Source of the DNA: Candidatus Omnitrophota bacterium | GTDB lineage: Bacteria; Omnitrophota; Gorgyraeia; JABMRN01; RBG-13-46-9 | Assembly (NCBI GenBank): GCA_013203315.1 | Contig: JABMQJ010000020.1 | Coordinates: 6,774-70,773, forward strand | Direction of reading: 5' to 3' | Length of the DNA: 64,000 bases | Part shown: positions 1 to 64,000 of the stretch, in pieces | How positions within the stretch are numbered: position 1 is the first letter of the stretch | Layout of the letters: every line of letters begins with the position of its first letter | The notes under the pieces: model-generated | The model's input: only the letters and a program-made list of their open reading frames with translations | Database searches by the model: none | What the model was told of the DNA's origin: nothing | Position numbers and translations under genes: made by a program

Positions 1-1677
1 TTCCTGCGTAAGGCCGAACGGCAGTTCGTATTCAAGATTAAGGCCGAGGTTGTGTTTTAGGTATTCCAAGACATACTTTGAGGTAATCCCTTTTTTGTCT
101 AACCCTTCCAGATAAGCGTATCGCAGCGCTATTTTTTTAAGAGGGGTTTTTAAAAGTTTTTGGAAATCAAACGCGAGCGATCCCTCTAAACCCCATATGT
201 CAAATTCGCCTATGTTTTCCGACTGCCATACGCTTGATGACGGACTTTCTTTTGTCCAGTCTATGATGTTTTCTGTGTTGCGCAAGAAAGCTGTGCCTTT
301 TACGTTTATGCCATAAGTGGCATAATCCAAGCCGGCTTCGTAGCTCCAGGCTGTCTCTGGTTTTAGTTCGGAATTGCCTCTATTCGCCGGACTGGAGTAA
401 TAAAGTTCCGTAAATGTAGGGGCCCTGAAAGACCTGGCAATGCCGGCTCTTACTGAAAGCTCGTGGTTTCCGTAATCCTCTCCAAGGAAAGCCGGAAAAA
501 CTTCGTATGCGATATTCGCGGACGGAGAATAATAAGATCCGAATGTAGAGTAACAATCTGTCCGGAAGGACCCGTTTAAAATTAAATTCAAAATTCTACC
601 TTCATACTCCAGAAACGCGCTATTCTTTAGACGGGAATGCCCGCCCAGGCTTGTGCTGGAAACTTCTTCTTTGCCGAGAAGCCCACCGAGAACTAAATTT
701 CCAAAACTCGTCCTGATTTCTGAATTAACTTCGCCGCCGTATAAATACGTGGTATGGTCGCTTCTTGAAAAACTCGGCCTGTTCCGGTCGAGTATGAATT
801 TATCCTGCAGCCTTTTAAAGTAAAAACTCGGCGCAACGGATATATTGCCTTTCTCCATTCTGCCCTTGGCGATAAAGAGCCCTGTGTTTATGCTTTCTTC
901 CTCATCCGGGTATCTGCTTGAATAAAAACTACCGGCGCCGAATTTCTTTGTGAGATATCCCATGAAAACATCAAGCTCCGCGTCGTCGGCCTCCACCCTG
1001 CTGAATGAAGAGGCTGTTAGGGTGTCAAATTCGGTTTCCGGGGCAAACCCCGTGCTTCTTTTCCATTCTACGGAAGCCCTGCTTTTTAACGGCCCGAGCG
1101 GAACGTTTAAAGATGCGAGTCCCGAATAAAAATCCCACCATCCCGTGCTTGATGAGGCAAAAAAACCTATTTTATCCCCTGGTTTTCTGGGAACGAAGTT
1201 AATGGCACCTCCCAATGCGCCGGAGCCATAGGCGCTTGAGGCCGGGCCATGGGTTATATCTATTCGCTTTACGTCATATAACGTAAAAGGTAGGTCCATG
1301 TTATGGTGGCCGCTTTTTGGGTCATTTAAACTAATCCCTTCAAACAAAACAAGGTTTTCCTCAAAAGGCGCGCCCCTTAAGCTTATATCGGCTTGCACGC
1401 CGTAAGGCCCCCTCGTCCTGACGTCCGTTAAGCTGAATTCCTTCAAGATTGACGGAATGGAAAAATGTGATACCGTTTCATCCTTTTCGAGAACAATGGT
1501 ATCCTGGCTTCGTATGGGCAGCCTCTGATCCCCTGAATGGATTCTACTTGAGGTAACTATGACAGGTTCGAGTTTAACGCTTGACCCTTGCGCGCTTTCT
1601 TCACCGGAAGCAGACGAAGATGGTACAATAAATAGAACTAATAGAATGTAAACCAAAATTTTTCTTTGGGTTAACAA
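1..1677 (-). CDS. TonB-dependent outer-membrane receptor (partial; C-terminus lies beyond window start)
   Basis: Open minus-strand frame running off the window edge. N-terminal signal peptide, then a TonB-box-like 'EPVIVTSSR' and plug-domain motifs ('LRGAPFEENLVLFEGISLNDPKSGHHN', 'GPASSAYGSGALGGAINFVPR'). The start (TTG 1677 or GTG 1704) is uncertain. Confidence 0.6.
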   Translation of the reverse strand, partial: MLTQRKILVYILLVLFIVPSSSASGEESAQGSSVKLEPVIVTSSRIHSGDQRLPIRSQDTIVLEKDETVSHFSIPSILKEFSLTDVRTRGPYGVQADISLRGAPFEENLVLFEGISLNDPKSGHHNMDLPFTLYDVKRIDITHGPASSAYGSGALGGAINFVPRKPGDKIGFFASSSTGWWDFYSGLASLNVPLGPLKSRASVEWKRSTGFAPETEFDTLTASSFSRVEADDAELDVFMGYLTKKFGAGSFYSSRYPDEEESINTGLFIAKGRMEKGNISVAPSFYFKRLQDKFILDRNRPSFSRSDHTTYLYGGEVNSEIRTSFGNLVLGGLLGKEEVSSTSLGGHSRLKNSAFLEYEGRILNLILNGSFRTDCYSTFGSYYSPSANIAYEVFPAFLGEDYGNHELSVRAGIARSFRAPTFTELYYSSPANRGNSELKPETAWSYEAGLDYATYGINVKGTAFLRNTENIIDWTKESPSSSVWQSENIGEFDIWGLEGSLAFDFQKLLKTPLKKIALRYAYLEGLDKKGITSKYVLEYLKHNLGLNLEYELPFGLTQE

Positions 1678-1693
1678 ATAGAATAAAAAAAAT

Positions 1694-2557
1694 TTATCTT
1701 TCACTTTTTAAAAGCTCCTTTAGTTTTTTCGTAATAGGCCCAGGCTTTCCGTTTCCTATCGTCCGTCCATTAATTTCTACCACCGGCATTATCCCTACGG
1801 TTGAGTTAGTAAGAAATACTTCGTCGGCTTTAAGTAATGCCTGTTTTTTAACGAAAATTTCCTTAACTTTCTTTTTTAAAAATCTTTTCGAGAGGCGTAT
1901 AACTTCGGCCCTGATTATACCAGGAAGGCATCCCGATTTCAAGCAGGGTGTAATTATTCTTTTTTCTTTTATTAAAAAAATATTTGAGCTTGACGCTTCA
2001 CTCACAAAGCCGTTTATGTTTAGAAGTATCACTTCATCAAGATTTTTTCTTTTTGCATCATAGCGATGCATTATATATTGCAGATAATTCAGCGTTTTGT
2101 GCCCGCTCGTCGGGGATTTTTCGTTGTAGACGCTCTTTGAGACGCCTAGCCTCATTCCCTTTTCATAAACACTTCGCGGGATTTGTTTTTGCGGTAAGGC
2201 GTAAATCGCAATCGTGGCCCGGACGCTACCGGAAGGCATTAAAAGCCCGCGCGAGGTTCCTCTTGTTACTATTATTTTTATATACGCGTCTTTTTCGTGA
2301 GTTACAGACAGCTTATTTTTATTCAGTAGTTCATATACTATTTTTTTTATTTTTGGGGGCGTGACTTTTAAATTGATGCGAAAGGTTTTCAGTGACTTAA
2401 AGAGTCTCGCTACATGTTTTTCCAAGCCGAATACGACTCCGTTATGAGCGCGCATTGTTTCAAAAACACCGTCTCCGTAAAGAAAGCCTCTGTCTAAGAC
2501 TGAAACCTTCGCCTTATCAAGCGGAACAAATTTACCGTTAATGTACGCTATCAGCAT
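1694..2557 (-). CDS. pabC: class IV (fold-type IV) PLP aminotransferase, probably aminodeoxychorismate lyase
   Basis: 287 aa. Class-IV aminotransferase motifs ('DRGFLYGDGVFET', 'NIFLIK..RIITP'). It is immediately downstream of a chorismate-utilising enzyme gene, an arrangement typical of pabB-pabC. Confidence 0.5.
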   Translation of the reverse strand: MLIAYINGKFVPLDKAKVSVLDRGFLYGDGVFETMRAHNGVVFGLEKHVARLFKSLKTFRINLKVTPPKIKKIVYELLNKNKLSVTHEKDAYIKIIVTRGTSRGLLMPSGSVRATIAIYALPQKQIPRSVYEKGMRLGVSKSVYNEKSPTSGHKTLNYLQYIMHRYDAKRKNLDEVILLNINGFVSEASSSNIFLIKEKRIITPCLKSGCLPGIIRAEVIRLSKRFLKKKVKEIFVKKQALLKADEVFLTNSTVGIMPVVEINGRTIGNGKPGPITKKLKELLKSER

Positions 2558-4004
2558 AAACTAAACTCCGTCTGGCACCGAGTTTTACCGCGTCAATTAA
2601 AGCCTTTGCCTTATCAAGCGTTTCCTGGTATTCTTTTTCCGGTAGAGAATCGTAAACTATGCCTCCGCCTACCTGGAAGAAAGCTTTTTTTCCTTTTATT
2701 ACAAAGGTTCGTATCGCGATGGAGGTATCCATATTACCGTCAAACCCTATGTAGCCTATTGAGCCGGTGTAAATTGCCCGCTTGACAGGCTCAAGCTCCT
2801 CGATAATCTCCATCGACCTTATCTTGGGCGCGCCGGTAATAGAGCCTCCGGGGAAACAGTTAATAATACAATCTATAGCGTCAACCTTGTCCCGAAGCAC
2901 GCCTTCGACAGTCGAGACAAGATGGAAAACCGTTGAATACTTTTCACAGGCCATAAATTCTGTTACACGCACGGAACCGTATTCGCAAATGCGGCCAAGG
3001 TCGTTGCGCTCAAGGTCTATAATCATAAGGTTCTCAGCCCTGTCTTTTGCGCTTGCGGTGAGTTCTTTTTTTAATATTGCATCAAGCGCGGGCGTTTTTC
3101 CGCGGGGCCTGGTCCCTTTTATGGGCCGGGTCTGAATATGGCGGCCTTTTTTTCTTAAGAATCTCTCGGGTGAAGCACTCACTATTTTTACATCACCAAA
3201 ATTAAGAAATGAAGAAAAGGGGGCCGGGTTAATTGTCCTTAAAATCTTGTAAAGATCGAATGGGTCAATATTTAAATCCACGGTGAACCGTTGCGATAGG
3301 TTGACCTGGTAGATATCGCCTGCTTTTATATACTCCCTTGCTTTTTCAACGGCTTTTTTATATGCGCTTTTTGTAAAATTCGATTGCGGCTCATTGTCGG
3401 AAGCAGCGTTTCTTGTATTATGAAAGAAAGAATTTTCGCGTTTATTTTTTGCATCATAAATTTTTCTTTTTACATCTTCCAGGCGCGCAATTTTTCTGGC
3501 GTTTCTTTTTTTAAGGGATTTTTCGGGGTGGCCGGAAGATATTATAAAGGCTTCTCGTTTCAGGTGATCGAAAGCAAAAATTGCGTCGTAAAAGCATACG
3601 ATGGAATCGGGTATATCAATATCGTCTCTGGCGCGGTCCGGAAGGCGTTCTGTAAAATCTTTTAAATCGTAGGAAAAATATCCCACTCCCCCTCCGATAA
3701 AAGGAACCGGAAAATCTTTCGGTGTATCTACTTTAAATTGCTTGAATAACTTTTTTAACACGAAAAAGGGATTCGCTTTAAACGCTTCCTTTTTCCCTGC
3801 CTGGTTTAAGGTGATATGATTTTTTTTTGACGTAAAAATAAGAAACGGTTCTACGCCAAGAAAGGAAAACCGGCCCAATTTCCCCGACGGCAGGGAGCTA
3901 TCAAGAAAAAAACTATTCGGCATATTTTTGAGGTGGCCATAGATAGCTTCGCAGGATAGGTTATCCAGTTTTATTTTCTCGACTATCGGTAGGTCGGAAT
4001 GCAT
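2538..4004 (-). CDS. pabB: aminodeoxychorismate/anthranilate synthase component I (chorismate-binding enzyme)
   Basis: 488 aa. C-terminal chorismate-binding signature 'CFPGGSITGAPKIRSMEIIEELEPVKRAIYTGSIGYIGFDGNMDTSIAIRT'. The adjacent class-IV aminotransferase favours pabB over trpE. Confidence 0.55.
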   Translation of the reverse strand: MHSDLPIVEKIKLDNLSCEAIYGHLKNMPNSFFLDSSLPSGKLGRFSFLGVEPFLIFTSKKNHITLNQAGKKEAFKANPFFVLKKLFKQFKVDTPKDFPVPFIGGGVGYFSYDLKDFTERLPDRARDDIDIPDSIVCFYDAIFAFDHLKREAFIISSGHPEKSLKKRNARKIARLEDVKRKIYDAKNKRENSFFHNTRNAASDNEPQSNFTKSAYKKAVEKAREYIKAGDIYQVNLSQRFTVDLNIDPFDLYKILRTINPAPFSSFLNFGDVKIVSASPERFLRKKGRHIQTRPIKGTRPRGKTPALDAILKKELTASAKDRAENLMIIDLERNDLGRICEYGSVRVTEFMACEKYSTVFHLVSTVEGVLRDKVDAIDCIINCFPGGSITGAPKIRSMEIIEELEPVKRAIYTGSIGYIGFDGNMDTSIAIRTFVIKGKKAFFQVGGGIVYDSLPEKEYQETLDKAKALIDAVKLGARRSLVYADSVH

Positions 4005-4013
4005 ACGCGTGTT

Positions 4014-4421
4014 TTAGAATTTTACTTTCATGGCGCGCGGCGGACATCCCGGAACGCATAACTCACAGGCATTACATTTTTCCGCATCAAAGATTACCAG
4101 CATGGTTTGTTTCTCCATGTAAAGCGCGCCTGTAGGGCATATAGTGATGCATGCGCCGCAGTGGGTGCAGCGCTCTTCGTCCCTCATTATATCCTGGCTC
4201 AATAGTTGTATTGTTATGCCAAGGTCCTTTAAATATTTCATTGCTCCGGCGTAATTATCTTCTTCGCCTTTTAATTCGATTACAAGTTCGCCTTCTTCTT
4301 TTGGTGTTACCCTTGCTCGTAAAATGTTAAAAACGAGATCGAATTCTTTAACTAGTTTATAAATAATGGGTTGATCCACTAATTTTGTGGGGAATTTTAT
4401 TACAATTCTTTTTGAAATCAT
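4014..4421 (-). CDS. NIL-domain / 4Fe-4S ferredoxin fusion protein
   Basis: 135 aa. N-terminal NIL-like domain, then two ferredoxin-type cysteine clusters ('CTHCGACITICP', 'CNACELCVPGCP'). Confidence 0.6.
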   Translation of the reverse strand: MISKRIVIKFPTKLVDQPIIYKLVKEFDLVFNILRARVTPKEEGELVIELKGEEDNYAGAMKYLKDLGITIQLLSQDIMRDEERCTHCGACITICPTGALYMEKQTMLVIFDAEKCNACELCVPGCPPRAMKVKF

Positions 4422-5144
4422 TTAAGCACCTCGCATAAGTTCAATATTGCCGATAGAGCCTACTTTGTCTTTATATATTACCATAGCTCCTATAATGCCT
4501 TCAACACTTTTTGCAAAATCTAAGGCTTCCTCTATTTCGCGCTCGGTTTTGACCTTATTGCAGCAAGCCGTGGCGCATGCATCCGCAAGGCTTGCCTCTT
4601 TCGCCATAACACATACGGCATCCGCGTTTCCGAAACTTAGTGAATGCCCGACCGTGCCGCTTGAAGTACAAATTCCTACGGGTGTCACCTCGGGGTTCAC
4701 CTTAATGGCTATCCTACCACTTAGAGGGGAATTACCTGCGTATATACCGATTTTCCTTTCTGTGTTAGTTTTTATAAATATGTCGCCCCCATTTTCAAGA
4801 ATGACCTGGCCTGTAAATTGGAGAAGCCCCTTTCCAACAAACTCAGCTATAGCGCCCGCAACTGCTGCCATGGGACCTACGCCCGCAAGGGTTGAGGCCT
4901 TTAACATGGCCCTTATTATGTCAGGGGCTTTATCATCGGCAGGCAGGGGAGTTAGGCTTTTCTCGAATTCAGGCTTTGTCTTTATATAGCTTATAATATC
5001 ATTCCTATACCGGCGGACAAGCTCCCGGGATTCGTTTTTAAGATCTTTTTCGGCGGATACAAAAATATCTGTTTGGCAGTCTCTTGTGGTAAAACCAACT
5101 AGGTCGGATTTTACCCATTCTCTATAAAATCGGGGCTGTTTCAT
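4422..5144 (-). CDS. UPF0280/COG2122 (ApbE-like superfamily) protein
   Basis: 240 aa. Gly/Ala-rich core ('LAGVGPMAAVAGAIAEF', 'GICTSSGTVGHSLSFGNADAVCV') typical of the UPF0280 family. It directly abuts the NIL-ferredoxin gene. Confidence 0.45.
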   Translation of the reverse strand: MKQPRFYREWVKSDLVGFTTRDCQTDIFVSAEKDLKNESRELVRRYRNDIISYIKTKPEFEKSLTPLPADDKAPDIIRAMLKASTLAGVGPMAAVAGAIAEFVGKGLLQFTGQVILENGGDIFIKTNTERKIGIYAGNSPLSGRIAIKVNPEVTPVGICTSSGTVGHSLSFGNADAVCVMAKEASLADACATACCNKVKTEREIEEALDFAKSVEGIIGAMVIYKDKVGSIGNIELMRGA

Positions 5145-5167
5145 GTTGTGATAGGGGGATTATTTTG

Positions 5168-5737
5168 TTAAAATATAAAAGCCGCTACAGCCAGAACAGT
5201 AGTATAGTCTCCGCCGGAACCGACAACCGCGGATTGGGTGATATTGGTGGTGCGGACTATCTTGTCGCTTATTTTGAATTCCTCTTTTTTTTCGGACCAC
5301 GGTTTGTCTTCGCCAAAGTCCATGCCCAGAGTCGAGGCAAGCATTGAAACGGCAAGTTCTTCCGCAAAATCGCCGGCTACTTTTTCCGTTTCACCGAAAG
5401 CGTGGTGTTCGCTAAGATATCCGTAGGCATTTGGATCGGCCGGTTTAGCGCATCCGATAGAGGATGCTATCAAGCGGTGCGGTTCGTTGCTCGAAGAACG
5501 CGCCATCACGACAAACGTGAGCATGCCCGCTACAAGTTCTTTTATGCCTTCGTTTTTTGATACTATTTTGCATTCGGGCGGTAAAATACTTGATACCGAA
5601 ACAAGGTTACACTTCTCTATACCGGCGTCTCGGAGGGACAGCTCAAAACTTCTAAGTTCCGTACTGTGCGTGCCAACGCCCTTGGTAAGAAACATTTTTT
5701 TAGGTACTAAAAGTCTTTTCCTCGAAGCCAGTATCAT
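5168..5737 (-). CDS. pdaD: pyruvoyl-dependent arginine decarboxylase
   Basis: About 175-189 aa. 'LRDAGIEKCNLVSVSSILPPECKIV' matches the PdaD self-cleavage region ('NAGIGNVNLIRISS|IMPPEAEIV') with the Ser-Ser pro-enzyme cleavage site. The start could instead be the internal Met at 5695. Confidence 0.75.
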   Translation of the reverse strand: MILASRKRLLVPKKMFLTKGVGTHSTELRSFELSLRDAGIEKCNLVSVSSILPPECKIVSKNEGIKELVAGMLTFVVMARSSSNEPHRLIASSIGCAKPADPNAYGYLSEHHAFGETEKVAGDFAEELAVSMLASTLGMDFGEDKPWSEKKEEFKISDKIVRTTNITQSAVVGSGGDYTTVLAVAAFIF

Positions 5738-5754
5738 TCGTCACATCCTTTTTA

Positions 5755-6642
5755 TTATTTCTTACTGTTAAATATATACCCCAAAAGCCTGTAGATAATT
5801 TTCGCGGCCAAAAAGTCAGGCGCGATAAACCCTTCTTTAGGAGATAATTCAACTACGTCAAATCCTATTATTTTTTTGTCCTTTGTAACTATTTTCAAGA
5901 AATCCATGAATTCATACCAGCCAAATCCGCCCGGTTCGGGTGTGCCTACAGAGGGCATGATAGCCGGATCAAGAACGTCAAGGTCAATCGTTATATATAC
6001 GTTGTCTTTTAAGGCGCCGGAGGCTTCCTTTTTCCAGTCGGGGCTGTCCAGGATATCGTAAACGCTTATAACCTTTACATCGGAAGGTGACGTATCCAGG
6101 AAATCCTTTTCTTCCTTGCTTAAGTTTCGTACGCCTACCTCAACTATAGGGCATATCTTCACGAGCCTTCTTGCAACGCAGGCATGGTTATATTTAGAAC
6201 CGTTGTATTCGTCTCTTAAGTCATAATGCGCGTCCAGATGCAGTACTGAAATTTCGTTAAACGCTTCTTTTGCGGCTTTAACAGCTCCTACCGTTATGGA
6301 ATGTTCGCCGCCCAAAAGCACCGGAAATTTACCCGCATCAAAAACCTCTTTGACAGCATCCTTTACGTTGGCTATAGCTTTTTCCGGTGTCGTCGGAGCA
6401 TTGAATTCCAAGGGTGGGGCTGTATAAATTCCTATTTTATAGGTTTCGGCTTGGAGTTCATCGTCAAAAAGCTCCATGTTGGTGGACGCCTCTATAATCG
6501 CTTCGGGCCCCTTTCGGGCACCTTTGATATACGTAAGCGTCTCGTCATATGGGGCTTGGATAATGCACACCTTTGATTTTTTCAGGCCCGCACACTCTTC
6601 GCTTATGTCCCCGAATCTTTTCTGTAAAATTATTTCTTCCAT
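5755..6642 (-). CDS. speB: agmatinase (arginase/ureohydrolase family)
   Basis: Mn-binding ureohydrolase motifs 'LGGEHSITVG', 'HLDAHYDLRDEY', 'ITIDLDVLDPA'. Paired with pdaD, giving an arginine to agmatine to putrescine route. Confidence 0.7.
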   Translation of the reverse strand: MEEIILQKRFGDISEECAGLKKSKVCIIQAPYDETLTYIKGARKGPEAIIEASTNMELFDDELQAETYKIGIYTAPPLEFNAPTTPEKAIANVKDAVKEVFDAGKFPVLLGGEHSITVGAVKAAKEAFNEISVLHLDAHYDLRDEYNGSKYNHACVARRLVKICPIVEVGVRNLSKEEKDFLDTSPSDVKVISVYDILDSPDWKKEASGALKDNVYITIDLDVLDPAIMPSVGTPEPGGFGWYEFMDFLKIVTKDKKIIGFDVVELSPKEGFIAPDFLAAKIIYRLLGYIFNSKK

Positions 6643-6650
6643 TTTTTAAA

Positions 6651-7496
6651 TTAAACCTTCATCTCGCTTAATCTGCGAACACGTTCTGCTATCGGCGGAT
6701 GCGTAGAGAAAAGATTTGTAATAAAACTGCTGCGAAAAGGATTTACTATGAAAAGATGCGCCGTCTCGGGCGAAGCCTCTTTCATAGGGCGGATCCTTGC
6801 AGCTTCCTTAAGCCTTTTTAAGGCACTAGCAAGCCCGCGCGGATCCTTCGCGAAATAAGCGCCCTGCCTGTCCGCTGCGTATTCACGCGAACGTGAAATC
6901 GCAAGCTGAACAATAATAGCTGCCAGCGGCGCAATTATTGAGACAGCTAAAAGTGCTACAATGTTCCCGGAGCCTCTTTTCTGTCTTGAATAACCGCCAA
7001 GTATGGCGGCCCATCTTGCCATATATGCAAGCATCATGATAGCGCCTGCCATTGAGGCTGTAACTGTCATGATAAGCGTATCTCTGTTTTTAACGTGGGC
7101 TAATTCGTGAGCCAAAACGCCTCTTAATTCGTTCTCGTCCAATAGCTCAAGTAGCCCCTTTGTCACGCAAACAACTGCCTTTTCGGGATTTCTTCCCGTT
7201 GCGAAAGCATTCGGAGATTTGTTCTCAACCATGTATATCTTTGGCATGGGAAGGCGAGCTGAATGCGTAAGCTCTTTTACCAAGTTATAAAGGTGATAAA
7301 ACTGCCTTTCCGGCACCTCTTTTGCCTTATATATAGCAAGGACGATCTTATCGCTATACCAGTAGCTAACGCCGTTAAGTATCAGGGCAAAGACTAACGC
7401 GATCATAGCCCCGCGTGGGCCGCCAAAAAAAGACCCAAACCAGACCAGAATCAAGGTCAATGCAAGTAATAAAAGCCCTGTTTTTACGTAATTCAT
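6651..7496 (-). CDS. htpX: M48 zinc metalloprotease HtpX
   Basis: 281 aa, four predicted TM segments, 'HELAHV' HEXXH motif and downstream Glu. Typical HtpX architecture. Confidence 0.75.
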   Translation of the reverse strand: MNYVKTGLLLLALTLILVWFGSFFGGPRGAMIALVFALILNGVSYWYSDKIVLAIYKAKEVPERQFYHLYNLVKELTHSARLPMPKIYMVENKSPNAFATGRNPEKAVVCVTKGLLELLDENELRGVLAHELAHVKNRDTLIMTVTASMAGAIMMLAYMARWAAILGGYSRQKRGSGNIVALLAVSIIAPLAAIIVQLAISRSREYAADRQGAYFAKDPRGLASALKRLKEAARIRPMKEASPETAHLFIVNPFRSSFITNLFSTHPPIAERVRRLSEMKV

Positions 7497-7657
7497 GTTC
7501 TTAATACCTTATATTTTCCGGGCTTGGGAGGGCCCGGAAAAACTATAATACCACAAAAATCGTCCAAGTCAACAGTAAAGAGCGTTATGCCACTTACCGT
7601 CAAGACAGGGAGTGGCAGTATTCGGCGAAACGCAATCATGTTAATTTTTTGCTATGC

Positions 7658-7686
7658 TTGACCTCTGCAGTATATATATGTATAAT
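7658..7686 (+). promoter_or_regulatory. sigma70-like promoter (TTGACC - 17 nt - TATAAT) for the 7762 gene
   Basis: Near-consensus -35 and -10 hexamers with a 17-nt spacer, about 75 nt upstream of the ATG at 7762. Confidence 0.4.
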
Positions 7687-7761
7687 AATATCCATTAAAA
7701 ATGGTTACTTTTTGGCCATACATAGTTGTTTTTTTAACTCTATATAAAGGTATTTAACCCA

Positions 7762-8655
7762 ATGAAAAAAACTCTTTTAATTTTCCTATTTCTTGCTATT
7801 GCTTTATACTCTTTTCCACAAAACGCATTCGGAGGAGCGTGGACCCTTCCTCAATACAAAGTCTGGGGCGAATATTCCTTTAAGTGGCAATGGGCAAAAG
7901 AAGATTTTGGTGACGACTACAAAAAAAAGAAAAAAGGTCAAGACGCCCGTTCCTGGGATTTCATAATGGAGCCCAAGGTTGAAATAGGCATAACGGACTC
8001 ATTCAATCTTTTGTGTTCAATGGAATATAAAGAAAGTAAATATAAAGAGTATGGCCGTCCGGATGACTGGGGGCCGTATAGAAGAAAAAATAACGGCGTA
8101 AGTTACGTAAAGGTCGGGGGCAAATTACGGTTCATTGAAGAGCCATGCGTAATAAGCGGTCAAATAAAAGGCTATTTTTATACCGGTTACGGCAACGATC
8201 ACGGTGATGATCCTGCATATAAAAACCAGCCTGCCATAGGAGACGGCGATGACGCGCTGGAATTACGTGGCTTGATCGGAAAGAGATTTAAGCTTAATAC
8301 GCCCCTTGAAGACTGGACATTGCCATGCTATGCCGGTCTGGAGGCAGGATACAGGTGGCGAAATGCAGCCGTAGCTAATGATATACCTATATTCGTTGAA
8401 ACCGGCTTTTGGCCGTTTAAATGGCTTCTTATAAAAACAGAGCTTGATACAATCATAGCCCACCGTGACACGGGTAGCATAGATAAAGACTATGCAGTAT
8501 GGCGCATAGGCCCCGTATTCCAGATTGCCGGGGATAGCGCCTTAAGAGAGGGTAAGCGAATACTGAATATCGAGCTTCAATACGGCCTAACCGTATGGGG
8601 AAGAGAGACTTCCGCCTATCAGGAACTTACCCTAAAAATACAGGGTGCGTTTTAG
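7762..8655 (+). CDS. hypothetical outer-membrane beta-barrel protein
   Basis: Signal peptide. Rich in aromatic/Gly alternation and ends in '...LKIQGAF' (C-terminal Phe, an OMP signature). No recognisable family. Confidence 0.4.
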   Translation: MKKTLLIFLFLAIALYSFPQNAFGGAWTLPQYKVWGEYSFKWQWAKEDFGDDYKKKKKGQDARSWDFIMEPKVEIGITDSFNLLCSMEYKESKYKEYGRPDDWGPYRRKNNGVSYVKVGGKLRFIEEPCVISGQIKGYFYTGYGNDHGDDPAYKNQPAIGDGDDALELRGLIGKRFKLNTPLEDWTLPCYAGLEAGYRWRNAAVANDIPIFVETGFWPFKWLLIKTELDTIIAHRDTGSIDKDYAVWRIGPVFQIAGDSALREGKRILNIELQYGLTVWGRETSAYQELTLKIQGAF

Positions 8656-8692
8656 ATAATTAGTTAGAAATGAAAAAGTGGGTTCCTATCTA

Positions 8693-8721
8693 TTGACTTA
8701 ACGCCGTAAATGTTCTATACT
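8693..8721 (+). promoter_or_regulatory. sigma70-like promoter (TTGACT - 17 nt - TATACT) driving the riboswitch leader
   Basis: Near-consensus hexamers with a 17-nt spacer, about 45 nt upstream of the first GEMM aptamer. Confidence 0.45.
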
Positions 8722-8769
8722 AGATAATGGAAAAAGGGTAAATTGAGTACTTTGACAATTTGGTAGTTT

Positions 8770-8872
8770 TTCCGACAAAGGCAAACCATTCCCGAAAGGG
8801 TGGGACGCAAAGTCACGGGTCTTCACAGACCACGTTAAAAGCGTGGCGCTGAAAGGCAGCCGGACCGCCGAA
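8770..8872 (+). promoter_or_regulatory. c-di-GMP-I (GEMM-I) riboswitch aptamer #1
   Basis: 'GGCAAACCAUUCCCGAAAGGGUGGGACGCAAAGUCACGGGUCU...ACAGACC...GGCAGCCGGACCGCC' aligns with the Vibrio cholerae Vc2 GEMM-I aptamer ('GGCAAACCAUUCGAAAGAGUGGGACGCAAAGCCUCCGGCCU...'). The GAAA tetraloop and 'ACGCAAAG' core are conserved. Confidence 0.7.
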
Positions 8873-8887
8873 GAAATAAGCGTATTA

Positions 8888-8915
8888 GCCAGGGTTGCCT
8901 GGCTATTTTTATTTC
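8888..8915 (+). terminator. hairpin + U-tract (gccagg-gttg-cctggc tattttt), possible expression-platform terminator
   Basis: 6-bp GC-rich stem followed by a T-rich run, directly after the aptamer. Confidence 0.3.
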
Positions 8916-8916
8916 T

Positions 8917-8946
8917 ACCCCGCTCTCTCGAGAGCGGGGTTTTTGT
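8917..8946 (+). terminator. intrinsic terminator / riboswitch expression platform
   Basis: Palindrome 'ccccgctctc..gagagcgggg' (about 9-10 bp stem) followed by 'ttttt', 7 nt before the GTG/ATG of the downstream gene. Confidence 0.55.
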
Positions 8947-8952
8947 TAGGCG

Positions 8953-9213
8953 GTGATTAAAATGAAGATAAGTGACAAAAAATTTCACAGGGTAATCGCG
9001 GTAATGGATAGAGAGGATATAGATTACCTGGATAAGATTGGCAAGGATTCGCTCTTTACTACAGGCGTTAAGCTTTCCAGGATCAAGATTCTTCGCGCCA
9101 TGGTTGAAGCCATGAAGGAACTTGGCGTAAACGGAAAGTACGTTAAAACCGAAGAAAAGCTAAAAGACGAGATCCTGAAAAAGCGTGCTCATTATAAAGA
9201 AGGTACGATATAG
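8953..9213 (+). CDS. small riboswitch-controlled protein, possible ribbon-helix-helix DNA-binding protein
   Basis: 86 aa (or 83 aa from ATG 8962). Predicted beta-strand 'RVIAVMDRE' followed by two helices. Directly downstream of GEMM-I aptamer #1. Confidence 0.45.
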   Translation: MIKMKISDKKFHRVIAVMDREDIDYLDKIGKDSLFTTGVKLSRIKILRAMVEAMKELGVNGKYVKTEEKLKDEILKKRAHYKEGTI

Positions 9214-9225
9214 GGGTATTTTGTC

Positions 9226-9318
9226 CCGTGAAAAAGGCAAGTCCGCCGAAAGGCGGATACGCAAAGCTACAGGCCTAAGTCAGTAATGCTGATACGGCGG
9301 CTGAGTTACCGGAAAGGA
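9226..9318 (+). promoter_or_regulatory. c-di-GMP-I (GEMM-I) riboswitch aptamer #2
   Basis: 'GGCAAGUCCGCCGAAAGGCGGAUACGCAAAGCUACAGGCCUAAGUCAGUAAUGCUGAUACGGCGGCUGAGUUACCGGAAAGG' matches the Vc2 consensus across P1 (GAAA loop), 'ACGCAAAGC', 'GGCCUAA' and 'GUUACC'. Its 3' end runs into the RBS 'GGAAAGGAGG' of the 9329 gene. Confidence 0.75.
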
Positions 9319-9328
9319 GGCAAATAAA

Positions 9329-9610
9329 ATGAGAAGTGGCAAAAGGATTCTATTAGCGCTCGTTGTCCTTTGGGCCGCGGTTTTCCTGGTTCAAGATGTG
9401 GCGTTTTGCCGTTCAACCAGTCTTACAACAACGCTCTATATAACGGTGAAGGCGCCTCCAAAAGGTAATATAGCGCCCAGCGATAAGAATCTTGAGGCGG
9501 TGGAGAAAATAGCGAAAGATCAGGCAATGACAGCGCCTAACATAAAAGATGTTGCGCCTGAAATTAAGTTTTCTGGAGGTAAGATATACACCATAACAGA
9601 CACGCTTTAA
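9329..9610 (+). CDS. small secreted protein (signal peptide), c-di-GMP riboswitch-controlled
   Basis: 93 aa. Strong RBS. N-terminal signal peptide 'MRSGKRILLALVVLWAAVFLV'. Its stop abuts the convergent 1497-aa gene. Confidence 0.55.
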   Translation: MRSGKRILLALVVLWAAVFLVQDVAFCRSTSLTTTLYITVKAPPKGNIAPSDKNLEAVEKIAKDQAMTAPNIKDVAPEIKFSGGKIYTITDTL

Positions 9611-12600
9611 TTAGAAGTACTTGATCTTTATGGTTTTTTTCTCGAGGATAAAGTCTTCGTCTTCCAGCTTATCTTTAGGCTCTACCGTTATGGGCCTACT
9701 GGCGCTGGGAGAGGCTAATCGATACTGCTTAGGCAGGCGTTTGGTATCTATGTTAAGCTCGTATTCGCCGGGGTATACGTATTCAAAAATAAAACTTCCG
9801 TCAGAAAAAGAATACGTGTCCCTGTATTCCGGGGTAAGGAATATCCGCGCATTCGGAACCGGAATATCAAGGTCTTCCTCAAAAATACCGTTATCGTTAA
9901 CGTCGACGTATATCTTGCCTTCTATTGTTCCCGCCGCAACAACGATAAAAGTTGTTTCCGAAGTTTTAAGCTGTTCCACCAAGACATCCTTTGTCGCATC
10001 GCCTCTTATCATCATGTCAACAGGAAGGCCCCTCATGTCTAACCTTACTTTTCTCGAGCCGGGTACTACTTTTTTGATAAATGCCTTACCACCGGCGTTT
10101 GTCTGGGCGCTTCTTCCTTCAACAACGTAAGCAAGGACATCTTTCATGCCTTTGTCGTCCTTATCCATTTTTTTGTTTCCGTTTGCGTCCTCAAAAACAT
10201 ATACCTTTATCCTGCCCCATTTCTCAGGGGTTGTAATATCAAAAACATGCCTGACAAGAAATAGAACGGACCAATCCTGTGTCGACCTGTAGGTATCGTA
10301 TAAGTCCATGTTATCGGCTTCGTAGGTTAGGCTAAGGGTCGTGACCGGCGAAGGGTTATAATCAATGCCCGTGGAAAACGAGAATATAGAGCTGTTAGCT
10401 ACGGTATCCTGGAAGGCGGTCCGCAACCTGCAGTCTCCGGAGAAGCTAAGATAGGGCAGCAAATAATACCTGCCTGAGAGGGTCGTGTTCCATACCGATG
10501 AGGTCGGCAGGCCGTTCATTGAGAGTTGTTTTGTTTTTGTCAAATCCTGATAAAGCCTTATATAAGAACCGTTTAATTCCGGGAAATATTTATACAGGGT
10601 AGCGGATGCCATGTGATAAAAATTACTGCCGGTACTTCCGCCGAGCGGGTCGGCTCTGTAATATTGATATCCCAACTGCAAGGAGGCTGTTCCCATGGTT
10701 TTGTAATAATCGAAGGAGTAGGTTTTGTAATAGCTTCCGGAAGCGTCCTCGTTGCCTCCGTCCGTAAGGTTGCGACCGTAGTTCCAACCGAAAGAAATAT
10801 TCTGATCATAGGGGAGCCTGTAGTTGAACCCCGTGTACGCGCTCCTTGTATACGAGGTAGTCTCGTCTTTGTTGAAAGCGACGTTATCCCTGCTTACGGT
10901 TCCCGACATATTGAGGCTAAAGTCTTTACTTATTTTAAAGCTTGAACCTATGTCCCAGCCCATGTAGTCCTGATATGTCGTGGGAATACCGATAGACGCG
11001 TATTTATCCCCGATAAACTCGAAAGAAGTGTTCATGTTAAAACGATCGTGCTTGTATTTTATTCCTGTTTTATAATCGAGATCGCTTACAAGTTTATCGC
11101 GCTCGTTATCGGGAAAATAGTTTGATTGGGCATAAGTGTTGTAGAAATTAAAATTCGGAAATACCTGCCAGTCGCTATCCAGTAAATAAACAAAATTCTT
11201 TCTCGGATGAGCGGTGGCGCCTGAGTCCTCTGAAAATTCGGCTTTGTTATATACATACAGTTCCGTCGCGGAAAATTTGAACGTGTCTGTGTCGACCCAA
11301 TCCTGTTTGGAAGCGTAGAGTTCCCCGAAATACTTCACGGTACCGCTACCTTCAGACCTGGGGATAGATATAGCGTCCATCTCACCTGCCCAGAAAGTGG
11401 CCTTTACGGGGGCGTCCTTCTCGGCGTAGTCCATTTCAACGCCCCAATACGGCTGCGACTGCGCTCTTACACTGGGAAGTCTCATGTAATTATCAAGTAG
11501 CTTCAGCGTGTTGTTGTTCTTGGAAAAGGATAAGTGCTGGGCATCTTCTTTCCATGTGTGCTTATCCGATGTATCATAGTCCCTCATGCTCAAATGGCCA
11601 AAAACATCCAAATCGTGTATCCTGCCATTCAGGTAATATTCGTTATACCTCGTGCGCTTTTCTTCAAACATGTCCTCAAAATACCTGAAACTTGCGTCTA
11701 GCTTTAAGTCTATGTCGGGTTGATATTCTGCCGGCAAAAGTTCTTCTCTCACTTCGCGGGGTAATTTGGGGACATCTATTTCTGCTGCCTCTTTCTTCTC
11801 TATTTCCTCAAGCGACATCGGGGGCTTTTCAATCGTGAACATGGTGAGCTCCGGCTTTTCGCCTCTTGTAAATTTCACAAGATTTTCTTCGGGGAAATAC
11901 TTGTATGAAATGCCGGTTGCATCCTTAACTGAGCCCAGGCTTAACAAAAAATTGTCATTATAAATAGCTAAAGGCTTGCGCATGGTAAGAAACGGCTGCT
12001 TGCTTACAAGGCCTTCGGTTTTGCCTACATTCATTTCGAGGGGGATACCGTCATATCTTATGATAATAACAGTCAGGGCTGCGGGCTTCATAAATGTGAG
12101 CCCTATCTGATCGGTAAGCTCTTTAAGAGGGGTCCAAATCTCGTTTCCCTTGCGCAGGCATGGGCTTTCAAACTCAAATTTTTTACCCGCGAATTCAAAG
12201 GCTATATTTCGGTCTATTTCGTAACCGGAGAAATCATATCCGGTCGGCCTCATCCTTCTTGCCTCCACCCATTCGCCTTCCGGGATTCTTTCCACTTCCT
12301 CAACCGTGACTTCAGGGGTTTCCAGGAAAGCGGGTTCCTCTTCGGTAATAAGCGTTCCTCCAGGAATTTCTTCTTCACGCAAGAGAGCAAGTGGTTCTGT
12401 TTCTTCCGGGGTAACCTCCTCGACGGTAACTTCCGCTATAACTTCCTCTATGGTAAGTCCCTTGACGGCATCTTCTTCGACGGCAACTTCCCTTACGGGC
12501 TCTGAGACACGCTCCCTGCGAGTTTTCTTCCCGGCAAACTTTTTTCTTAAAGCGTTTATAAAATTTTTGAAACCGTTCAGCATACCGGCGCGCCTTCCGG

Positions 12601-14104
12601 AGCCGACAAGGGAGGCTTCTGTGGCTGCCTGCTTTCCGGCTTCCCTGGATAACGCAACGAAATTACCCACCGTTTCAGTATTTTGTTTAAGCCCATCGCC
12701 TACTTGTTTGGCGTATTCATTTATGCGCTGGCTTGGGGATGCTGCCGGTGCAATTTCAGCTTCCTCGGTAACGCTTACAATTTCCTTGGGGGCATCGCCT
12801 GTTATGCTTTCTCTTTCGGCGGTTACAAGGGGTGTAGTACTTGCATAATTTCTTAAACGCGTTGCTGTGCTGTCTAGATTTGCCTTCAAGTCGGTGCGCC
12901 TTTCAGAATTAATGAAATATACCTCTTCGGTTACTTTCCTTCCGACCCCCCTTGATGTCGTAATGAATCTTCCGATATTAATGATTCCGTTTTTTATATA
13001 TTTTCCGAAATTCGGTAGCTCTCTTTGGGGCAGGATTCTTTCTCTTTGAGGAGCCATCTCTTGGGGGGCTATTCTTCTTTCCTGGGTTAATCTTTCAGGA
13101 ACCCTAAGCGGCTTAGAGATTTTCTCTAATATTGCGGGTTTTTTTACTTCTGCGGCTCGCTTCGGCATGATACTCGCTACCAGTGATGTTGTCGCAGCAG
13201 GTTTTCTTTTTGCGGGTTTTGCAATAACCGGTTTTTCGACAATCGGCGTTTCCCGGGTAACTTCTTCGATTTCAGGTTCTCTCGTAACTGTGATTTCAGC
13301 TGCTTCTTCAAGTTCTTTTATTTTCTCTTTGCAGCTCCTGACAGCTATTTGTGTCATGTTTTTTGTAATCGATATACGCCTCTTTTTTTCCGGGAAATCT
13401 TCCTCGAGGTTATTTAGTATTTTTAAAACGGTTTTATAATTTTTAAGCGCTACCAGGAATCTCTGGTTCTCTGCGTCAACGGAGGCTTTTTCTAAAAGAC
13501 GGGTTATTTTCTCTATTTCCCTGGAAAACGTTCTGTCTTCCGCCGCCTTGCCGCTAAGGGCGTCTATTTCGTCTCTTAAAACACTTTCCTTGCTTTCTAT
13601 GAGGCGTAGGAGAAGTTTGGCCTCTCTATTGTCGGAAGCGCCTTTTAAAACGAATTCTATCTCGGTTCTGGCGTGGCTATACTTCTTAAGCGCGACGTAA
13701 TAACGGCCTTCGTTTTTCTGGTCTTCCGCGGTGTCGATTAGATTATATGCGTTTTCCAGTTTTTCTTTATATGTATATTTGCTGTTAATATCTTGTTCAA
13801 TATGGCGTATCTGGGTCTTACATTCTTCGATTTTATTTTCCGTGAGATCTTTTAAAAGTGATATACGCTTATTTTGCGGTTCGCTATCCAGGATGTTTCG
13901 GGCAATTGCCAGCGCTTCTTCGTACTTTTGCAGGGCAAACATGAATCTCTGGTCTTCATAAAAACAAGCGCCTTCTTCGACAAGGCTTAAAACGTCGTTT
14001 TCGTTTCCGCTGATTTTGGCATAGGAGTACCCCCAGGAGCCAAAAGTTATAAAAAGGCTCATGATCAAAGTCAACGAAATTAACGAAATCTGCCTTTTTC
14101 TCAT
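9611..14104 (-). CDS. giant (1497 aa) TPR / acidic-linker / outer-membrane beta-barrel / C-terminal beta-sandwich protein, candidate atypical usher of the adjacent pilus-like locus
   Basis: Signal peptide. N-terminal TPR-like helical repeats, a Glu/Pro/Val-rich acidic region, a roughly 600-aa Tyr/Asn/Gly/Asp-rich beta region typical of OM barrels, two CarboxypepD_reg/Cna-B-like beta-sandwich modules, and a C-terminal '...KIKYF'. It occupies the usher position downstream of the chaperone gene. Confidence 0.5.
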   Translation of the reverse strand: MRKRQISLISLTLIMSLFITFGSWGYSYAKISGNENDVLSLVEEGACFYEDQRFMFALQKYEEALAIARNILDSEPQNKRISLLKDLTENKIEECKTQIRHIEQDINSKYTYKEKLENAYNLIDTAEDQKNEGRYYVALKKYSHARTEIEFVLKGASDNREAKLLLRLIESKESVLRDEIDALSGKAAEDRTFSREIEKITRLLEKASVDAENQRFLVALKNYKTVLKILNNLEEDFPEKKRRISITKNMTQIAVRSCKEKIKELEEAAEITVTREPEIEEVTRETPIVEKPVIAKPAKRKPAATTSLVASIMPKRAAEVKKPAILEKISKPLRVPERLTQERRIAPQEMAPQRERILPQRELPNFGKYIKNGIINIGRFITTSRGVGRKVTEEVYFINSERRTDLKANLDSTATRLRNYASTTPLVTAERESITGDAPKEIVSVTEEAEIAPAASPSQRINEYAKQVGDGLKQNTETVGNFVALSREAGKQAATEASLVGSGRRAGMLNGFKNFINALRKKFAGKKTRRERVSEPVREVAVEEDAVKGLTIEEVIAEVTVEEVTPEETEPLALLREEEIPGGTLITEEEPAFLETPEVTVEEVERIPEGEWVEARRMRPTGYDFSGYEIDRNIAFEFAGKKFEFESPCLRKGNEIWTPLKELTDQIGLTFMKPAALTVIIIRYDGIPLEMNVGKTEGLVSKQPFLTMRKPLAIYNDNFLLSLGSVKDATGISYKYFPEENLVKFTRGEKPELTMFTIEKPPMSLEEIEKKEAAEIDVPKLPREVREELLPAEYQPDIDLKLDASFRYFEDMFEEKRTRYNEYYLNGRIHDLDVFGHLSMRDYDTSDKHTWKEDAQHLSFSKNNNTLKLLDNYMRLPSVRAQSQPYWGVEMDYAEKDAPVKATFWAGEMDAISIPRSEGSGTVKYFGELYASKQDWVDTDTFKFSATELYVYNKAEFSEDSGATAHPRKNFVYLLDSDWQVFPNFNFYNTYAQSNYFPDNERDKLVSDLDYKTGIKYKHDRFNMNTSFEFIGDKYASIGIPTTYQDYMGWDIGSSFKISKDFSLNMSGTVSRDNVAFNKDETTSYTRSAYTGFNYRLPYDQNISFGWNYGRNLTDGGNEDASGSYYKTYSFDYYKTMGTASLQLGYQYYRADPLGGSTGSNFYHMASATLYKYFPELNGSYIRLYQDLTKTKQLSMNGLPTSSVWNTTLSGRYYLLPYLSFSGDCRLRTAFQDTVANSSIFSFSTGIDYNPSPVTTLSLTYEADNMDLYDTYRSTQDWSVLFLVRHVFDITTPEKWGRIKVYVFEDANGNKKMDKDDKGMKDVLAYVVEGRSAQTNAGGKAFIKKVVPGSRKVRLDMRGLPVDMMIRGDATKDVLVEQLKTSETTFIVVAAGTIEGKIYVDVNDNGIFEEDLDIPVPNARIFLTPEYRDTYSFSDGSFIFEYVYPGEYELNIDTKRLPKQYRLASPSASRPITVEPKDKLEDEDFILEKKTIKIKYF

Positions 14105-14194
14105 CTTAATTTTTTTCCGATATTAAAAGGAGATCTTCTTGCCACCAAGCGTCTCCTTCCTTGCTGCCCTCACGCAGGCTTTGCTGTGGTTTCC

Positions 14195-15019
14195 TTACTT
14201 TACGTTAAAACTTATTTGCCCCCCTAGGTAATCTTCTCCTCCGTAATCGAGAACTGCCTGAACAAAATACTCTCCCGGCGCAAGCTTCTTTTTGTCATAC
14301 CTAACTGTAAACTCCCTATTCGTCCGGGGGAATATGCCGCCGTCCTGCGAATTAAGTAGGAGTTCGGCTACTTCGGTTTTCGAAGAATCTATTATTTTAA
14401 CCGGGCCGCTTGGTCTTACAAGAATATTGCTGTTATTTCTTACCGTGCAGCTTATGTCAAAAGCGCCGTCTTCATCGGGTTTGCTCACCTTTAAACCCTG
14501 GAGCTCTACATCATAGCTTTCAGCGCCTTTAACCGTTACCAAAAAGATTGATCCGAGCCTTATATTTATTGATGCCCCGGTCGTGGCGCTTAACTCATCT
14601 GCAGGCGGTGATATTTCAAAAAACACAACGCCGTATCTGCCGCCCTTGGCATCTTCCGGAACTTCTACGACATAGCGCACCTTCATCTGGTCCGAAGGTC
14701 CCAGATCAAATTCTGTGGGGCCTATTTTAAGCCAGTCAGCGGCGGTCCAGGGCGTAGTTCCTTCCGGCAGAAAATCATTGCTTCCATCCGGCGCGTAAAC
14801 AAGGTCGTTTACATAGACCTTTACATGTATCGTCTCGTTCTGATCGTAGTTGAGAACGGTTACATACCCGCTCTCAGTACCGCCGGGACTAATGGATAGC
14901 TTTACCCTCGGCGGATCTATGTTCATTTTTATCGCATAAGCGGAAAAATTCATTAAAAATAGAAAAATAACTATAGTGCATGCAAATATCGGTTTTTTTA
15001 TAAACTTAGCAAAACTCAT
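14195..15019 (-). CDS. PapD-like periplasmic pilus chaperone (two Ig-like domains)
   Basis: 274 aa with signal peptide. N-terminal 'IDPPRVKLSISPGG...VTVLNYDQNETIHVKVYV' and 'GGRYGVVFFEISPP' resemble the PapD/CsuC N-domain pattern (conserved Arg in strand A, hydrophobic run then E-I-P-P). Confidence 0.45.
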   Translation of the reverse strand: MSFAKFIKKPIFACTIVIFLFLMNFSAYAIKMNIDPPRVKLSISPGGTESGYVTVLNYDQNETIHVKVYVNDLVYAPDGSNDFLPEGTTPWTAADWLKIGPTEFDLGPSDQMKVRYVVEVPEDAKGGRYGVVFFEISPPADELSATTGASINIRLGSIFLVTVKGAESYDVELQGLKVSKPDEDGAFDISCTVRNNSNILVRPSGPVKIIDSSKTEVAELLLNSQDGGIFPRTNREFTVRYDKKKLAPGEYFVQAVLDYGGEDYLGGQISFNVK

Positions 15020-15519
15020 AATACCTCCACCATAATGAACCTGATATGTGACGTATAAGAACCTGCTGCTTGGTATTTTGGAATTTGTAAGTTATATTTG
15101 AGTTTTATCTGAACCGTTGTGCCCGTATTATCACTGCCTGAGCTTGTATATATCAATACCGGTCTCGTCGCGAAATCGCCGGGACTGCCAACGCTGTTTG
15201 AAACAAGTCCTCCGCCGTTTACCACCTGCTCTACTATCCACTGCATGTTCTCCGCCGGTATGGAATGCTGAGCGCTTGTAAACGGGCGCATCATCTGTAC
15301 CTTAAAATACCACGTTCTTTCGTTATCGGAGGTAAAATCGAACCTGTGTTCGTAATTACCTTTTCTTGTAATCGATTTTTTTTCGTTCATTTGCATGGTT
15401 CCGAAATCAATCGTTTGAAAGCCTTCACCTAACGACATTTCAAAGGTCGCAAAAGATCTTGCCTCCATTAGGACTAGAAGCATAAAAACTAAAATAATGA
15501 AAATCGGCTTTTTAATCAT
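15016..15519 (-). CDS. SCPU/Csu-pilin-like secreted subunit (paralog 1)
   Basis: 167 aa with signal peptide. C-terminal strand 'AGSYTSHIRFIMVEVL' fits the 'G-Y-T-x-T-V-T-V-T' motif shared by the paralogs. Confidence 0.45.
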   Translation of the reverse strand: MIKKPIFIILVFMLLVLMEARSFATFEMSLGEGFQTIDFGTMQMNEKKSITRKGNYEHRFDFTSDNERTWYFKVQMMRPFTSAQHSIPAENMQWIVEQVVNGGGLVSNSVGSPGDFATRPVLIYTSSGSDNTGTTVQIKLKYNLQIPKYQAAGSYTSHIRFIMVEVL

Positions 15520-15523
15520 CGCT

Positions 15524-16075
15524 TTACTCTGTCTCCGTAATAAGATATGCTACTTTCAGGCCGTAATGGCCTCCCATCGCCGAACCCGGCAAATCAAGCT
15601 TGTATTGGAATCGCAATATGAGCTCTTTCCCTATCTCATCTTCTGTGTCGCTTGTATATACAACCTGCGGTTCATCTGAAAATTCCTGCCAACCGGGCGC
15701 TGCTATCCCGCGGCCATCTGTATGGTATATGCGCCATTTAAAGCTTTCTGGCGGTATCTGATTCCCTTTTGGGCCTATAACTTCATTAAGAATATGTATT
15801 TTTACGTAATATTTTCTTCCCTTGTTGGCAGCACACTTTATTGTATTGTAATATGTGCCTTCTTTTAATGTTACACTATCTCCGGGGTTAACAACGCCAA
15901 AATTAATATAATTATTATCAATATTTATATCGAAAACGGGAAGGACTACAACTGAGGCAAATATATCTTCTATGTCCTCATCTGCATTGCAAATACAAGG
16001 CACCAGGACAGCAAAAACCACCACCAATGATGCAAAAACCCCTATTATATTACACTTAGCTCTATATATAGTCAT
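15524..16075 (-). CDS. SCPU/Csu-pilin-like secreted subunit (paralog 2)
   Basis: 183 aa. N-terminal hydrophobic segment. C-terminal 'GGHYGLKVAYLITETE'. Confidence 0.45.
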   Translation of the reverse strand: MTIYRAKCNIIGVFASLVVVFAVLVPCICNADEDIEDIFASVVVLPVFDINIDNNYINFGVVNPGDSVTLKEGTYYNTIKCAANKGRKYYVKIHILNEVIGPKGNQIPPESFKWRIYHTDGRGIAAPGWQEFSDEPQVVYTSDTEDEIGKELILRFQYKLDLPGSAMGGHYGLKVAYLITETE

Positions 16076-16184
16076 TTTAGTAGTATAAGTATACCATAAA
16101 TATGTTTAAAAAGCAAATGTCCTTAGTGTTTTGGCTAAGGCCAAACTAAAGATGCGTAACTTCAAAGTTTTCAATGAGTTACGC

Positions 16185-16778
16185 TTAAGGTGCCGTTGTC
16201 ATCGTATATGTTACCGACACCGTATATGTCCGTTCGGCACTAAGCCCTCTTGGGTCAACGCCAAAGCTAAAAGTTGAGAGCGTTCCGAATGGCGTATTGA
16301 CCGTATCCAGAGACCCGGAGGTATAGATATTTGACGATTCCGTAGGTATCGGCGTCCATTCTACGCTGCCGGCTAGGGTTCCGTCTGTTTGCTGGTTTGC
16401 GTTCCTATCCCACGGTTGTGTATAATAGTACTTTGCGTTACCGGCAAACAAGCCTTCTGAATATACCCCCTGCATTTTTAAATACCATGGCACGCCCATA
16501 TTACTGATACACACTACCCCTGTATCGCTCTTTCCGTCATCCTCTTTTCTTCCGTTAGGATATACCAAAGATTTTGTGGGGTCAACATTGCTGAACGGCA
16601 CGGCTGTAGAGTATATCACGCTCGCGTCAGTATAAAATTCCATTGAAAATATACTTGTCGCGGTAACGGTGACGTTTGTCGTAAGAGAGCTGTCTAGAGC
16701 TATTGCGTTGCTCTGCGCTATCAGAAAAACGGCCACCAGGGCTAAGATCTTTATATCTATCATTTTATACAAAGACAC
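16185..16778 (-). CDS. SCPU/Csu-pilin-like secreted subunit (paralog 3)
   Basis: 197 aa with signal peptide. GTG start preceded by GGAGG. C-terminal 'ERTYTVSVTYTMTTAP'. Confidence 0.5.
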   Translation of the reverse strand: MSLYKMIDIKILALVAVFLIAQSNAIALDSSLTTNVTVTATSIFSMEFYTDASVIYSTAVPFSNVDPTKSLVYPNGRKEDDGKSDTGVVCISNMGVPWYLKMQGVYSEGLFAGNAKYYYTQPWDRNANQQTDGTLAGSVEWTPIPTESSNIYTSGSLDTVNTPFGTLSTFSFGVDPRGLSAERTYTVSVTYTMTTAP

Positions 16779-16890
16779 TTTTTTGCCTCCGTTATTAACT
16801 TCCTAAAAAAAATTACTTCTTCGACGGGTTTTAAGTCCTCGCAGTTTAAGTAATGACCGATGCATCTCCAGACCACCCAAAGGTCTGCGC

Positions 16891-16920
16891 GATCGGTGTG
16901 TCTTTTAAGACACACCGATC
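16891..16920 (-). terminator. intercistronic perfect 13-14-bp stem-loop after putative major subunit gene (partial terminator / mRNA stabiliser)
   Basis: Perfect palindrome 'gatcggtgtgtctt tt aagacacaccgatc' 38 nt downstream of the stop of the 16958-17536 gene. A second 6-bp hairpin lies next to it (16868-16888). No clean U-tract. Confidence 0.4.
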
Positions 16921-16957
16921 ATTATCTTATCTGCATTACGTTTTCCGAGAAGCAATA

Positions 16958-17536
16958 TTATGCTGTTTCGGTTAACGTATAGGTAATCGTACCAGTATAG
17001 GGACCGGGTGCCAATCCTGAGCCATCAACCTTGAAGCTCAAAGTTGCCAGTGTTCCCTCCGGTGTATTGGTTTCGTCTGCGGTTCCAGCTGTGTATAAAG
17101 TTACAGCAGCGCCCGTGAGATCGAACCAGGTTAGATCACCATATGTTCGGCCACCATCTGCAGGTGTACCCCAGTTTCGGTTCGTAGGTTGGCCCATGTT
17201 ACCGGCCAATTTTGTAAGAAGCGGTGATGCAGCGTTCATTGCGATTTTCAAATACCAAGGATTTCCCTGGTTTGATTTTATCGTAAGACCTACATCTGAT
17301 TTACCGTCATCTTGTGCTCTTCCGTCTGCATAGTTGTATGCACTTGACGGGTCTACAGTGGAAAACGGAATGGCTGTCGAATACAGTACATTCGCGTCCG
17401 TGTAAAACGCCATCGAGAATATGCTACCAACTGATGCAGTAACGTTTGAATTGAGTGTCTGGTCAGCTGCATAAGAAGCACCTGCTATCGCGATTGCGAA
17501 TAGCATTACCATAGATGTAATCACTAGTTTTTTCAT
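16958..17536 (-). CDS. SCPU/Csu-pilin-like secreted subunit (paralog 4; putative major subunit)
   Basis: Start moved to the Met at 17536 (RBS AAAGGAGG 6 nt upstream), giving 'MKKLVITSMVMLFAIAIAGASYA' as signal peptide. C-terminal 'GPYTGTITYTLTETA'. Own upstream region of about 270 nt, and the strong hairpin downstream. Confidence 0.5.
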   Translation of the reverse strand: MKKLVITSMVMLFAIAIAGASYAADQTLNSNVTASVGSIFSMAFYTDANVLYSTAIPFSTVDPSSAYNYADGRAQDDGKSDVGLTIKSNQGNPWYLKIAMNAASPLLTKLAGNMGQPTNRNWGTPADGGRTYGDLTWFDLTGAAVTLYTAGTADETNTPEGTLATLSFKVDGSGLAPGPYTGTITYTLTETA

Positions 17537-17656
17537 TTTGTTCACCTCCTTTGTTTTGTTTTTAAATTGTTTTAGTAACCCTTTATTTAGCATTTCTGTT
17601 TTTCCCATCATGTCTTTAGTATATCATATTTAGTTTTTCCTGTGGTCACGGCTGAG

Positions 17657-17681
17657 TAACATCAATGTAACATCAATGTAA
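17657..17681. repeat. tandem 11-mer 'taacatcaatg' x2 (+taa) in the upstream region of the putative major subunit gene
   Basis: Exact tandem duplication 120-145 nt upstream of the 17536 start codon. Candidate regulator binding site. Confidence 0.4.
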
Positions 17682-17808
17682 TAAGGCCAGTGAGTCTGAA
17701 GCAGGGCTCCATTATATATAATGCGATAATTGTGCTAAAATTTCATTAAATACTATAATATAGCAAAAAGCGAGAAAGAGCGGAAAATCTAACTTTTTAT
17801 ACCTAACA

Positions 17809-18411
17809 TCACGCTGAAAGCGTCATCGTAAACTGAATTTGACACGCATAATTATTGTTAGCGTCTAGCTGGCTTGGGTTAATCGCAAAACTGAAACCGC
17901 AGAGGGTGCCCTGCTGCCATGTTTCAGCGCCCATATTATTTAAATCGTTGGCTCCTGCTGTAAAAATTCTCGCAGGTGATGTGGGAAGGGGCTGCCATCC
18001 TTCTATCAGTGCTCCGTTTGAAGACTGGCCATACCTCATGTTCCATGGTCGCCAAAAACCGTACTTTACCTGCTCTAGGAAAAAACCGCCCGGGCTTCCC
18101 TGAATCTTTAAATACCAGGTTTCACCAAGGTTGCTTTTGCATAATAGGCCTATGTCGTTGTTCCCGTCACCCTGAGAACGATTATCAGCCTGGACCCATG
18201 TTTTTGTAGGATCCATATTTGTAAAGGAAACCTGCGTGGTATATAGATATTTACTAGGTTCGCCCGTATAGAACTCCATCATAAAAATATTGCTAACATC
18301 AAAGCTACCTGCAGCTATTACGGTTCTTGTTTCAGCAAAAGAAGATTGGCCTACAAAGCTTGCGGCCGTTACAGTCAGTAAAAGAGTGGTTATTAAAAAT
18401 ATTTTTTTCAT
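17809..18411 (-). CDS. SCPU/Csu-pilin-like secreted subunit (paralog 5)
   Basis: Start moved to the Met at 18411 (RBS AAGGGGGG). Signal peptide 'MKKIFLITTLLLTVTAASFVGQSSFA'. C-terminal 'NNYACQIQFTMTLSA'. Confidence 0.45.
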   Translation of the reverse strand: MKKIFLITTLLLTVTAASFVGQSSFAETRTVIAAGSFDVSNIFMMEFYTGEPSKYLYTTQVSFTNMDPTKTWVQADNRSQGDGNNDIGLLCKSNLGETWYLKIQGSPGGFFLEQVKYGFWRPWNMRYGQSSNGALIEGWQPLPTSPARIFTAGANDLNNMGAETWQQGTLCGFSFAINPSQLDANNNYACQIQFTMTLSA

Positions 18412-18525
18412 ATTAGCCCCCCTTAGTATCGTTTTATATTCTAACAAAAAAAATGTGCAAAGTAAACAAAAAAAGCTGACTTTTTCATATCTAACTTATT
18501 TTTAATAACCCTTAGCCCTTTATCA

Positions 18526-19920
18526 TCACATCGCGCCTGAACCCGAAAACACAACGGGGATTGTTTTTAATAAAAGTTTAAGGTCCATCCATAAGGACCA
18601 GTTATCAATATATTCCAAATCTAATTCCATCCATTTATCAAAATCAAGCATGCTTCTGCCACTTACCTGCCAGATACATGTTATGCCGGGCTTCATGCTG
18701 AGCCTTCTACGCTGCCAGTCTTCGTATTTTTCGACTTCCTCCTGAATAGGGGGTCGCGGACCTACAACCGACATATCGCCTTTTAATACATTGATAAACT
18801 GGGGCAATTCATCTATGCTTGTCCTTCTCAAAAAACGGCCTATGGGGGTAAAGCGCGGGTCTTTTTTAATCTTAAAAATGGGTCCCCTCATTTCGTTTAA
18901 GGCCTCTAACCTATCTTTTATCTCCTCGGCTCCCACCACCATGCTTCTGAACTTTAACATAATAAATTTTCTTCCATTCAGCCCCGTTCTTTCCTGTTTA
19001 AAAAGAACGGGGCCCGGGGAAGTCCGTTTTATGACTACTGCCACCAATAAAAACAAGGGGCTTGACATAACCAATACGAGAAGAGAAAAGATTATATCAA
19101 ATAACCTTTTCAGGAAAAGCTCTTCCTGCCGAATAAATATTGTATTGAAACTTACAAGCGGAAAACCGCCTAGGCTTGCAAAGGTCCCTTTGGCAATTTT
19201 TAAATCATAAAGATCCATCGCAATGTGGGTTCTTATTCCTTCCAGTTCGCATTGAATAATACTTTTTTCTATTTTGCTCAGCCACGACCTCGGAACAATA
19301 TATACAACCTCATCAATAACCTCTGCATGTAGAATTTCGGTCATATCTTTCAAAAGACCCGTAACCTTTATCCCGCATACCTCCATATTAAGCCGGGCCG
19401 GATCGTTATCTATTATTTTCATCACCCTGAGCCCCCATTGCGGATGCTTGTTAATCAGATTGATAAATCTCTCTGCCCTTAGGCCGGTGCCTACTATCAA
19501 GATGCGCCTGTAATTATAGCCCTTTCGCCTTATATATCGGCTAACACCTATTATGGTTAACTTTTCAAATAATAATAAACAGATTGCGAGCGCCAAGAAC
19601 GCAATTAAAAACTCCCTTGTAAGATACGGAATTCTAAGAATATAAGCCGCGGAAATGAAGAATAGACTCGCCAAGAGGCTCCCTTTGACGACCAACCCCA
19701 TAGCGTCTATGATTCCTCTTATTCTGAAAGATTTATATAATCCTAAATAAATAAATATATTTATCCATACGGGAACGATAATAAAAAGTGGCCATAGATA
19801 TTGCTCTACTGCATAAGGCAGGGATTCTACATAACAGGCTACTATATAAGCGCCTGCTATAAATATACTGTCTGCCAGCATTATTATTTTTCTTAAAAAA
19901 TTTTCTCTTTCCTTTATCAT
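18526..19920 (-). CDS. undecaprenyl-phosphate sugar phosphotransferase (WbaP/WcaJ-like priming glycosyltransferase)
   Basis: 464 aa, N-terminal TM helices. C-terminal bacterial sugar transferase domain ('DELPQFINVLKGDMSVVGPRP', 'KPGITCIWQVSGRS'). Confidence 0.7.
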   Translation of the reverse strand: MIKERENFLRKIIMLADSIFIAGAYIVACYVESLPYAVEQYLWPLFIIVPVWINIFIYLGLYKSFRIRGIIDAMGLVVKGSLLASLFFISAAYILRIPYLTREFLIAFLALAICLLLFEKLTIIGVSRYIRRKGYNYRRILIVGTGLRAERFINLINKHPQWGLRVMKIIDNDPARLNMEVCGIKVTGLLKDMTEILHAEVIDEVVYIVPRSWLSKIEKSIIQCELEGIRTHIAMDLYDLKIAKGTFASLGGFPLVSFNTIFIRQEELFLKRLFDIIFSLLVLVMSSPLFLLVAVVIKRTSPGPVLFKQERTGLNGRKFIMLKFRSMVVGAEEIKDRLEALNEMRGPIFKIKKDPRFTPIGRFLRRTSIDELPQFINVLKGDMSVVGPRPPIQEEVEKYEDWQRRRLSMKPGITCIWQVSGRSMLDFDKWMELDLEYIDNWSLWMDLKLLLKTIPVVFSGSGAM

Positions 19921-20077
19921 AACCGGCCCTTTTGTAATAGAACCCGCTCAATTACGCAGATTGTTCTCACATAATCATATAATAGCATAATCTCTATCAT
20001 AAATGGTAACGTAACCTTAATAATACGATGAAAGTTATGTAACAAAATGTAGCAGATGAGAGGACATTTTTCACTGT

Positions 20078-22357
20078 TTACTGAACCCCGCTGATTCTAA
20101 GGGCTACATCTTTCTCAAACGACGGAACCTTTATTGCCATTCCCTTGCCTGATGAAACAGCTTTTTCTCGATACAAGGGCCTCGCCTTCCATGTATCCCA
20201 CCATTCTATGCTATATTCCCCATTGGGTAAATCAAGAACTTCTAATGTTGCCCCTTTTACCTCTTGTGGTTTAATTCCTTTATAACTATTGTACCAATTA
20301 CTCTCTTTATTTTGTATCCAGAATATTGCCTCTTTCCCGCACTGCAATCCCAACACGCGGATATCCATGGATGAGCCTTTTTTATAATTTGTGAGCACAA
20401 CCTTTTTAATAGAAAGCCAATCTTTTCCGACATTCTCCAAGCGTATGATATGCTCACCTTGAGGAATGTTAATTTTACAGTCCTCCATGTAGTCATACTG
20501 ATATATCCCCCACTCATCCCGGTATCTCCTTCGCTTCCAATTCCCCTTACCCTCGGGAGTCTCCCCGGGGAATTCTCTGCTAAACATTTTTTGGCCATCC
20601 ACATATACGTTGAGCACTGCACGCACAGAAACTTGATCTACTGTGATAATAAATTCTCCTTTGCGGGGGTAATTAACTCTGAAAACAGGACATACGCGTA
20701 TATCCTGTTTATCCATACCATGAAGATACATATTTAATTTACCGCCTTTTAAGGTTCCGTTGTTTAATGCTTCGATTTCTCTATCATCTTCATTACCCCA
20801 ATCGTCCGCTACAGGTATAGATACATCGCGATTACCTATTGCTCCTTGGTGTACATTGTCTTCGGGGTATACGTGAAATTTGGCTCTACCCCAACCATTT
20901 CTGGGTAAATTTAAATTCTTAACAAATAAAGAAAATGTCTTGTAGTGCTCGTATAAATTTTTTTGATTAATATAATCATCCCACCACCAATTCATCGCAC
21001 CGCCAAGGGCTTGAGAAAAAAGACCCGCCCATAGGCAGTTATGAATATGAATTCCGTTTCCTACGGTATCGTAGAATTTATCGCTTTTCGTACTATCTAT
21101 GCCGTATTCGCCTATCAAAGATGGTTTACGATACTTCGTTACATACTGCATTGTTTTATAATTGATAGTATCAACCAGATCACAAAAGGCCCCTCTGCGT
21201 CCATAAATGTGGACCTGCGAGAAATCTATAGAGGGTAATTTCCAGATTTCATCTTCGTTAAAACCATTGAACTCGAGCATCCCTATGCTTGTTGTCACAA
21301 GATGGCCATGAGGATCGATATCCTTTATATACTCTGACATTTCTTTAACCCAAAACACGGGGGCATTTGTTTCATTCCATAATTCAAAAGCGAGTAAGTT
21401 TTTATAGGCTCCCCACCGGGCGACAATATAACGTAATCGTTTTTTATAATACTCTTGCGCGTTTTCATTTGTCCAAAATTCTGCGGGGCTTACACAGGGT
21501 CCGCCATTAGACGCATTATATGGATTGCGACCCCATTCCGGGACGCCCCAAAATATTTTATGTGCGGCTAACTCTTTGTAATTTCCCAGAACCAGGATAA
21601 CATATAACCCCTTTTTGTCTGCCTCCTTCAAAATATGATCGAGGCGCCATGCGTTCCGGAGATTATAGCGCCCCAATCCGGAGAAACCCTCCTTTGAAAC
21701 ATTATTTTTAGCCCATTCCAGAGCCAAATTCCAGGAAACCATCCAAATGCGAACAATATTACACCCATTATCAGATAATTTTTCAAAATAAGAATCGTAT
21801 GCGTATGTCTGCTTACGATCTGTCCAGCCTACATTCTCTCCTATGCCAAAGTAGATTTCACCGGAATCAAAAAACAAATAAGGTGTAGAGCTAGCTCGCA
21901 GAAATCCTGGCTTAATAGATTTCGTAACATTAAAAGTTTCTTCTTTGGTTCTCAATTTTCTCTTTCCGAATTGTGCTGTTAGAAAAACACGATAAATTCC
22001 TATCTCTCTTGGCGTAAAGCGTACCTTCCACTGAGGAGAACCTACTGCTTCCAATATCTCACGGCCTTCTGATAAATCTCTTGAAAACCCCTGGTAATAG
22101 AATGCAGGTATAATTAATTCATTCTGGTTCGGTGAGATAAAATGGGCTTTTATATCGACCTGGTTAGGATCAAAGGGGTTATCAAAAACACCTTTCGTAT
22201 CTATATCAAGCTCCAAGATATCAAATTGCTTAACCGGATGTTCTATTTTAACAAATGAAATATGAGGACCATCTTTCGCAATGACTGCACAGGACGCGAA
22301 AATAATCAATAAAATAAGAATCGGTTTTACTAGCATTTTTAGCTGTCCATATTTCAT
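20078..22357 (-). CDS. secreted glycoside hydrolase, GH5-family TIM barrel with N-terminal Ig-like (DUF5060-like) domain
   Basis: 759 aa with signal peptide. 'AFELWNETN' (clan GH-A catalytic acid/base NE motif) and a second Glu in 'LIGEYGID'. Confidence 0.5.
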   Translation of the reverse strand: MKYGQLKMLVKPILILLIIFASCAVIAKDGPHISFVKIEHPVKQFDILELDIDTKGVFDNPFDPNQVDIKAHFISPNQNELIIPAFYYQGFSRDLSEGREILEAVGSPQWKVRFTPREIGIYRVFLTAQFGKRKLRTKEETFNVTKSIKPGFLRASSTPYLFFDSGEIYFGIGENVGWTDRKQTYAYDSYFEKLSDNGCNIVRIWMVSWNLALEWAKNNVSKEGFSGLGRYNLRNAWRLDHILKEADKKGLYVILVLGNYKELAAHKIFWGVPEWGRNPYNASNGGPCVSPAEFWTNENAQEYYKKRLRYIVARWGAYKNLLAFELWNETNAPVFWVKEMSEYIKDIDPHGHLVTTSIGMLEFNGFNEDEIWKLPSIDFSQVHIYGRRGAFCDLVDTINYKTMQYVTKYRKPSLIGEYGIDSTKSDKFYDTVGNGIHIHNCLWAGLFSQALGGAMNWWWDDYINQKNLYEHYKTFSLFVKNLNLPRNGWGRAKFHVYPEDNVHQGAIGNRDVSIPVADDWGNEDDREIEALNNGTLKGGKLNMYLHGMDKQDIRVCPVFRVNYPRKGEFIITVDQVSVRAVLNVYVDGQKMFSREFPGETPEGKGNWKRRRYRDEWGIYQYDYMEDCKINIPQGEHIIRLENVGKDWLSIKKVVLTNYKKGSSMDIRVLGLQCGKEAIFWIQNKESNWYNSYKGIKPQEVKGATLEVLDLPNGEYSIEWWDTWKARPLYREKAVSSGKGMAIKVPSFEKDVALRISGVQ

Positions 22358-23142
22358 TGCTTTCTCCCCTTATTGTCTTTTTTTAGTTTTTCTAATAGAA
22401 GGTAATAAAAAAATATAATTGCGTCTTTTAAGTATCTTTTCCAAAGCCTATACGGTTCCATCATCACCCGCCAGAACCATTCCAAACCTATTTTCTGCAT
22501 CCACTCTGGCGCTCTCTTTATATTACCTGAAAGAAAGTCAAAGGATGCCCCAACCGCCATTAATACAGAAACGCCGAGTTCATCTTTATGCTTCCAGATC
22601 CATTTCTCCTGTTTGGGTGCTCCTAAGCCTACAAATAAAAATTCCGGTTTTTTCTCCTTTATCACTTTTACTATCTTTTGGTTTTCCCTCTCATCCTTCT
22701 CAAACCCGAAAGGAGGTGAGTGTGTTCCAACAATTTCTAATTCGGGATACTTCATTTTTAAAATATTACCCGCTTTCTCGGCCACCCCCGGTTTAGCCCC
22801 TAAGAAAAATATTTTATACTTATTCAGAGCAGCGGTCCTGCATAAAGCAGGGAATAAATCTGAGCCCGAGATTTTTGATTTCAGAGGTTTCCCCAGAAAT
22901 TTCGCGGCCCATAGTATCGGCACTCCATCGGGTAGAAGAAAAGAGGCCCTATCTAGAATCGAAAAGAATTCAGTATCCCTTTTTGCCCTTACTAAGACAT
23001 TAACAGGCACGGGGAATATGGTAATATTCCTGCTTGTCCGAACTGAATCTGTGATTACATCCACAAATCTGCCGAAATTGACAGAGACAAATTTCAGGTT
23101 AAAAATCTTCTCGAAATTTATAATGTTAATATCTTTTTGCAT
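22354..23142 (-). CDS. WecB/TagA/CpsF-family glycosyltransferase
   Basis: 262 aa. 'FLGAKPGVAEKAG...GLGAPKQEKWIWKHKDELGVSVLMAVGASFDFLSG' is the family signature. Confidence 0.6.
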   Translation of the reverse strand: MQKDINIINFEKIFNLKFVSVNFGRFVDVITDSVRTSRNITIFPVPVNVLVRAKRDTEFFSILDRASFLLPDGVPILWAAKFLGKPLKSKISGSDLFPALCRTAALNKYKIFFLGAKPGVAEKAGNILKMKYPELEIVGTHSPPFGFEKDERENQKIVKVIKEKKPEFLFVGLGAPKQEKWIWKHKDELGVSVLMAVGASFDFLSGNIKRAPEWMQKIGLEWFWRVMMEPYRLWKRYLKDAIIFFYYLLLEKLKKDNKGRKQ

Positions 23143-24200
23143 TTTCCTAATACCTTGTCAACATTTATCAATTCCATACATTTTTTTCCTTTAAATCTCA
23201 AATTACAGCTTGACTTATAACAAGCCAAGCAAGGTACGGATGGCTCTATTATTTTACCTAAACCATATAATTCGAATTCATTCCTGTTAAATGCGTTATT
23301 AAAAAGCAAGACCTTTTTCTTCAAAGCAATGGCAATATGCAATGTCATAGTAACACAGGTAATAACTAAATCTGTTTGATTTACGAGGTCTGTAAATTGT
23401 TCTAAAGGAAAATATCCTATATATCGCCCCCCACTTTTTCGAGCTATTTCTTTATTTTTTTTGTGTTCTTTTCGGCCGCCTAAAATTAGAACACCATATC
23501 CGGCTTTCCTTAACTTTCTTACCAATTCCACCCATCTTGCTTTCGGATATTCTCTGACTTTCCACTGTTCTCCATATCCGGTATTTAAGCCGATTAACGG
23601 ATGAATAAATACCGGCCACTTAGTATGTTTTTCTATTTCTAAAATATATTTTTCTCCGCTAAAATCAAAACCGCAGAGCTCAAAAATCTCTTGAGGGTAA
23701 CTTTTTTTGTTCTTTTTATTTATATCGTCCCAGATTCCTGTCTTCCATTTGCTAAAAGCATTCTTGTCTATAGGGGCGCATTTACCATCTTTGAGTTCAA
23801 ATCCCTTTTTTACTTTGGCCTTTATTAATTCCGCGAGAGAACAGGCCTCTTTATCTTTATCTAGATTAAATAGAAAATCGAACTTTTGGGCGAAAAGCCA
23901 CAAAATATTCTGTAGATTAAAATCCAAAATGTTATCGACCAGAGAAGGGACAAGTTTCGGAAAACATGTAAGCCAGGATATCTCAGAATGAGGAAATTTT
24001 TCCTTAATCTTCCTTAAGATGGGGGTCGTTCTTATTATGTCTCCTGCTGCCTTTAATTTAATTATCAAAATTCTTTCTGCTACTTTATCGTAATATTTGC
24101 AATCCTCGCATTTAACTCCAAATTTCTTGTGGTACAAGCATGGAATGCCTCCCCTAAAAAACCTGCAGTCTGTTTTCACGGTCTTTGTTATATTAGCCAT
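23118..24200 (-). CDS. GT9-family (heptosyltransferase-like) glycosyltransferase with Cys-rich N-terminal extension
   Basis: 360 aa. 'ILIIKLKAAGDIIRTTPILRKIKEKFP' matches the GT9 N-terminal motif. Preceded by 'CRFFRGGIPCLYHKKFGVKCEDCKYY' (4 Cys, zinc-ribbon-like). Confidence 0.5.
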   Translation of the reverse strand: MANITKTVKTDCRFFRGGIPCLYHKKFGVKCEDCKYYDKVAERILIIKLKAAGDIIRTTPILRKIKEKFPHSEISWLTCFPKLVPSLVDNILDFNLQNILWLFAQKFDFLFNLDKDKEACSLAELIKAKVKKGFELKDGKCAPIDKNAFSKWKTGIWDDINKKNKKSYPQEIFELCGFDFSGEKYILEIEKHTKWPVFIHPLIGLNTGYGEQWKVREYPKARWVELVRKLRKAGYGVLILGGRKEHKKNKEIARKSGGRYIGYFPLEQFTDLVNQTDLVITCVTMTLHIAIALKKKVLLFNNAFNRNEFELYGLGKIIEPSVPCLACYKSSCNLRFKGKKCMELINVDKVLGKCKKILTL

Positions 24201-24204
24201 AGAT

Positions 24205-25185
24205 CTATACTCCTTCTAGCATTTGTAGTAATATGGAAAATTTTTGACGCCAATTGTCTCTGGCCTCTTTTTGCAGCATAGCCATCTCCTCTTCTAAACG
24301 AGAAGTATTATTCTTGAGACGCATTATGCCTTTAATTATATCTTCTGACGTATTGCGCACATGGACGGTGCCTTTATTAAAAAAGCGGCGTATCACACCC
24401 CAATCAGAAGCGATAAGAGGCTTACCTACCGAAACAGCTTCATACATGCCCGCACACAGCGTATTATCGACGGTACATAAAACCATTATTGCATCGGCGG
24501 CTCGCAATAAAGAAAAGTATGGCCGGGGTTCGTCCATGTAACCGGTAAATGTTACGTTAGGAGGGGGGTTCTTTAAAATATCTTTTTTTGCATATATCGT
24601 ATTTCCGGTAATATAAAAATTGACGTTCTGTAAACGCTGAGCCGCTAAAAGGATTTCCTCTATCGGTTCGTCGAAAGAGAAGGTATTTATTACAGTGACG
24701 CTAAATCCGTCTTTCAATTTTATAGATTGCGTAGGAGGAAAATCCGGTATACAATCTTCTAATACAAAGCTCCGAGCGCCCCACCTTTTCAACATGTTAC
24801 ATAACTCATCATTTGTGGCTATATTAAGAAATGCTTTTCTTGCTAAAAACTTAAATAGAAAATTAAACCACTTCCACTTTGGATCTAAAAAAGCGCCGGT
24901 TGCAGAATCGATTATAAAATGCGTTCCTGATATTCTGGTATATACAAAGGCGATTAAAGGCAGGAAAACCGGCGGATTTTCAACGATGACGAAATCCGGA
25001 CGTTCACGTTGTAAGACCCAGAAAGTTTTTAGTGCTTGAAAAATATATTTTATGGGGGCAATAAGTGGAAATTTAAATTTAAAAAAATGAATTAGATAAA
25101 GAGGGGCCTGAATCTGGCAGGCGAAAGTCTGGCTTCGTCTGCTTAAAGGTTGCCATCCTATAATAATAATTTTTTTAGGTTTCAT
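24205..25185 (-). CDS. glycosyltransferase (GT-B fold, group-1-like)
   Basis: 326 aa. C-terminal GT-B nucleotide-sugar-binding-like region ('GMYEAVSVGKPLIASDWGVIRRF'). Sits inside a polysaccharide operon. Confidence 0.4.
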   Translation of the reverse strand: MKPKKIIIIGWQPLSRRSQTFACQIQAPLYLIHFFKFKFPLIAPIKYIFQALKTFWVLQRERPDFVIVENPPVFLPLIAFVYTRISGTHFIIDSATGAFLDPKWKWFNFLFKFLARKAFLNIATNDELCNMLKRWGARSFVLEDCIPDFPPTQSIKLKDGFSVTVINTFSFDEPIEEILLAAQRLQNVNFYITGNTIYAKKDILKNPPPNVTFTGYMDEPRPYFSLLRAADAIMVLCTVDNTLCAGMYEAVSVGKPLIASDWGVIRRFFNKGTVHVRNTSEDIIKGIMRLKNNTSRLEEEMAMLQKEARDNWRQKFSILLQMLEGV

Positions 25186-25190
25186 AAAAA

Positions 25191-26210
25191 TTACACGGGT
25201 ATTTTATAACAACCTAAGCATTTACACCCTTCCAGGGATTCTTCGATATTTTTGTCCCTCTTAATAGATAACTGCCTTAGGTTTTTCATCGTTTTGTTAT
25301 TCCATTCACTTAGAATTGAATTTTCAATAATATTGCCAAAAGAAAACGGACTTACCAATCCGCTCGTGCAACACGCTTTCAATTCACCTGTCCATGCCAC
25401 ATTTAAAACATACCAGAGCCAATAACATGGTTTCCCTTTTGGCAATTTATCCCTCAACATTGTTCTCATGCTTTGCAAATTATCTTCTCGCGATTCTTTA
25501 ACTAATAGCCGGTCAACGCCTAATTTTTCAGAAAGTTTTTTGATTTGTTCCAGCTCGTGAATACTTTCTTCAAAAATGATAAACTGGCTTTCTATGAAAG
25601 GTGTCTTACTTTTAAGTGATTTCTTAAGCTTTACTATTTCCTTGATGCTAGAGAGTACCGTTTCAAATCGAGCTCCTACCCTTACCTTTTCATAGGTCTC
25701 TTTGGTGGCCCCGTCAAGAGAAATGATCAAATAATCTAAGCCTGCGTCAATAACCTTTTTAAAATCGTCCGGTTTAAAGGTTGTGAAATTTGTACTTATC
25801 GCACTAATGATATTATTTTTGGTCGCGTATTCTATCATGGAAAAGATATCGGAGTTAAGGAAGGATTCGCCTAAACCGTCGAGCCGAACTAAAATAAGGT
25901 AGTCTTTCAATTGATCTATTACCTTTTTGTAATTAGCAAATGAAAGGTACCCTTTAGGTATAGGGTTTTTACCGGAACCTGTATAGCAAATCGGACATCT
26001 TAAATTACAGAGGTTGGTCGGTTCGAAGTGTAGGACAAAAGGCGTCGATTTTAACGTAACTTTTTTTATGCGTCGTTCTAATTCCGCGTGTAACGTATTA
26101 AAAACCTTTTTTAATCCAATCCTTTTCGGAGAATTTACGATAGGAGCTAGATAACGCGTGAATGTTTGGCCGAGTGCGAAAGCAGTATTGGTTAATGATA
26201 AATATTGCAT
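25191..26210 (-). CDS. radical SAM / SPASM-domain enzyme
   Basis: 339 aa. 'CNLRCPICY' CxxxCxxC cluster. C-terminal extra cysteines ('KACCTSG...CKCLGC'). Confidence 0.6.
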   Translation of the reverse strand: MQYLSLTNTAFALGQTFTRYLAPIVNSPKRIGLKKVFNTLHAELERRIKKVTLKSTPFVLHFEPTNLCNLRCPICYTGSGKNPIPKGYLSFANYKKVIDQLKDYLILVRLDGLGESFLNSDIFSMIEYATKNNIISAISTNFTTFKPDDFKKVIDAGLDYLIISLDGATKETYEKVRVGARFETVLSSIKEIVKLKKSLKSKTPFIESQFIIFEESIHELEQIKKLSEKLGVDRLLVKESREDNLQSMRTMLRDKLPKGKPCYWLWYVLNVAWTGELKACCTSGLVSPFSFGNIIENSILSEWNNKTMKNLRQLSIKRDKNIEESLEGCKCLGCYKIPV

Positions 26211-26232
26211 CTTTTTCCTTTTTAATTTTCGT

Positions 26233-27648
26233 TTAGTCCAATGGTATATTTCGCCACAAATCGCATTTTTCTAATATCAATTCACGAATATTCTTATTTT
26301 TGAGTCGGCACGTTAATCTTATAGAATAATATTTCAGCCTTTCAATTATAATACGCAGTAAAGAACGTCTGAATATATTCGATCTCACTGTACTCCAAAA
26401 TGCTGCTTTGCGAAATAACCTGTAGGCTTCAATTCGCTCTTTTTTCGAGAACTCCTTCGTTTCAAAAGCGGGTTCGATCTTGTCTTCCTGTAAGGTGGGG
26501 GGAAAATACATCGCGTCTTTATTAAGGTTGATTCCCTGTTCTTCCGCCCATTTCCATAGTTCTGTTTTTGGATAAGGCACTACTGAATTCACATAAATAG
26601 CGTTCAATTTCAATGATTTCATGAACTCTATGCTTCTTTTTACCGAATCTGTCGTGTCATTAATATTCCCTACCATAAAGCAACCTGTAACATAAAAGCC
26701 TTTCTTTTTCGCCAGCCTTGCTGCATAAGCAATCTTTTCAAGCGACTCGCCCTTTTGCATGCTCCTCAGCACTTTTTCGTCCCCGCTTTCAATGCCAAAA
26801 CCTATAGCCCTACAACCAGCGGATAGCATCGCAGAAAGTATTTCGTCCGTTACTAAATCGGCTCTCACCCCCTGGGTGGCCGTCCATTTAATCTGAAGGT
26901 TCCTTTTTCGAATCTCGTCGCATAGTTTTAGTATTCTGTTCCTATCAACTAAAAGATTGTCTCCATCGATATAAAATTTTTTAAACCCGAATTTCTTCAT
27001 ATCCCATTGTATCTCAGCGATTATGCTTTCCCAGGATCTTGGCCGCCAAAGACGACCCTGGATATCTTTAACGCAGCAAAAATTGCACCGATAGGGACAT
27101 CCCCTTGAATCAGCGATTGGTAAAAAATTGTATTTTTTAACCTCCAATAAATCCCACGCCGGAAACGGCAATTCATCTAAATTATGGTTAAATTCTCTAG
27201 GTTGATTTTTCCTTACTTCACCGCCTTCCCGATAGATGAGGCCTTTTACGGACTCTAAACCTGTTTTTCTTTTGAGGGCGTTGCAAAGTTCCTGGACGGT
27301 TTTTTCGCCTTCCCCGAAAATTTCAAAATCTATCTCGCGATAGATTTTTAAAACCTCTTCTTGCATAATGCAGGCGTGCGGTCCTCCGATCAGTATTTTC
27401 GCCGGTGTTATCCTCTTTATTTTTCTAATAAAATCTATAACCATAGGCTCTGAAAAGGACATCATCGGCAGCCCTACTATATCAGGATTAAACTGTTTTA
27501 TTTTATCAATACACGCATGGTCGATATTAGTATCCACAATGGATACGCACTCCCCGGCTGACCGAAGGCTTGAAGCCAAATATGTCAGATTTATCGGCGG
27601 ATAGCGAATAGGATCAAAATATATCGGATTCAATAATAAAATATTCAT
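26233..27648 (-). CDS. B12-binding-domain radical SAM enzyme (class B)
   Basis: 471 aa. N-terminal cobalamin-binding Rossmann-like domain, then 'ADSRGCPYRCNFCC' radical-SAM cluster. Confidence 0.65.
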   Translation of the reverse strand: MNILLLNPIYFDPIRYPPINLTYLASSLRSAGECVSIVDTNIDHACIDKIKQFNPDIVGLPMMSFSEPMVIDFIRKIKRITPAKILIGGPHACIMQEEVLKIYREIDFEIFGEGEKTVQELCNALKRKTGLESVKGLIYREGGEVRKNQPREFNHNLDELPFPAWDLLEVKKYNFLPIADSRGCPYRCNFCCVKDIQGRLWRPRSWESIIAEIQWDMKKFGFKKFYIDGDNLLVDRNRILKLCDEIRKRNLQIKWTATQGVRADLVTDEILSAMLSAGCRAIGFGIESGDEKVLRSMQKGESLEKIAYAARLAKKKGFYVTGCFMVGNINDTTDSVKRSIEFMKSLKLNAIYVNSVVPYPKTELWKWAEEQGINLNKDAMYFPPTLQEDKIEPAFETKEFSKKERIEAYRLFRKAAFWSTVRSNIFRRSLLRIIIERLKYYSIRLTCRLKNKNIRELILEKCDLWRNIPLD

Positions 27649-27666
27649 TGTAGGGAAACGGTTGTG

Positions 27667-28779
27667 TTATGCATTATATTGGTACAGATTGCAGCATCGC
27701 GAACAAACCGGTAATAAGTTTACTTCTTTAATTTTTTTTCTGAATTCCCTTGCTTTTTTGCCATTCCAAATTGCAAGAAATGAATCCTTCTTTACATTGC
27801 CTAGCACATAATCCGGGAAATCGCCACAAAAGACTATATCTCCATTATATCGGATATCTGCCCTGGCCCATAAAGAAAAACATTTTTTCTGAGACATCTT
27901 TGATGTATTGTTATAAAAATTTGCGATTTCTGCCGGCGAAAGTTCAGGAAGAAAGGTAATATGCAATCCTTCGTTTCTTTTGGTTTGTATATTTTTAATA
28001 ATGCCTGAAAGCCTTTTAAGATTCATGTTAATTTCTTCTTTCCTGAAACCCCTCCAGGAGGCCGCCTCTATACCAAAAAGCTTACTGCAAACTTCTTCAT
28101 ATCGCCTGCCCATGTGAAGAGGTATATTCCACCCATATATAAAATGGATGCCATCAATTCTAAGTGTTTTTGATAGCTCGACCATCTTCTCAAGTGTGTT
28201 ATAAGAATCCTCTGTTATAACCGTATTTATTATTATTTTAGGATAGCGAGTTTTCTTTTGATCCCGCGCTTTCACAAGAGCCCTGATGCTTTCAATTGTT
28301 TTATCATAAGCGCCTGCATTCCTTATTTTATCATTTACCTCCCTTGGTCCATCTAAAGAAATTTCTATTTCATCGAGCCTTGTTCTAACAACTTCGCATG
28401 CATAAGGTGATAGGAGGGTCCCATTTGTAATTACGAGGCAACGTAAATCCTTGGATTTAATGTAGGAAATGAGTTGCATGATTTTTGGATACAAAAATGG
28501 TTCTCCTCCCCAGATAATAATCCTTTTCGGGCATGTTTCGTCTATAATCTTTTTCCATTGTTCGAAGCGTAGTTCTTCCGATTTCAGACCGGATACCGCT
28601 TCGGTTTTGAAATGGCCTTGCTCTCCCCACTGGGCGCACATCTTACATCTCAGGTTACACCGCATTGTTGGTAAAAGCGCTAATTGGGTTGGCGGAAAAG
28701 AATAACCATCCTTCAAAAAATAATACCCTAAAAACATCTTACGGAAATAAAGCAGTTTTCGAAGTCTCTTATACATCAT
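27667..28779 (-). CDS. radical SAM / SPASM-domain enzyme
   Basis: 370 aa. 'MRCNLRCKMCAQ' cluster. C-terminal 'CSRCCNLYQY'. Confidence 0.6.
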   Translation of the reverse strand: MMYKRLRKLLYFRKMFLGYYFLKDGYSFPPTQLALLPTMRCNLRCKMCAQWGEQGHFKTEAVSGLKSEELRFEQWKKIIDETCPKRIIIWGGEPFLYPKIMQLISYIKSKDLRCLVITNGTLLSPYACEVVRTRLDEIEISLDGPREVNDKIRNAGAYDKTIESIRALVKARDQKKTRYPKIIINTVITEDSYNTLEKMVELSKTLRIDGIHFIYGWNIPLHMGRRYEEVCSKLFGIEAASWRGFRKEEINMNLKRLSGIIKNIQTKRNEGLHITFLPELSPAEIANFYNNTSKMSQKKCFSLWARADIRYNGDIVFCGDFPDYVLGNVKKDSFLAIWNGKKAREFRKKIKEVNLLPVCSRCCNLYQYNA

Positions 28780-30232
28780 CCACCACTCTCAAGTTTAAAT
28801 TTGAAAGTTTAGAAAAAATAATTTTTTTCAGTATAGAAAAATCTTCTTTGGATATTAACGAAAATAAAAAAGATAACGCAATGAATGGAATTACAAAAAT
28901 AAGTTTGGCCCATACCTGCTGTGGTTTAAAGATAAGAAATAAACCAAACGAGATAATAAATGGAAATAATGGTTTTATAAGAATTGTTTTTTTAATACCT
29001 ATTTTATATTTCTCTAATAATCCAGCCGCCATAATCAGGTGTAAGGCATGTAAAACGAGAAGTGCATATACAGCCCCGATAAGTCCCATGCGGGGAACCA
29101 ATATAAGGCTTACGCCTATGCCAACTATGACTTGTATTATATGCAATAACATGGCCACAAAAGAAAAGCCTCCTCCGAGTAACACAAGCCAGAGACTATA
29201 ACCCAGCAAATAAAAATATGACACAATCATTAGGTAGAAAAATATTTGTGAAACATGCCCATATTGTGATGAAAAAAGAACGGTTATAATTTCCTTATGA
29301 AACATGCCTGCCAAAAAAGCGAAAAAGGCCACGATTAAACCCAATACCCTTAATGCATGATACACAAGATTCTTGATTTCGACCGATTTACCCTTTGAAA
29401 ATAACTCGGCGATTTGTGGGAAAAATACAGAACGAAACGCTCCGAATACGCGCTGTAAATGCTCGGGAATTCTGCTTGCGACTTCAAAAAGCGCCAAAGA
29501 AGCAGGCCCAAGAAAGCCCGCAATTATCAGGGCGTATATTCTTCCGCTGAAAAACCCTAAAATACTTTCTATTCCTATAGGCCAACCGAATTTTATTATT
29601 TTCTTAAAATGAGAAGTTTTAAGTTGCCCCCGAGAAATACCGCGAGGGAATAGAAGTATGCAACCAATTAAAAGAGAAAACGCAAAAGCATACAATGCGC
29701 CAATGATGTCCATTTTAAAAATTATAAGGAAGACTATCACCAGTAACATTCTTGATAACGCGATTGAAATATCGGCAAACGCTATTTGTTTATATCGATA
29801 AAACCCCTGAAGCACATGATTGAATAGAAATTCAAAACTTTGAGCTAAGTAACATATTATAATAAATGGAAAAAAACGCAGGAGCAATTCAGATTTAAAA
29901 ATAGTGTAAATAAGAGGCCTAACCGCATATAATATAGGAATCGTTATAACGGTAATGCCTATTTTTATAACTAAGAGTGATTTGGTCCAATTCTTTTTTT
30001 CATCGCCTTCTGCTGAAACAATAAATTTGCTGGCTGAAAAATTAAGTCCGAGATCACTCATGACAACAAAAAATCCGACAATAACCTGTATCAAAAGATA
30101 AATCCCAAATCGTTCTATGGGAATATTGCGCGCGATAATCATAAAGGTCGCTAGTCCCAGGAGCAATCTTATTCCGGTTGAAGTAAGCATTAATGACATA
30201 TTTCCTAAAAATCTATCCCTTATATTTTTCAT
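28769..30232 (-). CDS. polysaccharide flippase (Wzx/PST, MOP superfamily)
   Basis: 487 aa, about 12-14 TM helices. Typical oligosaccharide-unit flippase topology within an EPS operon. Confidence 0.55.
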   Translation of the reverse strand: MKNIRDRFLGNMSLMLTSTGIRLLLGLATFMIIARNIPIERFGIYLLIQVIVGFFVVMSDLGLNFSASKFIVSAEGDEKKNWTKSLLVIKIGITVITIPILYAVRPLIYTIFKSELLLRFFPFIIICYLAQSFEFLFNHVLQGFYRYKQIAFADISIALSRMLLVIVFLIIFKMDIIGALYAFAFSLLIGCILLFPRGISRGQLKTSHFKKIIKFGWPIGIESILGFFSGRIYALIIAGFLGPASLALFEVASRIPEHLQRVFGAFRSVFFPQIAELFSKGKSVEIKNLVYHALRVLGLIVAFFAFLAGMFHKEIITVLFSSQYGHVSQIFFYLMIVSYFYLLGYSLWLVLLGGGFSFVAMLLHIIQVIVGIGVSLILVPRMGLIGAVYALLVLHALHLIMAAGLLEKYKIGIKKTILIKPLFPFIISFGLFLIFKPQQVWAKLIFVIPFIALSFLFSLISKEDFSILKKIIFSKLSNLNLRVVDDV

Positions 30233-30244
30233 ATTTTCCTAAGA

Positions 30245-30973
30245 TTAAGTTTTTCCAAAAAAACGGTTATAATGAATTTTGTAAATAAACCGGGCTATGG
30301 TATCGTCTTTTTCTACTTCTATTCGCTTAAGTAAAAAGAGATCCGTTGTCTTGTCATTTTTACCCGGCATGCTCGTGCAAGCACATGTATAACCTGCTTC
30401 TTTCACCAGGTATTTTAAATGTTCGTTAAACTTCGAGCATGGATAGCAGAAAAAATGCTCTCTTTGGTTCAGCGCAGATTCCAGTGTCTGCTTGGATCTT
30501 TCAAGCTCATCCATTATGTCCGGGTCAGAAAGAGACGGTAATTCAACATGATTAACGGTGTGAGAATGAAAAGAAAATCCATGCACGGAAAGAAATCGAA
30601 TTTCATCCCAAGACATAATGTTTATATCGTCTTTCGCCCCTTCGTCCCAATCATTAACACTGCCTATTTTGCCTGTAGGTATAAATATCGTGGCCTTAAA
30701 ACCATAGGACTTTAATATGTCTTTCGCGGAATTTAAAAAGCTTCTGTAGCCATCATCAAAAGTCAAAATGACGGACTTGCTTGGAATATTTTTTTTCGCT
30801 TTTAAAATTTCCGCAAGTTCGCCCAGCTGGAATACAGAATATTTGTTTTTATACAGATATTCCATTTGCCTCGCGAAATCCTGAGGACTTACATAAAAAC
30901 GTTTTAGCTTGTTTTTCATGGAAGTCTTAGCTATATGATGATAGCATAAAATTAGACAACCTCGTCTTAACAC
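30245..30973 (-). CDS. polysaccharide deacetylase (NodB-homology / CE4)
   Basis: 242 aa. 'ILTFDDGYRSF' Asp-Asp motif and 'HSHTVNHVEL' His motif. Confidence 0.6.
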   Translation of the reverse strand: MLRRGCLILCYHHIAKTSMKNKLKRFYVSPQDFARQMEYLYKNKYSVFQLGELAEILKAKKNIPSKSVILTFDDGYRSFLNSAKDILKSYGFKATIFIPTGKIGSVNDWDEGAKDDINIMSWDEIRFLSVHGFSFHSHTVNHVELPSLSDPDIMDELERSKQTLESALNQREHFFCYPCSKFNEHLKYLVKEAGYTCACTSMPGKNDKTTDLFLLKRIEVEKDDTIARFIYKIHYNRFFGKT

Positions 30974-32031
30974 GGATATTCCTTTTGCATGAAAAAATAA
31001 GGTTCGGTTATTTTTTCGCCTTTTATGGGTTTGAATTCATCTCCGCCATACAGAGCGGCATATCTTCGCCACGGGCCGTCGCATATGAAATAGTAGCGGC
31101 ATTTCTTGCATTCCGGAAACATTGTGCTGTACCTTCCGCATATCGCTTTAATTTGCATCCTGTGTAAAAATTCAGACACCGGAAATAGCTTCAGACTATG
31201 GATAGATACTCGCCGCATTCCTCTCAGAATGATGAAACCTATCGTGCTAAACAGGCCATTTTGAATAACCGCTCGCTTTAGATAATCCCATTCCTCCGGA
31301 TCGTACTGAATCTGATGCATATTATGAATATATCGCTCGTAACCCTCCATAAGGCAGAAAGGTATATACATCACATTTACCTTGATTCTATCTTTCAAAA
31401 TATCGACCGCTTCCTTCACGTAGGGAGCCGCCTTTTTCAGCATGGGCGCAAGGTCTTTATTGTATATTTCGTGACAGACGCAGGGGTTTAAATTAATAAG
31501 ACTCACTACTTCCGGGCCAATTCCTCTTATGAGGCGGGCGATATCTGGCAGGCGCTGATAGTTAAATTGCGTAATGACAGAATTTATCCTAATCCTTACT
31601 CCCAAAATCCCTGCGTTTTCGATAGCCTTTAAACATTTTTCAAAACTTCCCTTCGCACCCACGATATAATCGTGAGATTCGGCATTGTCTCCATGAATAG
31701 AAAACAGAATATCACTTACACCAGCTTCTTTTAATGCCTTAAAGAACTTGATATCCGCAAGGAGTATACCGTTTGTAATAAGGCATACTTTTTTAAAACC
31801 GAGCGAAAGCGCGTAGGCAACGATTGAAATGAGATCTTTATTCATTGTAGGTTCACCGCCTGTAAAGTCGATTCCTTCTATCCCGAGTCTTCTGGAAGCG
31901 CGCAATTGTTTTTTAATTAAATTTAAATTAAAAAAATTCGATTTTAGAAATGGGCGGTAATAGCAAAATTTACACGCTGCGTTACACCTGTAGCCCAAAT
32001 TAATGTCAACCTTTTTATTCAGTTGCATCAT
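30967..32031 (-). CDS. radical SAM enzyme (SPASM/twitch-like C-terminus)
   Basis: 354 aa. 'YRCNAACKFCYY' cluster. Additional C-terminal Cys pairs ('CKKCRYYFIC'). Confidence 0.6.
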   Translation of the reverse strand: MMQLNKKVDINLGYRCNAACKFCYYRPFLKSNFFNLNLIKKQLRASRRLGIEGIDFTGGEPTMNKDLISIVAYALSLGFKKVCLITNGILLADIKFFKALKEAGVSDILFSIHGDNAESHDYIVGAKGSFEKCLKAIENAGILGVRIRINSVITQFNYQRLPDIARLIRGIGPEVVSLINLNPCVCHEIYNKDLAPMLKKAAPYVKEAVDILKDRIKVNVMYIPFCLMEGYERYIHNMHQIQYDPEEWDYLKRAVIQNGLFSTIGFIILRGMRRVSIHSLKLFPVSEFLHRMQIKAICGRYSTMFPECKKCRYYFICDGPWRRYAALYGGDEFKPIKGEKITEPYFFMQKEYPC

Positions 32032-32978
32032 TTTATAAACCTTTCGTAAATCATTCCGGCATTAACAAATAATTTCATTATGAAGGAAAAGCATATTATA
32101 ATCAGCGGATTTTCTTTTTTCCTGAACCTAAATACATCCCTAACGGGGCCCGCGAACGTAGAAAATATTATGTAAGGGACTGATCGCTGAGCTTTAAATA
32201 CATAAGCCCTGGGCATGCCGGAAAAACGAAGTGTGCCGGCATACATACCCCGTCCGTACTCGAATAACCTCTTCAGTAATCCTAAGGTTGTATTTCTGCC
32301 ATAATGTTTTACTGAAATCTCGGGATAATATATATTCTTGTAACCTGCCATTAATATCTTAAGGCCGATACTTACATCTTCAAATGATCTATAATGTGTA
32401 TCTTCAAAAAGACCGATATTTTCTAGAATTTTTTTGCGATAGCATGCGTTGGTTGTGCGGAAATAATAACAAAAAGGAGAGTTTAATTTATCATAATACT
32501 CATCAGCTAAAAACCTGACCCGTTCGATATTGCGTATCATTTTGCAGTTACCTACTTCAAAAGTATTACCCCCCACACTGCCTATATTTTCATCCTGGTT
32601 AAAGGCTCTAATAAAAACCTCTACCCAATGGGTGCACACTTCACAGTCATCATCTGTGAATGCGACGAGATCGTGTGAACTTGCCTTTACTCCGGCATTT
32701 CGGTTATCCGCCAGACTCACATTGGCTGTCTTTACCACCTTGATCACTGATTTCCGCTTAATATACCTTTTTACAAGCGCATCGACATCCTCTTCTCCGC
32801 TATTCACAATAATAACCTCATCGGGCAATCGGGTCTGATTCAGGAATAATGAATCCAAGCACTTTCTCAAGAGCTTATTCCTGTTATAAGTCAAAATAAC
32901 AACTGAGATTTTCATGTGAGCCACCCCGAAAACCTGCTTGTCCGACCGAGGTTTACGATTAAACCGCAACAGAACCAA
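32028..32978 (-). CDS. GT2-family glycosyltransferase
   Basis: 316 aa. 'ISVVILTYNR' and 'FTDDDCEV' (DxD) motifs. Confidence 0.65.
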   Translation of the reverse strand: MVLLRFNRKPRSDKQVFGVAHMKISVVILTYNRNKLLRKCLDSLFLNQTRLPDEVIIVNSGEEDVDALVKRYIKRKSVIKVVKTANVSLADNRNAGVKASSHDLVAFTDDDCEVCTHWVEVFIRAFNQDENIGSVGGNTFEVGNCKMIRNIERVRFLADEYYDKLNSPFCYYFRTTNACYRKKILENIGLFEDTHYRSFEDVSIGLKILMAGYKNIYYPEISVKHYGRNTTLGLLKRLFEYGRGMYAGTLRFSGMPRAYVFKAQRSVPYIIFSTFAGPVRDVFRFRKKENPLIIICFSFIMKLFVNAGMIYERFIK

Positions 32979-34357
32979 AGCATGAGTAGGCGTCCTAAGG
33001 AAATGGACTCAACCAAACCATGAACAGAGAAGGCGAATAGCCCGCTCACAAGCCCCATTGTTACAACGGACGCGATCCCCTCGGATTTCTTTATTAAGGA
33101 CGACCATCCTTTCTTTAAAACGGAAAAAATAAATAATAGAAAAGCCCCAAGCGCGAAAATTCCCATTTCAGCGGCGATAAGCAGATAAAGATTGTGCACC
33201 TGGTAAAAGAAAAAAGACGTTATTCCACTTACCGAAACATCGTACAGATACATAACAAGTATATAATTACCGGCTCCGATACCTAAAAGCGGGTGTGAGA
33301 ACACGATATTCAAAGCGATTTGCATCAGAGGCACGCGCATCGCCAGCGAACCGTAATCATAACTCGTAAAACGGGATAAAATCATATCGGCCATGAAAAA
33401 TAGAGTTATCAAGGAAAGCGTGATTATAAAAAATGATCTTATGAGCATTTTCATACTAAACCGCGCCTTTAATAGATTCAGGAAGAGGAGAGCCCCCATT
33501 CCCGTAAAGAAACTGATCAATCCTCCTCTTGAGAATGTGAGATTGCAAACAAAAAAGCAAAAGACAAAAATTGTGAAAATTACGATTTTATATAAAATTT
33601 TCATTCGAAAAAGTAAAAGCGCCGCTAAAAGTGGCAGGACAAAATCCATATACATAAACCATAGCATGTTCGGCGAAGGAAGGGTACCGGTAATTCTAAA
33701 CACTGATTGGATTCTCAATCTCTGGACATCGATCTTCAGCGGTTCCCCTAACCACTCCAACCCCAAGGGGCTCCCGGTATGCCACTGTATAAAAGCAATA
33801 ATACTCTGAATTAAGGCCCCTGCTATTAAAATAAAGAGAATTGTCTTTAAGGTTTGTTTTTTTATCGGATAGTGCGCGATATAAAAAAATATAAGAAATC
33901 CTCTAAGAAGAATTAACGATTGGTAAATACATTGTTTCTTATCTACGGCGTTAAGGCATGAGACGAAAGAAAGCAATACCAGAAAAAACAGAAAAAGCGA
34001 CGCGCTTTTGCTAACGGTAACCTTCTCGGTAACACGCCTTCCAAGTATTTCTGCGACCCATAAAATATATAAACTTAAAATAACAAAATCAATTATACGT
34101 ATCCCTATCCATAAACTCGGTTCGTCGGGATAAATATAAAATTTGCCCAGATGAAACGGGATGATGAATACCAATAAATAAAGAAGCCCTTCTCGAATGC
34201 CTACTGTAAGGAGCGAGACGAAAATAAATATTAATCCTGCGACTAAAATTAACCAGTAAAGCGGCTGTATGGGAAGTAAAAGTATAACGGAAGAAAAGAT
34301 AACGAGAATAAAGGTAATAATAATGAAAGGAAAATTTTTGAATTCATGCGTTATCAT
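32912..34357 (-). CDS. O-antigen ligase/polymerase-like (Wzy) integral membrane protein
   Basis: 481 aa, about 10-12 TM helices with a large periplasmic loop. Lies next to the chain-length regulator. Confidence 0.5.
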   Translation of the reverse strand: MITHEFKNFPFIIITFILVIFSSVILLLPIQPLYWLILVAGLIFIFVSLLTVGIREGLLYLLVFIIPFHLGKFYIYPDEPSLWIGIRIIDFVILSLYILWVAEILGRRVTEKVTVSKSASLFLFFLVLLSFVSCLNAVDKKQCIYQSLILLRGFLIFFYIAHYPIKKQTLKTILFILIAGALIQSIIAFIQWHTGSPLGLEWLGEPLKIDVQRLRIQSVFRITGTLPSPNMLWFMYMDFVLPLLAALLLFRMKILYKIVIFTIFVFCFFVCNLTFSRGGLISFFTGMGALLFLNLLKARFSMKMLIRSFFIITLSLITLFFMADMILSRFTSYDYGSLAMRVPLMQIALNIVFSHPLLGIGAGNYILVMYLYDVSVSGITSFFFYQVHNLYLLIAAEMGIFALGAFLLFIFSVLKKGWSSLIKKSEGIASVVTMGLVSGLFAFSVHGLVESISLGRLLMLWFCCGLIVNLGRTSRFSGWLT

Positions 34358-34392
34358 ATATCAGCAAGTAGCATTTTTTAAACGTCTTCATC

Positions 34393-36162
34393 TTATAGCC
34401 GTTTATAAAGAAATCCCGGCACTTCGTATCTTTGACAGTTGAGCATAATTCCCAAGCTTTTAGGCCCGACCGGAACCAATCTCTCCAATGCCATTTTTGC
34501 CACTTCCCTCCTTGTCGAACCAGCTTTAATTACAAATAGCGCATAATCAAAAGAAGATGAGATGGCCAAGGTAGCGCTATTAAGCCCGCAGCTGGACGAA
34601 TCGAAAATAATATAATCAAATTTGTTTTTGAGGTTTATAATAAAATCTTTCAATCGTTCGAAATCCAAAGGTTTATTCAAAGAATTCTCTACGCCGCTGG
34701 GAATAAAAAACAAATTATTTAAACGGGTAGTCAGGATAATATTCCGGACGCTATCTTCTTTATCCGCAAAATTGATAAGTCCGGGTTCATGGCTTGTCTC
34801 GAATAATTTATGTAAGCATGGGTGCACGGTATCCGCATCCACCAAAAGAATCTTTTTATCCACATTTTTGCTGAGTGTCAAGGCAAGATTCAAGGCAGTT
34901 ACGGTCTTACCTTCTCCTCTGGAAGAACTGGTTACCAGCAGGGCTTTAACCGGAGATGCTGAAAATACTTTAATTGCGTTTAACAATTCCTGATATGATT
35001 CAAAAACTACTCCTTCGGGTTTAGTAAATAACGTATCAACATTCGGCAAAGACCCGATTGATCCCACAATGCTATAGCCGAGATATTTCTTTATATCTTC
35101 ACGCGTATACAAACGATGATCCATATAATTGGCCCAAAACACCATCCCCATGCCGCCAAAAACTCCTAAGAAAATTGCTGCTAAAATATTTATGCGTTTC
35201 TTTGGCCAAACCGGTTTGATTGGTACGGTAGCCGGCTCGATGATCTCAATATTGCGGACCTGTCCGATTTTGTCTTTTTCCATTGCTACGGCGATCTGCA
35301 TTTCCTCCCGTTTTTTAAGAAGCATTAAATAAATTTCTTTTAAATTTTCCGTGGTATATTCCATACGGCGTAATTGCATTTTTTTTTGCGGAAAATCTTT
35401 AAGTTTTTCCTTAATATTTTGTATTTCTGTCCGGGCCGCATTTATATCAGGGTAGCCGGCTTTGTATTCTTCCAATAAGTACACAAGGTGTTTTTCTTCG
35501 TCAAATAATTTTTCCAGAGAAATCCTTGCCTCGTCTCTGAGAGAAACAATATCGTAATTTTCTTCGTAATCTCTTAATGCGGCCTCGGCGTTACCAAGGC
35601 TAACATTAACAACGTTTATCTGGGCATCTATAAACTCGAGGACACTCGAAGAACGTGTTGCCTTTATTTTAAAATAAAAGTCAACGTAATTTTTGGTAAC
35701 AGCGTTAACAATCTGGACCCCTAATAACCTGTCTTGCAAATCCAGGCGAATACTTATAAAATCCGTATTTCTTACGGGAGCGATTTTAAGTTTTCTTTTG
35801 AGAAATAATACTGCTTTTTCAAATTTATACTCGCCTTTTATGGGAAGTTTTTCGGCTAACGACAAATCTATTACTGTTTTTTCCAAAACACGGCGGGTTT
35901 TAATAAATCTGACCTGCGTGCTCATTAAAGATAATCTGTCGACAAATTCGGAAATAGGTACTTTAAGGGGGGTCAGTGGTTCTTCTTCGGCTTTTTCAAC
36001 AAGAATTATTGTTTCTGCACGGTAAAATGGCTTTAGGGCAAACGAGAGAACTGTAACAGAAATAATCAGGCCAAAAAAGAAGGTAAGAAAAATGGCTTTT
36101 CTTCGAAAAAGTATTATGCAATAATCCCGAAGCGTAGGTTGTCTACTTATATTATTTGCCAC
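34393..36162 (-). CDS. polysaccharide co-polymerase / BY-kinase (Wzc-like chain-length determinant with P-loop)
   Basis: 589 aa. N-terminal Wzz-like TM + coiled-coil. C-terminal 'SSSRGEGKTVTALNLALTL' Walker A and 'LLVDADTVHP'. Confidence 0.6.
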   Translation of the reverse strand: MANNISRQPTLRDYCIILFRRKAIFLTFFFGLIISVTVLSFALKPFYRAETIILVEKAEEEPLTPLKVPISEFVDRLSLMSTQVRFIKTRRVLEKTVIDLSLAEKLPIKGEYKFEKAVLFLKRKLKIAPVRNTDFISIRLDLQDRLLGVQIVNAVTKNYVDFYFKIKATRSSSVLEFIDAQINVVNVSLGNAEAALRDYEENYDIVSLRDEARISLEKLFDEEKHLVYLLEEYKAGYPDINAARTEIQNIKEKLKDFPQKKMQLRRMEYTTENLKEIYLMLLKKREEMQIAVAMEKDKIGQVRNIEIIEPATVPIKPVWPKKRINILAAIFLGVFGGMGMVFWANYMDHRLYTREDIKKYLGYSIVGSIGSLPNVDTLFTKPEGVVFESYQELLNAIKVFSASPVKALLVTSSSRGEGKTVTALNLALTLSKNVDKKILLVDADTVHPCLHKLFETSHEPGLINFADKEDSVRNIILTTRLNNLFFIPSGVENSLNKPLDFERLKDFIINLKNKFDYIIFDSSSCGLNSATLAISSSFDYALFVIKAGSTRREVAKMALERLVPVGPKSLGIMLNCQRYEVPGFLYKRL

Positions 36163-36206
36163 TTTTTCTCCTTCTGGCGGCAGTATCGGATGTCACGGCT
36201 ATTTTT

Positions 36207-36977
36207 TTAATAACTTTTAGTAAGTTGCCATTGAATTGACGGATTTATTTTACGCGTGAAAAATTCTAAGAAATCGTCCAATTTTGATATAAAACTTTTT
36301 GGAACAAATATAACGTCGTTTGGCTGAAGTAAAATATTTTCCTCCGTTTTACTCGCTTTAAGTATTTTCTTCATGTTTACGCGCATGGCCTTCGGTGTGC
36401 CATCGAGGTCACGGCGTATCAAAATAACACTATCTAATACAGCAGAATTCTTCGTATAAGCTGCCATGGCAATGGCTTCAACGATAGTAAGGCGGCCCGT
36501 TAGAGGGTACATCCCCGGTTTTCCCACTTCGCCGAGGACGCATATTTTTTTACTCGAGAAATTTCTTACAATAACGGTTACCCTAGGATCCTTGATAAGC
36601 TCACTTAATCCCTGGGTTACCGATTTATCCAGTTCTTTCGGCGTAAGGCCGCTTACTTCTATGTCATCAAGAATTGGAAGAGATATTTTACCGTCCGGCC
36701 TTACCGTAACAGTTGCGGAGAGGTCCGGGTGACGCCATACAAATACTTCCAACACGTCTTCTGGTCCGATAATATAATCAAAATTTTTCATGATGGCCTC
36801 TGCGTCTCGCTCGTACGACTTCTCGGCTTCAATCGCATTTCCTCCGTCAGCAAAAAGCAGACCGGACATACTAACCGTTAAAACGAACAATATTAAAAAG
36901 TTTATGATGTTGAAATTTTTCTTCATATGTTTATATCGGTAATATCTTGCCATTTTTGCCACCATTGTATATTGCAC
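36207..36977 (-). CDS. polysaccharide export outer-membrane protein (Wza-like, SLBB domain)
   Basis: 256 aa. 'GPEDVLEVFVWRHPDLSATVTVRPDGKISLP' (polysaccharide export / SLBB). Confidence 0.6.
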   Translation of the reverse strand: MQYTMVAKMARYYRYKHMKKNFNIINFLILFVLTVSMSGLLFADGGNAIEAEKSYERDAEAIMKNFDYIIGPEDVLEVFVWRHPDLSATVTVRPDGKISLPILDDIEVSGLTPKELDKSVTQGLSELIKDPRVTVIVRNFSSKKICVLGEVGKPGMYPLTGRLTIVEAIAMAAYTKNSAVLDSVILIRRDLDGTPKAMRVNMKKILKASKTEENILLQPNDVIFVPKSFISKLDDFLEFFTRKINPSIQWQLTKSY

Positions 36978-37167
36978 ATCATATCATAAACAGGTTATAG
37001 CCCTTTGCTCTTAATAAAGTATACCTGCTTTTACGCTTAGTATGGTAATATTAGTAAAATAATACAGTAAAAGTAATGCAATGGTAATATTGCAAATTTC
37101 ATTTATATTTTTATTCGCTGGTAAATATGACGTATGTGGCTCTGGTAATTCTACTGGCTTGCCAGAT

Positions 37168-38394
37168 TTAGCGGCCCTTTTTAAGCTCTGCGTTCATTAG
37201 GCGCGTGGCTTCTTTGAGTGCCTTTTTTGTGTCGACTTTTGTAAGAACGACTTTTTGTATGGCCTGGTTCACAAATCTTGTGCTTGTTTCCCAAACTACA
37301 ATCGGTGGCGGGCCCTTCGTGTCCAAGGCTTGCGCTTTTAATACTTTTTTAAATTTTTCGTCCATAGGCAAAACGTCCCACGTATTCATGTTGGGAGGGA
37401 GATAGGTGTCTTGTGCTTGCCACGCTTTTTCGTAAAGTGCTATCTGGGTTTTTGGCTCAAACAGGAATTTTATAAATTGCCATGCCTCATTCTTGTTACC
37501 GGATTGGGCGAAGATTCCCATTATTCTTCCGCCTATGAATCCCGTTCCTTTACCTGAGGGCCCTTTTGGCAGAGGTGCAATTGACCATTTATCTTTAATT
37601 TCCGGGGCACTTATCATAAGCTCTACTATTTTCCAGTTTCCGGATATAGCAAGAGGGAAGTCCCCTGTTCGCATACCTTGTTCGAGCGGAATTTGCGTCT
37701 TTGGAACACCTAGTTCGCTGTAAAGTTTTGCGAAAAACTCCATACCGCGAGCGGCTTCTTCTGTATCAAGGGTGCATACCGAGAAGTCGTCATTGTAGTA
37801 ATCTCCACCGGCCTGCCACAAATAAGCGGAATAACCTATCCAATTTAAAGAACCCCACTCAAATATCATGCCCTTTTGCTGCTTTTTCAATTCTTTTAAG
37901 GCTTCGGTAAGTGCAAACCATGTCTCCGGAGGATGAGGTATTATATCGTTTCTGTAATACATGATTTGTTCTGTCATATCGAATGGTATGCCGTACACTC
38001 TTCCTCTATAATCTACAGATTCCCATATACCGGGAAAAATCTTATCTTTTATGGTGCTTACGTCTTCGGGAAACATCTCACCCAGATCAATCATAGCACC
38101 TAAAGTACCGAACTCCGTACCCCAGGTAAGACCCATTGTTCCTATATCGGGGGTAACGCCTCCAGCGATAGAAATTAGATACTTAGCGTGTGCCTCACCC
38201 CATGAAACTGCTTCACATCTTACTTTTATTCCTGTTTTGGCCAAAAATTCTTTCGCTACCTCGTTTACACTCATGGCCTGGCTTTCGGAACCTACAAGCC
38301 ACATTACAAGTTCCTTTTCCTTGATGATTTTCGTGCCGCAACCGAAAGTAGACAAAAGCACCGCGATACATAATAGCAAAAGAATCCTTTTCAT
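37168..38394 (-). CDS. ABC transporter sugar-binding lipoprotein (solute-binding protein family 1)
   Basis: 408 aa. Lipobox 'LSTFGCG'. Family-1 SBP fold features. Confidence 0.65.
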   Translation of the reverse strand: MKRILLLLCIAVLLSTFGCGTKIIKEKELVMWLVGSESQAMSVNEVAKEFLAKTGIKVRCEAVSWGEAHAKYLISIAGGVTPDIGTMGLTWGTEFGTLGAMIDLGEMFPEDVSTIKDKIFPGIWESVDYRGRVYGIPFDMTEQIMYYRNDIIPHPPETWFALTEALKELKKQQKGMIFEWGSLNWIGYSAYLWQAGGDYYNDDFSVCTLDTEEAARGMEFFAKLYSELGVPKTQIPLEQGMRTGDFPLAISGNWKIVELMISAPEIKDKWSIAPLPKGPSGKGTGFIGGRIMGIFAQSGNKNEAWQFIKFLFEPKTQIALYEKAWQAQDTYLPPNMNTWDVLPMDEKFKKVLKAQALDTKGPPPIVVWETSTRFVNQAIQKVVLTKVDTKKALKEATRLMNAELKKGR

Positions 38395-38405
38395 TTGATC
38401 CTCTT

Positions 38406-39656
38406 TTAACTTATTTTAGCGAAAATTTTCTGTATAACAAGAGCGCCTGCGCCTACGGCAACAGCATTTTCCCCCAAGCTTGTCGGAATAACTTTAACTA
38501 CCTTAACCGCTTCTTCATAGCCCCACATCTTAACGGTATTTTTCACCGCTTCCATCAGGACCTCGCCGGCCTTTTCAATGCCTCTTCCTATGACAACGGC
38601 TTCCGGATTAAAAAGATTTATCAAATACGCGATTTTAGTTCCCAGATACGCCCCCGCTTCCTGTAAAAACTCTACGGCAAGCTTATCGTCGTCTTTAGCC
38701 GCTTTTGTCACTATGCTAAATGTGATTTTATCTAAATCTCCTTTTACCATATCCAAAATCTTGGATTTCGCGTCTTTATTTTTTTGGAAATATATCTTGG
38801 AATATGTCGGAATACCTAAATCTATGCCCCTTGAACGAAGACAACAACCATGGCTATAACCCTCCCAGCAACGAAGCGAAGATTCTCCGGGAGGATTGAT
38901 ATTGAGTTCCCCCGCGCTTTTAGTAGCACCGTAATAAAGCTCCCCTTTTATAATCATTCCCACGCTTGAGTCGGAACATATAAATAATATATTTTCAACA
39001 CCTTCCTCGAGGCCTATTCCCGCCCATTTTTCACCCAAAGCTGCAGCCATGGAATCGTGTTCTACGACACTATGCATGTTAAACTTGCCTTCTACCGACT
39101 TCTGCAAGGCTGCATAGCTAAACGTTTCTCCTTTTTCGACAGCATAACGGGCCGTGCCCTTGTACCTATCCAGAGGCCCCCATATGCCGAACCCGACTCC
39201 CTTTATCTTTTCTTTTTCTATGCCGCTTTTTTTGACGAGCCTCTCGATAAGATCGTTTACCCTTTCTATGAATTTATCCTGCCCTTCTTCGCACTTTTTT
39301 ACTACCTCTTTAGCCACAACCTTTGAGGTCACGTCTAAAAGACAGGCTGTAAGCACGGTATCCTCTACAATGTGCGGCGCTCCTAAATCAACGCCTATGC
39401 TGTAACCATATTCCTTGTTAAGCCGTAGAAGTTCCGGACGTCTTCCTCCCGTGGAAATATCAAGGCCCGTCTCGTAGGCTAGGCCCTTCTTTATATACGT
39501 ATTAACGTAATTGGAAACCGTAACTATGTTAAGGCCGGTTAGTTTTGAAATGTCGGCGCGCGAAACCTCTCTTTTTCGTCTTATAGTATCCAGTATGTCG
39601 AGATTTCTTCTTTCTTTTTCAGTCAGGCGATCTTCTTTTTCAGTAAAGTCTTTCAC
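38406..39656 (-). CDS. ROK-family transcriptional regulator
   Basis: 416 aa. N-terminal HTH ('ISKLTGLNIVTVSNYV') and ROK sugar-kinase-like domain. Confidence 0.7.
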   Translation of the reverse strand: MKDFTEKEDRLTEKERRNLDILDTIRRKREVSRADISKLTGLNIVTVSNYVNTYIKKGLAYETGLDISTGGRRPELLRLNKEYGYSIGVDLGAPHIVEDTVLTACLLDVTSKVVAKEVVKKCEEGQDKFIERVNDLIERLVKKSGIEKEKIKGVGFGIWGPLDRYKGTARYAVEKGETFSYAALQKSVEGKFNMHSVVEHDSMAAALGEKWAGIGLEEGVENILFICSDSSVGMIIKGELYYGATKSAGELNINPPGESSLRCWEGYSHGCCLRSRGIDLGIPTYSKIYFQKNKDAKSKILDMVKGDLDKITFSIVTKAAKDDDKLAVEFLQEAGAYLGTKIAYLINLFNPEAVVIGRGIEKAGEVLMEAVKNTVKMWGYEEAVKVVKVIPTSLGENAVAVGAGALVIQKIFAKIS

Positions 39657-39671
39657 ATCACACCTCTTTTT

Positions 39672-41843
39672 TTAAACTAAACTCGAAGCGAGTTTAGGGT
39701 CAAGTTTTAGTAAAAATTCTTTTACGTTTTTATCGTGGCGCGCCATAGCAAAAGGGATACCCCAAAGGCTCATGTTGCGCACATATAGCTCACCATCACC
39801 GAGCGCACCGTCTTTGGAAAAAACTACGTCCGGCTGGGCCCAAACATTTTTTCTTTTATAAACAAAATTTTCCCAGGTTCTTTTGGCAATATCCAGCGCT
39901 TCGTCAACAAAACCTTCATATATCGCCAGGCAGCAAAGCGCGTATGTTTCGCCCGTCCATACGTTTTCTGCATGATGATTTGAATGATCGATTTTCCCGT
40001 TGGGATAAACGGAATTAACGATACCGAACTTACTCTTTTTTCCGTTTAGATTCAAAATTGTTTTAACGGCTTTTTTTACATGATCCTCGGGTAGTATATA
40101 ACCCAGACCCAGAAGATGTGCGTACCATTGCCCGTTAAGTTGGCCCGCGGTACAAGCATTATAACTGCTTTTTTTGGTTTTTCCCGCGATGTAATAAGAG
40201 CCGTTCCATAGTTCTTTTTCAAACGAATGCTTTCCTCTTTTAAAATAATCTTCGCATTGTTTGTAGAAAGCGTTATCGCCCATAATGCGTGCCATTTTCA
40301 TGGACGCAAGAAGGCTTGCTAAAAATATGCCGGAAGAATATGAGCTTGTTCCGTAAAAATCCCAGAGATCGTAAGTCTGGTCTTTGCCTTCGTTGTCGGG
40401 AAGGCCGTTTCCGTCCTTATCCTGGGAGAATTCCCAGAGCATCGCCTTTTTTACGCTTTTATATATTTTTTTCAAAAACTTAATGTCGTCGGTCCAGAGG
40501 AAATCCCTGTATGCCATTAAGGCGTACTTCGTGGAAAGGTCCTTCCACGGATGTCCGGCTGTCGTGCCATCCGACGGGCAGCCTATTTGCGATTTTCCAA
40601 GGTCGTGGGCGATGCGTCCGTCTTTTTTCTGGTACTTTTTAAAAAGGAGCATTGTGTTTTTTTCAAGCTCCGGGAAAAACATAGCAAGCGCAATTGTCCC
40701 GTAGTACCTAACGTCCAACGTACCCATGAGAGGCCATTTTACCGGATTCTCATACATGACAAATTGGTTGTCTTTTGTCCACCAGCTTGCCGAGGTTATG
40801 GTCGAAAGATAATTTATAAGACCGTCTTTTAGCCAATTTTTTAAGGGTGCGGTTTTTATGGGATTTTGCCACCTGTCTATTTTCTTTAAAAATTCTTCTT
40901 TTCTTTTATGAACATAAACAGCCACATCCCAGGAATCGCCGAACCAGTTCTGATACATGTGTCCGAGATAGTGGTTTGGCATAAACCATGTATAGTAAAA
41001 AGGAATTTCCTTTTCTTCATTTGGCTTTAATTTAAATTTAACTGCGAGTGCAGCCATCCATTCGTCACCCTCGCCCTGCGCTACCTTTCCGCCGTTCTCG
41101 TTGGGGAGTTCCCCATTTTCGCTGAAAAATCTCCATATGTCAAAACGCCTGTCTTCTATGTCACCCTTAAAATTATCCCTGACATAGGACCATTCGTTCT
41201 GGTAGGTAATATGGCCTACGTGCGGCACCGATAGAGATATGTCACCTCGAGCGCCACCGTCCCACGGATGCGCGTTTTTCTTATAAAAACTTACCCCGGT
41301 AAGACCGTTTTTCCGTCTTACCTTGTTATATCGGCCCACATTCCAGCTGCCGACCGCGTTTATGCCGGAAGCCATAATTGAAACGAGTGCTTTTTTGTTT
41401 GTTGTATTTTTTATTTTGAAACTATATATCGCTGAAGGGATGGAAGAATTTTTGTTATCCTCTTTTATGAAGGGTGAAAAAGCAAGAAGCGAAACATCTA
41501 GTTTTATATCTTTGTCTTTAAAACGAAGTTTGCCAACCGGAAAATTTGCTTCGAATTCTATTCTTTCTACGGTTGGGCATTTATTAAGAGGTGTAGTCTG
41601 GAGGAATTTACTTATTGATTTTTCGCCCTGTTTTATGAATATCGCGAAAGGATTCGAGACCCTATAGTCTTCCGCTGTTCCCGGCCTGTACCCATGAAGT
41701 TGGCCTAACGGTTTTTCCCAGTTGTTAAGCCCCGTAAAGGCGCCTCGTGTCCCGTCGGGAAAAAGTTGCAGTATCCCGCAGCCTATTCCACCGATTGGCA
41801 GCCCTGAAATAACATTGTCTTTTGATGTGTATTTTATAGACAC
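39672..41843 (-). CDS. GH116-family (glucosylceramidase-like) beta-glycosidase
   Basis: 723 aa. N-terminal 'SGLPIGGIGCGIL' matches the GH116 N-terminal beta-sandwich motif. C-terminal (alpha/alpha)6-like region. Confidence 0.5.
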   Translation of the reverse strand: MSIKYTSKDNVISGLPIGGIGCGILQLFPDGTRGAFTGLNNWEKPLGQLHGYRPGTAEDYRVSNPFAIFIKQGEKSISKFLQTTPLNKCPTVERIEFEANFPVGKLRFKDKDIKLDVSLLAFSPFIKEDNKNSSIPSAIYSFKIKNTTNKKALVSIMASGINAVGSWNVGRYNKVRRKNGLTGVSFYKKNAHPWDGGARGDISLSVPHVGHITYQNEWSYVRDNFKGDIEDRRFDIWRFFSENGELPNENGGKVAQGEGDEWMAALAVKFKLKPNEEKEIPFYYTWFMPNHYLGHMYQNWFGDSWDVAVYVHKRKEEFLKKIDRWQNPIKTAPLKNWLKDGLINYLSTITSASWWTKDNQFVMYENPVKWPLMGTLDVRYYGTIALAMFFPELEKNTMLLFKKYQKKDGRIAHDLGKSQIGCPSDGTTAGHPWKDLSTKYALMAYRDFLWTDDIKFLKKIYKSVKKAMLWEFSQDKDGNGLPDNEGKDQTYDLWDFYGTSSYSSGIFLASLLASMKMARIMGDNAFYKQCEDYFKRGKHSFEKELWNGSYYIAGKTKKSSYNACTAGQLNGQWYAHLLGLGYILPEDHVKKAVKTILNLNGKKSKFGIVNSVYPNGKIDHSNHHAENVWTGETYALCCLAIYEGFVDEALDIAKRTWENFVYKRKNVWAQPDVVFSKDGALGDGELYVRNMSLWGIPFAMARHDKNVKEFLLKLDPKLASSLV

Positions 41844-41886
41844 GTTATCTTACTCGCCTAAAACTGCTTTGGTCTTTGGTGGCAGG

Positions 41887-42948
41887 TCACCTATTGACTT
41901 TTCTTTTATAAACTTCTTTTATATAATCTTCGGCCAGTTTATTTTGAGGGGTAAAATTCCTGTTTGACTTTCCGCCCATTTTAACTGACGTGCCCCAATC
42001 CCACCAGTAAATACCATAAAACCATTCCTTGTCCCAGAATGTATCAATAACGGCTTTGTAGCAGTTTAGCTGTGTTTCCATGTCAGCCTTTGCGTTGGGT
42101 GCGCGTTCCCATGGTGAGCGTGCGGCTTGCGTTGCGCTGCAATATCCTGTTTCCGGAAATACAACCGGTTTATTGATTCTTTTTTGCCAGGCCTCTATTT
42201 CTGGAATCCATTTTTGCCACGCTTCCATAAGCTCATCATATGTAGGGTTATCCTTATCGGATAACGGAAAATAAGCATCGATTCCCGCGTAGTCAAGGTC
42301 ATCCCAGAATCTTATCTGGAGATATTCATCGCTCCAGTTGGCAGCATACATCAAGGGTCCCTTATATACCTTTCTCACTTCTTTTATTATTTTTCTCCAC
42401 TCGTCAACGTGATGCGTAGTCGCGCCGGTAAGTTCGGTTCCTACGCAAAACATCTCGACGCCGGTTTCCTGGGCTATTTTCGCGTAATGTATCATGAATT
42501 TTTCATAATTCTCGAACCATTTTTCCCAATCGGGCTCTGAAACGCAAGCTATGTCCCCTCTCCAGTTACCGAATTCCGTGCTTATAATATCAAGGTGCGG
42601 TTTCAGCAGTACCTTCATGCCGAGTGAACGTGCCGTTACTATGGCGTGTTTTAAGCTTTCGTCGGTGGGTGTTTTTTCCGTTGAAAATATATCCGTCGCA
42701 AAGCAGTGATCCTGGTACCATGTTGTGAGAATTGTAACCCATTCGACATTCATGTTTTTTAACTTTTCGAGCGATGCATCAGATCTTTTTGAAGCGTAAG
42801 CTTTTTTATTCCACGTCGTATAACACATGCCTTTCTGGAATACAGGGCCCGCATGCGCTTTTCCTACAAGACCAGCTACGCTTAAGAAACCTGCCAAAAC
42901 AATGATAGGCGCTATTGCGATTAGAGAAACTTTAAAAACTTTATTCAT
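41887..42948 (-). CDS. secreted TIM-barrel glycoside hydrolase (clan GH-A; GH113/GH5-like, candidate beta-mannanase)
   Basis: 353 aa with signal peptide. 'VGTELT' and 'FPETGY' Glu-containing motifs. Paralogous to the catalytic half of the 44422-46053 gene. Confidence 0.45.
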   Translation of the reverse strand: MNKVFKVSLIAIAPIIVLAGFLSVAGLVGKAHAGPVFQKGMCYTTWNKKAYASKRSDASLEKLKNMNVEWVTILTTWYQDHCFATDIFSTEKTPTDESLKHAIVTARSLGMKVLLKPHLDIISTEFGNWRGDIACVSEPDWEKWFENYEKFMIHYAKIAQETGVEMFCVGTELTGATTHHVDEWRKIIKEVRKVYKGPLMYAANWSDEYLQIRFWDDLDYAGIDAYFPLSDKDNPTYDELMEAWQKWIPEIEAWQKRINKPVVFPETGYCSATQAARSPWERAPNAKADMETQLNCYKAVIDTFWDKEWFYGIYWWDWGTSVKMGGKSNRNFTPQNKLAEDYIKEVYKRKVNR

Positions 42949-42979
42949 TCCCGATCACCCTCCGTTCGATTTGTTCGGC

Positions 42980-43720
42980 TTATTTGCCAATTCTTAAGTT
43001 GTCGATGTACACCGGGCCTTTGTAAACCGGCCTCTTATTCGATTCCACTCTTACGACAATCTTTCTTATGTCTTGTCTAAATGTTTCATCGGGAAGTACC
43101 CTTTTCCAGTCGTAGCTACCCGGTCCTATGTCGCCCCTTATCGTAACCCACTCGCCGGGGATAAGAGGGACTGAGCGGGTCATCTCTGTCCATTTCCAGC
43201 TATCCCCCACTGTAAGAATTATCTTTGCCCTTAACCCAAGTGGCGTGTCTTCTGTGATATACACATCTACCGCGATTTCCCTGTAAGGGCTGAAGTCGAA
43301 ATACTGTTCGTGCTCTATAATAGCTGCGCTCCATATTCTTCCCGGGAAGTTAGAGTTTACTTTAAGGCTTGAATTTCCTTCGCTTGCCACATCGCTTGAA
43401 ATTTCTATGCTTTCGGCAACGTGGTCATCTTTATCCAGGGCCCACTCGGGAACCTCCCAGCCATCTTCATCTTTTTCAAAACTGAATAAAACCATTTCTT
43501 CGGTTATGGGTTCACGTTCCGCATCCGCGGCGGTATCCTTTTCTTGAGCGGGTGTTTTTGGGGTAGCTTGTGGTTCGGCCTGCGTCGTAGCAGTTTCTTT
43601 TTTAACCGCTATTTTTGCAGAAGGGCCTTTCCCTTTCGGCTCTTCGGCTTTACCGCAACCCGAGGATATGATAGATAAAGATATAATAAGTGCTAAATAA
43701 TAAAAGACTTTTTTTCGCAT
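42980..43720 (-). CDS. secreted lipoprotein, CBM-like beta-sandwich (paralog A)
   Basis: 246 aa. Lipobox 'ISSGCG', low-complexity linker, then a conserved module shared with the next gene ('GLRAKIILTVGDSWKWTEM', 'PVYIDNLRIG'). Confidence 0.4.
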   Translation of the reverse strand: MRKKVFYYLALIISLSIISSGCGKAEEPKGKGPSAKIAVKKETATTQAEPQATPKTPAQEKDTAADAEREPITEEMVLFSFEKDEDGWEVPEWALDKDDHVAESIEISSDVASEGNSSLKVNSNFPGRIWSAAIIEHEQYFDFSPYREIAVDVYITEDTPLGLRAKIILTVGDSWKWTEMTRSVPLIPGEWVTIRGDIGPGSYDWKRVLPDETFRQDIRKIVVRVESNKRPVYKGPVYIDNLRIGK

Positions 43721-43813
43721 GATTCCCCTCTCAAGATTATTTACAAACTGTGGATAGTAGGGGGAGTTTAAACCTCCCCCTACTATTTGTAGCTGTCCGT
43801 ATATTAACGTATA

Positions 43814-44407
43814 TTATTCGCCCAATACGATATTATCTATATAAATCGGGCCGCTATACGCCGGTTTATTTGTTTCGATTCTGATCGCGATTTTTCTTAC
43901 GTCCGCTCTGAATTCATCTGTTGGCTTTGTTCGCCTCCAGTTGGTACTGCCTGGTTTTAGATTTGCTGATATGTGTGTCCATTCACCAGGTTTAAGTCTG
44001 ACTGAGCGGCTCATTTCTGTCCACTTCCAGTCTTCGCCTACCGTAAGAATCATCTTCGCTCTCAAGCCTACGGGCGCGTCTTCCGGCACGTAGATATCGC
44101 ATGCGAGCGTGCTGTATGGCGTCCAATCGTAATACTCCATGATCTCTGCCACAGCGCCGTTCCATCTGTTGCCCGGGAAATTGACAGTTAGTTTAAGACT
44201 GCCTTTTCCGTCATTAGCAACGTCTTTGCTTACATCAAGCTCCTCGCCCAGGTAATCGTCCTGTTCGTAAGCCCAGTCGGGGATTTCCCAACCTTCTGTA
44301 TCTTCGCCTTCAAAGGAAAAAAGCACTTGATCTTCTGCAAAAGTGCTTCCTGATGCGAGGAATACAACTGCTGTAAGCAGTGCCGCTATAAAAAATAGCT
44401 TCTTCAT
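43814..44407 (-). CDS. secreted CBM-like beta-sandwich protein (paralog B)
   Basis: 197 aa with signal peptide. About 50% identical to the C-terminal module of paralog A ('GLRAKMILTVGEDWKWTEM', 'PIYIDNIVLG'). Confidence 0.4.
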   Translation of the reverse strand: MKKLFFIAALLTAVVFLASGSTFAEDQVLFSFEGEDTEGWEIPDWAYEQDDYLGEELDVSKDVANDGKGSLKLTVNFPGNRWNGAVAEIMEYYDWTPYSTLACDIYVPEDAPVGLRAKMILTVGEDWKWTEMSRSVRLKPGEWTHISANLKPGSTNWRRTKPTDEFRADVRKIAIRIETNKPAYSGPIYIDNIVLGE

Positions 44408-44421
44408 ACGTACACCTCCTT

Positions 44422-46053
44422 TTATTCTATTTCCTTATACCACTTCTCTATCACAACTTCAGCTTCTTTATCCCTTATCGGAAAACCTATCGGGCTCCAG
44501 CGCTCCAGCGGGAAATACTGCCATATGTACATTCCCTTAAACCAGCTTCTTTTGCTTAGAACTTCGAGGGCCGCGTCCAAACAATCGGCCTGTTCTTTCT
44601 GGTCCTCCGGATTTGAAAGCGTTGCCCACGGCTGTTTATTCGTTCCGTCGGAACTTACGTATCCGAGCTCTGTAAATATGATCGGTTTATTGAGGTCATT
44701 ATCTTTTAACCATTTTTCTAAAATGTCAGCGTGTTTTTCCCATGCTGCTACTAATTCTTCTTTTGTGGGATCGTTTTTATTTGTCAGCGGAAAATAAGCG
44801 TCTATGCCTATCAAATCTAAGGCGTCCCAGAAAGGCATGTCAATATATTCTGTCCAGTTGGCTGAATATGTAATATACCCTGTGTATATTGCCCTTACGG
44901 AAGCGATAATATCTCGCCACTCTGCGTCCCATGCGTCGAATGAAGTGTTTTCGAGTTCTGTGCCTACTGAGAATATTTCCACGTTATTGTCCTGGGCAAG
45001 TTTTGCGTAGCGGAGAGCTATTTTTTTATAATTTGCAAACCACGCCTTGGTACCTATGATGTCGCCTCTGAATGTACCGTCTTTACAATCTACGTGAGGT
45101 TTAAGAAGTACTTTTATGCCGAGGGCGTGGCATGTCTGGATAGCATGAGCGATTGCACGATCGGTGGGGCTATCGCCGCCTTCAAAATCATGTACAACGA
45201 TTTCTGTTGAATCTACTGCGTCCTGATAAGTCGGAGCCATAATTGCTACGTGTTTTACGCCGATTTTTTTCAAATGAACAAGCATAAGATCAGACGGCAC
45301 AGAACCGAGTTCCCAATCTGTCCATGAGGTATACACAACGCCTTTGTGAAATTCCTCCAAGGTCATCGGTGTGGGTTCTTCTTTTAACTCCGCTATGGCT
45401 GCCGCAAGCTCTTCTTTTTTCTTGGTGAGATCTACTACGGGGGTTTTTCTTTCGGGCTCATCGGGGTTTAAACTCTTTGGGCCATATATCTCGAATTCCC
45501 ATATCGAAACTCCCCAGGTGGAGTTATTTCGCTTAAGGCCGATCATCTTGACGTAACGGGCTTTGATAGGTGAAAATTCTATTTCATCTATAACGCCGTC
45601 CTGTCCTTCCATTAATACGAGTCTCTTCCAGTTTTTATTGTCAAGCGAAGCCAGAATTTCGTAATCTAGCGCGTAGGCTGTTTCCCATCTTATGATTATT
45701 TTACTCAATACCTTTGGTTTGCCTAAATCGAAATAAATCCATTCGTTGTCAACTCCAAGCTGCGAAGACCAGCGTGTGAGTATATCCCCGTCAATAGGCG
45801 CTTTGGAGTTTGGAGGAGGGGCCCAGTCAGGTGTGTCGTCAAAACTTGAGGCAACCGCATCTTCAACCGAGAGATATACAAGAGCGTTCTCTTCGGCAAC
45901 CTCGGTTACTTCTTGTACCTCTTGCGATTCCTGGTTTCCGTATGCGTTCAGCGTGCATCCAACAATAAGTAGGAACGTAATGATATACTTCTTCATATGA
46001 CTCCTTATATTATACCTGGATAAGGCCTTTAAAGTGTAACACGTATGTAACAA
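44422..46053 (-). CDS. secreted discoidin (F5/8 type C)-domain + clan GH-A TIM-barrel glycoside hydrolase
   Basis: 543 aa. N-terminal 'DGDILTRWSS...WIYFDLG' discoidin/CBM32-like. C-terminal 'VGTELE', 'FTELGY' paralogous to the 41887 gene. Confidence 0.5.
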   Translation of the reverse strand: MLHTCYTLKALSRYNIRSHMKKYIITFLLIVGCTLNAYGNQESQEVQEVTEVAEENALVYLSVEDAVASSFDDTPDWAPPPNSKAPIDGDILTRWSSQLGVDNEWIYFDLGKPKVLSKIIIRWETAYALDYEILASLDNKNWKRLVLMEGQDGVIDEIEFSPIKARYVKMIGLKRNNSTWGVSIWEFEIYGPKSLNPDEPERKTPVVDLTKKKEELAAAIAELKEEPTPMTLEEFHKGVVYTSWTDWELGSVPSDLMLVHLKKIGVKHVAIMAPTYQDAVDSTEIVVHDFEGGDSPTDRAIAHAIQTCHALGIKVLLKPHVDCKDGTFRGDIIGTKAWFANYKKIALRYAKLAQDNNVEIFSVGTELENTSFDAWDAEWRDIIASVRAIYTGYITYSANWTEYIDMPFWDALDLIGIDAYFPLTNKNDPTKEELVAAWEKHADILEKWLKDNDLNKPIIFTELGYVSSDGTNKQPWATLSNPEDQKEQADCLDAALEVLSKRSWFKGMYIWQYFPLERWSPIGFPIRDKEAEVVIEKWYKEIE

Positions 46054-46086
46054 AACTGTAAATATTTTGCAACAACTGAACCGCTT

Positions 46087-46944
46087 CTACGGCGTTCCAT
46101 ATTCCTTAAGCCCCTTCATCGTTATCCCTTTCATGAAATACTTCTGGAACAACAGAAAGACGATGAGCATCGGCGTCGTCGCCACCACGGCACCCGCCAT
46201 GATCGTCGCGAATCTCGTGCCGAACTGACTGTTAAGCACGGAGAGGGCGAGCGGCAATGTGCGCATCTGGTTGGAATTTATCACTATGAGGGGCCATATG
46301 AAGCTGTTCCACTGCTGCAGAAACGTTAATATCGCCAGCGTAGCGAGAACCGGCTTTATCAGCGGTAGTATGACGAGGCGGTAGATACCGAACTCGCTGC
46401 ACCCGTCGATCTTCGCCGCATCCACCAAGTCATTCGGTATTGACATTATGAACTGCCTGCATAGGAAAACGCCGAAGACTCCCGCCATGACCGGAACGAT
46501 CAATGCGTTATACGAATTAAGCCAGCCAAGTTTCCTTATCAGGATGAACCCTGAAATGATGTTAACCTGCCACGGTATCATGAGCGAACCTAAGAGTACA
46601 AAAAATATCTTATCCCTACCCCAGAACTTGTGCTTGGCAAATGCGTAGCCCGCTAGCGAGCAGAAGAATAAGTTGGCGATGGTAACGGCAGCTGAGACGT
46701 ATATGGAATTCCAAAGGTACCTCAGTATCGGCATAAGCCGGAAGAGGTTCTGATAAGGCAAGACTGTCGGATGTTTCACTATGAACGAAGGCGGGTACGA
46801 CTGTACTTCTTCGACGGGTTTTATGCTGGTGACGAACATCCAGACATACGGGATCACTATGACGATCGCGCCGAGTGCGAGGAGCGCGTATATCATACTC
46901 TTTGTCGCAACATTCTGGAACCGCTTGCTCTTCAAAATCTCCAT
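46087..46944 (-). CDS. carbohydrate ABC transporter permease (MalG-like)
   Basis: 285 aa, 6 TM. EAA loop 'DAAKIDGCSEFGIYRLVILP'. Confidence 0.7.
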   Translation of the reverse strand: MEILKSKRFQNVATKSMIYALLALGAIVIVIPYVWMFVTSIKPVEEVQSYPPSFIVKHPTVLPYQNLFRLMPILRYLWNSIYVSAAVTIANLFFCSLAGYAFAKHKFWGRDKIFFVLLGSLMIPWQVNIISGFILIRKLGWLNSYNALIVPVMAGVFGVFLCRQFIMSIPNDLVDAAKIDGCSEFGIYRLVILPLIKPVLATLAILTFLQQWNSFIWPLIVINSNQMRTLPLALSVLNSQFGTRFATIMAGAVVATTPMLIVFLLFQKYFMKGITMKGLKEYGTP

Positions 46945-47059
46945 ATCGCTCGTTTTCCTCTAAAGATATTATCTACCACCCAAACACCGGTCTATTATAT
47001 CAAAAACTATGTAAAAAGATATAAAAACATTATAATACCAAAAGATCACATAAATAATG

Positions 47060-48709
47060 TCATTTTGTCATAGCATTTGAACTCTCGATCAACCTCGGCA
47101 TTACCTTCTCAATCCCTATCCGCACCATTTCCCTCGCTCTACTTTGTGAATCCGCAATAGCATAAATCCTGAACTCCGGTGCGTTCCCGGATGGCCTGAG
47201 ATGTGATATCTCACCATTATCAAAAAGCATTCTTATGCCATCTGTATAATTTACATTTTCAGGCTTCCCAAAACCGTCATGCTTAAGAAATGCTTCTTCT
47301 ATTCTCTTTTTAATAGATTCTCTTTCTTCCGGGTCTTCCAAATCTTTAGGGGTTAGAAAACTCATTATAGCTTTGCCCATTTCTATAGGAAATTCTTTTT
47401 TTCTATCTGCATGCGTAAACCGCAAACGAAGTGTTTTTATTAATTCTGAAACGCCTGATCCGCTTTTTACGACCAGATGTATAACGCTTAAAAGCGGAAG
47501 TACTGCGTCTCTGGTAGGTAAGGCTTTAAGGGTTTTATTTCCGATCGTAAGATCGGTTCCTGTTAAAAAACCACCGTTCGATTCCCATGAAACCACGTTC
47601 CATTTACCTGAATGACTTTGAATAGAATCATTCATTGCGGCAACAACAAAAGGTGACCCAATCTTGGTTTGGGTAAGTTCTATGCCTTTGTCCTTACAGA
47701 TCTTTATAATAGAATCATTTGCGCTAACAGGTACACACGCGGCATCTATCTTTATATTCAAATCTTGTAAACCCAACATAGCAAGTAATCCTAAAATATC
47801 ACCGGTTATATATTTTACATTGTCGGTCGGCCTACCTTCTTCATATTCCCTGTAAACCAGAAGAGGCCTATCTGAATCACCGTCTAGAGTTACGCCGATA
47901 TCGAGATCATTGCTCGCGAGAACCTTGTTAAAGATACTTAAAGTCTTATCGGACACACTTTCAGTATCAACCGGAACGAACCTCTCACTTCTTAAAGGTT
48001 CGTTGCCTATCTTAATATCTGGAGCAAAGACTTTTGCACCTAAACTTTGGAAGATCTCTTTTACGATGTCCCTGCCTACGGCAGAATGTTGATATAAAAA
48101 TATCTTTGTCCCTCGAGGAAAAAATTCGTTCCCGAACGCACACTTGTACCTATCTATATAAATTTGACCGGACTCGCCTGTATAAGATTCAGCTTTTAAT
48201 AATTTATTAAACTCAGATTCAAATTTTGCCTTAAAGGCGCCCTTTTTATCAAATATTGACTTCTTTTCGGAAGCAGAATAAACTTTTGTTCTTTCTTTTC
48301 TTACATTTTCCAAAATACCAGGCTCATCCGATTTTAATATCTCTCCGGTCTCTCTTGTAAACTTTATACCGTTCCTATCCACCGGTATATGGCTGCCTGT
48401 AACCATAATACTGGCCATATTATTCTGCATTGCATAATTTGCTAATGCAGGGCTGGGAACCTGCCCTTGATCGTCTACTATACCGCACATATCAGCGATA
48501 GCAGCCGAAACAGCCCTTTTTATCCTATACGTACTGGGCCTTCTATCTCCGGCTAAAGCTACAGTATCACCTTCTTTAAATTCTCCGCATGTCTTAAGAT
48601 ACGCGATAAAACCCCTTGCATTAATGAAACACTCCATATCGGTCATATTTTCGACCGTATCTCTTAAGCCGCTTGTACCGAATTTTAATTCTTTAAATTT
48701 CGCGTTCAT
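47060..48709 (-). CDS. alpha-D-phosphohexomutase (phosphoglucomutase/phosphomannomutase family)
   Basis: 549 aa. 'TGSHIP' active-site Ser loop. 'LDGDSDRP' metal-binding loop. Confidence 0.65.
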   Translation of the reverse strand: MNAKFKELKFGTSGLRDTVENMTDMECFINARGFIAYLKTCGEFKEGDTVALAGDRRPSTYRIKRAVSAAIADMCGIVDDQGQVPSPALANYAMQNNMASIMVTGSHIPVDRNGIKFTRETGEILKSDEPGILENVRKERTKVYSASEKKSIFDKKGAFKAKFESEFNKLLKAESYTGESGQIYIDRYKCAFGNEFFPRGTKIFLYQHSAVGRDIVKEIFQSLGAKVFAPDIKIGNEPLRSERFVPVDTESVSDKTLSIFNKVLASNDLDIGVTLDGDSDRPLLVYREYEEGRPTDNVKYITGDILGLLAMLGLQDLNIKIDAACVPVSANDSIIKICKDKGIELTQTKIGSPFVVAAMNDSIQSHSGKWNVVSWESNGGFLTGTDLTIGNKTLKALPTRDAVLPLLSVIHLVVKSGSGVSELIKTLRLRFTHADRKKEFPIEMGKAIMSFLTPKDLEDPEERESIKKRIEEAFLKHDGFGKPENVNYTDGIRMLFDNGEISHLRPSGNAPEFRIYAIADSQSRAREMVRIGIEKVMPRLIESSNAMTK

Positions 48710-48790
48710 TCTTTAACCTATTAAAATTAGGGACAGGCACCTTTAATTCTATTAAAGATATCTGTCCCTAATATTTACTTGAGAGTTTTT

Positions 48791-50260
48791 TTAAACCTTG
48801 CCTCTGCGATCTTCAAGCCTTCTGCGGTTTTCCTTGACTCTTTCTTTTGTCAGCTGTACGCGTGAAATAAAAATAATAGCAATAATCAAACCCGCGACCG
48901 GCAAAGCAGCTAAAGAGAAGCGTAGCCAGAATATGGTTTGAGGCGCCTGTATCTGAAGTTTCCAAGTAAAACCTGACCATCCTATAATGAAGCCAGAAAA
49001 TATAACTCCTAATGAATTTCCCAGTTTAAGCATATAAGAAGCACAGGCGGTAAAAGAACCTTCCCTTCTTTCCTGCGTTTTAAGTTCATCGTGGTCAATA
49101 ATGTCGGCGCCGATGGAACTATGCAGCATCCAGATAGAAGCCGCAGACATTCCCATCAAACCAGACGCGATCGTCTGGAGCCACTGGATTGCCGGCGTAT
49201 ACAGAAACCATGAACCACCGTAACCACATATGCCTACTAGACAGGCTACAATTAAAGCTCTTCGTTTGCCAATCCTATGTGACATAGCTCCATGGATTGG
49301 AACTCCTAAAAGGCCTCCCAGCATAAAAGCCACGCCCATCCATACCTGCCAATTATTTCCGACAATTTCGTTTCCGCCTGCTACATAAAAACGCGTTACA
49401 TAGTAACCAAGCGAACCCACCATGCTCGTGCCTAAAGTAAAAGCAATACCCACAACCATCATCTTGCGGAACGGCATGCATCTAAGGGTTTCACCTAAAC
49501 CAGCCAGAATGGAAATTTTCTCTTTAACCTTTACCACCACTTTATCATAGTAACGTTCTTTAACTCTGAAAAAAATGATTATGGCGAAAATAGCCATTAC
49601 AGCACCCAGTATCATTGTATACACCCGCATTGCCAGGAGAGTATTCTGTTTTCCTGTTCCCGGGATAAGAAACCAGGCCAGAGTAGTAAACTTAAAAGCA
49701 AAGAAATTGCCCAATTCTGAAATCTTTTGGGCGACGCTCCGATAGGACATGATAGAGGTGCGCTCTTCATAATCAGGCGACATTTCCGCGCCTAAACTGT
49801 AGTACGGTATGGTAAAAGCGCTGATTATGGGGATATAAATCATGTTGGAAAGTAAAATGTACCAAAACACCACGGATACGCCGAGGAATTTTATCCCCAC
49901 CCAGGCCGGCGACATCATAAACAAGATCGGCAGGCCTAGTCCACTTAAAATACCGGCGATTAAAATAAAAGGGCGCCTGCGGCCCCATTTGGAACGCAAG
50001 TTATCGGAGAGCCACCCCACCACAGGATCAATAAAGGCATCAAATATTCGGACTAATCCAACACCCAAGCCCACCAGCCATGGGTCAATACCTAAATACA
50101 AGTTAAACACCATATAAGCAACCCCCGCGTACAACCAGAGGCCCCACATATCAACTGCAGTACCGATACTGTAAGCCGCTTTGGTGAGGATAGGAAGCCG
50201 ATCTCGCGGAGCCCATCTCCTATCATATTTTCTTTTATCAGCAGGAATAGGTGTTTCCAT
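48791..50260 (-). CDS. MFS/GPH-family glycoside:cation symporter
   Basis: 489 aa, 12 TM. 'LSDNLRSKWGRRRPF' GPH signature between TM2 and TM3. Confidence 0.6.
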   Translation of the reverse strand: METPIPADKRKYDRRWAPRDRLPILTKAAYSIGTAVDMWGLWLYAGVAYMVFNLYLGIDPWLVGLGVGLVRIFDAFIDPVVGWLSDNLRSKWGRRRPFILIAGILSGLGLPILFMMSPAWVGIKFLGVSVVFWYILLSNMIYIPIISAFTIPYYSLGAEMSPDYEERTSIMSYRSVAQKISELGNFFAFKFTTLAWFLIPGTGKQNTLLAMRVYTMILGAVMAIFAIIIFFRVKERYYDKVVVKVKEKISILAGLGETLRCMPFRKMMVVGIAFTLGTSMVGSLGYYVTRFYVAGGNEIVGNNWQVWMGVAFMLGGLLGVPIHGAMSHRIGKRRALIVACLVGICGYGGSWFLYTPAIQWLQTIASGLMGMSAASIWMLHSSIGADIIDHDELKTQERREGSFTACASYMLKLGNSLGVIFSGFIIGWSGFTWKLQIQAPQTIFWLRFSLAALPVAGLIIAIIFISRVQLTKERVKENRRRLEDRRGKV

Positions 50261-50304
50261 TCGTTTTCTCCTTTTTGAAAATTTTGCCTTAAAAAATTCT
50301 CATA

Positions 50305-51288
50305 TTAGCGATTATAACATGCATCGATAAGACGCTCTACGCTTGTGGTAGCCACGCATTGAACGTTATCGGCGCCGCCGTAATAAAGTTTAACTTCGCC
50401 ATTATCTTCCACTACAGCGCCAGAGGTAAACACGACGCTCGGAGTTTGCCCCACAAGTTCATACATCTCCTCGGGAATCAAGATTGCGTCTTTAGCCATG
50501 GCCTTAACTTTTGCCGGATTCTCCAGATCCAAAAGACAGACACCCAATTGATAAACATAATGCGCTTTACATTGAATACGCACTCCGTGAAAAATATTAA
50601 GCCATCCTTCGGGTGTTTTAATAGGAGTGGCCCCTGGTCCGACCTTTGTCCAGGCCCAGTTAATCCCTTCCCAGTTCCTGAACACGCATTCACTCTTTCC
50701 CCAAAAGATCAAATCCGGGGAATAAGATACCCAGACATCCCCCGTAGGGTTTCCGGTATTGGGCCGGTCAAGGCGCGCGTAGAGTCCGTTGATTTTCTCA
50801 GGGAAAAGCACGCCATTTCGGTTATCTGGTTCAGAAATAAAGCCCATCCACTCGAATTTCTTAAAGTCATCTGTCTTCACCAGGCTGAGGCGACAGGTAT
50901 GGCCTGAGTGGCCGGCATGTACTATATAATATGTATCCCCGATTTTTGTTATGCGCGGATCATAATACATGCTCGAGGTATACTCCTTAAACATCGGATC
51001 ATCATGGGGCATAGGCACCGGTTTTGGCCGCGGTTTAAAATTAAACCCATCCTTGCTTTCGGCAATCCAAAAACGGTCAGACAAAGCGGAATTCTCCACC
51101 CGGCAAACCATTGTATAAATACCTTTGTATTTTATGATGCCGGAATTAAAAACATGCTTAATATCTGCCTCAGGGGGGAAATTCTTGCCTGTCAAGATAG
51201 GATTCCCCTCATACCGCTTGCATATAGGATACTTGCTTGTTTTCATGTCAAATTTCCTCTCTTTTTGTACATTGTTTTCATTGTGCAA
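50305..51288 (-). CDS. GH130-family beta-mannoside phosphorylase
   Basis: 327 aa, 5-bladed propeller family. 'YEGNPILT', 'VFNSG', 'DPRITKIGDTYYI' match GH130 conserved blocks. Confidence 0.55.
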   Translation of the reverse strand: MHNENNVQKERKFDMKTSKYPICKRYEGNPILTGKNFPPEADIKHVFNSGIIKYKGIYTMVCRVENSALSDRFWIAESKDGFNFKPRPKPVPMPHDDPMFKEYTSSMYYDPRITKIGDTYYIVHAGHSGHTCRLSLVKTDDFKKFEWMGFISEPDNRNGVLFPEKINGLYARLDRPNTGNPTGDVWVSYSPDLIFWGKSECVFRNWEGINWAWTKVGPGATPIKTPEGWLNIFHGVRIQCKAHYVYQLGVCLLDLENPAKVKAMAKDAILIPEEMYELVGQTPSVVFTSGAVVEDNGEVKLYYGGADNVQCVATTSVERLIDACYNR

Positions 51289-51342
51289 TAAATTGGAAGT
51301 ATAGCATTTTCAGAACTGCTTGTCAATAAAAGGTTTGACTTA

Positions 51343-52248
51343 CTAATACTCAACCTTCGTCTTTACGAACTTTATGTTGATTATCGTTATTATGAATACC
51401 ACTACGAATACGATATAACCCAATGCGGAGGCGTACCCCATCTTGAATTTCCTGAATCCCATATCGTAAAGATAGGCCACTACGGTGAGGGCGGAGTCGA
51501 GGACCCCACCTATCCCTAATTCCGACTGAGTCATGATATAGACTCTTTCGAACACCTGAAAGGACGTGATGAACCCTATTATGACCACAAAGACCGTGAA
51601 CGGCTTTAATAATGGAAGTGTTATGTGCCAGAACTTGTCGAAAACGTTGGCTCCGTCGATATCCGCGGCTTCGTAAACCGTCTTTGGAATGGTCTGAAGT
51701 CCGGCCAGGAAAAGTATCATATTGTAGCCTAGACTCGCCCATATGGACATTATCATTATTGCGGGAAGCGTCCAGACCGGGCTCATGAGCCAATCTACGG
51801 GTTGTAATCCTACCCGTATAAGGATGTGATTTATGAGGCCGTATTTCTCGCCGGCAAAAAGCCATTTCCATATTACCGATAATGCTATGACCGATGTTAC
51901 CGATGGTATGAAATATATGGCCCTGAAGAAATTTTTAAACCGTATCTGTTGATCGACTGCTATGGCCAAGAGAAGCGATAACGCAGTGCCCAGCGGTATG
52001 ACACCGAGGGTGTAAAGGCAAGTATTGCGGACGGACTTCCAGAACCTGGGGTCATTGAAGAATATGTTCTTGTAATTAGCGAGCCCCACCCATTTCGGGG
52101 CGTGTATAGCATCGTATTCTGTGAATGACCAGTAGAAGGAGGCTATGACCGGCCCGACGACAAAGATTAAGAATAGCAGGACTGCCGGCGCGATAAAGAT
52201 ATAGGACCACTTTGCTTCGTTTAATTTGGTAAAAAAGCCCTTCTTCAT
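51343..52248 (-). CDS. carbohydrate ABC transporter permease (MalF-like)
   Basis: 301 aa, 6 TM. EAA loop 'EAADIDGANVFDKFWHITLP'. Confidence 0.7.
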   Translation of the reverse strand: MKKGFFTKLNEAKWSYIFIAPAVLLFLIFVVGPVIASFYWSFTEYDAIHAPKWVGLANYKNIFFNDPRFWKSVRNTCLYTLGVIPLGTALSLLLAIAVDQQIRFKNFFRAIYFIPSVTSVIALSVIWKWLFAGEKYGLINHILIRVGLQPVDWLMSPVWTLPAIMIMSIWASLGYNMILFLAGLQTIPKTVYEAADIDGANVFDKFWHITLPLLKPFTVFVVIIGFITSFQVFERVYIMTQSELGIGGVLDSALTVVAYLYDMGFRKFKMGYASALGYIVFVVVFIITIINIKFVKTKVEY

Positions 52249-52348
52249 TCCCTAAACTGCCTCATCAGTAGGCGGAGTTTACCACAATATGCCTCTATCG
52301 TCAATAATAAAAGGGGTTCCTTATATCAAGTTTATAAGAAGGAAGGTA

Positions 52349-52358
52349 GGGGGGGGGG
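52349..52358. repeat. G10 homopolymer tract
   Basis: Ten consecutive G in the 114-nt spacer between the stop of the giant gene and the start of the downstream permease gene. Confidence 0.9.
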
Positions 52359-52362
52359 TAGA

Positions 52363-55300
52363 TTACAGCGAGCTCATGGTTTGGGATTCGCATCTGCGGA
52401 AGTCGCTCATAGCAGTGTCTGCGTCTTCGAGTTCGATGTCCGGTAGCACGAGTACGAAGGAGCCATTAAGTAGTTCGCTGAGTTTTTCGATGTCGGCCAG
52501 TTGCAATTCGGCTTTTAAGGAGTCGTAGTTTTTCCTGGTCAGTCGGTTAATGGATTCGATTATCGCGTTTACGGTAGCGCTTATGCTTCCCTCATCTCCG
52601 TTTCCTTGTTTTTTGAAGTCTATGAGTTTCGCCATTAAGAGTCCGATCTGCATCTGTGGCACAGCAGGCACATATTCGCCCTGTAGGGCGGCTATGTGCG
52701 CACCAAGTTCGCGTAATGACGCTAATCTGGCCTGGTATTCACTGGCATCTTTTCGTCTGTCGTCTTTTAATATCCACGTAAATACTGTTTCCTGCGGGTT
52801 TGCGGCTTTTATGCCTTCGATATCGGTTACAACCTTATCCATCCTTGCCATGTTCTCATCCGAAGTTGTCCCGTCGTCAACGTAAACAAGGAACTTTATC
52901 GGGCCGGATTCGTTCTCTATGTTCATCCACTTGGCCATGCGATTTCCGGAAGTCTTGAGTCTATTCGCGAAGCTATTGCACTCGCTTAAAACCGAAAACT
53001 TATCCGATTCCGACTTCACAGCCACGACTACAGTACATGGCGGTATCATGCCAACTGCCTCTACAGCTTTTTGGCCTTGCTTAATAGTTTCCTCGAGATG
53101 CTCACGGTCCATAGGTGGGGTAACCATTTTGGGTGCGAAACCATAATCTCCGGTGTCTACGCGAGGCGATTCTTCGACAGGTGCTTGTTTCACCGCGAAT
53201 TCGGGTGGACCAGGAGTAGTAGCTTTTTTCCTTTGATATTTATAAAATGTACACGCTTCAATATACTTACTAAGAGTTATTGGGACTGTTTTTGAATCAA
53301 TTATTTCTAAACCCTGAAGCGGAATTGCATTATCTGACCCTTGTCTTAAAATAACTAATTTTGCATCCTCTCTAAGCCCACGCTCAGGATGACTCATTAT
53401 GGCGTTTAGCTGGTCAAGGAATTCCTGTTTATTTTGGTCTGGCTCCGGATAATATAAATATACGATATCATATTCTGAGAAATCTACGTTAGCATTGAAT
53501 ATATCTTTGTGTTCAAAATGCACTCTATTTACGACTTCGGTTAAATTTGAGGCAACTTCCGGATCTAGAGTTCCGTCAAAGTTACGCGCGATCATGTTTA
53601 AAAACCACTGCCTAACGCTATTACTTACTAAGAACAAAGATTCTTCTACTTCCATGCCATCTACAGAAGCGCCGTACGAGGCCATCTTATACGCTGTTGA
53701 CCCATCGCCTGAGCCAAATTCAAAGACTTTTGTGCCATTTTTGATTTCGGCAAATTCTGCTAATTCATCAAATATCTCATTAAAAGTAATTTGAAATTTT
53801 CCATACTTAACATTTGTCAATTCGTCGATAGTTACATTATTGGTCCCGGGAATTTCCTGTGCCCATCCTAATTTTAAATATAATTCTATATAAAGGTCAT
53901 ATATGCATCTTTTTACTCTTTTTTGTACGGTTTCAGACTGATCAACCATGGGCGTTTTCTGTACATAATCTCCTCGCTTCAATGCTTCGCTGGTTAATGC
54001 ACCATATCTGTCCTCAAATGCTTGCTTCAGGTCATCGGAAATAGCGCGATTTGACATTAATAATCTTCCGAATTTTTTCAGCTTGTGCATATCACCCCTA
54101 GCTGGCTGGCTCGGATCAGCCATATCCGTCGGGCTCATCCAGAGGGCATCTACGATTGTTACAATGATGTGAGGGTAAGGATTGCCTATCACATGTTGTA
54201 CTAAGTTTTCCGCACTTGTAGCCGCATCCTGTGCATGTTCGGTAAGATCGCTTCTTCCGCCACCTTGAGGTGGGAGTGTCGGTTCCGCCGATTCCCGAAC
54301 CGCGGGTTGAGATGGTTCCGGTGCACTGGCTTCTCTATCAGGAAGCCCTACTTCTCCCTCTTCCTTCTTTTCCCATGTTAAAGTTATCCTGGTACCTTTT
54401 TCAACTACAGGATCAGGGGCATCAACGCGCTCTAATCTCAAAGTCGATTCTATCTCTTCGACTATCTCAAGTGAATATTCACCAAACCTTAAACATTTTC
54501 CTCTTTTGACCCATCTTTCGCCTCTTGTCTCAATGGTGACATTATCAGGGAATATAACAATGATTCGCAACCCATAACCCTCATCAGGCCTTTGAATTGT
54601 TCCATCATCCAGCCAGGCGCGATGTGTCTTATCGGTGTTTATGCTTTCTTGCAATAAGGCATCGGGATTTTCCATGCCGGGCCCTTCATCAATGCCTATA
54701 ACTTCAAGTTTTTTCGAACCCCCTGCATCTTCGGTATAGCGTACTTCGATATTGCCGCCCCCGCCATGCATTATAATATTAAATACCATTTCACCACAGG
54801 CATCTGTTATGTCCTTATTGTAAATACCGAGATTTATTGTATTTAAAAATTCATCCAATGCGTCTACAAAAGCTGTGCCCTGCAGTATCGCTCTTTCTCT
54901 ATCCGCTTCCTCGGTAAAGTGCCACGTAAATGCGGGTCCGCCTGCATCTAGTGGAGTAGGTTCGGGTTTTTTCGCCATCGAAAGTATGCCGGCACTGCGA
55001 AGCTGTGTTAGTAATGCCTCTGCTCTTGCTGTATTAGATTCACCGAGGTGCACGCTAATGGCCTGAATAGCTTCATCTCTTTCAATTCCACCATCTGCCC
55101 TATCCAACATCACAGCTGCTACTATATTACGCAATACCGGATCCTCCGGATAATTCTGCATGAATGTATCTAAAAGATCTCTTCTATCAGCGGGAAGTTG
55201 TGCGTAATAATCTTGTGCCGCCGCCAATTCCCGAGGCGCGGCTTCGTCTGGCTTTATTTCGCCCGGGCTATATTCAGTGGTGCCTTCCACTGTAAAGAAA

Positions 55301-58300
55301 CTGTGAAATCCTTCTTTTTCTTCTATCGGTTCAATTTTACCCAGTTCATGATCCGGGTGAAACCTTGTAATCGCAAGGATTACCCCGACATAATGCGTGT
55401 TATTGATTACAATTTCATAGCGCTCCCATTGTTTGTGCTCTCCTCTTTCTGGTTTGAAAAATGTGTCTATAGCCTGCTCTGCTGATGCCTGTTTTGGAAT
55501 CTTTATTTCGACAAGCCATTCTTCAGTTTTTCCTGTTTCATTTTCTCTGCTTATGACCATGTCTGCTTTTACGCTTGTCCTACTACTATCTAAGGGTCTT
55601 TTTGGATCACCAATGTCGACACGTACAGTTTTCTCAAATTCTTCTACGCGCGCTCCCGTATTTTCTAAGGCCGATGCAACCTTTAAAATATCCCTTAACT
55701 GCCTTCTATTTAATTTGTTGAAGCCTTTTATGCGCTGGTATCTATCAATAAGCGCTTGCATTTCTGCATCTACCGCCTCCGCCGATTCCCGATCCGCGGG
55801 TTGACCTGTCTCGGTATGCACCTCATCGACCGGCTCTCCTCTAAGCGCTCTCACGAATTGTTTTAAATCAGATTTAGGGTGTTTTTTGGAGAAGGAGAGG
55901 GCTAGATTTAATGCATCATCAAGCACTACAAGCCCCGTAACTACAATGGCTATTACTTTTGTATATAAAGGTGCCGCGAATAAAGGCATTTCAAAAAATA
56001 GGTCATGTGTTAAGAAGAGTGTTAGAAGCACTTGTATAAGCGTAATCGCATAAGGCGCTATTGCTACTAATGCCGGGTGCTTGAAGCTTTCTCCCTTTGT
56101 TGCTTTGTATACACCTTCGTTAAAATCGATTTCTCCTCTAAATCGATCAACCATTGCGTGCCTTGCTTCATGCCATGTCATTTGAAGCCAGGCAAGGAGT
56201 TTTCCTATAACCGGTATCTTCTGCCAGAAGCCACGGGTTAGGGTGGGTACTTCGCCCTCTGCCTCCGGTGCGGCGGAGTTTTTGAAAATAAAGTATATTC
56301 CTTCGGCAAATATAACGCCTGCGTCATTCTCAATTTCTTTTGATATTCTTTCTCTTTCAGAATCTTGCCATTCAGTTGGGCCTGCAGAAAATCTAAGCAT
56401 AATCACGCCATCCGGTAAAACCACTTTCCTGGCTATGTCCCGTATTCTTTTCATTCTCAGCTCAGTACTATATTCATAGCTGAAAATGCCGGTTGCTCTT
56501 AGTAAGCAAATTGAATTTGAAGGAATGTGCTCGCCAATCTCTTCGGCATCGATGTTGTATACGCTCACACGCTCTCTTAATTCAGGAAACATGTTCCATA
56601 CATAATTGCCTTCTTCAATGATGGCTTCTTGAGAATAATTCACAAGGTGGTACCGGGAGGCGTTGGGACATTGTTCTGCTATTTCATAGAACTCTGCTCC
56701 TGTGAAACCTAAAATAACTATTTCCCTGTCTCGCGTAAATTCATCCAGGTTGATGCCTGCGCTATTTAAAATGTTATTCTCTCTTTCTACAAACATGGGG
56801 AATGTGATACTTGGATAGAGCGGCTCGGATCCTCCGCGCAATGGCGTAACGAGAAGTTTTCTCCAGCCATCGTTATCCCACTTGAGACCTTCGGGTGGAA
56901 GATATTTTTCTAGCATGTCATCGGTTACAATAGCTACTTTTCTACGCAATCTTTCTCTTACTCTTGCCAATTCTTTTTCGTTTTCAGGTGTGGTGGGTTG
57001 CGGTTCTCCTGTTCGTGCCTCACCTGTTCTCATTCTGAAGAACGCGCGGTGGAAGTCGGAGCGGGAATTGAATGGGTTTAGATTTGCGATTTCTAAGATA
57101 AGGAAGGGGGACATTATTGCAGTAATGGTTGTCCATATGATTAGTGGGTCTATACCGAAGGAATGCATTATAAGGCCGGTAATAAGAGACGGGATACCAC
57201 CTACGCCAAGCACCCCAAGAGGGCCTGCCAAAGTTACGAGCCTCGGGTGCCTGAAACCAGCCCCATGCTTAAGTTCTTCTTTTAGTTGTTCAACTGTATA
57301 ATTTCGGTAATCACGGTAATCAAAGCCCATTAAGAAAGTCCTATATTCTCCACTGAGTCCCTCTACATTGCGCACGGCCCTGGTAAGGTCTCCCTTGTCC
57401 ATTCCTTCGGTAATAGGAATATTATCGATGATGAATGCATCTCTGGTTAGATATTTACCGCCTATGACATAACCGTCTTCATCGCGTAATACAATCACCT
57501 CTCCGTCTCCTCTTCCTGTTATCCAGTCCATAAACCAGTGACTGTTCTCATGTATACGAACTATTCTCTCTGCTAAGCGGTTACTTATGCGGTGGCTTAT
57601 GAAGCGCAGCATGGCATTGGGTAGGGTGTGGACAGCGGCGGGGGAAGGCTTATCGGATCCGCCAAGAAGTTCTTTAATACTTTCGGGGATTTCTATTTCA
57701 ATATCTGGTTTTTGAATGTCGTTCGGGATTTTAGGCTTACCGTAGAACCTAACCTCTTCAGCGTCAGACCTCTGGGCTACACCTAGACATTGGCCGAGGT
57801 TATCATATAGATAGCCTTTTCTTATTTCTAATGTACTGCCTATTGAAGGTACGCTAGAATCTGTATCTGTGACCCTATATTTATTTCTTGAGTCTTTTAT
57901 GTATTCAAGTGTGCACTGTCCGGTTATGTTCTTAGAATCATCTAAGATTGCCACTGTTCCACAAATGTCTTTGTCATATATACCAACATTATCAGATTCT
58001 TGCGTACTATGTGACTTGCCGTCTATTTCTACATTATCAGCAAAATATTTTCTAAAAACATGCAATTCGAACAACCTAGGAGTTGACTTGGTAATTTCGT
58101 CTATATTAAGTGCGACACCAAGCGTAGAGAGCCAGTACAAGCATGTTTGGCTAATACCTTTATTTTGATGCGCCTCCCAGACAGGCGAACCAAATGGTCC
58201 AATAGGATAATATTGACGTAGTTCTATCTTCTTAGCGCGGGAATTGTCCAATCCAATCTTAAAGCTGAACCGGCCTACAGGCTGTGCTTCACCCCTAATC

Positions 58301-60432
58301 GACACAGAGGCCCACACAAGCGCATGTGGATCGTCTCCAATTTTGCAGTCAACATCATAATCAATTATTACATCCGGGCCGCCCATGATATTTGGTATAA
58401 CTTGCGTATGCGATTCATGCTGTAGCCCCCCTCTATCTATCGAAGCTGACTTATACTCTGCTAGCGCAACTTCTACTGCTTCTAGTTTGTCCTGCGCTTC
58501 CGCTAAGTTAATAGGCGTGAGTTCGTGCCCGGGGTCGGCAATTTCGGGTTCGGCTTTTACATATTCGTTATCACTGTCTCGCATAAAGCGTTCCCTTCTT
58601 ACGAGGCGGCCGGTTTCGTCTTTAAACTCCAGCACAAAGTCTTTACCCGCATCGGTTGTGCGTCTTAGGATTACAGCAAGCCTACTTATGTCGGGTTCGT
58701 TTGCGGATACGCCCATTTCACTGAACATGCTCTGTATGGCGAGGGCGCGTGTGGATATAGCATCTCTTATGATCTCTTCTTCCTTTATGAGGCCGCCGCT
58801 TAAGAGCTTAAAGTATGGACGGTTCTTGCGTTTCTTAAATTTAGGCAGGATGCCTATGTAAGAGTAGCCTTTTTTCGCGAGGAGTTTTTCCAAGTTCTTT
58901 CCGTGGAAACCGCCTGTTACTATAATTGCGGCCTGCGGTCGCGGTGGCGTCTGGCGAATCGTTGGACGTTTTGTGTCGGGCGGTTTTTTAAATGCTAATT
59001 CGATATTCTTTAGGAACGCATGGTCGCGTTTGAAGGCAATTTTATAGAATTTCTCGGTCTTTTCCCTGTACGAGTCAAGGCGCTTAATGTCGTCGGGTAA
59101 GTTGGCGTTTATTTTATACTTAGGCGATTCGCGCGTTATAAAGGATGAAAAATGTTTCGTATTTAGAGAGCTTTTGTTTTTAACGTAATAGTCGTAGTCA
59201 CCTCTTGTGATGGAAGCCTTAAATAGGTCTTTTAAGATTGAGAGGCCTTTTGAAAGTGCGTAGAGTTCTTTTTGTGTGTCGTTACCGAAGAGGCTCTCGG
59301 CGATTTCCGCTTCGAGTGTCTCGATTTCGTCAAATAAGGCTTGCTTATCCAGAGATTTAAATTTATCAACATACTTTTTATACTTGAAAAGTTCGGGGCA
59401 TTTTTCACTCACATTGATATATGCGGGCTTTGCCTTTTTAAATAGATACGCGTAAAACTCGGCTGAATCAATGTTACCCTGTTTGAACGCGAGAGACTTC
59501 CTGACAAGAGTTTCTATTTCAGTTTTCGATAGCCTTTTAGACAAACTGTCTATAAGATTATTTCTTTCGGAATTGGTAGTTTTTAAATCTATATCTTTTT
59601 CAAGTGTCGCAAGTTGGATAAAGTTAGAAAAGTTTTCGTATTTTGTTATATCAATCCCGGATTTTTGAGCAGTTTCCGCAAGAGACGCGAGATATTTATG
59701 CAACTCCGATTTCCCACCTGTGAAGGCGCGCTTTTCGTTCTCGAACTCTTTGAGACTGCTTGAGTAGATATCACGCTTTAGATTATTTAAATAATGTTCA
59801 AGCGTTTTTAATATCTCTTCGCGGTGGGTTTTATATTGCAGGCTTTCTCTGTAGGCGCTAAGGTCAGCGAAGTATAGCTTCGGATCTTCAAGGCCCTTCA
59901 AGGTTATTTTTTCAGGGTTCATTATGCCGAATAATTCAGCGCCGGTTACCCTTCCTTCTTTTACGAAATAATCGGCTAGTTTTCCCCTCGAGGTTTTATC
60001 CTTGATATCCGTAAAGACAGAGAGGTCATAGTTTCCGGCGCCACCTTCCAGAAACGCTAAGTCCACGTCGTATTCGGTGTTTAAATAATTTATTATCGAC
60101 TCTATGGATTTCTGGCAACCGTAATCGCAGTGTGAGTCCTGGATGTGGATAATAGTGCGGTTTGTAGTGGCAGTAACGCCAGGTGAACTGGAAGCGTTCA
60201 CATGACCTAAGGAAGGCGGGAGGGTGAAGGTTTCAGGGTTTAGGGTGCCCGGGCCACCGGTCCTGTTAGAGCTGACGCGAGTAAGCTCTAAAGGCTTTTT
60301 GGCGGCCCAGGCAAAGTCTAACGGAAGTGATGTAATAAAAAAGGCAATCGCTGTAATTAAAGCGACTGCCCTAATTGGTCCTTTATGTCGTAATAGATTA
60401 TTATTATGTCGTTTTTGTCTCGCGTCTTCCAT
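52363..60432 (-). CDS. giant (2689 aa) membrane-anchored multidomain protein with GHKL-ATPase-like and two SAM-methyltransferase-like domains
   Basis: Uninterrupted 8-kb ORF. N-terminal TM 'IRAVALITAIAFFITSLPL'. Internal TM clusters (about 57100-57260 and 55920-56100). MTase-like motif I 'IVILGFTGAEF' (about 56700) and 'VFEFGSGDGSTAY' with 'DIVYLYYPEP' (about 53300-53800). GHKL N-box/G-boxes 'NIIMHGGGGNIEV...IGIDEGPGM...GYGLRII' (about 54400-54800). Confidence 0.6.
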   Translation of the reverse strand: MEDARQKRHNNNLLRHKGPIRAVALITAIAFFITSLPLDFAWAAKKPLELTRVSSNRTGGPGTLNPETFTLPPSLGHVNASSSPGVTATTNRTIIHIQDSHCDYGCQKSIESIINYLNTEYDVDLAFLEGGAGNYDLSVFTDIKDKTSRGKLADYFVKEGRVTGAELFGIMNPEKITLKGLEDPKLYFADLSAYRESLQYKTHREEILKTLEHYLNNLKRDIYSSSLKEFENEKRAFTGGKSELHKYLASLAETAQKSGIDITKYENFSNFIQLATLEKDIDLKTTNSERNNLIDSLSKRLSKTEIETLVRKSLAFKQGNIDSAEFYAYLFKKAKPAYINVSEKCPELFKYKKYVDKFKSLDKQALFDEIETLEAEIAESLFGNDTQKELYALSKGLSILKDLFKASITRGDYDYYVKNKSSLNTKHFSSFITRESPKYKINANLPDDIKRLDSYREKTEKFYKIAFKRDHAFLKNIELAFKKPPDTKRPTIRQTPPRPQAAIIVTGGFHGKNLEKLLAKKGYSYIGILPKFKKRKNRPYFKLLSGGLIKEEEIIRDAISTRALAIQSMFSEMGVSANEPDISRLAVILRRTTDAGKDFVLEFKDETGRLVRRERFMRDSDNEYVKAEPEIADPGHELTPINLAEAQDKLEAVEVALAEYKSASIDRGGLQHESHTQVIPNIMGGPDVIIDYDVDCKIGDDPHALVWASVSIRGEAQPVGRFSFKIGLDNSRAKKIELRQYYPIGPFGSPVWEAHQNKGISQTCLYWLSTLGVALNIDEITKSTPRLFELHVFRKYFADNVEIDGKSHSTQESDNVGIYDKDICGTVAILDDSKNITGQCTLEYIKDSRNKYRVTDTDSSVPSIGSTLEIRKGYLYDNLGQCLGVAQRSDAEEVRFYGKPKIPNDIQKPDIEIEIPESIKELLGGSDKPSPAAVHTLPNAMLRFISHRISNRLAERIVRIHENSHWFMDWITGRGDGEVIVLRDEDGYVIGGKYLTRDAFIIDNIPITEGMDKGDLTRAVRNVEGLSGEYRTFLMGFDYRDYRNYTVEQLKEELKHGAGFRHPRLVTLAGPLGVLGVGGIPSLITGLIMHSFGIDPLIIWTTITAIMSPFLILEIANLNPFNSRSDFHRAFFRMRTGEARTGEPQPTTPENEKELARVRERLRRKVAIVTDDMLEKYLPPEGLKWDNDGWRKLLVTPLRGGSEPLYPSITFPMFVERENNILNSAGINLDEFTRDREIVILGFTGAEFYEIAEQCPNASRYHLVNYSQEAIIEEGNYVWNMFPELRERVSVYNIDAEEIGEHIPSNSICLLRATGIFSYEYSTELRMKRIRDIARKVVLPDGVIMLRFSAGPTEWQDSERERISKEIENDAGVIFAEGIYFIFKNSAAPEAEGEVPTLTRGFWQKIPVIGKLLAWLQMTWHEARHAMVDRFRGEIDFNEGVYKATKGESFKHPALVAIAPYAITLIQVLLTLFLTHDLFFEMPLFAAPLYTKVIAIVVTGLVVLDDALNLALSFSKKHPKSDLKQFVRALRGEPVDEVHTETGQPADRESAEAVDAEMQALIDRYQRIKGFNKLNRRQLRDILKVASALENTGARVEEFEKTVRVDIGDPKRPLDSSRTSVKADMVISRENETGKTEEWLVEIKIPKQASAEQAIDTFFKPERGEHKQWERYEIVINNTHYVGVILAITRFHPDHELGKIEPIEEKEGFHSFFTVEGTTEYSPGEIKPDEAAPRELAAAQDYYAQLPADRRDLLDTFMQNYPEDPVLRNIVAAVMLDRADGGIERDEAIQAISVHLGESNTARAEALLTQLRSAGILSMAKKPEPTPLDAGGPAFTWHFTEEADRERAILQGTAFVDALDEFLNTINLGIYNKDITDACGEMVFNIIMHGGGGNIEVRYTEDAGGSKKLEVIGIDEGPGMENPDALLQESINTDKTHRAWLDDGTIQRPDEGYGLRIIVIFPDNVTIETRGERWVKRGKCLRFGEYSLEIVEEIESTLRLERVDAPDPVVEKGTRITLTWEKKEEGEVGLPDREASAPEPSQPAVRESAEPTLPPQGGGRSDLTEHAQDAATSAENLVQHVIGNPYPHIIVTIVDALWMSPTDMADPSQPARGDMHKLKKFGRLLMSNRAISDDLKQAFEDRYGALTSEALKRGDYVQKTPMVDQSETVQKRVKRCIYDLYIELYLKLGWAQEIPGTNNVTIDELTNVKYGKFQITFNEIFDELAEFAEIKNGTKVFEFGSGDGSTAYKMASYGASVDGMEVEESLFLVSNSVRQWFLNMIARNFDGTLDPEVASNLTEVVNRVHFEHKDIFNANVDFSEYDIVYLYYPEPDQNKQEFLDQLNAIMSHPERGLREDAKLVILRQGSDNAIPLQGLEIIDSKTVPITLSKYIEACTFYKYQRKKATTPGPPEFAVKQAPVEESPRVDTGDYGFAPKMVTPPMDREHLEETIKQGQKAVEAVGMIPPCTVVVAVKSESDKFSVLSECNSFANRLKTSGNRMAKWMNIENESGPIKFLVYVDDGTTSDENMARMDKVVTDIEGIKAANPQETVFTWILKDDRRKDASEYQARLASLRELGAHIAALQGEYVPAVPQMQIGLLMAKLIDFKKQGNGDEGSISATVNAIIESINRLTRKNYDSLKAELQLADIEKLSELLNGSFVLVLPDIELEDADTAMSDFRRCESQTMSSL

Positions 60433-60481
60433 TTTGTCTCGCGTCTTTCGGTTTAAGTTATTAAACCTTTAAACAAACTGG

Positions 60482-60510
60482 TGAAAAAAAATACCGGCTA
60501 ACGCCGGTTA
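60482..60510 (-). terminator. intrinsic terminator (downstream copy of tandem pair) after RND gene
   Basis: Minus-strand reading: 'CCGGC-GTTA-GCCGG' followed by 'TATTTTTTTT'. Confidence 0.45.
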
Positions 60511-60520
60511 TACCCCTCCG

Positions 60521-60548
60521 GTAAAAAAATACTGGCTAACGCCAGTAA
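60521..60548 (-). terminator. intrinsic terminator (upstream copy of tandem pair) after RND gene
   Basis: Minus-strand reading: 'CTGGC-GTTA-GCCAG' followed by 'TATTTTTTTA'. The stem differs from the other copy by compensatory C/T + G/A changes. Confidence 0.45.
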
Positions 60549-60604
60549 CCCCTCGCGTCTAATACTATTAACACGTAATAATGTATATTATTTCAGTATA
60601 ACAG

Positions 60605-63600
60605 CTATCTTTTTGATAACTTAACGAGAAGGGTGGGGACTACCTCTTTTATGCGTTCAAAGGTCGTGTAGATGGCCGGAACAAGGAGCAGGGTTAGCGG
60701 TGTAGCGACAAGCAGGCCCCCGATTACGGTTATTGCAAGCGGGTTCCAGAGGTTTGCGCCTTCGGATTTATCCAGGGCCATGGGTAAAAGCCCCATCACG
60801 GTTGTCGCGGTTGTCATGACTACGGGCCTTAGCCTGTCGTGCGCTGCCTGGATTACTACGTGGAATAAGCTTTTATTTTTCTTTCTTAAGAAATTTATGT
60901 GGTCAACTAGAATGATACCGTTATTGACAACGATACCCGCAAGCATCATCATGCCTATGAGAGCGCCCATGCCGATAGCGGTTTTTGTAACATAAAGAGC
61001 CAGGATCGCCCCTATAGAGGCAAGAAGCACTGTCCCCATAATGATAAGCGGCTGATAGTAGGACTCAAAAAGCGAGGCCAGGACTATAAAAATTAAGGCT
61101 AAAATTACCCAAATAATAAGGCCGAATTCTTTCTGGGTCTTAACCATGGAAGGGTAATTGCCCCCAAGTCTATAAAAGTAATTTTCGGGAAATTTCATGT
61201 CTTCAAGGGCCTCTTTTATTTTCTCGGCGGCCTTGCTTAAGGGTATCTCCCCGATATTGGTGCTAACCTGAATCATACGCGAGCGGTCCTTCCGCCATAT
61301 TTCACTCGGGCCCAGGCCGTATTCGAAATCCGCTATCTGGTCCAGAAACACTTTCTTGCCGTCTTCTGTAACCATTACAAGTTTGTGTACGTCCTTAAAC
61401 GTTTTTCTATACCGCTCTTCGAGTCTGCCGATCATCTCGACTTCTTTCGATTCCGTGTGGAAAAGCGTGGCCCGAAGCCCCCGCATCTGGGCGTGAACTA
61501 TCGTGGATATGTCGCTAACAGACATGTCGTATTGCGCCGCTTTATTTTTATCGACTTTCAAACCGAGTTCCGGCCTTCCTTCCCTCATGCGTATTTTTGT
61601 GTCCGTAAATCTCGGGATCGAGCCAAGCTTCGTAGCAATTGAGATAGCGAGTTCGCGCAATATGTCATAGTCATATCCGAAAAGGTCCAGAATAATTTCT
61701 TTGGTACCGACTTCTTGTTCTTCTTCAAAATATATAAAAGCGGGTTTGATCTTCGCGACCTTGGGCCTTAAGTCGTCTATGATTTCCGTAATGGCTTTTT
61801 TTCGCTGGTCCAGGGGTAGGAGTTCGACATAAACTTTGCTGGACCACGGTTCGACTCTCGCGTTAAAGAGCTTTATTTCCGGTATGTCTTTTAATAAATT
61901 TTCCACTTTTTTTACGGTCTCGTTGCTTATATCAAGCTTGGTTCCCGTCGGTAATTCAACGAAAATCGTAAATTTATTCTGCTCCGTGGTACCTATAAAT
62001 TCTTTTCCCATGCGCGTCGCCAAAAACAAACACGCGATGAAGGCTGCAATTACTATGGCAAATACTATAAATCGCTTTTTGAGAATAAATATGAGCGCTT
62101 TCTTTTGCAGGTTATATAATGGGCCGAGCAAGTCCGTTGTACTTTTTGTTATTTTTATCCGCGAGGATAATAGAGGAACTATTGTAAGCGCCACGAAAAA
62201 AGAAATTCCTAGTGAAAATATAACGGTCCAGGCCACGCCCCTGTAAAGTAGCCCCATTTCTTTACCGGCAAATAATATCGGGAAAAATACTATTATGGTG
62301 GTGAGGGTGGAGGCCCAGATTACAAGAAACATTTCATATGCGCCGTCGATTGCGGCTTGTACCTGTTTTTTTCCTTGTTCGATTTTAGTCAGTATATGTT
62401 CAAAGACCACTATGGAGTTATCGACAAGCATCCCTACCCCGAGGGCCAGTCCTGACATGGTGATAAAATTTATGCTTAGCTTGTATAGCTCCATCAATCC
62501 GAACGTAATTATTATCGAGATGGGAATGGAAGCAGCGACAATCATTATGGGGCGCAGCTCTTGCCTTATCAAGAAAATTACGACAGAGACCAGTAGCATA
62601 ACATATAATGCCTTTATCGGCATAAACATTACCCCAATAATGGCAATGGCAATAAATATAGAATATTTCTTTTTAATTCTGCCAAGGAAAAAAGCCAAAA
62701 TGAACATTATGAGAACAGCGCCTTTAAGAAGTGAGTTTTTTAAATTATCTATGGATTTTTTTATAAAATCGGCCTGGTTGCTCGTGACGATAATTTTTAT
62801 GTCATCCGGCATGATCTCTCTTATTCTCTCCACCTCTTTCATGAGGCCTTCTACGATCTGGATGGTGTTACCGGTGGATTCTTTCTGAATGTAAAGCGAA
62901 ACCACGGGCCTTATATTTATTCTTGCGTAACCCTTTGGCTCCAAATGCGAATCCCTGACCTCCGCCACATCCCCTAATCTTACTATGGAGCCATCGGGTG
63001 TAGTGGAAACGCCTATTTTTTTAATGTCCTCTATGGATTCGAATTCACCTATGGTTCTTATCAGGTATTTATTCTTTTCTTGTTTTATCTCGCCCGATAA
63101 TAAATTCAGATTATTGGTGCCGAGCATACTTATTATCCTCTGTATGGGTAATGAGTATTTCGCGAGGGCCCGCTGGTCAACCTCTACCAGTATTTTCCTT
63201 TCCCGTCCGCCGCCTACCTCGACATTCGCGACGCCCGATATCCTTTTTACGCGCTCCTTGACTACTTCGTCTACAATCTTGCGTATCCCCTCGGTAGTTC
63301 GCCTTAAAGACGTTACAGCGAGAATTAGTATCGGAACATCCGAACGTTTAAATTGCGCTATTACGGGTTTCTCGGCCGATTCCGGAAGTTTATTTTTGAC
63401 TCGCGCGAATTTTTCTCTCACATCAAGCGCCACAAAGTCCATGTTTATGCCGGGTTCGAAACTCAAAACGATAGTAGCTTCTCCTTCTTTGGAAATGGAA
63501 AGCATTTCTTCCAGGTGGCTTACAGTACTTACGGCTTCCTCTATGGGCTTGGTAACCATTGATTCTACTTCCGTAGGCGGAATACCCCCTCTTATCTGGA

Positions 63601-63745
63601 CAATAATACTGATCTCGCCGAAAGATATGTTGGGATGGAGTTCAACTGGGAGCCTGGTGAGTGATATGAGCCCTATCAGGATAAGGGCGATAAAACACAT
63701 TGCCGTCGCAACGGGCCTTTTTATGGCAAGTTCGGGTAAGTTCAT
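60605..63745 (-). CDS. RND efflux transporter permease (AcrB/HAE1 family)
   Basis: 1046 aa, 12 TM with two large periplasmic loops. N-terminal 'MNLPELAIKRPVATAMCFIALILIG' and conserved TM4/TM10 regions. Confidence 0.75.
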   Translation of the reverse strand: MNLPELAIKRPVATAMCFIALILIGLISLTRLPVELHPNISFGEISIIVQIRGGIPPTEVESMVTKPIEEAVSTVSHLEEMLSISKEGEATIVLSFEPGINMDFVALDVREKFARVKNKLPESAEKPVIAQFKRSDVPILILAVTSLRRTTEGIRKIVDEVVKERVKRISGVANVEVGGGRERKILVEVDQRALAKYSLPIQRIISMLGTNNLNLLSGEIKQEKNKYLIRTIGEFESIEDIKKIGVSTTPDGSIVRLGDVAEVRDSHLEPKGYARINIRPVVSLYIQKESTGNTIQIVEGLMKEVERIREIMPDDIKIIVTSNQADFIKKSIDNLKNSLLKGAVLIMFILAFFLGRIKKKYSIFIAIAIIGVMFMPIKALYVMLLVSVVIFLIRQELRPIMIVAASIPISIIITFGLMELYKLSINFITMSGLALGVGMLVDNSIVVFEHILTKIEQGKKQVQAAIDGAYEMFLVIWASTLTTIIVFFPILFAGKEMGLLYRGVAWTVIFSLGISFFVALTIVPLLSSRIKITKSTTDLLGPLYNLQKKALIFILKKRFIVFAIVIAAFIACLFLATRMGKEFIGTTEQNKFTIFVELPTGTKLDISNETVKKVENLLKDIPEIKLFNARVEPWSSKVYVELLPLDQRKKAITEIIDDLRPKVAKIKPAFIYFEEEQEVGTKEIILDLFGYDYDILRELAISIATKLGSIPRFTDTKIRMREGRPELGLKVDKNKAAQYDMSVSDISTIVHAQMRGLRATLFHTESKEVEMIGRLEERYRKTFKDVHKLVMVTEDGKKVFLDQIADFEYGLGPSEIWRKDRSRMIQVSTNIGEIPLSKAAEKIKEALEDMKFPENYFYRLGGNYPSMVKTQKEFGLIIWVILALIFIVLASLFESYYQPLIIMGTVLLASIGAILALYVTKTAIGMGALIGMMMLAGIVVNNGIILVDHINFLRKKNKSLFHVVIQAAHDRLRPVVMTTATTVMGLLPMALDKSEGANLWNPLAITVIGGLLVATPLTLLLVPAIYTTFERIKEVVPTLLVKLSKR

Positions 63746-63763
63746 AGCGTTATGGTGTCAAAT

Positions 63764-64000
63764 TTATTTCTTAAACAGTTTCGTAGTCACTTCGTGCGAT
63801 AACAGATAAATTGCAGGAACAACCAGCAAGGTAAGAAAAGTAGAAACAAATAAACCGCCGATAACGCTTATGGCTAACGGGCTTCGCAGTTCTGATCCTT
63901 CGCCTATCGCCAGTGCCATCGGCACAAGCCCAAGTATCGTTGTCATTGCAGTCATGAGAATCGGGCGCAGGCGCGCCTTGCTCGCCTCAACCACAGAATC
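63764..64000 (-). CDS. RND efflux permease, C-terminal fragment (gene continues beyond window end)
   Basis: C-terminal RND TM11-12 sequence 'RPILMTAMTTILGLVPMALAIGEGSELRSPLAISVIGGLFVSTFLTLLVVPAIY'. Open frame to the window edge. Confidence 0.6.
   Translation of the reverse strand, partial: DSVVEASKARLRPILMTAMTTILGLVPMALAIGEGSELRSPLAISVIGGLFVSTFLTLLVVPAIYLLSHEVTTKLFKK

Follow-up and report, generated by a model that had tools for sequence, protein, structure and literature searches.

Why should four radical-SAM (rSAM) enzymes be encoded inside a polysaccharide locus? We analyzed a stretch of 64,000 nucleotides (the window) from a Candidatus Omnitrophota bacterium (contig JABMQJ010000020.1), in which a preliminary description had reported a full Wzx/Wzy-dependent toolkit interleaved with four rSAM genes and a CE4 deacetylase gene. 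Every element of this toolkit was recovered by ORF calling and Pfam searches, and positions 18526–36977 form a complete Wzx/Wzy-type polysaccharide locus (Table 1), in which the rSAM block and the surrounding glycan genes lie on the minus strand throughout. One name contained a minor error: the transferase given as "WecB" is a WecG/TagA/CpsF-family enzyme. The tight spacing of the rSAM and CE4 genes was confirmed, as the gaps inside 25191–32031 are at most 22 nt (5, 22, 18, and 12 nt) and the overlaps are 11, 7, and 4 nt. In the sequence ATGA, the stop codon of GT2 overlaps the start codon of rSAM-D, and the GTG start of the CE4 gene is overlapped by the rSAM-D stop; judging from these start/stop overlaps, GT2, rSAM-D, and CE4 are translationally coupled. 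If rSAM genes are taken as 1–2% of all genes, we infer that four among seven consecutive genes far exceeds any plausible genomic background, with a chance of about 1e-5 or less.

Table 1. Genes of the polysaccharide locus, with positions in the window, strand, and basis of assignment.
Gene product	Position (strand)	Basis
Wza-type outer-membrane polysaccharide export protein	36207..36977 (-)	Pfam Poly_export + SLBB
Wzc-like co-polymerase/kinase	34393..36162 (-)	Pfam Wzz + GNVR + P-loop ATPase; sequence
Wzy_C-domain membrane protein	32912..34357 (-)	Pfam PF04932, 60.2 bits
GT2 glycosyltransferase (NCBI protein NQU95625, 295 aa)	32028..32915 (-)	Pfam
rSAM-D	30967..32031 (-)	Cluster motif CNAACKFC
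CE4 polysaccharide deacetylase	30245..30973 (-)	Pfam PF01522, 97.9 bits
Wzx-type flippase	28769..30232 (-)	Pfam Polysacc_synt
rSAM-C	27667..28779 (-)	Motif CNLRCKMC; Pfam Radical_SAM + SPASM
rSAM-B	26233..27648 (-)	Motif CPYRCNFC; N-terminal B12-binding domain + rSAM core
rSAM-A	25191..26210 (-)	Motif CNLRCPIC; Pfam Radical_SAM + SPASM
GT4 glycosyltransferase	24205..25185 (-)	Pfam
GT9-like (heptosyltransferase-family) glycosyltransferase, Cys-rich N-terminus	23118..24200 (-)	Pfam, NCBIfam, sequence
WecG/TagA/CpsF-family glycosyltransferase	22354..23142 (-)	Pfam PF03808, 230.6 bits
DUF5060 / GH5-mannosidase-like secreted protein, 759 aa, signal peptide present	20078..22357 (-)	
WbaP-like polyprenyl-phosphate sugar-phosphate transferase (initiating)	18526..19920 (-)	Pfam PF02397, 239 bits, + CoA_binding_3

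Polymerase is the simplest reading of the Wzy_C protein, with ligase or O-oligosaccharyltransferase as alternatives, and the GH5-like protein is probably a polymer-processing hydrolase. The CE4 deacetylase, registered at NCBI in a shorter 224-aa form, has no evident signal peptide and looks cytoplasmic; its PgaB/IcaB/HfsH-like NCBIfam matches are all below cut-off. The suggested search for co-localised nucleotide-sugar genes detected no SDR, aminotransferase, or other classical tailoring gene by Pfam across 18.5–37 kb. Directly downstream of the locus (15016–18447), five paralogous secreted proteins are encoded. In this Candidatus Omnitrophica MAG, NCBI labels all four rSAMs just "radical SAM protein"; none of the four reached a curated NCBIfam cut-off, and the scores of MiaB/RimO-type, i.e., RNA-modifying, models were far below theirs.

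By its sequence, rSAM-D falls into an rSAM family that is uncharacterised and associated with glycosyltransferases. A word-indexed search yielded 139 relatives at E ≤ 1e-10; there were 416 genomic relatives, and at E ≤ 1e-30 the family comprised 2,913 representative clusters, spread over DPANN archaea and a wide range of bacterial phyla. We compared 80 loci of this same taxonomic breadth, detecting glycosyltransferases with our own iterated HMMs rather than with Pfam. A recognised glycosyltransferase gene adjoined 49 of the 87 rSAM-D genes, on the same strand in 43 cases, and in six uninterrupted ORFs a complete D domain was fused with GT2 or GT4 domains; one protein (P0114) carries both rSAM and GT2 Pfam domains, and some fusions include TPR repeats. 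At up to 1.5 kb from D, glycosyltransferase density was 27%, compared with 6–7% beyond 4 kb, and rSAM density was 13–14% within 4 kb against approximately 6% beyond. Members of the family occur with Wza, Wzc, and Wzx (locus L015), with Wzx (L017), and with WbaP and WecG (L005). The cultured Nocardioides mangrovi has the gene order GT4, D, SDR, and NDP-sugar epimerase/dehydratase, and Thiocapsa roseopersicina has GT4 followed by D. The GT2 partners found elsewhere are 25–31% identical to that of the window, and CE4 as a partner is not conserved in the other D loci. Comparative genomics establishes the coupling of the D family to glycosyltransferases.

The preliminary description had noted Cys-rich C-termini on three of the rSAMs, and these were found. 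In the rSAM-D family, C226, C308, C311, and C317 are invariant, the last three forming a CxxCx5C motif, and QIQYDP(D/E)EWDY is conserved. The Pfam SPASM model (cut-off 21.5) is passed by rSAM-A (39.7 bits) and rSAM-C (54.7 bits). The rSAM-C domain is truncated or twitch-like; its family keeps just four invariant auxiliary cysteines (C300, C318, C359, and C362), which implies one auxiliary cluster. The rSAM-C model superposes with SuiB, BlsE, SkfB, DesII, and anSME at TM 0.55–0.65, equally near the peptide maturases (SuiB, SkfB, and anSME) and BlsE or DesII. The cobalamin domain reported at the N-terminus of rSAM-B was well supported by Pfam (B12-binding, 67.8 bits; cut-off 32.1). Among solved structures, rSAM-B matches the MCR glutamine methylase best (9CCB, 5e-23; a protein C-methyltransferase), ahead of AprD4 (5e-22) and OxsB (2e-18).

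The relatives of rSAM-A, B, and C that we sampled lie mostly among glycan genes. Those of rSAM-B (37–38% identity) lie amid GT2, GT4, DegT, SDR, formyltransferase, CE4, and pyruvyltransferase genes. As in the window, rSAM-A follows a B12 enzyme in loci L088, L090, and L092; its relatives occur after a B12-rSAM beside GT4/GT2 or beside a PMT_2 GT-C transferase, and the order B, A, GT4 is repeated in a 62%-identical relative. Relatives of rSAM-C adjoin CE4/DegT/Wzx or a UDPGT transferase, or lie between two GT2 genes; one (L094) has no adjacent glycosyltransferase. Together with the adjacency and fusion of the D family to glycosyltransferases in many phyla, these neighbourhoods support a role of the four rSAMs in glycan biosynthesis, rather than in a RiPP pathway or RNA modification.

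We consider, with a probability of about 0.7, that the locus directs Wzx/Wzy-dependent synthesis of a capsule or exopolysaccharide and that its four cytoplasmic rSAMs have a sugar-tailoring role. From the domain content, the WbaP-like enzyme would prime polyprenyl phosphate, and the WecG/TagA, GT9, GT4, and GT2 enzymes would build the repeat unit, in a presumed order. Two tailoring modules would work ahead of flipping. In the coupled GT2, rSAM-D, CE4 module, rSAM-D may abstract a sugar C–H using a 5'-deoxyadenosyl radical and one auxiliary Fe–S cluster, acting on the nucleotide-sugar donor of its partner GT2 or on the freshly transferred sugar, and CE4 would remove the N-acetyl group from an amino sugar. 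In the rSAM-C, rSAM-B, rSAM-A module, further radical steps may be added: the B12-domain enzyme is a candidate for C-methylation or rearrangement, and the two SPASM/twitch enzymes are candidates for oxidation, epimerisation, or cross-linking. The unit would then be flipped by Wzx, polymerised by Wzy, exported by Wzc/Wza, and trimmed by the secreted GH5-like protein.

The earlier proposal that the rSAMs modify the sugar repeat unit therefore stands in part. The glycan role is favored by neighbourhoods and fusions, but the assembled unit is less secure as the substrate: the closest folds to rSAM-D are viperin and BlsE, whose substrates are nucleotide-linked sugars, so that a nucleotide-sugar donor fits at least equally well. 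Of the reactions named in that proposal (C-methylation, epimerisation, dehydration, and ether crosslinks), none is assignable, and rSAM-B is about equidistant from five enzymes (BchE, HpnJ, ApyD, the MCR glutamine methylase, and AprD4).

Other readings were weighed against sugar tailoring. One or more of the rSAMs, SPASM-type A and C especially, might be peptide or protein maturases merely encoded inside a glycan locus, with a RiPP, a locus enzyme (as anSME acts on sulfatases), or the five secreted paralogues as targets. SPASM domains are typical of peptide-modifying rSAMs, the top NCBIfam/Foldseek neighbours include a tungsten-enzyme maturase, NirJ, SuiB, SkfB, CteB, and anSME, the paralogue family lies immediately downstream, and a 76-aa ORF follows the Scalindua relative of rSAM-C. 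However, we regard this reading as unlikely. As the preliminary description had argued, the rSAM region leaves no intergenic space for a precursor, and no small-ORF family near these rSAMs is kept in more than three loci. Within the locus, Pfam detected neither a PqqD/RRE domain nor any peptidase or peptide exporter; the rSAM N-terminal extensions (38 and ~60 residues) are too short for an RRE, and that of the rSAM-C model contains a single helix. Moreover, scores on every named maturase model fall well short of its cut-off, the locus has no sulfatase gene, and glycosyltransferases repeatedly adjoin the relatives.

Slightly less probable still is a lipid target, i.e., the polyprenyl carrier or a glycolipid anchor, giving an unusual glycolipid. 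Lipid-tailoring rSAMs include Tes/GDGT-MAS, HpnH/HpnJ/HpnR, and a ladderane-associated B12-rSAM. GDGT-MAS is the sole solved match of rSAM-A (1.5e-7) and the second of rSAM-D, rSAM-B scores 161 bits on HpnJ (one of its two top NCBIfam matches) and 136 on a lipid-biosynthesis B12-rSAM model, and the PMT_2 enzyme beside the rSAM-A relative uses a lipid-linked donor. These GDGT-MAS/HpnJ-type scores are nevertheless far under the family cut-offs and cover the common rSAM core alone; Pfam detected no lipid-synthesis genes in the locus, the D fusions and adjacencies involve soluble-type GT2/GT4 catalytic domains, and the presence of Wzy, Wzc, and Wza indicates a polymeric product. The least probable reading is that the association is non-functional (unrelated cofactor or metabolic roles, chance, or horizontal transfer) or that rSAM-D modifies or activates its partner glycosyltransferase protein. 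The lower GC content of the locus (0.36–0.41; flanks 0.42–0.45), as is typical for glycan loci of mosaic make-up that undergo horizontal exchange, and the protein-binding TPR repeats on some fusions are consistent with it, but the translational coupling in the window, the conserved B, A, GT4 order, and the recurrence of adjacency and fusion in many phyla argue against it.

Sugar tailoring remains our preferred reading, and we regard the locus as a real, unusual form of a known polysaccharide-locus type and a good experimental lead. The related rSAMs beside or fused to glycosyltransferases elsewhere point to a so far uncharacterised sugar chemistry. The words sugar, glycan, and polysaccharide are absent from a 2026 review on B12-rSAM enzymes.

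Among known enzymes, BlsE (PDB 7VOB; TIGR04466), the cytosylglucuronate decarboxylase from the blasticidin S pathway, has one of the closest folds to rSAM-D, but the alignment is limited to the rSAM core (residues 10–173 in sequence, 220–249 of 354 residues in structure), rSAM-D scores 86 on an NCBIfam model whose cut-off is 400, and the C-terminal Cys-rich domain has no BlsE counterpart. Viperin and the prokaryotic viperins (CTP/UTP/GTP 3'-deoxy-3',4'-didehydro synthases) score 65–74 against a cut-off of 180; unlike them, rSAM-D has an additional auxiliary-cluster domain and no defence context. The class-B architecture of rSAM-B is that of GenK/Fom3-type C-methyltransferases, the AprD4 diol dehydratase, OxsB, and 9CCB, but it lies at a roughly equal distance from all and reaches no equivalog cut-off; as AprD4 illustrates, a B12-binding domain does not guarantee cobalamin use. 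rSAM-A and rSAM-C share the SPASM/twitch domain class with anSME, the peptide maturases SuiB/SkfB/CteB, and the sugar-type dehydrogenase BtrN, but have no RRE or peptide partner.

At the level of the locus, the phosphoglycosyl transferase, several GTs, Wzx, Wzy_C, Wzc-like PCP/ATPase, Wza, and secreted hydrolase are common to E. coli group 1 capsule/colanic acid-type loci. In the window, however, four rSAMs and a cytoplasmic-looking CE4 replace the classical nucleotide-sugar tailoring genes, and the Wzc C-terminus has no obvious Tyr-rich tail. In hopanoid head-group synthesis, the GT2 HpnI adds GlcNAc, the YdjC-type deacetylase HpnK frees the amine, and the B12-rSAM HpnJ contracts the sugar ring. 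The window shares this logic of transferase, deacetylase, and rSAM on a transferred amino sugar, but its deacetylase is CE4, hopanoid genes are absent, and rSAM-B is far under the HpnJ cut-off of 577.6. In the Arn pathway, the GT2 ArnC makes undecaprenyl-phosphate-Ara4FN, which the CE4-family enzyme ArnD deformylates on the cytoplasmic face. Although Arn-family NCBIfam models are unmatched and the window places an rSAM gene between GT2 and CE4, both systems have a GT2 of approximately 300 aa with a hydrophobic C-terminus, then a cytoplasmic CE4, and then a flippase gene.

The polysaccharide locus of the window (18526-36977) was annotated by ORF calling and Pfam searches, and its genes are listed in the table. 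The minus strand carries every long ORF of the 18.5-37 kb interval, with a transcription order from Wza to the WbaP-like transferase. Domains of an initiating transferase, Wzx, Wzy_C, Wzc and Wza were all found with Pfam, which confirms the complete Wzx/Wzy toolkit recognized in the preliminary description; the only factual slip there was the name WecB, for a gene of the WecG/TagA family. The Wzy_C protein is a putative polymerase, its domain being also known in ligases and O-OTases. Four radical-SAM (rSAM) genes, here called rSAM-A to rSAM-D, are interleaved in the locus with the tight or overlapping spacing already noted for them: within 25191-32031, neighboring genes overlap or are separated by 5-22 nt. 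An ATGA is common to the stop of the GT2 gene and the start of rSAM-D, the stop of rSAM-D overlaps the start of the CE4 gene, and predicted translational coupling from GT2 through rSAM-D to CE4 is evident in the window. The counts in a promoter and terminator scan were not above those in shuffled sequence, so the scan says nothing on operon structure. No nucleotide-sugar tailoring gene was found within the cluster (Pfam), and no cobalamin or SAM riboswitch near it (Rfam). The GC content is 0.36-0.41 in the locus vs. 0.42-0.45 in its flanks (window 18000-38000), a difference of the kind usually seen in surface-glycan loci that are exchanged horizontally. Identical proteins are recorded as NQU95619-NQU95625 in a “Candidatus Omnitrophica bacterium” MAG, where they are named just “radical SAM protein,” “polysaccharide deacetylase family protein,” and “glycosyltransferase,” and the same locus is present on a Logan contig. 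The GT9-like transferase has a Cys-rich N-terminal stretch (C-x9-C ... C-x2-C) before its heptosyltransferase-like domain, which could be a metal site.

Genes of the polysaccharide locus in transcription order, with the basis of each assignment
Gene product	Position in the window	Strand	Basis
Wza	36207-36977	-	Pfam Poly_export + SLBB
Wzc-like protein	34393-36162	-	Pfam Wzz + GNVR + AAA_31
Wzy_C membrane protein	32912-34357	-	Pfam, 60 bits
GT2	32028-32915	-	Pfam
rSAM-D	30967-32031	-	Pfam Radical_SAM
CE4 deacetylase	30245-30973	-	Pfam
Wzx	28769-30232	-	Pfam Polysacc_synt, 85 bits
rSAM-C with SPASM	27667-28779	-	Pfam
rSAM-B with N-terminal B12-binding domain	26233-27648	-	Pfam
rSAM-A with SPASM	25191-26210	-	Pfam
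GT4	24205-25185	-	Pfam
GT9-like	23118-24200	-	Pfam
WecG/TagA-family transferase	22354-23142	-	Pfam
Secreted 759-aa DUF5060/GH5-like protein	20078-22357	-	Pfam
WbaP-like initiating transferase	18526-19920	-	PF02397, 239 bits

All four rSAM genes matched PF04055 (Radical_SAM) at 59-88 bits (cut-off, 29.5), and the four CxxxCxxC motifs quoted previously are present in the translations. Three SPASM/twitch-like Cys-rich C-termini had also been proposed. Two of these, in rSAM-A and rSAM-C, pass the Pfam SPASM model PF13186 (39.7 and 54.7 bits; cut-off, 21.5), whereas the C-terminus of rSAM-D has the family-invariant residues C226, C308, C311, and C317 but no Pfam SPASM match. Four Cys are invariant in the rSAM-C family alignment, and one auxiliary-cluster motif is evident in each of rSAM-C and rSAM-D, the cluster itself being predicted. 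Residues 16-121 of rSAM-B, N-terminal to the rSAM core, match the B12-binding family PF02310 (67.8 bits; cut-off, 32.1), giving a class B architecture with predicted use of cobalamin. None of the four enzymes reached a curated NCBIfam cut-off, and therefore no function can be transferred to them. Below the cut-offs, rSAM-A and rSAM-C matched SPASM families including those of a tungsten-enzyme maturase, NirJ, AhbD, and mycofactocin (60-112 bits; cut-offs, 265-650), and rSAM-D matched HxsC4 (110 bits), HxsC (99 bits), MoaA (96 bits), and BlsE (86 bits). For rSAM-B, the scores were 163 bits for BchE (cut-off, 481), 161 for HpnJ (578), 111 for HpnR (650), and 103 for AprD4 (500), and further 144 for ApyD, 138 for MCR glutamine methylase, and 136 for a lipid B12-rSAM; by these scores it appears roughly equidistant from BchE, HpnJ, ApyD, MCR glutamine methylase, the lipid B12-rSAM, and AprD4. 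Sequence searches of the PDB gave GDGT-MAS alone for rSAM-A (1.5e-7), CteB for rSAM-C (2e-9), BlsE for rSAM-D (7e-20), and for rSAM-B the entry 9CCB (5e-23), AprD4 (5e-22), and OxsB (2e-18), with all matches confined to the rSAM core. The entry 9CCB is the MCR glutamine C-methyltransferase (PMC12931638).

A word-indexed search identified 139 relatives of rSAM-D at E ≤ 1e-10; the closest were 97 and 61% identical, and about 35 others, from Bdellovibrionota, Elusimicrobiota, and other groups, were about 40% identical. When 1.84 billion representatives were searched with a profile, 2,913 clusters were obtained at E ≤ 1e-30, and no relative above 28% identity was found on plasmids by tblastn. In an alignment of 21 family sequences (A1), the invariant residues were C16/C20/C23 of the SAM cluster, C226, C308/C311/C317, and the signature QIQYDP(D/E)EWDY; the CxxCx5C arrangement of C308/C311/C317 is consistent with one predicted auxiliary cluster. 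We propose a D family, as yet not curated, that is defined by CNxxCxFCYY, YxPxCxxxGYE, Q-x-x-[YF]-D-[PS]-x-[ED]-[WT]-[DN], and CxxCx5C, together with a glycosyltransferase neighbor or fusion. The family shows these features in the invariant columns of A1, in the adjacency, and in the fusions, and the motifs were seen again in the Nocardioides and Thiocapsa members. The AlphaFold model of rSAM-D (pLDDT 89, pTM 0.90) was closest in Foldseek to BlsE (E 4e-12; TM 0.53-0.57 over 220 columns), followed by viperins, GDGT-MAS, SkfB, MoaA, and DesII; in terms of this predicted fold, the nearest cores belong to enzymes acting on nucleotide-attached sugars. An identity with BlsE itself (cytosylglucuronate decarboxylase) was nevertheless rejected, as there was no full-length match above the curated cut-off: rSAM-D scores 86 bits on TIGR04466 vs. 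a cut-off of 400, and the alignment covers residues 10-170 only. Because the matches are limited to the shared rSAM core, the C-terminal third of rSAM-D is specific to its family. Many top matches of the D family (P0375-P0521) are 600-1,400 aa long and have three to seven separate matched stretches, which suggests a fusion of several rSAM cores within a single polypeptide. In a separate locus (L083), a B12-rSAM is fused to a D domain, and a second D domain is fused to DUF362 and ferredoxin.

To describe the genomic context of rSAM-D, 416 relatives were identified by scanning one genome per species, 80 loci were fetched, and their ORFs were classified with iterated HMMs, for which the window and Pfam-annotated loci supplied the seeds. 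The bacterial hosts belong to Margulisiibacteriota, Bdellovibrionota, Elusimicrobiota, Omnitrophota, Nitrospirota, Desulfobacterota, Planctomycetota (Brocadiia), Patescibacteria, Actinomycetota, and Gammaproteobacteria, including Thiocapsa roseopersicina DSM 217; the archaeal hosts are several DPANN archaea. A recognized glycosyltransferase directly adjoins 49 of the 87 D genes, on the same strand in 43. Glycosyltransferases account for 27% of the ORFs within 1.5 kb of D and 6-7% of those more than 4 kb away, and other rSAM genes for 13-14% within 4 kb and about 6% beyond. At least one additional rSAM gene occurs in 45 of the 80 loci, at least two in 25, and at least three in 14, with a B12-domain rSAM in 17 D loci and a SPASM-type rSAM in 15. 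Furthermore, six uninterrupted ORFs, five of them checked with Pfam, carry a full-length D domain joined to the catalytic domain of a GT2 or GT4 (hosts: an Omnitrophota SAG, three Brocadiia genomes, a deltaproteobacterium, and a Woesearchaeote), and rSAM and GT2 domains share one protein in the relative P0114. Individual loci combine D with Wza, Wzc, and Wzx (L015), two D genes with Wzx (L017), or D with WbaP and WecG (L005), and two Bdellovibrionota loci contain D, an FAD oxidase, SPASM and B12 rSAM genes, SDR epimerases, several transferases, and CE4. Nocardioides mangrovi has genes for GT4, D, SDR, and an NDP-sugar epimerase/dehydratase, in this order, and T. roseopersicina has GT4 followed by D. 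Orthology of the GT2 partners was rejected, since they are only 25-31% identical to the window GT2 and weakly enriched (p = 0.03), and the CE4 partnership is not kept in the other loci. The feature conserved beside D is “a glycosyltransferase” and no particular one, and from this gene context the coupling of D to glycosyltransferases is evident family-wide. Three loci from Peredibacter sp. HCB2-198 (L053), Halobacteriovorax sp. CON-3 (L057), and a Bdellovibrionales MAG (L064) each surround a distant D-family member with 7-9 rSAM genes, some in tandem runs and each encoding about 270-410 aa, and share a conserved small ORF of 70-85 aa. Unlike the glycosyltransferase-linked majority, this predatory-bacterium group might be a peptide-modifying system.

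The relatives of the other three enzymes were also considered. For rSAM-A, the contig of a 62%-identical relative keeps the order B, A, GT4, another locus reads AsnB, GT4, GT2, B12-rSAM, A, and in a third a PMT_2 GT-C transferase is surrounded by five rSAM genes; as the B, A order recurs, the B-A pair is a small conserved module. More than 3,200 relatives of rSAM-B were found at E ≤ 1e-20, and two loci with relatives of 37-38% identity (L084 and L085) contain GT2, GT4, DegT aminotransferase, SDR, formyltransferase, CE4, pyruvyltransferase, and GT-C genes. At 8175-10380 of L084 and 8255-10419 of L085, a class-I SAM methyltransferase gene directly precedes the B12-rSAM gene, and in L085 the two genes overlap; the window has no such methyltransferase gene. 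Four contexts were sampled from the 1,387 relatives of rSAM-C at E ≤ 1e-15: a Scalindua polysaccharide locus with CE4, rSAM, DegT, Wzx, and acetyl- and sulfotransferases, a gene adjoining a UDPGT transferase, a gene flanked by two GT2 genes, and a gene beside GH57 and SDR without a transferase.

We then weighed readings in which the rSAM enzymes do not act on sugars. A RiPP system would be compatible with the fold of rSAM-C, whose AlphaFold model (pLDDT 86.5) superposes on the peptide maturases SuiB, SkfB, and anSME; it superposes equally on BlsE, DesII, and MoaA, so the fold leaves the substrate of rSAM-C unsettled. The locus, however, is without an adjacent precursor gene, an RRE domain, a leader peptidase, or an exporter, and the RiPP reading was judged unlikely. 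The gaps of at most 22 nt, or overlaps, bear out the earlier statement that precursor peptides would find no space in the window; Pfam found no PqqD/RRE domain, leader peptidase, or peptide exporter among the 15 locus proteins, and small ORFs of 25-89 aa near the rSAM genes of all loci formed only lineage-restricted families, each in two or three loci. An anaerobic sulfatase-maturating role for rSAM-C was rejected (54.8 bits on TIGR03942 vs. a cut-off of 349), and the window contains no sulfatase. The scores exclude a tRNA/rRNA-modifying identity, the outcome named in advance as contrary to a sugar-directed function: rSAM-B reaches 41-54 bits where the cut-offs of the RNA or protein methylthiotransferases MiaB, RimO, and MtaB are 251-357, and Pfam found no TRAM or UPF0004 domain in it. 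For a defense role, the viperin-like matches were 65-74 bits on the prokaryotic viperin model NF038283 (cut-off, 180) and weak PADLOC matches to the viperin core (pVip), which cover the core only, and to PDC-M51A; these subthreshold scores and the glycan-locus context led us to reject this role.

Several features lie beside the polysaccharide locus. Upstream and abutting it, 37168-52248 (-) is a beta-mannan or manno-oligosaccharide utilization locus with a solute-binding protein, an ROK regulator or kinase, GH116, two GH113, CBM27-like mannan-binding modules, a GH130 phosphorylase, a phosphomannomutase-like enzyme, an MFS transporter, and ABC permeases. Elsewhere, a 2,689-aa ORF with no Pfam match at E ≤ 0.01 (52363-60432, -) is followed by an AcrB-family transporter gene (60605-63745). 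Directly downstream of the polysaccharide locus, 9611-18447 (-) encodes five paralogous secreted proteins (167-217 aa; 22-46% mutual identity), then a secreted protein of 274 aa, and finally one of 1,497 aa whose N-terminal repeats are TPR-like and whose C-terminus is beta-rich. Pfam assigns no family to any of the small proteins, and the region looks like an uncharacterized surface fiber, pilus, or adhesin assembly system. Close to both this and the polysaccharide locus, Rfam identified two c-di-GMP-I class riboswitches, at 8771-8873 (+; RF03167, 59.4 bits, GA 59) and 9226-9313 (+; RF01051, 80.6 bits, GA 35), each with a small plus-strand ORF just 3′ of it: 8953-9213 (86 aa) and 9329-9610 (93 aa, with a signal-peptide-like start).

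Because rSAM enzymes depend on SAM and on a reductant of the cytoplasm, their modifications are expected before flipping by Wzx, and would take place on nucleotide-sugar donors or polyprenyl-PP-linked intermediates. Most likely, the sugar on which the partner transferase works is supplied or modified by rSAM-D; CE4 would free an amine on an N-acetyl-hexosamine, and the C-B-A module would add extra radical steps. A bolder reading, to which we assign a probability of about 0.45, is that rSAM-D represents a large uncharacterized family that has obligate glycosyltransferase partners and performs radical sugar modifications, and that the window polymer contains several undescribed monosaccharides. 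The modifications could include deoxygenation, epimerization, decarboxylation, C-branching, or ring rearrangement, in surface glycans that many uncultivated anaerobes, DPANN archaea, and a few cultured bacteria produce, and the Omnitrophota locus would stack rSAM-D with one B12-type and two SPASM/twitch-type enzymes.

Radical-SAM sugar chemistry is established for antibiotics (aminoglycosides, nucleosides, and desosamine) and hopanoid head groups. A full-text literature search returned no characterized rSAM enzyme in bacterial capsule, O-antigen, or exopolysaccharide assembly, and a search on anammox S-layer glycans returned none either. Neither sugars nor glycans are mentioned in a 2026 review of B12-rSAM enzymes, the Campylobacter jejuni HS:19 capsule locus contains one uncharacterized rSAM gene (PMC8743553), and rSAM and sugar-metabolism domains co-occur in giant proteins according to an Omnitrophota preprint. 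The polysaccharide locus contains at least one uncharacterized enzyme family, a good experimental target, and together with the approximately 80 related loci it suggests that rSAM enzymes are common in the surface-glycan pathways of uncultivated anaerobic lineages. For rSAM-D, the glycosyltransferase fusions and the members in cultivable Nocardioides and Thiocapsa offer a concrete, testable entry point. If true, this reading would add to the monosaccharides known from bacteria, provide new biocatalysts, and could partly explain the cell-surface biology of Omnitrophota, Elusimicrobiota, CPR bacteria, and DPANN archaea. The established pathways analogous to the proposed scheme are HpnI/HpnK/HpnJ, ArnC/ArnD, BlsE, DesII, AprD4, GenK, and BtrN.

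Follow-up and report, generated by a model that had tools for sequence, protein, structure and literature searches.

The window, a 64,000-nucleotide stretch of DNA from a Candidatus Omnitrophota bacterium, carries on its minus strand a frame that stays open without a break for 8.07 kb (2689 codons). Public collections list the identical product under the title [quoted passage not shown]. Downstream (3′) of the gene lie an ABC permease, a GH130, an MFS sugar transporter and a phosphoglucomutase, and its upstream (5′) neighbour is an AcrB-type RND pump. The neighbour annotation thus agrees with a preliminary description of this DNA, which had placed the gene between sugar-utilisation and RND efflux genes. 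The same description had given the gene an upstream region of its own, and the genomic setting is as described: a tandem pair of terminator-like hairpins separates acrB from the giant gene, which implies a transcription unit of its own. The features at the locus are as follows (positions in the window; aa, residues of the product).

60493..60547, minus strand: two terminator-like hairpins in tandem, in the interval from acrB to the start of the giant gene
52363..60432, minus strand: whole open reading frame, ATG to stop, 2689 aa plus stop codon
60301..60432, minus strand: putative Sec-type signal peptide or signal anchor, aa 1-44, as judged from N-terminal composition
58663..60249, minus strand: family-defining head, aa 62-590, with a predicted TIKI/TraB/ChaN/erythromycin-esterase-like α/β core
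57643..58635, minus strand: region aa 600-930, without Pfam or PDB match
56992..57636, minus strand: HExxH-TM-hairpin unit, copy 1, aa 933-1147, an internal repeat with copy 2
56251..56832, minus strand: MTase1 module, aa 1201-1394, methyltransferase-fold-like with degenerate SAM motifs
55783..56250, minus strand: HExxH-TM-hairpin unit, copy 2, aa 1395-1550
55252..55794, minus strand: module B, aa 1547-1727, with three homologues
54952..55221, minus strand: short block in common with the syntenic relative, aa 1738-1827
54244..54963, minus strand: GHKL (Bergerat-fold) ATPase-like module, aa 1824-2063, from Pfam and profile matches
53236..53967, minus strand: MTase2, a predicted class I SAM-dependent methyltransferase module, aa 2156-2399, from 15 module homologues and a PDB profile
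52366..53220, minus strand: C-terminal tail module, aa 2405-2689 (~285 aa), delimited by alignment and ending in ...SSL

The motifs quoted in the preliminary description could all be located, with IVILGFTGAEF at aa 1238, the GHKL boxes at aa 1885, 1912 and 1952, and VFEFGSGDGSTAY at aa 2236. A Pfam scan of the full-length protein gave no match, and segment-wise scans were needed before HATPase_c_2 became visible. Likewise, a whole-protein sequence search of the PDB returned nothing useful, and a word-index homologue search with aa 600-2400 returned the query alone. An empty full-length Pfam scan and a whole middle without close homologues are also what could be seen if misassembly or a frame error had falsely fused several genes, or if the gene were a pseudogene in decay. 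Against this, five contigs encode the identical 2689-aa protein. They come from three sources with two documented samples (JGI metagenome 3300032731, the Logan assembly of SRR28106079, one NCBI MAG), and such recurrence makes an isolated error of frame or assembly very unlikely. The openness of the 8.07-kb frame at 43-45% GC argues in the same direction, as do the relatives that are laid out in the same way from head to tail, which are common at lengths of 1.5-4.7 kaa.

Selection on the gene was assessed against the syntenic giant gene of a close relative (P0002 in L001), a comparison that comprises one pair only. Nucleotide identity between the two loci is 93.5% for acrB, 84.4% for the head and 85% for the tail, while the middle lacks nucleotide similarity except for a 274-nt block (79% by blastn; 71% by blastp). 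The head and tail have a dN/dS of 0.12-0.13 (tail 0.13), the same as acrB, and the block at aa 1738-1827 one of 0.32. The conserved ends are thus under purifying selection. Their dS (0.58-0.61) exceeds that of acrB (0.24) by a ratio of 2.4. Given the five contigs and this selection, we rejected an assembly artefact, and fusion or decay is hardly credible as an account of the locus: the 2689-aa gene is confirmed as real, as is the single uninterrupted reading frame that had been claimed for it. The comparison also revealed a mosaic, in which the middle at the syntenic locus has been replaced and head and tail have been kept, and which indicates, for this one syntenic pair, that cassette exchange is how these genes evolve. 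For every cassette there are separate homologues (26-52% identity), most of them in other long proteins (up to 6273 aa), and the region at aa 600-930 is not common to the relatives, except for aa 600-660, which the syntenic relative has as well.

By sequence comparison, at least 72 giant proteins, mostly from Omnitrophota and with several copies per genome, form a family that is defined by this head. Seventy-two homologues of 1480-4679 aa share aa ~20-590 with the query, and their middles contain very diverse Pfam domains. A scan of one genome per species retrieved 376 loci with the head family, the best 80 of which are all from Omnitrophota MAGs, with up to five copies per genome. As modelled with AF2 (pLDDT 86.6), the head (aa 62-590) is best read as having the TIKI/TraB/ChaN/erythromycin-esterase fold. 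It has the α/β core, with a central parallel β-sheet and flanking helices, that this fold calls for, and a residue set comprising D99-x-H101, E129, R469 and G507-G-F-H510, in which H101, E129, R469 and H510 are invariant and D99 is near-invariant across 64 sequences. At the sequence level this corresponds to the catalytic His-Glu (2His-2Glu) set of the superfamily, with Asp in place of the first Glu, and H101 and E129 lie 28 residues apart, a spacing that RRSP and Bcr135 share. The wider TIKI/TraB-PrgY-GumN/ChaN/erythromycin-esterase superfamily includes the Tiki proteases, the MARTX effector domain RRSP, HopBA1, EreA-C, Bcr135/136 and ChaN. The giant-protein head differs from these not only in its Asp but also in an all-helical insert of ~300 aa (aa ~184-482) that splits the core, in its position at the start of a multi-kiloresidue chain, and in the lack of a family Pfam match in the query, for which PF01963, PF04187 and PF05139 were scanned at gathering score. 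PF04187 (ChaN) appeared below threshold in 2 of 25 relatives (best E = 1.3e-4). A head profile against PDB sequences returned nothing useful, and a Foldseek search of the head against the PDB gave no significant match. The “long helical regions” of the preliminary description are therefore present, but what had been missed is that they form an insert inside a head of probable TIKI/TraB/ChaN fold.

Between head and tail, the first recognisable cassette occurs twice. Copy 1 contains H961-E-N-S-H965 and D969, followed by TM segments at aa 1066-1092 and 1097-1115 and then NLNPFNSRSD, and copy 2 contains H1421-E-A-R-H1425 and D1429, followed by TM segments at aa 1455-1480 and 1486-1511 and then ...KSD. 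In an alignment of 10 copies, H, E, H, D, G, Y, P, S and D are invariant, and the specific unit is found in 6 of the 132 proteins compared. Its profile returned nothing useful from the PDB, no protease matched it in structure, and a word-index homologue search with the alignment gave no match. HExxH together with a third ligand motif in a membrane-embedded protease fold is what marks site-2 proteases and membrane zincins, to which the units may belong. Two clusters of TM helices had been noted before and are present as two helix pairs; that each pair is part of a repeated HExxH unit had been overlooked. Module B, which follows copy 2, gave no match in a profile search of the PDB; by eye, it resembles a PD-(D/E)xK motif (ADMVI...VEIK).

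The two methyltransferase-like modules that had been proposed fared differently. For MTase1, the query gave no family match in Pfam scans, but eight homologous modules occur in other proteins, mostly giant, and sub-threshold Pfam methyltransferase matches were obtained for 4 of 9 relatives. A profile of the family against the PDB retrieved methyltransferases as 7 of 10 matches (best E = 1.2e-3), which marginally supports the proposed methyltransferase-like module. The SAM motifs are degenerate: the loop ILGFTGAEF lacks GxGxG and has a single Gly that is invariant in the family, and the end of β2 is an invariant Asn rather than an acidic residue, so that neither the glycine loop nor the acidic β2 residue is conserved. 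Alignment with hhalign found no relation between MTase1 and MTase2. As a single sequence, MTase2 itself gave weak matches under every cut-off (Pfam 15.7 against 27 bits; NCBIfam 18.6 against 170). Its profile against the PDB, in contrast to the single sequence, retrieved more than 60 SAM-methyltransferases, with the top 60 matches all methyltransferases (ErmAM, E = 2e-9; 5bxy, 2e-6). The module contains a motif I (VFEFGSGDG), an invariant E after β2, GDIF and YDxVYLYYPEP, and the three motif I glycines and the β2 E are invariant or near-invariant in the module alignment. The GxGxG loop, the acidic β2 residue and GDxF are as in Erm/KsgA, PrmA-like and protein-lysine methyltransferases and PDB 5BXY, whereas the YLYYPEP motif IV is its own. 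These data support MTase2 as a putative class I SAM methyltransferase whose SAM-binding motifs are intact, in line with the earlier proposal, and the acidic residue to be checked is conserved at the end of β2.

The proposed GHKL ATPase-like module was recovered by two routes. Scanned alone, the segment matched Pfam HATPase_c_2 (PF13581) at 29.8 bits, above the gathering score of 27.4 (E = 6.7e-7), and although the single sequence returned nothing useful from the PDB, a profile of 15 of its ~30 homologues matched histidine kinases, SpoIIAB and Hsp90, with the GHKL boxes in register with those of SpoIIAB and histidine kinases. In the query, these boxes are an N box with E1881 and N1885, a G1 box with D1915-E-G-P-G and a G2 box with G1952-Y-G-L, all three of them intact. 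Across the 15 homologues N1885, D1915, G1917, G1919 and G1954 are invariant and E1881 is near-invariant, while G1952 is outside the listed conserved columns. The N box (ExxxNxxxHG), G1 (DxGxG) and G2 (GxG) are the same as in SpoIIAB/RsbW and the catalytic domains of histidine kinases; in contrast to SpoIIAB/RsbW, no STAS or sigma-factor partner was seen for the giant-protein domain, which forms its own divergent clade, mostly inside other giant proteins. No scan gave a HisKA or HAMP match, and by eye there is no conserved His upstream of the module, from which it follows that this is not a classical histidine kinase; that candidate, which requires a DHp/HisKA domain, was rejected.

The C-terminus of ~450 aa had been described as free of motifs, which turned out to be incorrect, as it holds the conserved tail module. 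The tail is present in 10 of the 72 family members (including the query), always at the extreme C-terminus, a count to be read with the possibility that many of the remaining members are truncated by contig ends. No relative of the tail was found in Pfam or, by profile, in the PDB.

How such a chain would be placed relative to the membrane depends on its N-terminus and hydrophobic segments (aa 20-38, and two helices each in aa 1066-1115 and 1455-1511). The N-terminal TM anchor of the preliminary description is found at aa 20-38, and aa 1-44 have a build that had escaped notice: a K/R-rich n-region, a 19-aa hydrophobic core and then DFAWA|AKKP. In 64 of the 72 family members the N-terminus before the hydrophobic core averages 3.0 K+R as opposed to 0.28 D+E, with an AxA-like motif after the core. 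Judged on this composition, aa 1-44 resemble a signal peptide or anchor of the Sec type. A conflict arises at this point, because with a signal peptide the whole chain beyond TM1 would be outside, whereas its cargo depends on ATP and SAM.

An alternative is a scaffold on the cytoplasmic face, with the N-terminal segment and the hairpins tethering it to the inner face of the membrane and the head included in the cytoplasm. The GHKL module, as a SpoIIAB/RsbW-like kinase or ATPase, and the methyltransferase would then act on the cell's own proteins, and the whole would be a membrane-bound regulatory or metabolic assembly. The cargo of the family is indeed of a cytoplasmic, cofactor-dependent type (HATPase_c, SAM methyltransferases, radical SAM, PEP-utilisers, HPr, kinases and helicases). 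Both TM hairpins have K/R-rich flanks and short, uncharged connecting loops, and under the positive-inside rule this points to flanks on the cytoplasmic side. Erythromycin esterases, which belong to the TIKI superfamily, are cytoplasmic, and this too would suit a cytoplasmic head. In addition, giants with TM segments only have been interpreted as membrane-anchored cytoplasmic architectures (Nielsen & Lui 2026, 10.64898/2026.06.07.730766). The N-termini argue otherwise, with the n/h/c build of Sec signal peptides and the AxA-like site in 64 of 72 and a K/R-rich tail from which TM1 would be expected to run N-in, C-out. The later TM segments are paired and therefore cannot return the chain across the membrane after TM1, and many family members have no convincing TM segment beyond the first. 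On balance we lean slightly towards an exported head, and consider the cytoplasmic scaffold unlikely; the cargo may work in the cell's own cytoplasm, outside it or in a partner cell.

Our preferred reading, which we regard as probable, is that of an envelope protein with a constant chassis and exchangeable cargo, belonging to an Omnitrophota-centred family of paralogues. The chassis would consist of the N-terminal Sec-type signal peptide or anchor, the TIKI/TraB/ChaN/erythromycin-esterase-fold head with its conserved Asp, His, Glu and Arg residues and helical insert and, in a subset of members, the ~285-aa tail. Between head and tail would lie a lineage-specific string of cassettes, represented in the query by the two HExxH-TM-hairpin units, MTase1, module B, a stand-alone GHKL and MTase2, which recombination may swap while head and tail are retained. 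The signal sequence would bring the head, as an active hydrolase (protease or esterase), to the outer side of the cytoplasmic membrane, and the chain would be tethered to a membrane through its hairpins. With ATP and SAM as ligands, the GHKL and methyltransferase modules would modify targets among proteins or in the envelope.

The same conserved ends and variable middle, replaced at a syntenic locus, would also suit an exported multi-effector polyprotein in the manner of MARTX or polymorphic toxins, in which head and tail are a delivery and processing chassis, the TIKI-like head and/or the HExxH units cut the chain, the hairpins insert into the membrane of a partner cell, and the ATP- and SAM-dependent cassettes work inside a host or prey cell. 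The signal-peptide-like N-terminus, the several paralogues per genome and a dS of the ends 2.4 times that of acrB, as expected under allele exchange, are consistent with this, and the TIKI fold occurs in the proteases Tiki and RRSP as well as in the type III effector HopBA1. Omnitrophota are moreover thought in the literature to be host-dependent or predatory, with giant proteins proposed to act on prey. The likeness to MARTX and polymorphic toxins is, however, an analogy of design only (conserved ends and an exchangeable central enzyme array), apart from the fold that the head has in common with the MARTX effector RRSP. No similarity to MARTX in sequence or repeats was seen, nor a CPD, a T1SS or an immunity gene. 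Pfam and NCBIfam gave no match to RTX repeats or CPD, no RHS or known toxin/immunity domain was found, and MARTX membership was rejected for want of repeats and CPD. The cargo resembles housekeeping enzymes rather than toxins, the 80 family loci checked have no conserved upstream partner (transporter or immunity gene), the HExxH unit matches no protease structure, and cleavage of the chain is hypothetical. It is decidedly improbable that host-dependent Omnitrophota have, in the head-and-tail family, a new class of multi-effector polyproteins that are exported and recombine, and in which the head, the HExxH units or both act in cis to release or position the enzymes in or on a partner cell; if true, it would offer a small, tractable model of how giants of 10-150 kaa are built, exported and cut.

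The nearest known proteins are other Omnitrophota giants. A methyltransferase together with a HATPase has been reported in TM-studded Omnitrophota giants of at least 10 kaa (Nielsen & Lui 2026), and the same combination was catalogued in giant Omnitrophota proteins by West-Roberts 2023 (10.1101/2023.11.21.568195), whose abstract gives sizes above 30,000 aa, with a maximum of 85,804 aa. The preliminary description knew of no characterised protein with this combination, which holds insofar as no member of the class has been experimentally characterised, but the combination itself had already been catalogued. The query resembles the Archaeovorin type of West-Roberts 2023, and the multi-enzyme metabolic cluster class and Pfam module 1 of Nielsen & Lui 2026, in its phylum, N-terminal signal or TM segment and internal TM helices, and its Omnitrophota origin, TM segments and tiled enzyme domains are those by which the Archaeovorin type is recognised. 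It has the domain vocabulary of the larger giants, i.e., SAM methyltransferases (including 5BXY-like) and HATPase_c, with HEAT, TPR, PPDK_N, PGM and radical SAM in its relatives, and like them it is mostly sequence without annotation. Its 2.7 kaa is 4-50 times shorter than their at least 10 kaa (up to 147 kaa) and below the 10-kaa length that goes with the class, and Pfam gave no match in the query to SecA-DEAD or an N-terminal C39/S8 peptidase. The TIKI-fold head, the common tail and the syntenic replacement of the middle go unmentioned in both Nielsen & Lui 2026 and West-Roberts 2023, and to this extent the head domain and the module swapping had not been described. The query is best read as a smaller version of the multi-enzyme giants catalogued from Omnitrophota.

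A hallmark of Omnitrophota is their giant multi-enzyme proteins studded with TM segments, which at 10-150 kaa are nearly intractable experimentally. A 2.7-kaa protein with the same vocabulary and a recognisable constant chassis turns several questions into concrete, testable hypotheses, namely hydrolase activity of the head, cleavage of the signal peptide, processing of the chain, and the side of the membrane on which the ATP and SAM modules lie. Exchange of cassettes may likewise explain why the giants have unique sequences despite their common architecture.

Between acrB and the ATG of the giant gene (HQ549_05370) lie two tandem, near-identical terminator-like hairpins:

60547-60530, minus strand: terminator-like hairpin
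60508-60493, minus strand: terminator-like hairpin

The hairpin sequences, 3' of acrB, are ACTGGCGTTAGCCAGT and ACCGGCGTTAGCCGGT, each followed by a T-run, and at locus L001, the syntenic position of the closest relative P0002, their place is taken by an inserted HTH gene plus an ORF of 171 aa. From its ATG to its stop the frame is open for 2689 codons (52363..60432, minus strand), which bears out the single uninterrupted 8.07-kb ORF of the preliminary description, and its GC content is even, at 43-45% throughout. The identical protein is encoded on five contigs (JGI metagenome 3300032731, Logan assembly SRR28106079, NCBI MAG), representing two documented samples; this recurrence makes a one-off frame error or a false fusion very unlikely, and an artefactual origin of the ORF is essentially excluded. 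The motifs quoted in that description were placed at aa 1238, 1885, 1912, 1952, 2236, 2322 and 2357, and its N-terminal transmembrane (TM) anchor and two TM clusters were recovered as hydrophobic stretches: aa 20-38 for the anchor, and a pair of helices each at aa 1066-1115 and 1455-1511. The genomic setting also agrees, with an AcrB-type RND pump as the upstream neighbour, and an ABC permease, GH130, an MFS sugar transporter and phosphoglucomutase downstream. A 15-nt perfect direct repeat (AGACGCGAGACAAAA) at 60405-60447 (minus strand) has one copy immediately 5' of the ATG and another that starts at codon 2 (gaaAGACGCGAGACAAAAtggaAGACGCGAGACAAAAacg), with a partial third copy (tAGACGCGAGggg) ~100 nt upstream, and a duplication, or an element with a regulatory role, may lie behind it; no obvious Shine-Dalgarno sequence was seen near this ATG.

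A search of 5.8 billion proteins retrieved 72 homologues of 1480-4679 aa, affiliated by name to Omnitrophota and, more distantly, to Elusimicrobiota and one Chlamydiae MAG. The similarity common to all 72 is confined to query aa ~20-590 (21-84% identity), and the last ~285 aa are present in 10 of them (query included), at the extreme C-terminus each time. The middles vary and hold a very broad set of Pfam domains, among them HATPase_c, several methyltransferase families, TPR/HEAT, radical SAM, HD, protein kinases, PEP-utilisers, HPr, patatin, helicases, metallophosphatases and PGM. The comparison shows a constant chassis (signal sequence/anchor, TIKI-fold head and tail) with exchangeable cassettes. 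Using two head peptide patterns against one genome per species, we confirmed 376 head loci, the best 80 of which lie in Omnitrophota MAGs throughout (some labelled 'uncultured Planctomycetia'), with up to five copies in one MAG; comparison of 80 loci revealed no conserved upstream neighbour.

The mosaic build is apparent against P0002, whose locus is syntenic and likewise has RND pump genes on its upstream side.

Nucleotide identity between the giant-gene locus and that of P0002
acrB: 93.5%
Head, aa 1-654: 84.4%
Block, aa 1739-1827: 79%
Tail, aa 2438-2689: 85%
Remainder of the middle: no nucleotide similarity

In P0002 the middle instead holds HEAT repeats and a CheR-type methyltransferase, and we interpret the sequence comparison as replacement of the middle rather than mere divergence. 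The dN/dS of head and tail (0.12-0.13) equals that of acrB, which marks these ends as functional coding sequence. Their dS is 0.58-0.61 vs 0.24 in acrB, and alleles of the giant gene are accordingly older, or exchanged more often, than the flanking genome.

Within the head (aa 62-590), 64 sequences agree without exception on H101, E129, G180, R469, G507, G508, H510 and P530, and almost so on Q98, D99 and Q107; its motifs are IHIQDAHC, LEGG and VTGGFH. A head sequence profile had no match in the PDB. The AF2 model (25 sequences) is confident (pLDDT 86.6, pTM 0.79) and contains an alpha/beta core interrupted by an all-helical insert of ~300 residues; this split core probably hampers Foldseek, which found nothing significant in the PDB, its best matches being generic coiled coils aligned to the insert. 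PF04187 ('Haem-binding uptake, Tiki superfamily, ChaN') was matched by 2 of 25 family members at a best E=1.3e-4, below threshold, and provides weak but specific independent sequence support. The catalytic set of RRSP is E3900-x-H3902, E3930, R4001 and H4030, and catalytic residues of Bcr135 are H85 and E113 (PMC6254334). In both, as in the head (H101 to E129), the His-to-Glu spacing is 28 residues, and the head counterparts of the RRSP set are D99-x-H101, E129, R469 and H510 within GxxH. The head is therefore probably a TIKI-superfamily hydrolase-like domain with a predicted intact catalytic set, a membership that follows from fold and catalytic residues and not from any curated sequence model.

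The N-terminus is organised like a Sec signal peptide in 64 of the 72 family members, where the residues before a ~19-residue hydrophobic core average 3.0 K+R and 0.28 D+E, and we infer that it acts as one. An AxA-like site often follows the core (D-x-A-W-A-A-x-T-P is conserved in the closer subfamily, DFAWA|AKKP in the query). In relatives P0003-P0026 the core and following residues (…ITLWSFLF…YDLAWAAxTP…) are conserved far beyond what is usual for generic signal peptides, which may point to a signal dedicated to sorting or processing.

A HMMER search with aa 1200-2399 against 1.84 billion representatives gave 62 matches that split cleanly by module (26-52% identity), mostly within other long proteins, the largest of 6273 aa. 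The proposed GHKL/Bergerat module (aa 1824-2063) was upheld: scanned alone it scores 29.8 bits for Pfam HATPase_c_2 (cut-off 27.4), N1885, D1915, G1917 and G1919 are invariant across 15 homologues, and 15 of 18 PDB matches of its profile are GHKL proteins (histidine kinases, best 4.4e-5, SpoIIAB, Rv1364c and Hsp90). In an alignment with SpoIIAB, its N, G1 and G2 boxes fall in register. A classical histidine kinase was rejected, as there is no DHp/HisKA domain. HATPase_c_2 went unreported when the whole 2689-aa protein was scanned, though the segment alone passes the gathering score, and giant proteins may thus be systematically under-annotated by whole-length Pfam scans. The second class-I methyltransferase (MTase2, aa 2156-2399) likewise held: single-sequence matches were weak, and a profile of 13 homologues matched ErmAM (2e-9), 5BXY (2e-6) and a PrmA-like methyltransferase (2e-6), all of its top 60 PDB matches being SAM methyltransferases. 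Conserved in its homologues are GxGxG, GDxF, the acidic residue that follows beta-2 and a YLYYPEP motif particular to the family, and 5BXY-like methyltransferase domains are present in larger Omnitrophota giants (West-Roberts et al., 10.1101/2023.11.21.568195). Class membership of both cassettes follows from motifs and profiles, and their nucleotide- and SAM-binding motifs are intact as judged by sequence. For the first methyltransferase claim (MTase1, aa 1201-1394), the fold is probable: the query has no direct family match, its module profile reaches PDB methyltransferases marginally (E=1.2e-3), and 4 of 9 relatives have sub-threshold Pfam methyltransferase matches. SAM binding appears doubtful, the glycine loop ILGFTGAEF and an invariant Asn at the end of beta-2 both departing from consensus.

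Pfam segment scans assigned no family to aa 600-930 or to module B (aa 1547-1727), and the module B profile found nothing in the PDB. By eye, module B (55252-55794) has a pattern like a PD-(D/E)xK nuclease motif (…VKADMVIS…x20…LVEIKIPK) common to three homologues (ADIVI…VDVK, TDILI…VEVK). At aa ~680-810 (~58000-58400), 'VWEAHQNKGISQTCLYWLSTLG' is similar to motif A of GNAT acetyltransferases (Q/RxxGxG/A), with no Pfam match; GNAT domains are common in catalogued giant proteins. No relative of the tail (aa 2405-2689) was detected outside the family. Its end (52366-52400), like the C-termini of nine relatives, carries a conserved …(R/K)(K/R)x(E/D)xxxxx(S/A)(S/A)L-COOH, a possible terminal signal for recognition or secretion.

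In the mechanism we propose, the head would be exported as an active hydrolase, the hairpins would serve as tethers for the chain, and the targets modified by the GHKL and methyltransferase modules would be proteins or parts of the envelope. If the N-terminus is a signal peptide, the paired TM helices leave all cargo outside the cytoplasm, where neither ATP nor SAM is present, a problem also remarked for larger giants (West-Roberts et al., 10.1101/2023.11.21.568195). The flanks of both hairpins are K/R-rich, which argues that they are cytoplasmic. Because of this conflict two rivals are kept. A scaffold on the cytoplasmic face is a possible, if unlikely, arrangement. Less probable still is a MARTX-like polyprotein of effectors that is exported and acts in or on a partner cell.

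The giant protein works like the catalogued Omnitrophota multi-enzyme giants and has domain vocabulary in common with them, but unlike them it falls below the size criteria and has no SecA, C39 or S8 domain. A TIKI-like head domain is mentioned in neither Omnitrophota giant-protein paper (West-Roberts et al. 2023; Nielsen & Lui 2026, 10.64898/2026.06.07.730766), and the papers searched do not describe a TIKI-fold head as family marker, the shared tail, the HExxH-bearing TM-hairpin segment (two copies in the query) or middle replacement at a syntenic locus. The giant protein offers no new principle; it is a compact, tractable way into a long-standing puzzle.

Elsewhere in the window, a polysaccharide-synthesis cluster at 18526-36162 (Bac_transf, B12-binding radical SAM enzyme, flippase, Wzy-like ligase and Wzz/GNVR tyrosine-kinase-type protein) has a GC content of 0.36-0.40 vs 0.43-0.45 elsewhere. 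A second large ORF (9611-14104, minus strand; 1497 aa), without the head module, has weak TPR-like and Cu_amine_oxidN1 matches. Directly downstream of the giant gene, 39672-51288 holds a gene set for the use of beta-mannan or glucosides (GH116, GH113 with a discoidin domain, GH130 mannoside phosphorylase, MFS_2 transporter and phosphoglucomutase); the cargo of the giant-protein relatives also includes PGM and domains of sugar enzymes.
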